45,097 bases of DNA. It comes from Macrostomum lignano (Eukaryota). This document shows, piece by piece, positions 1 through 45,097 of this stretch. The translations under genes were made by a program, and so were the position numbers. Each line of letters begins with the position of its first letter. Position 1 is the stretch's first letter. Below the pieces are notes generated by a model. It saw only the letters and a program-made list of their open reading frames with translations. It did not search any database and had not been told where the DNA came from. Where the stretch lies: the NCBI GenBank assembly GCA_002269645.1, contig NIVC01004457.1, positions 1 through 45,097 of the forward strand, given 5' to 3'.

Positions 1-1216
1 AAATTATGGACAAGGCAAATATACAAACCTTAAAGTTGTACAGATTTAGATTGCATAATTTTAAGCACTTTTTGCACTTTTCGGTAAGAAGACTCAAATT
101 TAAGAAATTTTAAGGTCCTATAACACTTTCCATAGTAAATTTAGAGGGTGCAAAGTTTGGTTTAATTTGGTTGAGCCCCCCTAGTTTGGGAGTCTATACA
201 AAGTTAAATAATTTATATACACACATACACAATACACATATATACAGAGAAAAGAGAGAAGAGGATTTTCATTTTTATAGGTAGAGATTTATTTCAGTTA
301 CCATGTAAATAACACTGACAATATTTGCATGGTAGTACAGTACTATGCAAATAGTGTTTCAATTGCCAAAATAAAATAGCTAAATAATTTCCTAATTTAC
401 ACAAAGTCACAAATTTAGACTTGGTTGTGCACAAAATTTCTATTTTATTTGCTTGATGTTATGTCAATGTTTATGATCTATGACTACAATAGAATAATAA
501 TTTATAAATTTTGTCTGTTTTATCCATCTATTATAATTAAATTATAAGTAAAAAAGCATAGATCATAAAAAGGTTCTAGTTTTTTTATCTCGCTCTATGC
601 TTCAATAGTAGTATAATATAATCATATTTATCTATTATCCCTATCTTGTTAGGGATATATTCAAGGCTTCATCAACATACAATCTATACTATAAAAATAT
701 CATGTTACAGCCCTTCCCTAAGGCTATAGATGGACCAATGGCAATGAAAACATTCTTAAAAATGTTTAAGGGCCTTTAAATGTTTTATTTCGTGTTTTAA
801 TGTTAAGAACCGTTCCTCATAATAAAATGCTATTGTAAATAAATTTATGGTTCATATTTCGATTTCGATTCACGTAACTAGGCCTATTCAACGAAAAATA
901 AGTTTAACAAGCGGTAAAACTTGAAAAAGTGCGGGAAATTATTTCCTGTTCGTAAATCACGAAAATGGATTACGTATTCAGATGCAAAGCATTATGTAAT
1001 TTATGTTATTACGTCGTAATAAATGAAATATTGCAAATTGCGCCGAAAAATATTTAAAAAAGAAACAAAAAATTGATACGATAGATATTCATTTGCAAAT
1101 TTAAGTCAATTTTAATATTTAAGAATTACTTAAAGAAAAACGACTAGCGAACAATTAACTACTTGGCAGGTATTTCAACGATGAAATTATCGAATCGAAA
1201 GTAAAAATGCTATTTA

Positions 1217-2769
1217 AAGACGTAAAGACGGTCTCTGACTGTTTTTACCCTGGTTGCCTCTCTGGTAGCTTGTCTAAGGGTTGTGCGCAATCCGATTGGC
1301 CTGGCTTCGGCTAGCCCAATTTCTAAGGGTCCGCCCCGGAGGGGCTTTGCCCATTCTAAAAATAACCCAATTCTTTTTTCGTACATTCCAATAATTTGGC
1401 CATCGGCCCTGGGTTAGGGGTGGTGTACCTGGAGTGAGTTGGAGATCTGGACTGCAGTGTGGCTAGAACGGGACTTGAGCCCCCCGGTCGCACCCGCCCT
1501 GCAGGAAAGACGACCATTCACATAACTGTACGGTAGAGCCCAGTTGATGCTAGCCCTGAGGCTGGCCCCGGGTTAGGGTTCAGGTGCTCCTCCTTTCTGC
1601 CATTTTTTTCTGGGCTGGCATCCTAGCGCGGTTTTATCCCCATACTTTTATGTTTTTATTCTTTTATCGGGCCATGGAAGCCTTCCAATTCTCGGAGTTA
1701 TTATTGTGTCTAGGCTCTCATCTCTGACAGTGGATTGAAGTCCTGGGAAGGATGTTGTAGCGAGCAACTCTAGCTGGTTGTTGCGAGTGTTAGTTAGCCA
1801 CTCAAAAAGGTGAAGAAATAGAATGTGGCTGTGCCTGTATATTTATTGTCTGGTTGAACACAGATTTCCGGTTCATTGAGTGCGCGTTGGGATGTGCTCG
1901 CAGAGGGAAGTGGATAGGCTAGGTGGGGGTAACGGAGTGCAAACTAGTGAATGAAGACGCTGTCGTCTTCAAAGGTGGGACGATGGGTTATTAATGTTTG
2001 TAACTTTTATGGCTATGACAGCTATTTATTTAACCCAAATTAAGATTTTCATTTTTAACATTTTCAATTCCAATTCTGTTTTTCGCGCACTCCGAGGACT
2101 TGTCTGCTGGGGGTAGCCTGGGTGGACTCGGTCCTAGTATCAGCGTTCAAATCGCTGATATGCTATTACAAACTTATCATAGATATTTAATGTTAGACCC
2201 ACCCATTTGCCTGCACTAAAACAGCCACGCAGACCATGCGTGCCCTCTCCGTGTTAATTTATCTAGCTGCCTAACTATACAAAAAAGCAAATAAGATGGG
2301 TGGGGCGGAAAAATATCACGCCACCACCCAACGCTGCCCCCGAGCACAATGTCGAGCATTATAAATACAATGCAATTGAAAGAGCCGAGGCTCTCCACTG
2401 CCGAGTTGAGTAAAGTTTGAGCTCAAACCTAAGAAAAGGACTTGTCTCAGTTCTTCGAAGTTTCTGCCTGTCGTGGCAGAGGGGTAGCAGGCGTGTAAGG
2501 TAGTGGGCGTGAGAGGCCTTTCAGAGACTACCGATAAAAGACCTGTTACACCTAGCACCGTCCCTGATTCCACTTTTTGGGTTGGCGGTGTCTTGTACCA
2601 TAGGCTTGGGCTAGTAGCTCCAAAATTTCCCCCTGGCCTGACTCCGGGGCCCAATCAGGAGGGTATCTCGGGCTTAGGCCCCTGGAAGTGCCCCTCAGCG
2701 GCAGAGCCCCCCCCCCCAGGGCTGATCCGCGGGAAGCAAGCTCTTTCCAGCCCGTTTAACAACAACAAC
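1217..2769 (+). mobile_element. Non-coding retroposed element (SINE-like or LINE-derived) with spliced-leader-like 5' end and (AAC)n tail
   Basis: Identical 14-bp direct repeats AAAAATGCTATTTA at 1203-1216 and 2770-2783. GC-richer interior in AT-rich flanks. 3' stem GGGCTG...CAGCCC directly before the TTTAACAACAACAAC tail. No RT-like ORF. Confidence 0.75.
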
Positions 2770-3853
2770 AAAAATGCTATTTATAGATATTAAAGATGTA
2801 TAACATCATTGCGTAATAGTAATAAACGTGAAAACGCGGTTACGAAAAAGAAGCAACAATGATATTGGTTATACGTGACGTTCGAGTTCGAAGACGAGTG
2901 CCAGTATACAGATGAACAAACTGCAACTATGATTGCTGATGGAGTATCTTTATTAGTGAATAAACGAACATATTTTTCCGTTTACTTACACGATGAAATA
3001 TTTTACACTAAAGCTATTTCAAGCGACGTCAAATCATTTTGTGAATACATTTAACACTAATATTCGCTAGCTATTTCTAAGAGATAAAATATGTGTGTTA
3101 TACTTCCTACTCTTAAAAATTCTAAGAATTTTTCCTTAGAACTGTGCGCATACTGTTTAAAGTAGTATGCATCCTCAAGTAGAAATTATAGAATATTTTG
3201 CTACAAAAACAATTTTTATGAGTTTAAGTTGGAATCATTTGCAATTAAACAAACAGCTGGAATCACTAGATATTAGGCAATAATAATGATTGACTGCTCA
3301 TCAGATTTTTTATGTACAACAGAACCAGTTAGTAGTGTAAAACAGTAGAGATTAAAAATTCTCTCCCAGCTTCCTAAAAATGGGTCGAACTATGGCCATA
3401 AAGTACTGGTTACGTGAAATCAGAAGTAGAATTAGAAGAAGCATTACGCTATACAAGCTACACTCGGTTTTCTTATATTATCTTATTATCTATTATGATA
3501 ATATTTGATATTATCTTATCAAAATATAAATTAGGTTTTAACACCGACACAAACTCACTGACTTCAAGAGAATACACAAAGTAGCTCCGGTCTCCCAACT
3601 TTTTACTTCCCTAGTATTGAAGGCCCTGGTAACGTATATTTTTCGCATCGCTAGCGCATTTAGTAAATGCTCTAGAGAACGCATTGCACTAGTGAACCTG
3701 CAGGGGGGTTTCACCATAGACAAATTTGGTTGAGAAAAGTCAGCACTGAAAAAAATCCGATAATTTTCGAGAGCATACACTACACACTAGCGATACGACA
3801 AATATACGTTCCTTCTAATATACGGCAAAACCGATCGTGTAGCGTCCTTCACT

Positions 3854-4918
3854 TCAGTTGTTCAATGGATGGAAGACGTCGACCACTTGACTGCTGTCCC
3901 GCTGTGCCGGCAGCAACTCCCGTTCGCACTCACAACAGATGCCGATCAGGTTGCCAAGTCCCAGTAAATATCCCGTGTCTGGTTGATTGTCCGGCACTGG
4001 AACTACGTGCGTGAAGTCAACCATGCAAACCAGCACATCCGGGTCACGTTGCGGACAGCTCTCGACGCCCAGTAGGATTGAACTGGCGTAGAAATGGTAC
4101 ATGCGTTGAGTCTCGAACCAGCGTTGAAGGCTCTCCAAGCCAGCTAGCAGCTGCTTGACTAAAAACACCCGATGCTGCGCTGGAGCCGTCGACAACAGCG
4201 GCTGCAGCACGGCGGTTTGCATGTTAGACGGCGTTACCTCGCGACCGTAGCGTTTTCCGTGCAACTCATAACCGTGACACTCCTGGCGCCACAGGCGCAT
4301 TCCAGTGACGAAAAAACCAGTCTGTTGCCGGTAGGCGTACCTTGAGAAATGAGTTGAAATGAAATATCAACCCTGTGCTTGTGTATCGTTCGATTCGATC
4401 CCTGTGTTGTACACTGCTGGCTAAAATAATATGCATGTAAGGAGCAGCAGAAAGTCACCGATTTTGGTCTCAAAAAGATGATCACCACTCGACTATAAAA
4501 TTAATTTAGCATGGCCGCACCTGTCCGGTCGTTCCTTCGTTTCGCCGCTGCAATCTGGCTCGTGTCGCCGGGCGCCCATCTTGATGTCAATTATGGACGG
4601 TCGAGCGAATCCGTCCAGCAAGTCGCTCAGACGGATGTACAGCTTACCAGTTACCGGATGCTGGTGCACACCCAGAAAGCTCGACAGGAAGCAGCGCAGG
4701 GCCGACAGTTGCTGCACCTGATGCCGTTGCTGCGGGTCGAATGGAGGCTCATCCTTCCGCGAGCCAAACACGGCCTCGTAGAAGTTCACCTCTCTCGGGC
4801 CCTTCGGCGCCTCCTGGACTGGTTTATAGACGCAGCGCTCGCTCGGCGAGTACAGAACTGCGGATTTGTAGTTGGTGTAGCCCGTTAAGAATAATATTCG
4901 CAGGAGGGCTGCGGGCAT
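3854..4918 (-). CDS. IPMK: Inositol polyphosphate multikinase (IPK family); exons ~4918/4978-4521 and 4340-3854
   Basis: Motifs KPVQEAPKGPREVNFY, PSIIDIKMG (PxxxDxKxG), GFFVTGMR, SSILL and MVDFTH. A GT-AG intron at 4520-4341 joins the two ORFs in frame (PDR|YAYRQQTGFF). The start codon is uncertain. Confidence 0.9.
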
Positions 4919-6022
4919 CCTGGCGCAGCGCCTTCGGCGACATCGTCCTACAACCAGCGCTGAGGCAGCTCTGCCCATTCCGCTGACTCCTGAGTACATG
5001 CAAGCGCGCCAATGCTGTACGCATGCACGCACTCATGCACACGCCCCAGACAGGTACAGGGTGTACAGTGAACATGAGTTTCTAATCGTCAGGCATGTAC
5101 ACTCTCTGTGCCATGACCCTCATGGGTGTTAATCGTACGACACACCCCCGGGGCCGATTTTCGTGCACCAGCCCCAAATTAATGTGGCCGGCCGCGCAAG
5201 GAATGAAGCAGGGGAGGAGCCGCGAGGGTCAAACGCGTTTGCCACTGAGCTGCTCTGCCCCCCCCCAGAGTAAGCACATTTCCGTGTTACTGCAACAGTA
5301 TCCTATAGTCATTACTTCGTAAAAAACTACGAGTTCATGAGAGATGCTTTCTTTACAGGTACTGGCTAGAGAAGAGTCTAAAGACTAGACGGAAATAATT
5401 AGCGGCCAATTTAAGTAAATTTGCAGTGTAAATTTGTTCCTCGTAACCTGCACTAGAATTGGATTGCTCCGATGAGCCGATAAAAAAATAATGTTAAGGG
5501 CTAGCTCTTGGTTTTTAAAGCATAGTCAGTCCGGAAACAGAGTCGAATGCTTGAAGTTTAGACGTTGCCAGTTTAGCAATTCACATTGTTGCACATAGCG
5601 TTTTGTTTAAACTTGTTGCACAAATGACTTTAAAAGCTTCCTACATGTATTTCTGCTCAGACTTGCTTTTGTCAATAAACTTGCATGTATTTTACATGTT
5701 TGTTAGCAGTCAGAGAGCAAGTTTTGTTTAACTTCCTAGTGGGTCTGGAAATTCGAAATAAAACTTGTAGTTGCCTTAATTGCTGGCTATCAGAACGGGG
5801 ATCGTAATCCCTTTCTCTGCGATAAAAATACTGCTCATAGATAATGTGTAGACTAGTGTTTAAAATATCAACAAACTTGAAATTTGCAGCAAGCGAGAGA
5901 GTCAAAACACACTGTAGATCATAATTAACCTTTGTGTGTCTGCGCTGCGATCTGTCTTAATACAAATAACAGCGCATGTGAGCCTACTGTACTGTTAAAC
6001 AGCTGAATTACGCAGTTTTTAA

Positions 6023-6193
6023 GGGTGATTTCACAACCGCTAAAAGCACTTGCTTTCATAAACGACAGTCTTTTTAGCGGTTGTGAAGTTTCGCGGTTGT
6101 GAAAGTAGATGACATTTAGCGGTTGTGAAGTTTCGCGTTTGTGAAAGTAGGTGATTTAGCGGTTGTGAAATTTTGCGTTTGTGAAAGCAACCC
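6023..6193. repeat. Small MITE-like cluster of TTAGCGGTTGTGAA motifs in direct and inverted orientation
   Basis: TTCACAACCGCTAAAA near 6030 is the reverse complement of TTTTAGCGGTTGTGAA near 6072, and the motif recurs twice more. Imperfect termini GGGTGATTTCACAA / TTGTGAAAGCAACCC. No clear TSD. Confidence 0.5.
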
Positions 6194-6536
6194 GTTTTTA
6201 AGTGGCATTATCTTCCAGTTTTTACATTGCCGAGGGTTGTGTCATAAGTTCGCGGATAAAACAGACTGCAGTAGAAGAAAGCATTGTAAAACTCGGCGTC
6301 GCACTTCTTCATACAGTTGCTGCGCACAATTGTGTCATCGTCTCTCTGACAGCTTGCTGAAATCGTCAGCAAAGAATTCTGTGAGGCCCCCCCCCTTTCT
6401 ACCCACCCACTGGTTAACTCTGCTTAACTCAATGCAGACTACAAGCGTATATTGCTGGCAGCCCAGGGCCGGCAAAATAGGGTAGGTAACCATCTAATTA
6501 AATCCTAAGTGTCTGATGGCGTTCACAGTTTCACAA

Positions 6537-6905
6537 CTACGAGCTAGGTGTCAGCATCCAGTTGTCAGCAGTTTTGCATGGAATCCAGCTATAGTAACGA
6601 AGCGTGTCATCCACGAAAATTATGTGGTGAACGCAATAAAGACTCAACCCAAGGATGTCCCAATCGAGCTGTCGCAGCGTCACTCGTCGAGCTGCATCCA
6701 TCACCTGCTGCACACCATGCACCTTTGTTTCTGTCGTTGCAGATCGAGAAATTGAGAAGGACCAAAACGCACAGCATCTTTCATGGTTTCCCAGCAGTCT
6801 TTCAAACGCTGCATCATCAAATTGAACTGCGTTTTGTGCTGCCTGCATTTGCCAGCGAGCTTTGACATAAACCTCGTACATGTCACCTTCATATGACCTC
6901 TTTCG
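6537..6905 (-). CDS. Possible coding exon of an unidentified gene
   Basis: Stop-free frame of over 110 codons with protein-like composition (YEGDMYEVYVKARW...LRQLDWDILGLSLYCVHHIIFVDD), preceded by acceptor-like TTTTATAG. No family recognised. Confidence 0.35.
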   Translation of the reverse strand, partial: RKRSYEGDMYEVYVKARWQMQAAQNAVQFDDAAFERLLGNHERCCAFWSFSISRSATTETKVHGVQQVMDAARRVTLRQLDWDILGLSLYCVHHIIFVDDTLRYYSWIPCKTADNWMLTPSS

Positions 6906-9276
6906 CTATAAAATTGCGCCCTGCTACACGAAAAGGGAATAAGCATTGTTCATATAGAAATGTCTGTTCATAGCAGAGGGACATAGCGATAAAAATCCGC
7001 GGTCTCTGCATTCGGACTGAGGTATGGAGTGTGACACTTTGCCTGCACTCATTAATGTACAGCCGCAGGCGCTCAGGCGAGCAAAATGGTCAGAAAGTTA
7101 GATAAGTAGAGAAGAAAATGGATGCTATTTTTATTAGCTATGGTCACTGCAAACAAAACGAAAGTTCACGACAATGTGAAAATTGCGCAGCCAAGTCTTG
7201 ATGTACTTCGCATTTGCTTACATTGACCGAGCGGATCGTCTCCTGAAAAAAGAATTGTTTGTTGGATTCTTTAATAACTGATTGTGTCTGTTGCCTAAAT
7301 TGTGTCAATGTGGTCTATTGAGAAATTTAAACCCCTGTGATCATGTGATAAAATACATACCGATTTTATGTGGTAGCAGATTGCCATAACCCGTGATTTG
7401 ATGCTCGTAATTGCATACGTCTGAAGGCAAATGAGGATGTTCTGTTGAAGAGAGAGACATATCTATCACTTTTTTAGTTTCATCTGAAAGTGAATTAATT
7501 ATAAGGATTGATTCAGAATAGTTAATTGTGGAGAGGGTGCAACAAATCAAAATATGTAAACATCTGCAGTATATGAACCATGCATCAGTATAGAAAAAGT
7601 GTACATCAGACATAATCATAAGCTAGTTAACACAAGCTCTTGCTAAATTTACCGCCAATAGTATATTGAAAATATACTTCAATACTCGGAATGCAAAAAA
7701 CCTATTTGTACACTTAATATTTATACAAGGCAGAAATTTTAATAAAATAACATAGCTATAATAGCTATAATAAAAGCTAATTGGTGTGAATTTTTAAAAA
7801 GCTTTTAATGAATGTCGAAAAGTCATTTGCTCAATTGAATGACTCAAGAGAGAATCAAATATGAGTTTGATTAAAGAATTCAAAACTGCAAAACTATTAA
7901 AAATTGTACATTACTAAAAGAAGATATAACTGTTTTTTCGTTATTTTTGCACGGAAACTGTCTGTGTGAAACGTATGTGATTGTGTCGGTTGTAAAGTAT
8001 GCTTTAAAATATTAAATTAAAAGGTCTGAATTAACAACTCTAAAGAAATCGATTCAAAAATTTTAAGACAAGACTAATGTATGACTTACCTAGACGACAC
8101 AAATGGGCCTTGAGTGATGATAAAATATAAATTGTTTGTATAAAATGTTAAACAAAGTTTTCGTACGAATATCGTTCTTCAACGAACCTTGACATTACAC
8201 TTTTCCTTAGTAAAATTCTTGCAATAGACTAAATTTTATTTTTTATTTTTTATAATTTAAAAATTCATTTTTGTTCTTCTACTAGGTCAAAGACGAAAAA
8301 CGAATTTGTTTAAATTTGTTTCATTTTTTAAAAATCTGCTTAAAGCAGTTCAATAACGTCTTTACGGGACGGTTTAGGCAGTTCAATGTTTGCAGCGTCG
8401 TAGTGGTGGCTAGAAGTTGAAATCTTACAGGTTCATAAACTGCTAATTAGAACTATATATCCTGAAGCTGCTGTGATACTTCAGAGTTGCCGACGATTGA
8501 TAAATTCGGATGACGGCTTACAGTGTTGTTTAATATTTTACGAGCTATAGCACCAAACCCAAGTATCTAGGCCAAGAACGTGACGACCAAAAATCTCTAA
8601 GTACTATATCGCCGTTACGAATTTAAACATAAATCGTCCACAATTGCATGTGATGAGGACGCACTTTTTTTCCAAATTTCACGCTCGCACATGGGTGCAG
8701 GGTTCCAAACTTGCTAGCCTACATGTACTAACAGCAGGCTTTGGGCGTTTTTCTCCCTCTTGCAATTTTTCTAGAATTCATGCTAGTGTAGCTATTTCTG
8801 TATTTCTGTTTCCGACTTCTGTAGCTATATTAATCTGCCATACTTGTAGTTATAATAATATACGCGTGGTTTTTTGCTGCTTTTGGGTCATAAATCATTG
8901 CGTCTGAGCTGGTCTGACAGCCACCTGCGCCTCACTCAATGCTGAGGCTGGCGCCAGATGGTCTGAGAGGATTCGGGCGGTGGCTTTTTTCTCATCATTT
9001 TGACAGGCCATCAAGATTTATGAGGTCAGGGCCTATTGTTCGTGTTCACTCAAGCGTGTGACAGCTTTGACAGCTATGCGTTTTACCCCTAAAAGTACGT
9101 TGGGATTAGCGATTAGCGATTTCTCTTCATTATCTTCACTTTCTACTTAATAAGAGCTTCTAATGTATATTTTTCATTAACCTTTGTCATTTCTACGCGA
9201 AAGGTCATAAATCATTATGTAGCGATTTTGAGTGATTTATGACCGCACCTGTCGTATTTTTATGGCCCCGAGGGAA

Positions 9277-9770
9277 CTGATAGGATCTCTTGGTCACGTG
9301 AGTTTTGGTGGTAACAATCAGAAAATTCGACGTGCGTTATAACAAATCGGCTCAGCCAATCAGAATCGAGGTGTTCCATTATAACAAAATGGCGGTCCAG
9401 TTGGCGGCTATAAAAACCGGCGTTTTTGGCCCCGCTCGGACTTCAACTTGGCCGGTCACCTGTCACCTGACACCCAGCTGCCACTCGCGACCGTCGTCTC
9501 TTGATCCCCGGATCGCGACTTCCCCCATCACCATCAAGGACGAATTCCCCGGTCGTCAGCAGCGAACATCAAAGTTGAGAGCATCACCTGCTAGCTATCT
9601 GCGAAGATTGTGAAAATCAGCATCATCCCGAGTCTACAGCTGCGAAGCACTAAGCCGATTCGGTCACTGTGGATTACCTGGTCTCCGGCTGTTGAGTTTC
9701 TGATTGGTTGGGTGAGAGGCTACCTAGACTTGCTTGATTGGGTGATTCCTTATCTGTCCCCTATTTCAGT
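9277..9770 (+). other. LTR-like or promoter-like GC-rich block
   Basis: Two CAATCAGA/CCAAT-like boxes and TATAAAAA (~9408). Imperfect terminal complement CTGATAGG...CCTATTTCAG. No TSD found. Confidence 0.3.
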
Positions 9771-11111
9771 AGCTGGATTAGGCGCACACTTTTGCTCATT
9801 TTGTTCAACAGTGCTGTTATCGAGGCAGAAATCACTCAATAATACTGCTAGTAGTCTAAGACTCCAATTCAATCTGAGATGTGAAGTGATTTAAGGAGAA
9901 GGTTAAATCTGACAGTTATTTTTATCGGTTTTATTTCTTTGCTCGCCGATGGCTCAGATGAGGAGCTAAGCTAGTAGGCGCCGGTCACAGTGGACCAATG
10001 GCAAGGCAGTTCCAGTCGATCAATCTATCAAATCAGTTAGCGAAATTGCCAATAGTGCAAAATCGGCGCTAGAGATGTACTTTGTGCACTCTAGGTTAGC
10101 CAAGCGGCTCGGGTAATGAATCATGCGGTCTCTGAAGTTCGAGTTAGTCTATCATCAGCGCTATGAGAGGCTAGTTGGCGCGTTGAAGGCCAAAAGTACA
10201 TATCTTCGTATTTAGCAATGTAATAGTACATGCAGCTTCCCCATAGACTCGCCACCGCAAGAATCCCCTGCACAAGTCCCCTCTGTACCTGCATGGCCAA
10301 TGCGATCTAGTCCCAGCAGTGTCCCTTATATCATTGGCTATGACTTCGAGATTGACAGCAAAAAGACACTAGTTGGCAGGTAAGTGCTAAGCCCCCTCTA
10401 GTCGGAAGCCCGATTTCGAAAGTCCCGGTTTGGTGAGCCAGGACGCACGGGCTGGTGGCAGCGGGTTAGTTAATCTGCGGATTGGCTAATCTCTACCTTC
10501 AAAAATTCTCCCTGCTTGTCTCTCGCTGTCCCTCTCTTAGCTATAGGACCTAGACTGCTCGCCACACGATCAAGCTACCATGGGGCTGACCATCTGACAG
10601 GAGTGGGGGGCCAGGACTCTAATTGATTTATTTCTGAGACCTGAGGCCCGAAGGCTTCCCCACAAGGGGGCCGAAAGGTCGAAACCTATCACATGCAATA
10701 AAACAATAATCGATAATCATTATAATGCAGTATAACAATAAAGGAAACATCTAATAAATATGTAAATATGTACAATTACTTCTGAGTTCAAACTCAATAT
10801 TGCAAATTGCACGTGAAAACTACAGTAAAAAACAGGCGTAATGAAGGATTATACTTGAAGAATGTAAAGGGAATACATTTTGATAGGAAAGGGGATAGAA
10901 AGATTTAGCAGTTTTAGAATACGAAAAAGCTTTTTTGTTTCAAAAAATGTTCAAACTGAAAAAGAGATATTCCGTTCAACGTATTCTCGACAAAAATATG
11001 TTTTCTTGTATCAGCACATCTTCGTATCCCCATCCCCCCGATACCACCGGCGAACATACTTGCCCGCCAACCGTTATAATTAATGATGGAAGCAAAAATA
11101 AATAAGAATTA

Positions 11112-12468
11112 CTAGCCTGCAGAGGGCAGAGGGCAGACTGACTGACTGACTGACTGACTGACTGACTGACTGACTGACTGACTGACTGACTGACTGACTG
11201 ACTGACTGACTGACTGACTGACTGACTGACTGACTGACTGACTGACTGACTGACTGACTGACTGACTGACTGACTGACTGACTGACTGACTGACTGACTG
11301 ACTGACTGACTGACTGACTGACTGACTGACTGACTGACTGACTGACTGACTGACTGACTGACTGACTGACTGACTGACTGACTGACTGACTGACTGACTG
11401 ACTGACTGACTGACTGACTGACTGACTGACTGACTGACTGACTGACTGACTGACTGACTGACTGACTGACTGACTGACTGACTGACTGACTGACTGACTG
11501 ACTGACTGACTGACTGACTTTCTTTTTCCGTCGCCGCCAAATGAAGGCTACGACTGCACTATAAGCTTAGAAGCGGCGATCTCTCTAATCGCCACTTGCA
11601 TGGTGAATGCATGGGAACCTAAATCAGTTGGAGGTAGAGAAAAGTGTGATGGGGAAATTTCATTGGCTGCATAGTTGCCATGGGTCACCAAGAAACATTT
11701 AGACTTCAGTTGGGTCGAGATAATAGTGTATTGTACTGAAGTTGGCGATCAGTGAGCAGGGTTAGTCATCATTCCGCCCACCCATCTTCAGATCCCAAGC
11801 TAGCGTTCATGTACTCAGTTCTGTCTGTCTCTTACCTAGTTGAGTACTCAGAATCGCCCTAAGCTCTGTAGAATAGATATAACCCGCACAACTGTTTGAG
11901 AATTGAAATTTGAAAAGTTGCTAGGTAAACAGTGGGGGTAAAACTTGGGGTAGAGAAGGTAGAAAAGTTCTCCCATCCCAATTCTCAAGGTCGATGCCTT
12001 GTCTGCATGGCAGAGAACTGCGATCATGCTGCCCACCCTGACCCCAGGGCCGCCTCCTCCCTTCCGTACTGAGACGGGACTCAATCATGCAAATCCCGTA
12101 CGCATTTAAGATGGACTGAAAAGGAGAGAAAGTTGGGGGCAGGAGAGGAGGGAAGCAATTGCTATCCCCCTCATCCGCCAAAAGCAGGCATCGCCTGTGC
12201 GGCCAGCTGAAGGGATGGGCGATGGACGAACCGGGGGGGGGGGGGGCGATGTGCACGTGGCCGCTTCTCTGTCCAATGCGTCTTGAAGGGAGTTGACAAG
12301 CTACATACACAGCAGTATTCCTCAAGCCTAGCTCTAGCTCTCAAGTCTTTCAATCGGTCATGGAAATGTTCTAACGTCTACCTAGATCGGCATTATTTGT
12401 ACGTTGCACCTCGAATTAATTTTCAACCTGTAAGTATAGTTAACGCTCTTTCCTATAATATTGTAGGA
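11112..12468 (-). mobile_element. Probable non-autonomous Helitron-like element carrying a (GACT)n microsatellite
   Basis: On the minus strand it starts TCCTACAATATTATAGGA and ends in a short hairpin CTGC-CCTCT-GCAG followed by CTAG|T, the canonical Helitron 3' end. The 5' boundary is tentative. Confidence 0.45.
11136..11519. repeat. (GACT)n tetranucleotide microsatellite, ~96 perfect units
   Basis: Directly visible. Confidence 0.99.
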
Positions 12469-13409
12469 CCTGCGAATATCTTTATTTTTCAAGATTAAAT
12501 ATTGAGATCTTCGCATTCAAATCCTGCAAAATGGCAGTCTCCAGCACAGAACGAACCCTTTTTCTACGCTTCTGCCAACATTAGAGTGTGCTCAGTCAAC
12601 ACTATCCCCTGCATGCTTGAGCACACATTTTGTGAGCCCAATGTAGAACAGCTGGGTCGCAAGTAATGCGTTTATGAGCGACATTTTTCCTGCATAATTA
12701 TTGGAAACGCGAGACTCTCTTAACTCTTAGTATTCGAGTGGCGAAAAAAACTTCCTACCTCCGGTGCAGCTGTGAGGAAGCTCACATTACGAATGTCCCG
12801 AGAAACAACTCTGCACTCACTATTTGCTAAAATTCAATGTACAGCCTCAATGTACGCTCGTATATTTGGGAGCTCAGCTCGAGAAACTGAAAGCTGAGCC
12901 GAATACGCTGAAACGGCTGCATATGAATATTATTTTAGATGCACAACAGAGGGAACTATGCTCAGCAAAAGTCAAAAGTTCCACCTGTACAAATCACGCG
13001 TAGTTAGAGAGAAAACTTCTCATTTATAATGCACAGTAAAAGGTGAATAAAAATATCTTTGCTTGGTGGGTGGAACTTTTTACTGTTGTTGGGTATAGGT
13101 ATACAGTGCATATAGAGAAGAGCCATGCTAGCTACTCGTAGTACGAGGTGTCACAGCAGTCCCACCAGTGTCACAACAGTGCCACAACAGCTACTATGAA
13201 TCAGATGAAGCATAAACGCAGAAACGGATGTAGAGTATGTTATGCTTAATCACACGGCTTTTACTTAGGGTGTGTCATAAGTAATGTCGATGTGAAAACA
13301 GACGACCTTGCAATCGCAGATGAACAAAACTGTATCACTCAGCAACATAAGAGTCCCCCAATATCAATCACCAGAGGGGTTTTGCAAAGATTTGACAAGA
13401 GTGGCGCGA

Positions 13410-14090
13410 CAAGTTACAAGTTGATTAGTGACAAGCTACAAGTGCGCCTGATTTGTGTTGCTCACGCACGCTTGTAGATTTAATTGACAAGTTACAAGTT
13501 GATGGGCAATCAACTGTAGTCTATGGTTGAGCTTATTCCATGTAGGTACAAATTGACTGCATGATTTTATCTCCCCGCTAAGGTCTTCTTTGTTGTCCAA
13601 CTATACATTTCTTTAGATAAGCATGCCATAAACGAACGAAAACAAGCGACTGTTTTTATCTCTAGTTCGAGATCACAAAAGCGTATTGTTTGGAGAATTT
13701 AGCGCCATTGTTACTAAGGACAAAAGAATTGCTTGCTGGAAGAATTTCCTTGAATTTTTGATTGAATGTTCGGGGACGCTTAATTGGATCCTCCGCATCG
13801 GAATCTTCTGAATCTGAATCGTAAAACATTTTTGCTCAATGCATGTGATATATGCTTTCAACCGATTACAAGCTTGAACAGCTCGTGGTTCACTACTCAA
13901 CTTGTCACACTTAAATTTACTATGACACTAGTCAATATTAGATTCTATACAATAAACTGCTTGTAGCGCGACTAGTCACTATTCACTTGCTTGTCGCCTA
14001 CTTGTAACTAGTCAAGTCTCTATGCAACATAAGTCACCATTCACTATTCACTTGTCAAGCTTGTAGCTTGTAACTTGCGACTAATCAATT
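13410..14090. repeat. Degenerate inverted arrangement of CAAGTTACAAG / CTTGTAACTTG motifs (old MITE-like remnant)
   Basis: Clusters of ACAAGTTACAAG at 13410-13505 and reverse-complement clusters at 13960-14085. Confidence 0.35.
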
Positions 14091-14750
14091 CTATGCAACA
14101 CCCCCCAGTGCTCATACAGCTTCTCCACCTCAGCCTGCAGGTGGTTTTCCTCCAGCTGCCGGAGCCAGTAGTGCAACGCGGCCTGTTTGACCTTTTCATG
14201 GTTTGCAAAAATCCTCTCGGAAAAGTCAGTCTTGAGCCATTTGAACAGAAATCTGTCGCACAAGTTGAAGTCCGGGCTGTAGGGACTCTGCCAGAGCAGA
14301 TTCACTCGCCGTGCAGCCAGAAAATCCGAAACAGCCTTACAGGTGTGCGGCCGTGTGGTGTCCATCTGCAACAGCACCTCGTCCAGGTGAATTGGGTTTG
14401 ACCGGAGAGAGCGCCAGAGGTCTCCAGTGTGCCGGACAAAGTCGATAAAATACTGACCTTCGACATTGGTGTTCAGTGGAATTGTGCAGATGGAGACTCG
14501 TTTGTTTGGAGTGAAGGCCACCAGCAGCATGGTATTCTTGTCCCGACTTCCTGGTCACTGTCGCCTTGGAGTCCCCAGCTCCCAGCCAGCAGCAATTGTC
14601 TGCCTTGCTGCCCTTGCCCTCCAGGTGAAGCCAGGTATTTTCTTCAACAACCAGGCAGTTTAGAATGTCATCCAAGCCCCGGCTGCTGAACACCTTGTGG
14701 ATCTGCCTGGCGCAGGCGTCTTGTCGAGATTCATTGTGATTTGTGTTCAT
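14081..14750 (-). pseudogene. Mariner (DD34D) transposase fragment, frameshifted
   Basis: QMDTTRPH...QSPYSPDFNLCD with 34 residues between the second and third Asp. The upstream frame holds VVEENTW (degenerate first-Asp motif). No TIRs identified. Confidence 0.85.
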
Positions 14751-14856
14751 TGTTTAGCAATTTGACGATCATTATTCACATTTTTAATGCAGAACAATCC
14801 ATTACTACAAACAATGCATTGTCTGTAGGATCGTCAAATAGAAAAACAATGCAAAG

Positions 14857-14951
14857 AATCAGCGGTCGCAGCACGTGACAACGATTTGTCTATGGCTCGC
14901 GCCTACCGGCGCTCGCCAGACAATCGTTGTCACGCACTGGGACCGCTGATT
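14857..14951. repeat. 95-bp hairpin / mini foldback with ~35-bp imperfect arms
   Basis: AATCAGCGGTCGCAGCACGTGACAACGATTTGTCT versus the reverse complement of AGACAATCGTTGTCACGCACTGGGACCGCTGATT. Confidence 0.85.
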
Positions 14952-15126
14952 ATTTATCCATTGCATAGACGATTTTTCTCGCGTTGCACTTGCTAAATCT
15001 GCTCAACGAATTCTTGCGGTAGGCTGGGCCATAAACATCCTATGCACGTCTCGAATGTACTGGTATTGCTTTACTAAGTATACTTTGCAACTGAACTACC
15101 CACAAGTGCATATGCCTACATACTTC

Positions 15127-15439
15127 GGCATTCCTTCGGTTTACGATCATTGAAATTAGTGAGGATCCCCATTGGAGAGATAGGGAAGATACAAAACTGT
15201 TGTTTATTTCATCAAAATGCAAAAAAAGTAGACAAGCACTCCAATCCTTTTTATTTATCCATCATAACACTAGCTGCATGTTCAAATGAAAAAAAGAAGG
15301 TAAAGGGGTTATAGTGATCCATTTCACAGTTCCAAGAATCCAAAGATGATCCTATATATCCACTTCGGTTTACGATCATTTAAATGGAAGAGATACATGA
15401 AATGTGGGTGGAAAAATGATCGTAAACCGAAGGAATGCC
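15127..15439. mobile_element. 313-bp MITE with perfect 25-bp TIRs and 8-bp TSD (Merlin- or MULE-like)
   Basis: TIR GGCATTCCTTCGGTTTACGATCATT and its reverse complement. Flanks CATACTTC / CATACTTT. A third partial TIR copy lies at ~15364. Confidence 0.85.
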
Positions 15440-15731
15440 CATACTTTTGACACAGGCATGCAGTGACATTACTTATGACACACCCGAAGTAGCAACAGTC
15501 TAGTTATTAACAGCGACAATAGACATCAAGGATATGATTTTATACTCGGTAACGGCTACCCCTCTCTAACTCAAATTGACACGGTGCACAAAAGTTAAAG
15601 CAACGCCATTGGTGATTCAGCTGTCAAGTGAGTTCATTAAGCGGCACTAAGCGGTTGGTGATCAAGATGTCACGAGTGAAAGCATTGTCGTGCATGGTTC
15701 CTTCGTATCCATAGATAGAGTTTAGTGGAGT

Positions 15732-16685
15732 GCTTCAGGGAGATACGCTGGCGCCGTTCCTGTTCGTCCTGGTGCTTGACTGGGTGCTGCGGACTGCTCT
15801 TCCTACCGACGACGACGGCTTTCTGCTGCGGCGACGCGTGGGTCGACGTCAACCGGAGAAGCGGCTCAGCGTGCTTGGCTACGCCGACGACCTCGCCCTG
15901 CTGTCCTCGACCGTCGAGGGCGCCCAACGGCAGCTGGACAGGCTGGTTGCCGTTGCGGCGAGTGTTGGCCTGGTGGTCAACACGCAGAAGACCGTTGTGC
16001 TCTGCGTGCCGGACGACATCGAGGCTGCAATATTCTGCCGAGGCGCTAACGGGCAGGCGACCGAGCTCCCGCAATGTCAGCAGTTCGTCTACCTCGGCGG
16101 TCTGGTTCCAGACGCTCGCGAGGACCTGCGACGCCGCCGCGGGCTTGCCTGGGCTGCCTTTCGTTCTGTGAGGGCAGTCCTACAGTCTGAGGCCCTACCG
16201 GACCGCCAGAGGGCGGCGCTGTTCCAGGCGGTAATCGAGACCATCCTGCTCTACAACGCCGAGACCTGGACGCTGACGGACTCACTCGAACAGCAAGTCG
16301 ATGCGGCGCACGCTGGCCTGCTGCGCGCCGCCTTCAACATCGGCGTCGAGCGAGTCAACCACGCGGTACTCTATCGCCGCGCTGGCCTGCCACGCCCAAG
16401 CGATCTACTGCGCCGTCGGCGACTCTAGCTCGCAGGCCATCTCACCGCGCCGAGTCCTACTACCCACAGCCGGTGCAGGAGGTGCTGCTGCTCACGCTGC
16501 AGGCACCCTACCGGCGAGGTAAAGCGCAAACTCGGCGTTACGTCGACTGTCTGCTGGCTGACGCCGGCGCCCCGGACACTGCCGGTGGCGCGGCCTTTGT
16601 TCGCGCCCAAGCCATGAAGCGCGCCCTGTGACGCTGACTTTTGCCATCCTGACAGCATATTTTGTTGTTGTTGTTGTTGTTGTTG
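15732..16685 (+). mobile_element. 5'-truncated RTE-like non-LTR retrotransposon (RT C-terminal half, pseudogenised) with (TTG)n tail
   Basis: LQGDTLAPFLF and YADD RT motifs, FVYLGG, and ILLYNAETWTL. Premature TAG at 16426-16428 followed by a frameshift. Natural stop ~16630. TSD TTAGTGGAGT at 15722-15731 and 16686-16695. Confidence 0.92.
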
Positions 16686-17500
16686 TTAGTGGAGTATATC
16701 TGATTGCAATTTAATTTCATGTTGTTGTTCTTGAGGGAATTTTGTTAAACAAGAGGAATGGTAGGGACTGTTAAAACTTTTTAAACACGACGTTGAAAGT
16801 GCCTTCGAGTAGTTCAGTGGGAGCACCTAGCGTCAAGATGCACTCAGCATCATGTTAAAGCTCCCCCGCCCCCGAGACCAGTGGTCAACTTTTCCCAGAT
16901 CTCAGCGCCTAGTGACGCAATTCACAAGCCATTTTTTACCACTCGTTTCCGGGTGGAAACTTCAGCATGTTGCTGCGTATGTATAGGCTTTTTCCGGTCA
17001 AGTATCAAACAGGCACCTCAAAGGTGCAAATAACTCAGTTCAAGTGGCAACAGCCCAAATCAAGTTGCAGATTGTTAATTCAGAGTTTTCAAAAGACAAA
17101 GTCAAGTGCATCATAGTCATTTCAAGTAGCAGACTCATTCGATTTTGTGTATTTCACTTCTGCCACGGTATAACGAACGCAAGAGGCGAATCGGTCCCAT
17201 AAAATTTGCAGATAAACTGAATTTGGTGTACTTGAGATTGCCATGTTGAACTTGAGTTGGATATTGTGCTACTTGTCCAGAAAAAACCTATGGTCGGATG
17301 GCCGCATTAACTCAGGGTTCGCGCACTAAAATTGATCCCTGACTCATCGTGAAAATGACGCTCAATGGGGGACTAACACCAAGGGCACAAAGTTTAATGT
17401 ACAATGCCTGACGATGAAAGAGTCAGGGCCTCTGTACACTAAACCATGTGTGAGTGCGTGCCTGTGTAATTATCAATATGTGTGCTGTGCCCCCCTTTAA

Positions 17501-17634
17501 GGCTCGTTCACACCACCAACACATAAGGCCAAATTTCCTGTAATCACAAAACTAGCTTGTACATTAAGTTTGATTCCTTTGTACATTGGTCGTGTGATTT
17601 GGGGGCTCAAAATTGATGGCAGTGTGAAGGAACC
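17501..17634. mobile_element. Possible Tourist/Harbinger-type MITE
   Basis: Imperfect TIRs GGCTCGTTCACACCACCA / TGGCAGTGTGAAGGAACC, preceded by TAA. The right TSD does not match. Confidence 0.4.
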
Positions 17635-18005
17635 TTTAGCAAACTGCTACGAGCATAAACGCTGAGCGCATTCGCTTTGCTATCTCATCTAGCTTGTTAA
17701 GGTGATAAGCGGACAGAGCCCCAAGGGAGTGGGGTTAGCAACCGCTGTCTTTATTGGCCTGGCAGAGCGAGGGCTTGGTGAGGCTCACTTTGCAGTTGAT
17801 TGGCGAAGCGGGCATGCTTTAAACCGCCACCTACCGGGTATTTCAGGCGTCCGAGCGTAGCCGAGAACAAGCCCCCCCCCCAAACCAGCCAGCTCAGACT
17901 GCACGGCACAGAGAAAGCGACAATTCAACAGACAGAAACAGGAAAAGCAGAGAGTTGGAATCGAGCCCAAGACCTGCCTAAAGACCAGACGAGAGAAACA
18001 GCTAG

Positions 18006-21000
18006 ATGAGAAGGCAGGAGTTGTTCATCCGAACAATACTGGTAGTCGGTGTCGTCTATGTAAGTGACAACTGTATTATTTTTTACAACGTTTCCGATTT
18101 TGGTGTCTCGTAAACATTGATTTTGAGTAGCAATATAAGTTTCACACCAAAACATTAAAACCACATAACTTTGATATTTACATTAGCTGGGTCTTTGATA
18201 TTTACATTAGCTGGGTCGGGTTTGTTGAGAACTTGGGGTACAGTGAGTCTGGCCGATCGATAAAGCAAAGAAACCGAAAAAAACGCGTTAGTCAGAACAA
18301 GCACAAGGCAAACGCACTCCTCTGAGGATCTCGCGAGGCACAGGAGACGAAAAGCAGAGAATTTTTGCCGTCTTTCCAACATCTGCTTCTCTGCATATTG
18401 TGGAACAACGACAAGCACCCATTGGCCACTATATTAAAAGTGCAAATTTTAGCTTTGGTAAATAGATTTGGAACTGCTTAGAATAGATGATGGAAGCCAA
18501 AAAGTTTATTTATTCTATATACTTCTAAAATTGGTTTGAGCAAACTTGGACCCGCAGAGCTATTAGCGTGTACCGGCTTTTAGTCTAGAATTGGTATGGG
18601 CACAAAAACTAGCCAAAGTCTAGTGGGATGACTTTGGACCAAGTCACGGCTTTCCTAGAAAGAGCTATAGTCTATGGTCTAAGTCTATGGTAGCCGCTGC
18701 TAGCTGGTGCAATTCTGCATACCTTAGTCTATGGTAGCCACTGCTAGCTGGTGCAATTCTGCATACCTTAGTCTATGGTAGCCGCTGCTAGCTGGTGCAA
18801 TTCTGCATACCTTAGTCTATGGTAGCCGCTGCTAGCTGGTGCAATTCTGCATACCTTAGTCTATGGTAGCCGCTGCTAGCTGGTGCAATTCTGCATACCT
18901 TAGTCTATGGTAGCCGCTGCTAGCTGGTGCAATTCTGCATACCTTAGTCTATGGTAGCCGCTGCTAGCTGGTGCAATTCTGCATACCTTAGTCTATGGTA
19001 GCCGCTGCTAGCTGGTGCAATTCTGCATACCTTAGTCTATGGTAGCCGCTGCTAGCTGGTGCAATTCTGCATACCTTAGTCTATGGTAGCCGCTGCTAGC
19101 TGGTGCAATTCTGCATACCTTAGTCTATGGTAGCTGCTGCTAGCTGGTGCAATTCTGCATACCTTAGTCTATGGTAGCCGCTGCTAGCTGGTGCAATTCT
19201 GAATACCTTAGTCTATGATAGCTGCTGCTAGCTGGCTCGTATTGCGATTCTGCACATCCTGTTGAAGACAGTTGCTTTGAGCTGCGTGCAGCACGAATGA
19301 GTCGACTGAGAAGTCCCCGGATATAGCTAAGCAGCACTTAGCTAGTAGGGAGAAACTGGCTGCTTTGAGAGATTAGGCAGTGTTGAAGGCGATTTCATTT
19401 CCGTGTAACTTCCCAGCAGCAATTGTCCCTACTGCGTCCGGAGCAAATAATTCTGGCGTTAATTTTTTATAGAAGCGAGACAGCCAGTTGCACACCAATT
19501 TTACTCTATAAGTAATTTTTTCTTGAAATTTCTACAAGTTCTATTTGCTATGATGCCAACAGACCTTCTGTTTCTGGATAGGCCCACTAGCAATGAGTCA
19601 TCAATAAGTTTGCATTGCCACAAATTTTTTTTTGAAAAATATGTTGGCCTTGAGTTGGCAAAGCCATACGGCTCATCAGTCCGCACGCATTTCTCACCTC
19701 GACTTCCGCAATCTCCCAGGCAACGTGGAAAACTGCCGGCTGGTACTGGTCTGATGGTGAGGAAATTCCCAGGTCAGTCATTTCGAGTCAATGGCCTTCT
19801 GTTGTGCCAAAGCCGCTGAACCCTGAGCCAAACAAGCCTCATGCACAGCAGGCTTGACGTCCAACTTCGCTAAAGCTAGCGACGCCAACTGCCAGAACTA
19901 CACCTACAACTCAGAGTACGCGAACAACCACAAGAGCTGCAGTCGCGCCCACAAAGAAAGCTGCACCAGCGTTCAATTCGTCTGCTCGCATACCGCGAAT
20001 TCTGCACCAGGCGTTTGCATCCGAGATGGTCTACGAAAACTACCTGCCTTACATTAACAGCTGCATGGCGCTGAACCCGGACTGGACATATTATCTGTGG
20101 CGGGACAGCGACGCGGAGGCGCTGATCAGCTCCGCCTATCCGGAGTTTCTCGCCAAGTACAAGAAATACTCTGACGTGCTGGAGCGGGCCGACTCTATTC
20201 GGTACATTGTTCTGCACCACTTTGGCGGTGAGCGGCTTTGAGGACTTGTTAGTTACCCGGAGCTTTGAGTGCCGCTTCAGGAAAGCATTTGAAGCTGAAT
20301 CATGCTAATATAGATGCAAAATCGGTCAAATTGGATTGAAAGAAAATCTATAATTTCACATAGAAGCATACGAGCCAGCCCGTAAAAATAGACACACTCA
20401 AGCCCTGCCACTTGTAAAGTGCTCGCAACCAATTTTTCTATTGCAGCTCAGCGATGCTACCCTATTACAGCCGGGTGGGTGGTCAAATACCTCAGCATGA
20501 TAGATCATTCTCTTATTAACTGCCTACCTACGTACTAACCGCGGCCTGCTCTGCTTAACTAGCAGCGCTGGCGGTAAATGCGCTATTCACTTTGCTCTAT
20601 TCGCTAACGACCCCTGTAGGGTTTTCATAAGCGCCTTTAAATCTCATATAGGAGTGATATCAGATGTCTTTGCTAGTTTCTAGAATTGTTTTCCGGCTCT
20701 TTGCCAGTTACAAATTACAATGCTTCAGGTGTAAATGTTGCATAGACAAAATAATTGCCTATTTTGTCAAAAGGTTCGGTCGTTCCTCAGTTACCAGGCA
20801 TGCATCGTTATGTTCCGACACTCCCTGCTCCGTTATTTCAGGAATTTACCTGGATATGGACGTACAGTGCGTCAGGCCATTCTTCCCAGCACTGGAGAAT
20901 TTTAACAGCTTTTTGGACCAGGAGCGAATCGAGCAGACGAACATCTTCTGGGGCTGGCCGTTCAGCGTGATGAACTCAGCAATGGGCTCCGCTCCCGGTC

Positions 21001-23033
21001 ATCCGTTCTTCCGCGAGGTGATCAACGAAATGTTGCACAAGTCTCAGATTGGCAACGCGTTTGCCACCACGGGCCCGGCCATCCTCACCCAGGTGTACAA
21101 GCAATATACGGCTGTCAAGCCCGCGGTGCCGGTCACCCTGCTCGAGCCGAATGTGATGTCGCCCCTCATGGATGGCAACAAGAACTGGCGCAGCATGTGC
21201 GGCTCATTGGGTGAGATCCCTTTTGGAGCTTAAATTAATTGTGCAGAGAGTTTAGGCAGGGAAAAATGACTAGTGACAAAAATAAGCAGAACGCTCAACG
21301 ACTCGGACTGCTGCGACCTCATTCTGGGTTGTTTAGCGGTTGTTGTTGCTAAATCACAGACGTTATTTGCGCAGAGGAAATGCTCGATTGATCAGTCACC
21401 ACTTAGCTTCTAAAAGTATACTTGCTTGTAAAACTTGACCTTGCAGTGCCGAAGCATTCACTTTGGAAACCTTACTATGATAACAGCGACGAGTATTGCT
21501 CTATGTAGCTGTTGCTCGTGCAGTACAGCGGCTTAGAAAGTCGTACTTAGCGATTCTGTGCATATTTTAGCCTAGATAACAATTGGTGAGGTAGCTCGTA
21601 CATGCGCTTAAATTTGGTAGTAGTATTTCACTATCAGCTACATGTGTGTGTACTAGCATGAAATGAAGCTCATCTTCAGACTGGAGCTGAAGGGTACCAG
21701 AATACAATGTAGAGACGTAATTAGGGGTTAAATAGGAGATCAATTTTCATAGCACTCGTACTTATGCAATTCCGCCGCAATCAATAACTACGGCCCGGCA
21801 TACATGGGACACGCTTCCAAACATAAAAGAGACGCGCGACCGCCATGCATGTGGATATGAAATACGTCTCACAACCCGAGCAGTTGTGAGACACTCTGCT
21901 GCACAATTTTTCTCTTACTGCAATGCTTAGTATTGGCAAACGTTGGTCTTATCTACGTGTGAGTCACATTTAGCAAACCCTGAATAGCTAGCGATATAGC
22001 GGAGAGCGAGCAAAGTCTTGCGGAAGAGAGTGGAAATATGAATTTAAATTTTTCTAAGTCGAGTCTTTGACCGGCTAGCTGGGTGACGAGATGCGTGCAC
22101 AAGTCTGTCAGTTAATCTGCTTTCAAAACTTTTGCTTGACTGAATCGATAGGCACAAATAGCTGAAGGCGTGCAATTTTTCTACTTTTAAAAGCAGACAA
22201 CACTTCAGTAAAGTTAGCAGATCCTGTAAGCAGGCGTCTCTTCAGCTGATTCAACAAGAGCGGATTAAAACTAGAGTGACATGCGCGAATGACACACACA
22301 GACACACGCGGAACTTTTTTCCTGACGATTTTCGGGTTGATGAAATTGTTGACACGCACGGAGTGAAGGCGCGGGTTTTTATTATCGATAGTTGAGAAAA
22401 CTCTGCAAGAACAGTAGTCGAATGTTTTTTGTGAAAAAAGGGTTCCTAGGGGAAACAGGCACGCCATCAAGCCGCTCTGTTTTGCATGCGTAAGCTCTAC
22501 AATTTTAACGCTGGCTGTCAGAGAAGATTTTAGTCAGATCTGATTTGTCATTCAGTGAGGACTGAGGATCAAACAGCAGTGAGGATTTGATTGCGCTGGT
22601 AGTTTCATTCTATGAACAATGAGAGACCGGGAGGAAGCAGTAGGATCCCAGGCAGTAGTCGCTCTCTCCCGCATTACTATCGCCGGACTGGGGCTGCACG
22701 GTTCTCTCCTCCAGATACTTGTAAAGGCAGTACAATGCTTGGCCGTCAAGAGAGTTTACTAGCTATACTACTAGATTAGAATCTATTAATAATTTAATTT
22801 TATGCCCCTGCTTTTCAGCTGCAGCCAAATCGAAGCCAGACTCGCGGCGCAGCTGGAAAGAGCGCGGCTGCATCATGCTTGAGTCGAAGAACTGGCGCTA
22901 CGATGACTCGGACAATTCCACAATCTGCGTTCACAGATTCCTTCATCTTGGCTACGGCTTCGCTGCCGGGGCGCGCAAGAAGCCGTTTAATGTCACTGCC
23001 CGCTTCTGGCCCCGGGTTCGAACTTTCAAATGA
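18006..23033 (+). pseudogene. GT32 (DXD sugar-binding, SUR1/OCH1-like) glycosyltransferase copy 1; exons 18006-18059, 19720-20227, 20842-21210, 22819-23033; in-frame TGA at 19855-19857
   Basis: Signal anchor MRRQELFIRTILVVGVVY|ATWK, IPRILHQ, ERADSIRYIVLHHFG|GIYLDMD, and PGHPFF. All introns are GT-AG and in phase. The C-terminus is 4 aa shorter than copy 2 (CGA to TGA). Confidence 0.85.
18682..19235. repeat. 44-bp minisatellite (~12.5 units) in intron 1 of GT copy 1
   Basis: Unit CTTAGTCTATGGTAGCCGCTGCTAGCTGGTGCAATTCTGCATAC. Confidence 0.98.
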
Positions 23034-24587
23034 AGAGGTAACAGGTGGCTGACTGTCAAGTGCCTAAGCTTCTAGTGATGCCATTTCATAACAGAAGGAA
23101 AGTTCACACTGCGAATTCAAAGAAACGCGTTGGAATGTCTCGTAGCTCGTTGGTGTTGCAATTCACAAATTTGATGGACTTTAGCCGCAGGACAGAAGCA
23201 GTAGTGTTAGTGTTTTAGAACATTTTCCTGTGCAATAAGTGTCAAATACTCATATTCCATGTCAAATGTAATAGTGTTTGCTTATTTTAAACAAGATCTT
23301 GCTCTTGTACTGTTTTGCCATTGCACCTTGATCCGAATTGACCCGATGGCTTAGCATGCACATGCACTATTCATCAGCTCATGCATCTCTACAGGTGCTT
23401 TGGAGGACAGATTCTATTGTAAACTAGCCATAATTACGCTCGTTGTTACTTACCATCATTCGGTGGATGAGAGCACTGCCGCATCTTGGCTGAATTTTGC
23501 GTACTGTTTTATTGAAACGAATTCTGACGGCGTGATGCGTGTTTGCTCATTCTGTCATATTCATCCTCCGCAGATGCAGCTATATTTCGCATGCGGCACC
23601 AATAGATTTGTGATGAAGCGTCAGACGGACATGAAAACTTCAGTTATGAGCACAATTTCGTATAAAGATTCCCTATGACTCACAATTTACCGTACGGATA
23701 TATTTTACACATAATGCAATTGCGTTTCCGAGACTGTCAGATGCATTAGAAATTACATTTTTGCCAATCAGTTCATGTTCCAATGTGCTGTGATTAGTTT
23801 TGTTACAAATAAGTAGCCGAATTAATTAATCTATAAAAGCTACAAATTCCCATGTAGGTTAAAGCATTGTAAGAGCGAAAATGACATTCCATCACTATAA
23901 TCTATCTAATACTTGTATATCTAATATATAGTCTTTATTATGTTTCTTCTTACTAGCTCTTATTATTTCAATACCTCGTGACTGAGGTGTGTCAATGTTT
24001 TCGCTTCAATTTTTCCAGCAAATGCCTATCGTAATGAATGCGACGAAGATTCAGATAGATTTAACTTCTTAAATTTAATTTGCGTTGAAAATTGAGTCCT
24101 GGTAGTAAGCGGCAGTCTTCGTGGCTGAGAGGCCGTGCTCTTAGAGCTACTGACTTGTGCAAGATTCATTTAGCTTGCACTATAAATGTAAAGCTTACTT
24201 CCCTACGACTGCTTATAAAATCAAGAAAATTAGCCTATCAGGTAAGCCAGATAAAGCTGCATGTACGCGCGTTACTCACTTGTAACTCTACAGCCGCGAG
24301 ATAACGAGAAAACCTACTTATAATGTACACCCGTAACAAAAAATTACCTGCTTTAAAAGTACTCGCATATTCTTCTAGCCAATAGGCATTACTCGTCAAG
24401 GAAATACTGGATGACTCGAAAAAGATGCAGGAGCGTGTGGACTACTAGACGTAGTCGAAGACGTAGACGCTACTCTTGCAATTTCATTTTGATGCTAAAG
24501 ATCAACCTCTTCTTATTTTTGGGCAGACATCGCCCTTCACTTAAAGAATTATAGCGTCTTTCTAGACGTATGTCACTTAAATCGTAT

Positions 24588-25053
24588 GACGGCCGGTATA
24601 TATGGTCTAAGACGGCCGATGTATGTAGTCCAAGAGGGCCGATGTCTATGGTCTAAGACGGCCGATGTATGTAGCCTAAGAGGGCCGATGTCTATGGTCT
24701 AAGACGGCCGATGTATGTAGTCTAAGAGAGCCGATGTCTATGGTCTAAGACGGACGATGTATGTAGCCTAAGAGGGCCGATGTCTATGGTCTAAGACGGC
24801 CGATGTATGTATTCTAAGAGAGCCGATGTCTATGGTCTAAGACGGACGATGTATGTAGTCTAAGAGGGCCGATGTTATGGTCTAAGACGGCCGATGTCTA
24901 TGGTCTAAGACGGACGATGTATGTAGTCTAAGAAGGCCGATGTCTATGGTCTAAGACGGCCGATGTTTGTAATCTAAGACGGCCGATGTCTATAGTCAAG
25001 ACGGCCGATGTCTATGGTCTAAGACGACCGATGTCTATGGTAGAAGACGGCCG
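24588..25053. repeat. 23-bp minisatellite with alternating dimeric (46-bp) higher-order structure
   Basis: Units GCCGATGTCTATGGTCTAAGACG and GCCGATGTATGTAGYCTAAGAGG alternate. Confidence 0.97.
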
Positions 25054-25787
25054 GGGGTCGGACACTGATTCAACTTGAAGCTTAACTCAGTGACTCAGCT
25101 CGCAACGTTTCAAAAACCTTCAGAGCGAAAAATGAAATCCGAGCGTCTTTAACGCCTTGTAGGCCCTAAACGGTTTGACATGTAAACAAATGAATTTCAT
25201 GCACTATACAACAAGACGGGACTTGATAAAACTAACATTTTTTACTTTCCTAAATTAAACCCTATAATGTATCGTGCTTTTCCTTTACAGATTGAGCCAT
25301 ACCTCAGCTAGGAAACTCTACAAATAGGTCGATCTGTTGCACTTCCTGCCCACGGATATCTTTTTTATAGAAAAAGTTTCGCGACATTCGCTTCCTAATA
25401 TCGAATTATCCATTAGCAGAAAGAGGAATCTTTCAGCTGCCTTTCTGCCTGCCCTATCTCTTTGAGTGTAGGGTGAACACGAATTGTCCACCCTACAATC
25501 CGTGCTCATTCTGAGTTCTATGGTTCTGTAGGGTGTAGAGAGCGTCTAGTCCAGTTTTACACAATTAATTTATGAGGACCCGAGACAGGGTCAGAGCAGG
25601 ACATCTCAGTTTACTAGTGTGCTACATTGAGAAGTTATCGCTCCTATTCTATAGGTTTTTCCTGGTCAAGTAGTCAACACAGATTGCTTCCATGTCAAGG
25701 CTTCATGAAGAGAATTACTGAAATGCTGGGGCTGCTGGGGAGAATTTCTGAGACGTCAAGGTTCATTAGAAAAATTGCTGAGATATC

Positions 25788-25974
25788 TGTCATGACTTAT
25801 GGGGTGGGGCCGCGCGGTAGGGGTGAAGCTTGTTTAGTAAGCCTTGTGAGCAGTACGTACGGTATGTACATGCGCGGGCCACCGTGCCCCTTGGCCTATA
25901 AAATATACAGAGCGTGGAGGGTTTTGCCTCAAGTGAGTTACTCCAAAATAAGCGATTGACTTGACTTCATTACA
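25788..25974 (+). mobile_element. 187-bp solo LTR
   Basis: TGTCATGA...TCATTACA termini, 5-bp TSD ATATC on both sides, internal TATAAAA and AATAAG. It interrupts a degenerate GCTGAGATGTCAAGG repeat tract. Confidence 0.85.
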
Positions 25975-26742
25975 ATATCAACAATGGAGTTGCTGAGATG
26001 TCAAGGCTCATGAGGGGATTGCTGAAATGCTGTGGCTCATGGAGGGGGTTGCTGAGATGCCAAGGGTCAATTGGAAGCTGTTGGTAGGCCAAGCCGAAGG
26101 TAGATCAAAGAGGAGTTAGGATTAAGCCATGGCATAAAAGGGAAGCTTTGATGCCAAAGCTCACAGGGGATGCTAATATCTTAGGCTGGATAGCTGACTT
26201 TCAGGGCTCATGACTTTTACATTAAGCATCATTTTACTTCGAATACTAACAATGGAGGCTTTTCCCCTCCTTTTTCGCTCTGGCCTGGCGCGGAAGCGGT
26301 TAGCTTCCTCGTCTTGGTCTGCTGGTGGAGGACGGATCCCCCCTGCTGCTTTTTTGCAGGGCAGGTGGCTGCTAAGTAGTTGGCTGCTGGCTAAGCGCCA
26401 ACTACCCATCGACAGCCCATAGTTGCAACTGGTACCACACGGGTTCTCGAGGGCCGCTCCTGTAGGGGAGGGCTCGGGCGTCGGCTGTCAACCCGACCTG
26501 GCGCTTGTGTCCCAAGCCCGCAGCCGGCCTCCCGCCCCCTGATCTTGCAGAGTGTGGACCGGGGGCCTGCCGGAGCCTCGCCTGGGAGCAATCCTGGGAA
26601 AAGACGGCAACCCAAAGCTTCTCTGCTGTTTACCGTGGCAGAGGGTAGCTCCACGGAGCTGGCTGGGGGTATATCCAGTCCCCGAGCGGTTACCCTCCCC
26701 TATTTTTCTACATTTCAGTTTTTCCATTTCAGCCTACTCTGC

Positions 26743-29441
<2,699 letters not shown>

Positions 29442-29897
29442 GTATTAAACTCACAAGAGACTGTACATTTACGAGCTATATTGTCTAATTTGTGTAAAAT
29501 AGGGTTAAAAAACTAATTGTTGTCCTGCTGAATGCTACTTGACGCAATATTATCAGCGCTTCAAATTTATTCAGCAGATAATTTCAGCAATCATAGAATA
29601 TAGAAGAGAGCAGGGTAAACGTTAAGGATATTCAGGTTATCAAAAACCGAAAGACATTGACACATCTCAAATAGCTTTTTTCTGACACGAATTATTGTAG
29701 CTAGTTTTAGTGCCACCACCACAAAAATAATTCTGTAGCGAAACTCCACTGTTCATGAACATGTACTTTTTTATTATGACAGTAACATCTAAAATTACTC
29801 AAAAAGATTCGGCACATGAAATCCGTGTCAGCTATTTGGACCCGCTAAATACTAACCTAATAGGAATGGAAAGAATCACACTATAACACAATAGTGC

Positions 29898-30058
29898 GGC
29901 TGTCCCAACAATGCTATCATAGCCAGTGTGGATAGGGCTGTCCCAACAATTCCATCATAGCCAGTGTGGATAGGGCTGTCCCAACAATTCCATCATAGCC
30001 AGTGTGGATAGGGCTGTCCCAACAATTCCATCATAGCCAGTGTGGATAGGGCTGTCCC
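29898..30058. repeat. 38-bp tandem repeat (~4.2 units)
   Basis: Unit GGCTGTCCCAACAATTCCATCATAGCCAGTGTGGATAG. Confidence 0.97.
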
Positions 30059-30229
30059 GAAAATTACACTAACACCATATTCATCAAGCGAAGTTTGAAC
30101 TCTCCAAACATGCTAATATAATTCACTACTGTGTTGAAAGCACACTCTAGAGCTCTACCGAGTTCATTGCACAGGTTCAAATTATAGACAGGTTGCAAAA
30201 AAATTGCGTCCACTGAGTAACACATTGTT

Positions 30230-30950
30230 GAGGCACACAGCAGTTAACTGACTTCACGATTCTGAAACTTTAAAAAACCAGCTCCACAGGACGAATCAAA
30301 GGACTGGCTGCAGCCTGCCTGCGTGGGAAGTGTCTGTTGCTGCTCCTGAGCAGCTAGTAAACAAGATGTGGCTAATGCGTCCGCGATATCGGAATGCTCG
30401 CTGTTAATTGTTGATGTAGGTCTTCTCTTTAAGGCATGCCACTTAGCGGCTGAACCTGTGCGTACAAAGGAAAAAGGAAAACAGAAATCTATGTCGATGT
30501 CCTAATAAATTCTTCATTGCAAATGAAATTATGGTGTGTAACTAAAATGTGAGCGTGTAGTTTGTCCCAACAGTGCCGTCTATTTAGTCATTCAGATGAA
30601 CTTTACATCTCACTGTCCCAATAGCCCTGCACAAATTCACTCTCTCACTCTAGCTGTCTGCAGACTTGTTTGTTCCAATAAGCCCCTAGAAAGCAAAACA
30701 CATTCCGATTCAGTTCCAGTTATGGATGTGCAAGTTTCTGAGATTCTTTTTTTTGCCATCTTCCCAACCAAATCTTCCATAGAGAGCATTTTTGCTGCTG
30801 GCTTTACTCTGTTTGTCTTTGCAATATGCTCTTCGCGGTCTAGAACATTCTCATTTTTCATATTGTCCGAATAGAATAATTTAAAATTGGCCAAGCGCTC
30901 AATAAGTATTGTTTTTGGCTCCGCGCATGGCTGTGGCGCTGCAGCGATTT
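30230..30950 (-). other. Possible exons of an unidentified gene
   Basis: Strong polypyrimidine acceptor (minus strand TTTTCCTTTTTCCTTTGTACGCACAG, ~30460) followed by an open frame of ~70 codons, plus an 85-aa ORF at 30637-30894. The phases could not be reconciled. Confidence 0.25.
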
Positions 30951-31860
30951 GGATGTGCCCAAAATGCTACTTGCGAAACCGATGTCAATTTCATTCAATA
31001 AACAACTATTTTGCTTCTCGTAGTGGGCTGCTTCTAAATTTTTACCATGCACAAAAATATCCACATATACATGTAATATGACTTACTTGACAATAAAGGC
31101 AATTCGCTTGATAGAAGAAAACGATTGCTGAGCAAATTTACATGTACATATATCTGGAATTGTAAAAATACATTTTAAGCTTGATTAGTTAAGTTTAGTT
31201 AAGTTAAGTTTATGAATCCTAAAAAGGATCTTTAAATTCAACTTACATATTTGTAATGGTTCCTACGCTCGTATAGCCAAGTTTCCATGGAAAGAGGTCA
31301 TGGAACTCTTGTGCCTTGGGCACATTTCGCCTGTGTAGGGCAGGCCTCGTAAATTAACTACATTCTTTTACCATATGCAGGATGCTGTTTGCCAAAGCGA
31401 ACTTCTACCATTCTATTAAGATTTCGGGCCCGTTCTATAAAGCCATTGTAAGATAAGATCGTTCTTAGCTCCTATGGGCCCGTTCTATAAAGCTTGCGTA
31501 TCCTTAAGTTCGAACTTACGTTCGTGCCGTGTCGTAAAATGTTCGGTGAAACCATCGTATCTTAAGACCGTTCTTAGATTTAAGAAGCTTCTTAAGTCAT
31601 CGGGCACGCGTAAATTTGCGTTCGGTGAAACTTTCGTAAGTCACTTCGGCTTCTTAAGTTCCGCCGTAAATCTAAGACAGGTCGGACCTGTCGTAAGTCA
31701 CTCTTTAGTTGTGAAAATGCACAGCGCCGACTTCATTCAGACAAAAAAATTGCATTTAAGTTTAAAGCATGTAAGTTTAAAGACTGAAAAAATCAAACAA
31801 TAGCGAAATTTGTTAATTTGAAGTTTGAGTAGCAAGAAACACAAATTTTGTTTAAGTAAG

Positions 31861-32973
31861 TCACGGTGGGAGTAGCTCAATGATCCGCTGCCTTTCTGCT
31901 CGACCAGCAGCGGTGTCTTCAGCCAGTGCGGCTTCATTTTCAGCAGTTGCTTCCATGGCTAGCGGCTGATGTTCAGGTGGAAGTGGAACGGCTCTGGCCA
32001 CGGCGAAATTGTGGAGCACGCAGCATGCAACAATGATGTTGCACACTTTACTCGGATTGAATTGTAAAGCTCCTCCGCTGTGATCGAGGCATCGAAATCT
32101 TGCTTTCAAAACACCAAAAGCCCTCTCGATTGTTACGCGCGTTTTGCTTAGTCGCCGGTTGAAATTTTGCTCGGAATTTGTTTGTGGATCCCTAAATGGC
32201 GTCATCAGAAACGGTCGGAGTGGGTAGCCCGCATCTCCAACCAAGAAGCCAGCGACCTTCCCATCCGCGAGGAGATCTTTCAGTGCAGATTGTTGAAAAA
32301 TGAAGGAGTCGTGGCTACTGCCAGGCCAACGTGCGACAACGTTTGTAAATGCGAGATTGGCACTACATACGGCCTGAACATTAATCGAGTGAAATCCTTT
32401 TCGATTAATGAAGATTCCACCGTCATCGGTAGGGCGCCGGATGCGGATGTGCGTGCAGTCTATGGCTCCGAGCACCTGAGGCATTCCGGCAATTTAAAAA
32501 AATGCACGTGCTGATGCTGCTGCTGCTTGCTGATTGCTTGGAAACGAAATGCAAATGGGTGCCATGTCCTGAAGTAGCAGGCAACCTCCAGTCACAACTC
32601 CGGACACCGTGACGCAGCTACAGTTGAAAACGTCCCCAATGACTTTGAGAAAGCTGCCTGTTGCAAAAAATCGGAGGGCAAGGCAAACCTGCAGTTCGAC
32701 GGAAATAGCTCTGTTGCGACGCGTCTGACGTTGTAGTTGCGGCCGCAGCAACTCAATGAGCTCCAGCAAAAGTTGACGTGGCAGCCGGTACCGCTCGAAA
32801 ATTTCCCGATTACTGAAGTCGAGAGGGTCAAGTCTGTCTCGAAACCTTCTCTCAGTTCTCAAAGCATGCTGAGCGAATGCGATGTCCAAAAAATTCATTC
32901 TCGGATCTGACTTTGGCAATTGCAAGTGAGTTAGCAATCCGATGGGGAATTTCAGCGCTAAGTTCTTGAACAT
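31861..32973 (-). pseudogene. Harbinger DDE transposase (~370 aa) with a single in-frame TAA at 32494-32496
   Basis: ELQVCLALRFFATGSF, GAIDCTHI, VVARWPGSSHDS, LVGDAGYP, and RVTIERAFGVLKARFRCL. The two ORFs share one frame. Confidence 0.93.
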
Positions 32974-33290
32974 AGTTGCTTCAAATAGATAATTAGATAA
33001 TAGATTTTATTGGTTAATTAAGTAAGTTTTAAGAGGGCCCGGGGCTGGTGTCAAACCACTCTAATTATCCTTAACTTTATGTCCCCTATACTGTGTGACT
33101 GGCTGACCGTCTTATCAGGCCGACCTGATAATTGCTCCTCAAATATACGTTCGCATCACATAATTGATTTTGCCGTCGAAGGGTTGCAAACAGCCTTGAC
33201 CAATCGACATTTAAGTAGAGTGGCAATTACGCTCGTATAGCTCGTATAACAGCATAAAGAGAAGCTGATACGGTCGAAAGTGCCAAATAA

Positions 33291-34083
33291 TTGGAATGCA
33301 ATGAATTCTTACGCAGCACAAAAACGCGCGGCGAACTGGTCAACGGCGGAACTGGAGACGCTGCAAGAAGCAACGACCGAACGGAAAAGTTACCTGGAGA
33401 GCCCCAAGCGAATTTTCGCAAGAAACGCGGATGGCAGCAAATTGCCGATATCGTGAATGCAGTCGGTGGACAAGGACGTTCTGGAGAGAACTGCCGAAAG
33501 CGGTGGTCCGACTTCAAGAGTCAACTGAAGCACAAAGTAGCCAGCATCCGCAAGGAGCAAGCTAAGACGGGAGGCGGTCCATCGCAGGCCCCACAGCTGT
33601 CGAGTTTAGAGGAGAAGGCGGCGCAGTCCATCCGAAAACAGGTCGTGGAAGGCGTGCCACGTGGTGTTGACACGCTGCAGCTGCCTAAATCCAATAGTGC
33701 AGCATCAAGCTTGGCGGCCAAGTACATTGATATCGCAAGTGCGCCTGCTGATGAATTTTCCGAAGCTGTTGGCAGAAGCACATCGCCTGAGTACGAGACA
33801 GCTGACGACGAAAAAAGTGAAGAGTCTGTTGCTAACCCCGCTGCCAAGAACACGAAGCGTCAGCGAAAGCAGAGCAAACTTGGGCTGATCGAAAGCTTAG
33901 AAATAAAACGTCTTCGGGTGGAGGAAGCTCGATTGGAAGTTGAAAACGACAGATTGTTTGTCGAGAGAGAGAGAGGCTGAAGATCGAGACGGAACGTCTA
34001 CGCGTTGAGCAGGAAAGACTGACGATAGAAAATAAAAATCGAGGCAATGAGAGCAGTCAACAGCTTAATTTTAATGACATGTG
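33291..34083 (+). pseudogene. Harbinger Myb/SANT-like DNA-binding protein; frameshift in a (GA)n run near 33965-33976
   Basis: KKRGWQQIADIVNAVGGQGRSGENCRKRWSDFK and KTGGGP. The coiled-coil tail continues as ERLKIETERLRVEQERL in another frame. Confidence 0.88.
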
Positions 34084-35743
34084 ATGCGTCAAAATGGCAC
34101 TAGGAACGTAATTAAGGAATTCTCTAGGCCTTATTTGTATATGCGAATGAATAAGGCACCCTTGTTTGAATGTTTTTTAATGTGCCTAAATACAACAGTG
34201 GAATCGACCTGTGTCAAAATGGTCATAGCTCATATTGCTTGTAATGGTAATGGATAAATGAGCTTAATTTTGTCTTACTTTAATTTAAGAGTGCAACGTG
34301 TTTTTTACGAGCTAAGTTCCAATTACGGTAAAATCAGTTCCAAAAAGACCACTGGCAGAGGAAAAAGTCAGGCATGAATTCTTAAGTTTGATCGCAGCTA
34401 CTGCGTAAGTTATGACGCATCTGCGAAAGTTTCACCGAACGCACTTAAGAACGTTCTGAGACGGTTCTCAACTCTCGTGCGTAAGTTGGATCGTACGACA
34501 GAACTTACGAAAGTTTTATAGAACGGGCCCTATGTCCGCAGTGTAGAAGTTCCGACGTACGATCAAACTTATGCTACGACAGCTTTATAGTACGACCCCT
34601 TTGTATGCCTCTCGTAGGCTCCAATCTTAGCTCTACCTCCTCCGTAGGCCTCCGCCTCAGTGTTAAGGTGAAACTCCACCCCCTTGCGCCCGCCTCTCCT
34701 CCTCCGCGCGCTTCCCCTCCGCCTGGATAGGAATGTACACAATTGGCCCGGGGGGAAGGAATTTCTTGGGTCTTGTACACGCTTGTCCTAATACTTCTGA
34801 ATATATGCACACGGGTTTTATCTTTACGATCGAATGAGAAAGAACTGTTTTCCAGAGAGGGCTGTACAACTTTAAGTGGTCTAAGATACTATGTTGGAGG
34901 GTAATAGACTAACGCGACAATCTGGTTCTGTTAAGAGTACTCGTGCGCTAGTTAGTTTATGGCCAACAAATCGCCTTTGACCTTACAGTGACAGGCTAAA
35001 ATGAGCTAGCAGTCCATGCAGTGATCTAAGTCTCATTGTTTCTCAGTACATCAAATCACTATACCAAATAATAACTCTATGGAATATTTTGCAAATATGC
35101 TCGTAATACGAGCGTATAGCTAACCACAAACTCAGGCCAATTAAGAAGCCTTAGAGAACACGCTTCCTTTTAGTAACGTGGAATAACGTACTTTAACTAC
35201 TATATAATAAAATCAACGATACTTGTTGGGGGAAAGCAAAGTTTTTCTTTGTCTTGCTAACACATTTCATATTTGAAAATAGGATTTTGAATCTTTATAG
35301 AATTATTTTTTATATCCGAAATTCAGAAAATACGCTGTCAAATACCATTGGATCCTTAGAGCGTCGATTAGCAGCTCTGTGGTGTACATACTTTGTTACT
35401 TTTACTAGAACTTCCACTATAATTGTAAGAAACATTGTAAAAGAGCGTGAATTCCTATTGTGACCCAATAGTTATGTTGGGTCAAAAGAAAATTTTCGCA
35501 TAATTTTTTACCCTCTTGGGACGCTACAAATCATTACATAGCTCGTGTTTGATTTAAAATATGAAAAAATGACCTTGATTTTTGAAAAGAGAATTGAAAG
35601 ACGGTTCCAATGAATATTTTTTCATTTCTAAGGCTTTCATTTTTTGGTGTGTTGGGACGCACTTGTTGGGCCTGGCCCAACACTTTTTTGGTCCTAATAG
35701 CACGGGTCACTTTATACACGCACACACACACACACACTGATTT

Positions 35744-35786
35744 TTGGCCTGACGAAGAGAACGGAGGCTTGAAACCGGTAGACTAT
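35744..35786 (+). ncRNA. Degenerate minimal type I hammerhead ribozyme motif of Penelope-like elements
   Basis: CTGACGA (35749-35755), GAAA (35771-35774), palindromic stem III ACCGGT, and GUA cleavage triplet. Stems I and II contain mismatches. Confidence 0.55.
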
Positions 35787-35817
35787 ATTCGAAAAAAATT
35801 TTTAACACGCCGTGACC

Positions 35818-35818
35818 T

Positions 35819-35893
<75 letters not shown>
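35818..35893. repeat. (CT)n microsatellite; a short (CA)n lies at 35721-35737
   Basis: Directly visible. Confidence 0.98.
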
Positions 35894-35904
35894 ACCTCTT
35901 TCCC

Positions 35905-36016
35905 CACCTCTGTAGACGCTCATAGAGCTGTTGTTCACGACCAGCTTGTGAAAGACCTCTCGCTGAGCTAGCTCTGGTTTGAGCTGTTTGGTTGTAAAAT
36001 TGCATGCGCTTTCCAT
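35905..36016 (-). pseudogene. SAP-domain ORF start (frameshifted, truncated), probably retroelement-derived
   Basis: MESACNFTTKQLKPELAQR / GLSQAGREQQLYERLQRW matches the SAP pattern LTVxQLKxELxxRGLxxxGxKxxLxERL across one frameshift. Confidence 0.6.
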
Positions 36017-36254
36017 GACGAGCGAGCGACGTGGCGCAGAGGGCGGCGCGCAGATGAATAAGCTGGTGAGCAAACCCCCCACCCCACGTAGGGGTACAGA
36101 GGACAGCGCACAAAAGCGCACAATGTACAGCGCGAGGAGGGGTGGATGGCTAACACCCATTTCACTCCAGGCTCACAAAGGAGCCCTAAGAGAAATGGAG
36201 GCATTGGCTCGGATATGAATACATACAAGTCTATATAAATTCGTCTCCCTTTGG

Positions 36255-36346
36255 CGCCCCAGACACTCATTTTGCGCCTCAGACACACATTTTTGCGCCT
36301 CAGACACATATTTTTGCGCCTCAGACACTCATTTTGGCGCCTCAGG
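36255..36346. repeat. Short tandem repeat of TTTTGCGCCTCAGACAC-like units (~21-22 bp, 4-5 copies)
   Basis: Directly visible. Confidence 0.9.
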
Positions 36347-37004
36347 CATTCAGGCAATTAAGGTAGGGCGGAGGGACAAAGCATTGGCATTTCCCCCTTG
36401 GTGGCGACGTGTCTGTTATTTTTTATGCGTAAAAGACGGAAATGCATAACATGGATGGGTGTACATACACTCAGCAACATGTTAGTTTCCACCCCAGTGT
36501 TGTCAACAAGTAGGCAGCTTTAACCCAACTCTAGCCATCACTCTCCACTCCTCACCAGCCTAAGCTGGGGCCTTGTCCGCGAATTGCATCACCCGACAGT
36601 TAAAACGAGAACCGCTGGGTGTTGCGAATTGCGTCACTCGGGGCTGAGATCTGGGAAAAATTGGCCACTGGTTTTTTAGAGTGGAAACTTTGGAGTGGAA
36701 ATGCAATGCTCTTTGCTATCTCATCTAGCTTATTAGTGATAAACGGCCGTTTGGGATAGCAATCGGCCGATAGCCGATCGGCAGGGCAGAGACAGGGCTT
36801 GGTGAGGCTCACTATGCAATCGACTGACGGATGCTTTACACGAACTTTATACCGCCTCCATTTCAGGCGTCTGAGCGTAGCCGAGAACAAGCTGCTCCCC
36901 CCAGCCAACTCAGACTGTGTGAGCACAGAAAAAAGCGATAATTGAACAGAGCGTTGGAATCGAGCCCAAGGGCTGCCTAAAGACCAGACAAAAGAGGCAG
37001 CTCG

Positions 37005-40000
37005 ATGACAAAGCAAGAGCTGTTCTTTCGAACACTACTTGTATTCGGTGTCGTCTTTGTAAGTCACAGCTGTTACTTTTTACCTCATTTCGGACTTTGG
37101 TGTCTGTCTAAGCATTAATTGTTAATCATTGAGTGTAAGTCAGAGCAAGCACAAAGCAAATGCAATCCTCTGAAGCTCTCACGAGGCACAGGAGATGAAA
37201 AGTTACGAAGATTTTGTTCCGACCTTCCAATTAACATCTGCTTCTCTGCATGTTGTGGAGCGGCGAAAAGCACAATATTAAAAGTGCACATTTAGCTTAG
37301 TTTGTTACGTTAAATATATTTATATATATTCGGAAACGGAAACTGCCGAGTGTAGTTGATATAGGAGCCAAAAAGGTTATTCAACTTAACAATTATATTT
37401 GCTAACTAACTAAATAAATCTTAAATTCTTTCTTCCACCGATATTTAGCAACTTATTACAGCATTGATTAATTACTCTGACGTACAAAGCTGTAGGGTAG
37501 GCACAAAACCAAAAACAAAACACAAGGCTAGCGCGGACTCGCTACGAGCACGTAGTTTAGACTAGAGTCTTAAGGCCGGCTCACATTACCGCTACCAATG
37601 TACAGTTGGTTGGCATGCCTAGTCTATGGTAGCTGTTGCTAGCTGGAGCTATTCTGCATAGTCTATGGTAGCTGTTGCTAGCTGGAGCTATTCTGCATAG
37701 TCTATGGTAGCTGCTGCTAGCTGGTGCTATTCGGCATAGTCTATGGTAGCTGCTGCTAGCTGGTGCTATTCGGCATAGTCTATGGTAGCTGCTGCTAGCT
37801 GGTGCTATTCTGCATAGTCTATGGTAGCTGCTGCTAGCTGGTGCTATTCGGCATAGTCTATGGTAGCTGCTGCTAGCTGGTGCTATTCTGCATAGTCTAT
37901 GGTAGCTGCTGCTAGCTGGTGCTATTCTGCATAGTCTATGGTAGCTGCTGCTAGCTGGTGCTATTCGGCATAGTCTATGGTAGCTGCTGCTAGCTGGTGC
38001 TATTCTGCATAGTCTATGGTAGCTGCTGCTAGCTGGTGCTATTCTGCATAGTCTATGGTAGCTGCTGCTAGCTGGTGCTATTCGGCATAGTCTATGGTAG
38101 CTGCTGCTAGCTGGTGCTATTCTGCATAGTCTGCTCGTACTGCATAATTTCTCAAAGCAGCGATTTTCTCCCGACTATCTAGGTAGGGATCGGCAAACTA
38201 TTTTACCTTAAGGGCCAGATAGAGAACCTTGCACCGGCCCAGAAGAGGAGGAGAGAGGAGAGAGGAGAGAAGAGAGAAGAGAGAAGAGAGAAGAGAGAAG
38301 AGAGAAGAGAGAAGAGAGAAGAGAGAAGAGAGAAGAGAGAAGAGAGAAGAGAGAAGAGAGGAGAGAGAAGAGAGAAGAGAGGAGAGAGAAGAGAGAAGAG
38401 AGGAGAGAGAAGAGAGAAGAGAGAAGAGAGAAGAGAGAAGAGAGGAGAGAGGACAGAGAAGAGAGCAGAGAGGACAGAGAAGAGAGCAGTGAGGAGAAAA
38501 AGAATGTTTAGCGATTTTCTAGACACCTGTTATCTTATGCCTTCAGACAGTGGAGGAAAAAACGACAGCACCGAAGATGCTTTTTGTCGTCACATTTTAG
38601 ATATAAAACCAGCAGTGCCTCTTTGGGCCTCAAGATCGTGTGCGTTCTCTACAACTTCATCCCCTGCCACCGATGGTGTTGGATACCGCTTAGTTAGCGG
38701 GTTTACACAACAGCGCATGCAATCAAATCAGAAATAGACCTGCCCATTACTACGGGGGCGAGGGTTAGGTGGTTAGCTGGTCGGGGTTGGCCATCAGTCC
38801 CGGACGTGCCAGCTGCTCCTCTCAAGGAGCGGCCTCCGCGCCGGGCTCATTTAGAATCCTCCGGCCGGCCGTGTCGGCCTGTCAACCGTCTGGGTCAACT
38901 TTCCGCCTCGCCTTTGAGTCTAAAATGAATGGGAACTGCTGTAGCCTTTCCATGCGCTGCTTGTACTATTGTAGACCCTATGAGCTGCATAGAATGCCGC
39001 CATATTTCCGAAGTGCGGCTGCGCCTAAAACGCGTAATTTGCATTTTTTCGATGTAGCATAAGAGTTTACGGTCCCACGCGCATGTTCTTCAGTGTTTCA
39101 AATAAAAAGGAGAGACAGTGGAGGCGCTCGCTTCACTTTTCTCTCGCCCGCATTTGCGGGCCTAAAGGCATGGCCACTGACCGTGCTTCGAGTTCAATTC
39201 TTTGTTATCCGACGTGAGCAGAAGGTGCAGGCAGGACGCAAAATCCTACCTGTTACAATGGTTCCCTGACCTCGTGAGTCTGCTGGACGAAATTCCTGTC
39301 ACGAAGGATAACAGAGGGTTGAATAGAAGCCAGTTGACGGACAGCACAACATCAACAAATCAGGATCCGGCGACCAGAGGACATCTTGCGTCGTTGGTGT
39401 GCTTGACGGCATTAAGTCGGAACGGTGGTTCAGTTCAACTGCCACCACGGTGCAGCCGCAGCCCCAGCTGACGCGTGTTCAACAGCCGTTCGGATGGATC
39501 GACAAGAAGAGTCAGCCCCGACGTCACTGTCTCGGCGACCGGCATGCAGATCAATTTTCCTGCCCTGAGAGGCGATCCGTCTCAAAAGCGGAGCAGTGTT
39601 TCGGTCCAAAGGCCAAGAGTCGTCTCTCCACAGCAAGAAGTCTGTGAGGGAAATTTGCGGTGCATCCGGAAAGAAGACCGGAGCACGATCGATGCATGCA
39701 ATGGACATACCAGTCAAGCTACTTAAGATAGCTCACGAGGACTGCATGCCCGCGTTTCCGAGGTGGCGGACTTCGATGCTGACCCCCTTAGAGCAGCGCG
39801 TATTGAGGAATGGTGCGACCCGGCTGGAGGAGTTCAACATTACTATACTAATGGCTGGTATTTTCAAGTACGGTTCAACTTTCAACAATACTTCGGGGTG
39901 TCGAAGTTTTTTGAACCACGGAGGGATATGAGCTGCATAAAATGCCGCCATATTTCCGAAGCGCGACTGCGCCTAAAACTTGCTGCGTAATCTGCATTTT

Positions 40001-43000
40001 TTCTATGTCCCCCACAAGAGTTGTGGGGCATAAGAGTTTACGTTAACACGCGCAAGTTCTTCAGTGTTTCAAATAAAAAGGAGAGACAGTGGAGGCGCTC
40101 GCTTCACTTTTCTCTCGCCCGCATTTGCGGGCCTAAAGGCATGGCCATTGCCTCGGCTGGGCTGTAGACCGCAGCAGCCTGGGCCCAGAAATACCGTGCT
40201 TCGAGTTCAATTCTTTGTTATCCGACGTGAGCAGAAGGTGCAGGCCGGACGCAAAATCCTACCTGTTACAGACCCTGCCTGTTTACCCAGCTCTATTGTT
40301 CTAGCTTAATTTCTAAGCCCTGAGGGAGAGAGGAGAAGCAGGGGAGAAAAAGAGAGGAGAGGAGAGGAGAGAGAAAAGGTAGAGCGGAGGTGAGAGAGAA
40401 CATAACTGAGAAGCGAATTCCGCAATCTGTACTTCTATACTTCTCACCTCGACTTCCGCAATCTCCCAGGCCGCATGGAAAACTGTCGGCTGGTACTGGT
40501 CCGGCAGTCAGAAAATGTCCAGGTCAGTTATTTTGAATCAAGTGCCTTCTGTTGTGCAGCGGCTGCTGAACCGTGAGCCAAAGAAGCCGCCAACACAGCA
40601 GGCTTTGAATCTGTCTCCAACTTCGCTAAAGCTAGTGACGCTAACTGCCAGAACTACACCTACAACTCAGAGTACGCGAACAACCACAAGAGCTGCAGTC
40701 GCGCCCACAAAGAAAGCTGCACCAGCGTTCAATTCGTCTGCTCGCATACCGCGAATTCTGCACCAGGCGTTTGCATCCGAGATGGTCTACGAAAACTACC
40801 TGCCTTACATTAACGGCTGCATGTCGCTGAACCCGGACTGGACATATTACCTGTGGCGGGACAGCGACGCGGAGGCGCTGATCAGCTCCGCCTACCCGGA
40901 GTTTCTCGCCAAGTACAAAAAATACTCTGACGTGCTGGAGCGGGCCGACTCTATTCGGTACATTGTTCTGCACCACTTTGGCGGTGAGCGGCTTTGAGGA
41001 CTTGTTGTTCACCCTGAGCTTTGAGTGCCGAATCGAAGCTGAATCATGCTTAATATAGATGCAAAATCGGTCAAATTGGATTGAAAGAAAATACGAGCTA
41101 TAGCATTTCCCGTATCGACGCACATGAAGTAAAGAAAGAAGCACTCAAGTTCTGCAGGTTGTAAAGAGCAGGCACTATGGGGTGGCAACCAATTTTCTTT
41201 CAGCAGGGTGATCTGTACCTCAGCTCGGTGGACTACTCTCTCATTACCTGCCTATTATGCTGTGTTACTAACCGTGGTGGTAAATGCGCAATTTGCGCTT
41301 TTTTCTAGCGACCCCTGTAGGTTTTGATAAGGGCCCTGCAATCTCAATCGGCTCCCAGGAGTGACATCAGACGTTTTTGTTAAATTGCATCATAGCTCTA
41401 TGGCTCTTTGACAGTCGCAAATTACAATGCTTCAGGTGTAAACGCATAACAACAACAACAACAACAATAACAACAATAAAGTTCGTTGTCAGCCGGTTAT
41501 GCGAGTCATGAGAGGCAAATCAAATGTATGCATTCACATCTACATAAACTTAAATTTTTGTAAAACCGGACACCTAGACTAAGCTTATTTTAGCATAAGC
41601 CTAAATGTGACAACAAGTCTGTCAAATGGGGTCGGTCGTCCCTCAGTGGCAGACATGCATCATTAGGTTTCGTTTTTTTCAGGATCTATTTCAGAGAAAG
41701 AATATTTCTGCTATTTGCAGGAATTTACCTGGATATGGACGTACAGTGCGTCAGACCATTCTTCCCGGCATTGGAGAATCTTAACAGCTTCTTGGACCAG
41801 GAGCGAATCGAGCAGACGAACATCTTATGGGGCTGGCCGTTTGGCGTGATGAACTCAGGGATGGGCTCCGCTCCCGGCCATCCGTTCTTCCGCGAGGTGA
41901 TCGACGAAATGTTGCGCGAGTCTCGGATTGGCAACGCGTTCACCAGCACGGGCCCGACCATCCTCACCCAGGTGTACAAGCGATACACGGCTGCCAAGCA
42001 TGCGGTGCCGGTCACTATGCTGGAGCCGAAGGTGATGTCGCCCCTCATGGATGGCAACAAGAACTGGCGCAGCATGTGCGGCTCATTAGGTGAGACCTGT
42101 TTTAATTAATTATGCATCGAGTTCTAGGCTGGGGAAATTACTGGTGACAAAAATTTGCGCAGAGCTCTCAAAACTCGGACTGCTGCTCAAATGTTTTAGT
42201 TTTCTATGAATATTTTTTCGTCTCTCATATTGTGACGTTGTTTCCAATTGTCTATGCTTCTAATCCAATTAAATAAGCCGAAGTTTCGATATGTTTCTCT
42301 CGATCTTAGCCTTCAATACGGATGTTTATTTCTAACTGCAATTCCTGATGATTTCAGTTTGAGATGGATAATCAACACGCAATTGTTTTAAACAATTCAG
42401 AGAAATGAAGAGGGGTTACTAATCCATATTAGTGTACTTCGATCTTGATGTCTCCAGATGGTCTCTTCGTTGGATCGGGATGCTGGAGTCTTGGGCTCGA
42501 TTCAAAGGAAGAGGTTTCCGTGTCAGTCTTTTGATTCTAGGTGGGGTTTGATGATAACTCTGGATATTCGTCTGAGCATGCTAGTTTGGACTAGCGAAGG
42601 AGCGAAGGAGCGACGGAAGAGGGCGGAGTAGGAGTAGCAGGAGCGGAAAAGGAGGCGAGAGATTCATTCTCAGTGAACGCTGGAATATACATGTTTCTAT
42701 AACGCTTTTTATTGGTGTTCGCGTCACGCAATAGGATATTTAATGCCGCACAAGCATGTGCTGTACTTTCCTTCTAAAGTTCACATTAGACTGCAAATTA
42801 GCATTGAGCACCACATGTTTCAATTAAGATCACTTACTTTCACTGTGACTTAATTTATAGTCGTCCAGCGTTTGGGCTTTTTGTGAATTTTGGCTCTCTT
42901 CTGACTGAATCTTATCGCTGCAATGCTCAATAACAACAATATCGGTACTGAGGATGGATTGATCGGTCGCGAATTAGCCTCTAAAGGTATACTTTTTTTC

Positions 43001-44039
43001 AATATCTCGTTCTTGCATTGCCGAAGCTTTCATTTTGAAGCCTTTAGGTGTCAGCAGCGACGAGCAGTGCTCGATTGTGATCTAGGGGGGAACGAGTACA
43101 GTCTCGGCCGCTTGGCTGTGACTCTCAGTAATAGCAAGCGGAAATATGAATTTCGATTTTTTCCAAACCCTTATTTTTACTCTCTCACTGGGTGACAAGA
43201 TGCGCTAATCTGCTTTCAAAACTTAAAGGTTCGTGCTTAAGGCTCGATAGGCACAGATAGCTGTAGGCATGCCCTTGCTTCTATTTTTAAAAGCAGCTAG
43301 ACAACACTTCGTTGACCCTAGCAGATCCTGTGAGCAGGCGTCTACTCAACAGCGAATTAAAACGTGATGTGAAATGACACGCGCAGACACGCGCAGAAAA
43401 CTTTTTACCGACGATTTTCGGCTTGAAAATGTTGCAAGGGGAACAGTTAACCATCGAGCCTATGCTCAGTTTTACACGTTTTACGAGGACCCAGCACAGG
43501 TGCGAATAATGCTTCATCTGGTAGAGTACTTCTCTGCAAAACAATCGATGAACAGCGGGACGGCTGGGGAGAGAGAAGCAGGATCTAACGCAGGCAGTAG
43601 TCGCTATCTCTCGCGTTATTATTTTTCCCTACTGAGCGGCCGTCGCCCGGGCTGGCTGCTCGGGTCTCTTCTCAAGATACGAGTACTTATAAACGCAGTA
43701 CAGTGCTTGGCTGGAGAGAGAATTTACTAGCTGGTACTACTAAGTTAGAATCGATTGCATAGTTCTAATCCAATTCTAATTAATAATTCAATTTTATGCC
43801 CCTGCTTTCCAGCTGCAGCCAAATCGAAGCCGGACTCGCGGCGCAGCTGGAAAGAGCGCGGCTGCATCATGCTTGAGTCGAAGAACTGGCGCTACGATGA
43901 CTCGGACAATTCCACAATCTGCGTTCATAGATTCCTTCATCTTGGCTACGGCTCATTCGCCGCGGTGCGCAAGAAGCCGTTTAACATCACTGCCCGCTTC
44001 TGGCCCCGGGTTCGAACTTTCAAACGAAGAGGTAAATGA
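37005..44039 (+). CDS. GT32 (DXD, SUR1/OCH1-like mannosyltransferase-type) type II membrane glycosyltransferase copy 2, 387 aa; exons 37005-37058, 40470-40983, 41721-42089, 43813-44039
   Basis: The spliced length of 1164 nt is open from ATG to TGA. TM anchor FFRTLLVFGVVF|AAW, Thr/Pro-rich stalk, IPRILHQ, ERADSIRY, GGIYLDMD (DXD) and GHPFF. Exon structure is conserved with copy 1. Confidence 0.92.
37620..38132. repeat. 39-bp minisatellite (~13 units) in intron 1 of GT copy 2
   Basis: Unit TAGTCTATGGTAGCTGCTGCTAGCTGGTGCTATTCTGCA. Confidence 0.98.
38184..38222 (+). mobile_element. hAT/Charlie-like terminal sequence
   Basis: TAGGGATCGGCAAACTATTTTACCTTAAGGGCCAGATAG resembles the CAGGGGTCGGCAAAC...AAGGGCCAGA termini of Charlie-type hATs. 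The partner end and TSD are not convincing. Confidence 0.4.
38241..38495. repeat. (GAGAA/GAGAG)n polypurine tract
   Basis: Directly visible. Confidence 0.97.
38979..40270 (+). mobile_element. Non-autonomous LTR retroelement (TRIM-like), 1292 bp; LTRs 38979-39257 and 39927-40270
   Basis: Direct repeats TATGAG...TGTTACA, TSD GACCC on both sides, PBS TGGTTCCCTGACC (39259-39271, complementary to the tRNA-Glu 3' end), and purine tract GGAGGGA before the 3' LTR. Confidence 0.9.
41448..41478. repeat. (AAC)n tract, possibly the tail of a very short minus-strand RTE-like insertion, absent from the copy 1 intron
   Basis: Visible repeat. The adjacent minus-strand CTGACAACGAACTTTATTG loosely resembles the RTE 3' end CTGACAGCATATTTTGTTG. 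Confidence 0.5.
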
Positions 44040-45097
44040 CTTAAGGGTCAACGCTGAGGTGATGCAAGGTGATGCAAGTGCCAAAGTGCACAATGCGAAT
44101 TCAATGAAAAGCTTTGGAATGTCGAACGAGTAGCTCTTATTATTACAATCCATAAATTTAGTTAACAATAATGCCAGTGTTCAGAACATTTCTCCCTCGC
44201 AACAAGTGTGTCAAATATTCCTTGTAAACTGTCATTCTGTTTGCTTTTTAAATCAATATTTCGCTTTTTACTGTTTTTTTCATGGCACCCGTCCCGAATT
44301 GACCGAATGGCTTAACACATGGATGTATTACGCTTCAACTCAACGCATCTATATTATTTACTTAGCATTATTTAGTGAATGAAAGTAACTGCATCGTTTC
44401 TACCTGAGAAAATTCCCTGTTTTCCACTTTTCCACCTGTCGGAGTTTTGCATATTGTTTTATTAATTCCGAACAAAAAAGCCCCATAGACGTGGGACAAT
44501 AAAACGATTTATTTTGAGTTAAACAAGCGATAAAACCTCTTCAGGACTAGGCCTAAATTTTTATCATCTCCGTTTTAGTCTAATAGTAAACAGAGCTTAC
44601 CATAGACCATTTGGCTTCTGACTGAGCCATAGGTATTTTTTCTCTCCGTTCCGATCGGCATGGCAAGCAATGCTTATCTACAGATTTAGCCGACTAGGGT
44701 AGAAAATGAGACAAAACGTACATCTAGTAGTCTGTTACTAGACTGAAAGCACACTGGTCCCTGTAAAAAAAGGGATGGGCAACACGAACAGTATAAGAAG
44801 CGTGCTTTTTCCTAGCCCTTTAACGAACACCTTTCGGCCGCCGCACTTACAGTATACAATCCAAGCGTTTCGGACCATCTGCAAGCACAGGTGCAAACCA
44901 CAGATACTATATAACAGATAGTTTCTGGAAGCCAGCATTCGTGAATTCGTGCAGAGCACTGAGATGACCAGAAGGCGACCAGCCGCTGCAGCTTAATTAA
45001 GCCTTCGGCCAAGTCAGCCCGCACTTTCCAATGCGGATTGCGGCCCGAGAAAGTCAGCCAAGACCAACTAAGCGGTGTCGCGTCTGCTACCGAGCTG

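Follow-up and report, generated by a model that had tools for sequence, protein, structure and literature searches.

How does the 5' end of a spliced leader (SL) come to stand at the very edge of a retroposed insertion, with neither the rest of the leader nor a gene behind it? The question is raised by an insert found in Macrostomum lignano (contig NIVC01004457.1), which we have analysed within a stretch of 45,097 nucleotides, referred to below as the window. The insert is a real and unusual SL/retroposon chimera, of which one copy was examined. The explanation that we favour, to which we give a probability of about 0.5, is that the 5' end of the SL was joined to the RNA of a non-autonomous retroposon at the RNA level, and that target-primed integration followed.

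The features of the insert are collected in Table 1. They are those of a non-LTR retroposed insertion, i.e. a target-site duplication and a simple-repeat tail without terminal repeats; a repeat search over positions 1150-2850 detected no terminal direct or inverted repeats (LTR, TIR) besides the duplication itself. Direct reading of the sequence gives a duplication of 14 nt (AAAAATGCTATTTA, 14/14 identical) that brackets the insert, and the repeat search extends it to 18 nt (17/18, 94% identity), with a single mismatch (AAGA on the left, TAGA on the right). Direct repeats of this size, spaced 300-6000 bp, occur about once per window by chance, and the pair is identified as a target-site duplication not by its rarity but because it is flush with the tail and with a jump in composition. 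The insert is 1549 bp long (1221-2769), ORF-less and GC-rich (GC content 0.496, against flanks of 0.279 on the left and 0.346 on the right), and it ends in (AAC)4, AACAACAACAAC, flush against the right duplication. When the flanks are joined without the insert an uninterrupted AT-rich sequence is obtained, and the empty target site as read from them is ...GAAAGTAAAAATGCTATTTA[A/T]AGATATTAAAG... The 5' boundary lies within 1217-1221, most simply at 1221. The original prediction of an (AAC)n-tailed, ORF-less insertion with a duplicated target site is borne out by the 14/14 duplication, the (AAC)4 tail and the lack of a Pfam match; its placement of the SL-like head 4 nt inside the left duplication has to be corrected, since the head is found 4 nt past the perfect 14-bp repeat.

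Table 1. Features of the insert and its target site (positions in the window).
Feature	Positions	Strand	Basis
Left target-site duplication, AAAAATGCTATTTA	1203-1216, maybe to 1220 (AAGA)		14/14; 17/18 if extended
SL-derived head (SL 2-22)	1221-1241	+	Comparison with the SL
5'-terminal hairpin, 12 pairs, two of them G.U	1222-1248	+	-13.2 kcal/mol, z -5.46
Non-coding body, GC about 0.5	1249-2757	+	No ORF, Pfam, Rfam or tRNA signal
(AAC)4 microsatellite tail, 3' end of the retroposed RNA	2758-2769	+	Sequence reading
Right target-site duplication, AAAAATGCTATTTA	2770-2783, maybe to 2787 (TAGA)		Matches the left duplication

The SL of M. lignano is CCGTAAAGACGGTCTCTTACTGCGAAGACTCAATTTATTGCATG (Grudniewska et al., 2016; PMC5173321), and that of M. 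cliftonense and of M. hystrix is identical (PMC10468722, supplementary table). About eight SL RNA genes have been reported in the deduplicated M. lignano assembly (PMC8629364). A pattern scan of public DNA (metagenomes and GTDB genomes) recovered two intact SL RNA genes of the Macrostomum type, both carrying this same SL. One, L002, lies at 616-722 of a JGI metagenome contig, and the other, L004, at 1590-1695 of a low-coverage contig binned in a (contaminated) Flavobacteriaceae MAG. Both read TTTG/CCGTAAAGACGG...GCATG/GTAAG (slashes separating the flanking or donor sequence from the exon), followed by a hairpin, the Sm-like stretch AUUUUUAG and a 3' hairpin, and the folds of their RNAs agree with the one published for M. 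lignano. Apart from the SL RNA gene, which is 91% identical between them, the two contigs have nothing in common. Two further matches in the GTDB scan (L003 and L005) are chance bacterial ones.

Compared with this reference, the head of the insert reads CGTAAAGACGGTCTCTGACTG and is identical to SL positions 2-22 at 20 of the 21 nucleotides. Contiguous identity runs over 16 nt (1221-1236, an exact copy of SL 2-17), the lone mismatch is a G at 1237 for the T at SL 18, and the following ACTG (1238-1241) corresponds to SL 19-22. The match is in sense orientation, and its first base lies 1 nt from the 5' end of the SL as published. The SL-like site is unique in the window and appeared in none of 100 shuffles, and the 3' half of the SL is absent across the entire window even when 5 mismatches are allowed. 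The SL given in the original prediction was right, as judged by both published sources and the two SL RNA genes, and the same goes for the 20/21 match with 16 contiguous nucleotides at the 5' edge and for the missing 3' half with its ATG. Judging from the alignment, the segment that is securely SL-derived is SL 2-17 (16 nt), while ACTG (SL 19-22) suits the SL and the stem described below alike. The template RNA demonstrably bore the cap-proximal 16-21 nt of a Macrostomum SL RNA at its extreme 5' end.

Past this segment the resemblance to SL RNA is of a different kind. In a MAFFT alignment the GGTAG, the U-rich stretch and the terminal hairpin of the element are placed opposite the donor site, the Sm-like site and the 3' hairpin of SL RNA; sequence identity beyond nt 22 is at the random level. 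A covariance model (R1) built from the two Macrostomum SL RNA genes did not match the head in a search at 1221 with filters off and E up to 10, and in the window as a whole it gave a weak match only (8291-8367, minus strand, E 6.6) and no SL RNA gene. An SL RNA gene, or a module made of the whole SL RNA, can be discarded as a reading of the element, which has SL 2-22 only and no complete exon ending in ATG and followed by a GT donor; the fold of SL RNA, with three hairpins and the Sm-like site, was likewise discarded as neither the covariance model nor Rfam matched the head. The suggestion of an SL-RNA-derived SINE, in its strong form of a head made of the whole SL RNA, is not supported by the same two-gene model.

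A second property of the head emerges just 3' of the SL match, where positions 1242-1248 (TTTTTAC) are complementary to SL 3-9. The outcome is a 12-bp hairpin with two G.U pairs, in which the left arm (1222-1233, GTAAAGACGGTC) and the right arm (1237-1248, GACTGTTTTTAC) enclose a loop of three nucleotides (1234-1236, TCT). As RNA it reads GUAAAGACGGUC-UCU-GACUGUUUUUAC, and the element, SL arm included, starts with CGTAAAGACGGTCTCT followed by the paired arm. The sense strand folds at -13.2 kcal/mol (z -5.46) and the antisense strand at -5.9 kcal/mol (z -1.72), the latter fold being weak because the G.U pairs turn into A.C. No hairpin of this kind is formed by the true SL 5' end (z -0.09). The pairing required at 1242-1248 has an empirical probability of 0.0013 per position in the window, and the hairpin is therefore not something that the SL match produced by accident. 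Of the 12 positions of the right arm, 10 fit the reverse complement of the SL start and 6 fit a continuing SL. What had been described as a T-to-G change is correct in so far as there is a G for T at SL 18, but it is not obviously a point mutation; this G either closes the stem or marks the junction. Snap-back synthesis of the hairpin was considered and rejected, given that loop and left arm are both SL-sense and that the arms are imperfect complements. The first 80 nt of the element (1221-1300, hairpin included) are strongly structured (z -4.2); the stem claimed earlier for its 3' end is indistinguishable from shuffles (z -0.09).

The longest stop-free stretch in the insert (112 aa) is on the minus strand. 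Ten stop-free frames of the insert gave no match to Pfam, including no remnants of a reverse transcriptase (RT) or endonuclease, Rfam returned nothing for the element at gathering score or at E up to 10, and ARAGORN detected no tRNA in it. The body contains no tRNA, 7SL or 5S module, and the insert has no poly(A) signal close to its 3' end. Seven runs of T5 or longer were counted in the element, one of them inside the hairpin. A scan for sigma-70 promoters and terminators was discounted, the host being a eukaryote. Several candidate identities were set aside along these lines. A retrocopy of a trans-spliced mRNA would be expected to look different from an insert without SL 3' half, ORF, Pfam domain, poly(A) tail or nearby signal; that this is no ordinary retrocopy had been anticipated from the absence of the SL 3' half, and the poly(A) tail is missing too. 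A Pol III SINE is at odds with the lack of tRNA and Rfam matches, the seven long T-runs and the length of 1.55 kb, a decayed LINE with the lack of RT or endonuclease remnants, and an HDV or hammerhead ribozyme in the element with the lack of an Rfam match. A cryptic donor within the SL, giving half a leader, was dismissed because there is no GU at SL 22/23 and the donor GU would be removed in any case. Taken alone, this copy is not an SL-gene-specific LINE either, being ORF-less and flanked by AT-rich non-SL DNA.

The element is known from the one examined copy. The window contains no second copy by repeat search or by blastn with a word size of 7, the pattern of the head-body junction was found nowhere in the public DNA collections scanned, and a pattern scan of viral contigs gave nothing. 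At the protein level, the 112-aa minus-strand ORF had no match among 5.8 billion proteins, and five concatenated frames of the element had 0 matches among 1.84 billion representative proteins.

We propose to regard the insert as a young copy of a non-LTR retroposon that is non-autonomous and of the Pol II type. Its anatomy shows that the route of entry was target-primed reverse transcription into AT-rich DNA, with a target-site duplication of 14-18 bp as the result, and the integration would have been carried out by a LINE reverse transcriptase accepting an (AAC)n-type 3' end. The SL piece would have been gained by joining at the RNA level and not by trans-splicing, which we reject because it would put the SL 3' end and the ATG next to the body. 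LINE reverse transcriptases are known to produce chimeras of the U6/L1 type, via template switching or after RNA ligation. In our case, the retroposon RNA is predicted to pair by its 5' end (GACUGUUUUUAC...) over 12 bp with SL nt 3-14, and that end has ACUG in common with SL 19-22. The SL RNA, or the SL present on an mRNA, may have been held to the retroposon RNA by this pairing. The SL could then have acted as the acceptor for a template switch of the reverse transcriptase at the end of first-strand synthesis; alternatively, the SL, as a cleaved fragment, could have been ligated across the hairpin loop before reverse transcription. On annealing, a pseudo-loop would separate the first base of the body from SL position 17 by 3 nt. 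This geometry and the shared ACUG fit a template switch at an internal position by the reverse transcriptase, and they fit equally well the ligation of a cleaved SL fragment across a hairpin loop, in analogy to proposals made for U6/L1 chimeras. In either option the reverse transcriptase ran off within 1-2 nt of the cap site of the SL RNA. Speaking for RNA-level joining are the exact 16-nt identity to the SL, the lack of the SL 3' half, the sense-only hairpin and the extension of the pairing at a probability of 0.0013. Against it, only the first 17-22 nt of the SL are present, which requires either a switch at an internal position or an SL fragment produced by cleavage; moreover, no partner LINE with an (AAC)n tail is found among the LINE fragments of the window. 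In vitro, end-to-end template jumps land at the 3' end of the acceptor, a mode in which the whole 107-nt SL RNA would be copied, as happens in U6/L1 chimeras.

The moment of joining can be glimpsed from the distribution of changes. The SL arm has 0 in 16 nt and the target-site duplication 0-1 in 14-18 nt, and the right arm is two transitions away from a perfect complement, both of which keep the pairing. Either the two arms are of independent origin, or the maintenance of the hairpin as RNA goes back further than this insertion. At odds barely better than even, we lean to a join that predates this insertion, the hairpin head having been inherited from a master copy or subfamily, because the SL arm and the target-site duplication show practically no mutations, whereas two of the right arm's pairs are G.U. 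As for the prior complementarity over 12 nt, it was either a coincidence of the order of 1e-3 or a selected feature, and selection would point to a function at the level of the family rather than to an accident. If the chimera was a one-off, other full-length copies would start at or near GACTGTTTTTACC, without the SL arm. The larger idea, of a Macrostomum family of Pol II-transcribed non-autonomous retroposons with a functional, SL-mimicking hairpin made from the first 16-21 nt of the SL as their conserved 5' terminus, fits all that was observed but is put forward tentatively and is doubtful at present. Such a hairpin might act as a start-site element of an intragenic SL-type promoter, in mimicry or protection of the SL 5' end, or in the priming of the second strand.

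Other histories could lead to an insert of this kind. An unlikely one is that the head is an SL-RNA-derived 5' module conserved in a retroposon family, following a SINE-like logic in a Pol II-transcribed element and kept by selection, with the SL start and the hairpin working as initiator, internal promoter element or protection signal of the 5' end. Strand-asymmetric pairing maintained by G.U is the usual signature of a constraint acting on RNA, the initial 80 nt have a strong structure (z -4.2), and the MAFFT alignment places GGTAG, the U-rich stretch and the hairpin opposite features of SL RNA. There is also a precedent in Ascaris, in which the SL RNA gene has an intragenic promoter element that consists of the SL sequence itself. 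Such a module is difficult to reconcile with the failure of the SL RNA covariance model to find the head at E up to 10, with the random identity to SL RNA past nt 22, and with an element of 1.55 kb and seven T-runs, which does not resemble a classical SINE. Distinctly improbable, in our view, is descent from a retrotransposon specific for SL genes, in the style of SLACS, CZAR, CRE or NeSL-1, with master copies residing in SL RNA genes. The masters would sit after SL 17-22 and be co-transcribed from the SL promoter, all their transcripts thus beginning with the SL 5' piece, and the copy studied here would be off-target or mobilised in trans. A sense head within 1-2 nt of the SL RNA 5' end, the presence of the 5' part alone (what is expected for a co-transcript of an interrupted SL gene) and an ORF-less body that requires an external promoter all agree with this scenario. 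On the other hand, this copy is outside SL genes and the window contains no SL RNA gene, both SL RNA genes recovered (L002 and L004) are uninterrupted, no partner with RT or REL-endonuclease was seen, and the deduplicated M. lignano assembly is reported to have just about eight SL RNA genes (PMC8629364). It also leaves unexplained why the first 7-12 nt of the element are complementary to the SL 5' end.

The same complementarity (p 0.0013 for the next 7 nt) is an obstacle for a further scenario that we regard as very improbable, in which a trans-spliced transcript of a retroposon or of the host, carrying the full 44-nt SL, was retrocopied and the SL 3' half, and maybe more, was lost later, by an intramolecular jump of the reverse transcriptase or by a subsequent deletion. 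Trans-spliced retrotransposon transcripts have indeed been proposed by the authors of a survey of parasitic flatworms (PMC12582326), and ACTG is a possible deletion microhomology. The tail, however, is (AAC)4 instead of poly(A), with no poly(A) signal near the 3' end, incomplete reverse transcription strips the 5' part of the SL and not the 3' part, and the near-perfect target-site duplication makes a later internal deletion unlikely. Finally, a chance resemblance of the insert 5' end to the SL is effectively refuted. Among bacterial genomes totalling 596 Gb, a 20-nt pattern does find chance matches (L003 and L005, with about 2 expected), but the expectation in a 45-kb window is about 1e-6 and no shuffle gave a match; besides, the match is located exactly at the 5' edge of the insert and at the SL's own 5' end, in the genome of a genus that uses this SL.

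The closest relatives of a joining between SL and retroposon RNA are the chimeric retrocopies of the U6/L1 type, known from mammals and fungi, in which a small nuclear RNA (snRNA) is fused to a LINE or other RNA. In them too, the 5' part is a sense small nuclear RNA starting from its own +1, a single pair of target-site duplications surrounds the whole chimera, and the 3' part carries a LINE-type tail. The differences are that the insert has only the first 17-22 of the roughly 107 nt of SL RNA, U6 parts being typically full length, that the junction falls within a 12-bp hairpin between the partners, in its loop or its stem, that the tail is (AAC)n and not poly(A), and that the 3' body matches nothing known (Rfam, Pfam and protein searches). 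The element is best filed among these snRNA/retroposon chimeras. The non-LTR elements SLACS, CZAR and CRE1/2 of trypanosomatids and NeSL-1 of Caenorhabditis elegans are specific for SL genes and encode RT and endonuclease. They resemble our case in having a 5' fragment of the SL upstream in their transcripts or junctions, which derives from the interruption of the SL exon, but they are autonomous elements within SL genes, unlike this ORF-less copy in AT-rich non-SL DNA.

Among flatworms, 597 candidate SL loci were set aside in a survey of 24 parasitic species (Calvelo et al., 2025; PMC12582326) because they were inside LTR or LINE elements and had partial leaders only; its authors suggested trans-spliced retrotransposon transcripts as the cause. 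This overturns the earlier impression that no association between SL and retroelements had been described in flatworms: such associations are already on record, although none has been dissected. The likeness to our insert consists of a flatworm SL fragment tied to retroelements with no other SL RNA feature. The parasitic loci were filtered out and not dissected, Macrostomum was outside the sample, and in our insert it is the 5' half of the SL that has been kept, which trans-splicing followed by 5' truncation cannot give. The first published M. lignano 'SL RNA' turned out to be a genomic fusion between an SL and a protein-coding gene (Ustyantsev and Berezikov, 2021; PMC8629364). Together with the SL-bearing retrogenes or recycled cDNAs of dinoflagellates and nematodes, as presented through the papers cited in PMC12582326, that fusion resembles the insert in that an SL was fixed in DNA through reverse transcription. 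In these sequences the 3' end of the SL abuts the trans-splice acceptor of an mRNA, in contrast to an insert with no 3' half or ATG and with a non-coding body. In the searchable literature there is no description of a hairpin-forming SL head reduced to the 5' half on a retroposon with a target-site duplication.

The meaning of the insert depends on whether its head is common to independent copies. If so, it would represent the first retroposon family headed by SL RNA, a trans-splicing snRNA co-opted as retroposon head in the way that tRNA, 7SL, 5S and U1/U2 have been in SINEs. It would also be a new route for the interplay of trans-splicing and retrotransposition, and could account for the 'partial leader' loci that other flatworms have in LINE and LTR elements. 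As a one-off, it would still be a clean example of an snRNA chimera made by a flatworm LINE reverse transcriptase, with an unusual junction guided by base pairing. There is a practical side as well, as SL-headed copies contaminate the SL-based annotation of trans-spliced genes and the finding of SL RNA genes in Macrostomum, a model of regeneration.

The window itself contains two LINE fragments, neither of which can be the (AAC)n-tailed partner. The RT fragment at 15730-16428 (plus strand) ends in (TTG)8, and the RNase-H-type fragment at 27390-29441 (minus strand) is 5'-truncated and belongs to a family whose tail is an AAGTCA-like repeat. The SL-like head is absent from the related LINE contigs L001 and L006 (Logan and JGI), and neither the 847-aa LINE ORF nor the 207-aa transposase of the window has an exact record in the contig collection. 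The LINE ORF at 26715-29258 (minus strand) is 97% identical to a M. lignano protein in UniRef, and its other top matches are mostly from M. lignano too.

The junction sequence at the 5' end of the insert (window positions 1213-1230) reads TT(TAAAGACG)(TAAAGACG)GT. Positions 4-11 of the Macrostomum spliced leader (SL) are repeated there by the final bases of the left flank together with the first two of the SL-like head. Because of this repeat, the exact 5' boundary of the insert is ambiguous and can be placed anywhere from 1217 to 1221. The right copy of the target-site duplication has TATAGA. The repeat could be either a coincidence with an AT-rich target or a short re-copying event by the reverse transcriptase.

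Two complete SL RNA genes of the Macrostomum type were found in public DNA (see the table below). One of them lies on a 3.7 kb contig (coverage 2.6) assigned to a bacterial metagenome-assembled genome (MAG), and the presence of this gene identifies the contig as flatworm contamination in the bacterial bin. The two genes share 91% identity and differ in their hairpins, which makes them useful for building an SL RNA covariance model.

Besides the head of the insert, the window contains a weaker SL-like site at 8346-8367 on the minus strand (CCGTAAAGACGTTATTGAACTG). Its first 11 nt match SL 1-11 exactly (the expectation for exact 11-mers in the window is ~0.02), the overall match is 16/22, and an ACTG is found at the same offset as in the SL. 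The covariance model gave a weak match starting at this site (8291-8367; 6.2 bits, E 6.6). Neither a target-site duplication nor a tail or donor site was evident for it, and the resemblance is therefore probably due to chance.

Features of the window and SL RNA genes in public DNA
Feature	Location	Strand	Details
SL RNA gene, complete	L004 1590-1695		JAGQZA010000190.1, 'Flavobacteriaceae bacterium' MAG
SL RNA gene, complete	L002 616-722		JGI Ga0302322_100095745
ORF with start of inositol polyphosphate kinase domain (PF03770)	4493-5032	-	match is the C-terminal 37 aa
RT fragment (RVT_1), separate from the LINE copy	15730-16428	+	
(TTG)8 or (GTT)8 tail	16664-16687		240 bp after RT fragment
5'-truncated LINE copy	27390-29441	-	RT and RNase H; ORF 26715-29258
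PIF/Harbinger-like DNA transposon	31861-32973 and 33291-33980	- and +	
Segmental duplication	about 17750-23040 vs 36780-44040		80-98% identity, interrupted by indels
Tandem arrays	11048-11600, 24539-25076, 29898-30087		long (GACT)n array, 23-nt repeat with TAAGACGGCCGATGT, 38-nt repeat

The ORF of the truncated LINE is 97% identical to M. lignano A0A1I8IXZ7, and full-length relatives (on contig L001) encode ORF1, AP-endonuclease, RT and RNase H. This family has a 3' end resembling AAGTCA repeats (window about 25960-25990 and the 3' end on contig L006). The separate RT fragment represents a second LINE family, with a microsatellite tail that is unlike that of the (AAC)n element. In the PIF/Harbinger-like transposon, the transposase ORF (DDE_Tnp_4, E 8e-42) and a Myb/SANT-like ORF are divergently oriented.

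The segmental duplication contains a glycosyltransferase-like exon (40515-40997) and related 44-nt and 39-nt tandem arrays (18591-19338 and 37538-38249), and an (AAC)6 microsatellite is present in its second copy (41448-41465) but missing from the first copy at 20735. The inositol polyphosphate kinase ORF lies approximately 1.7 kb downstream of the insert and probably represents an exon of a host gene.
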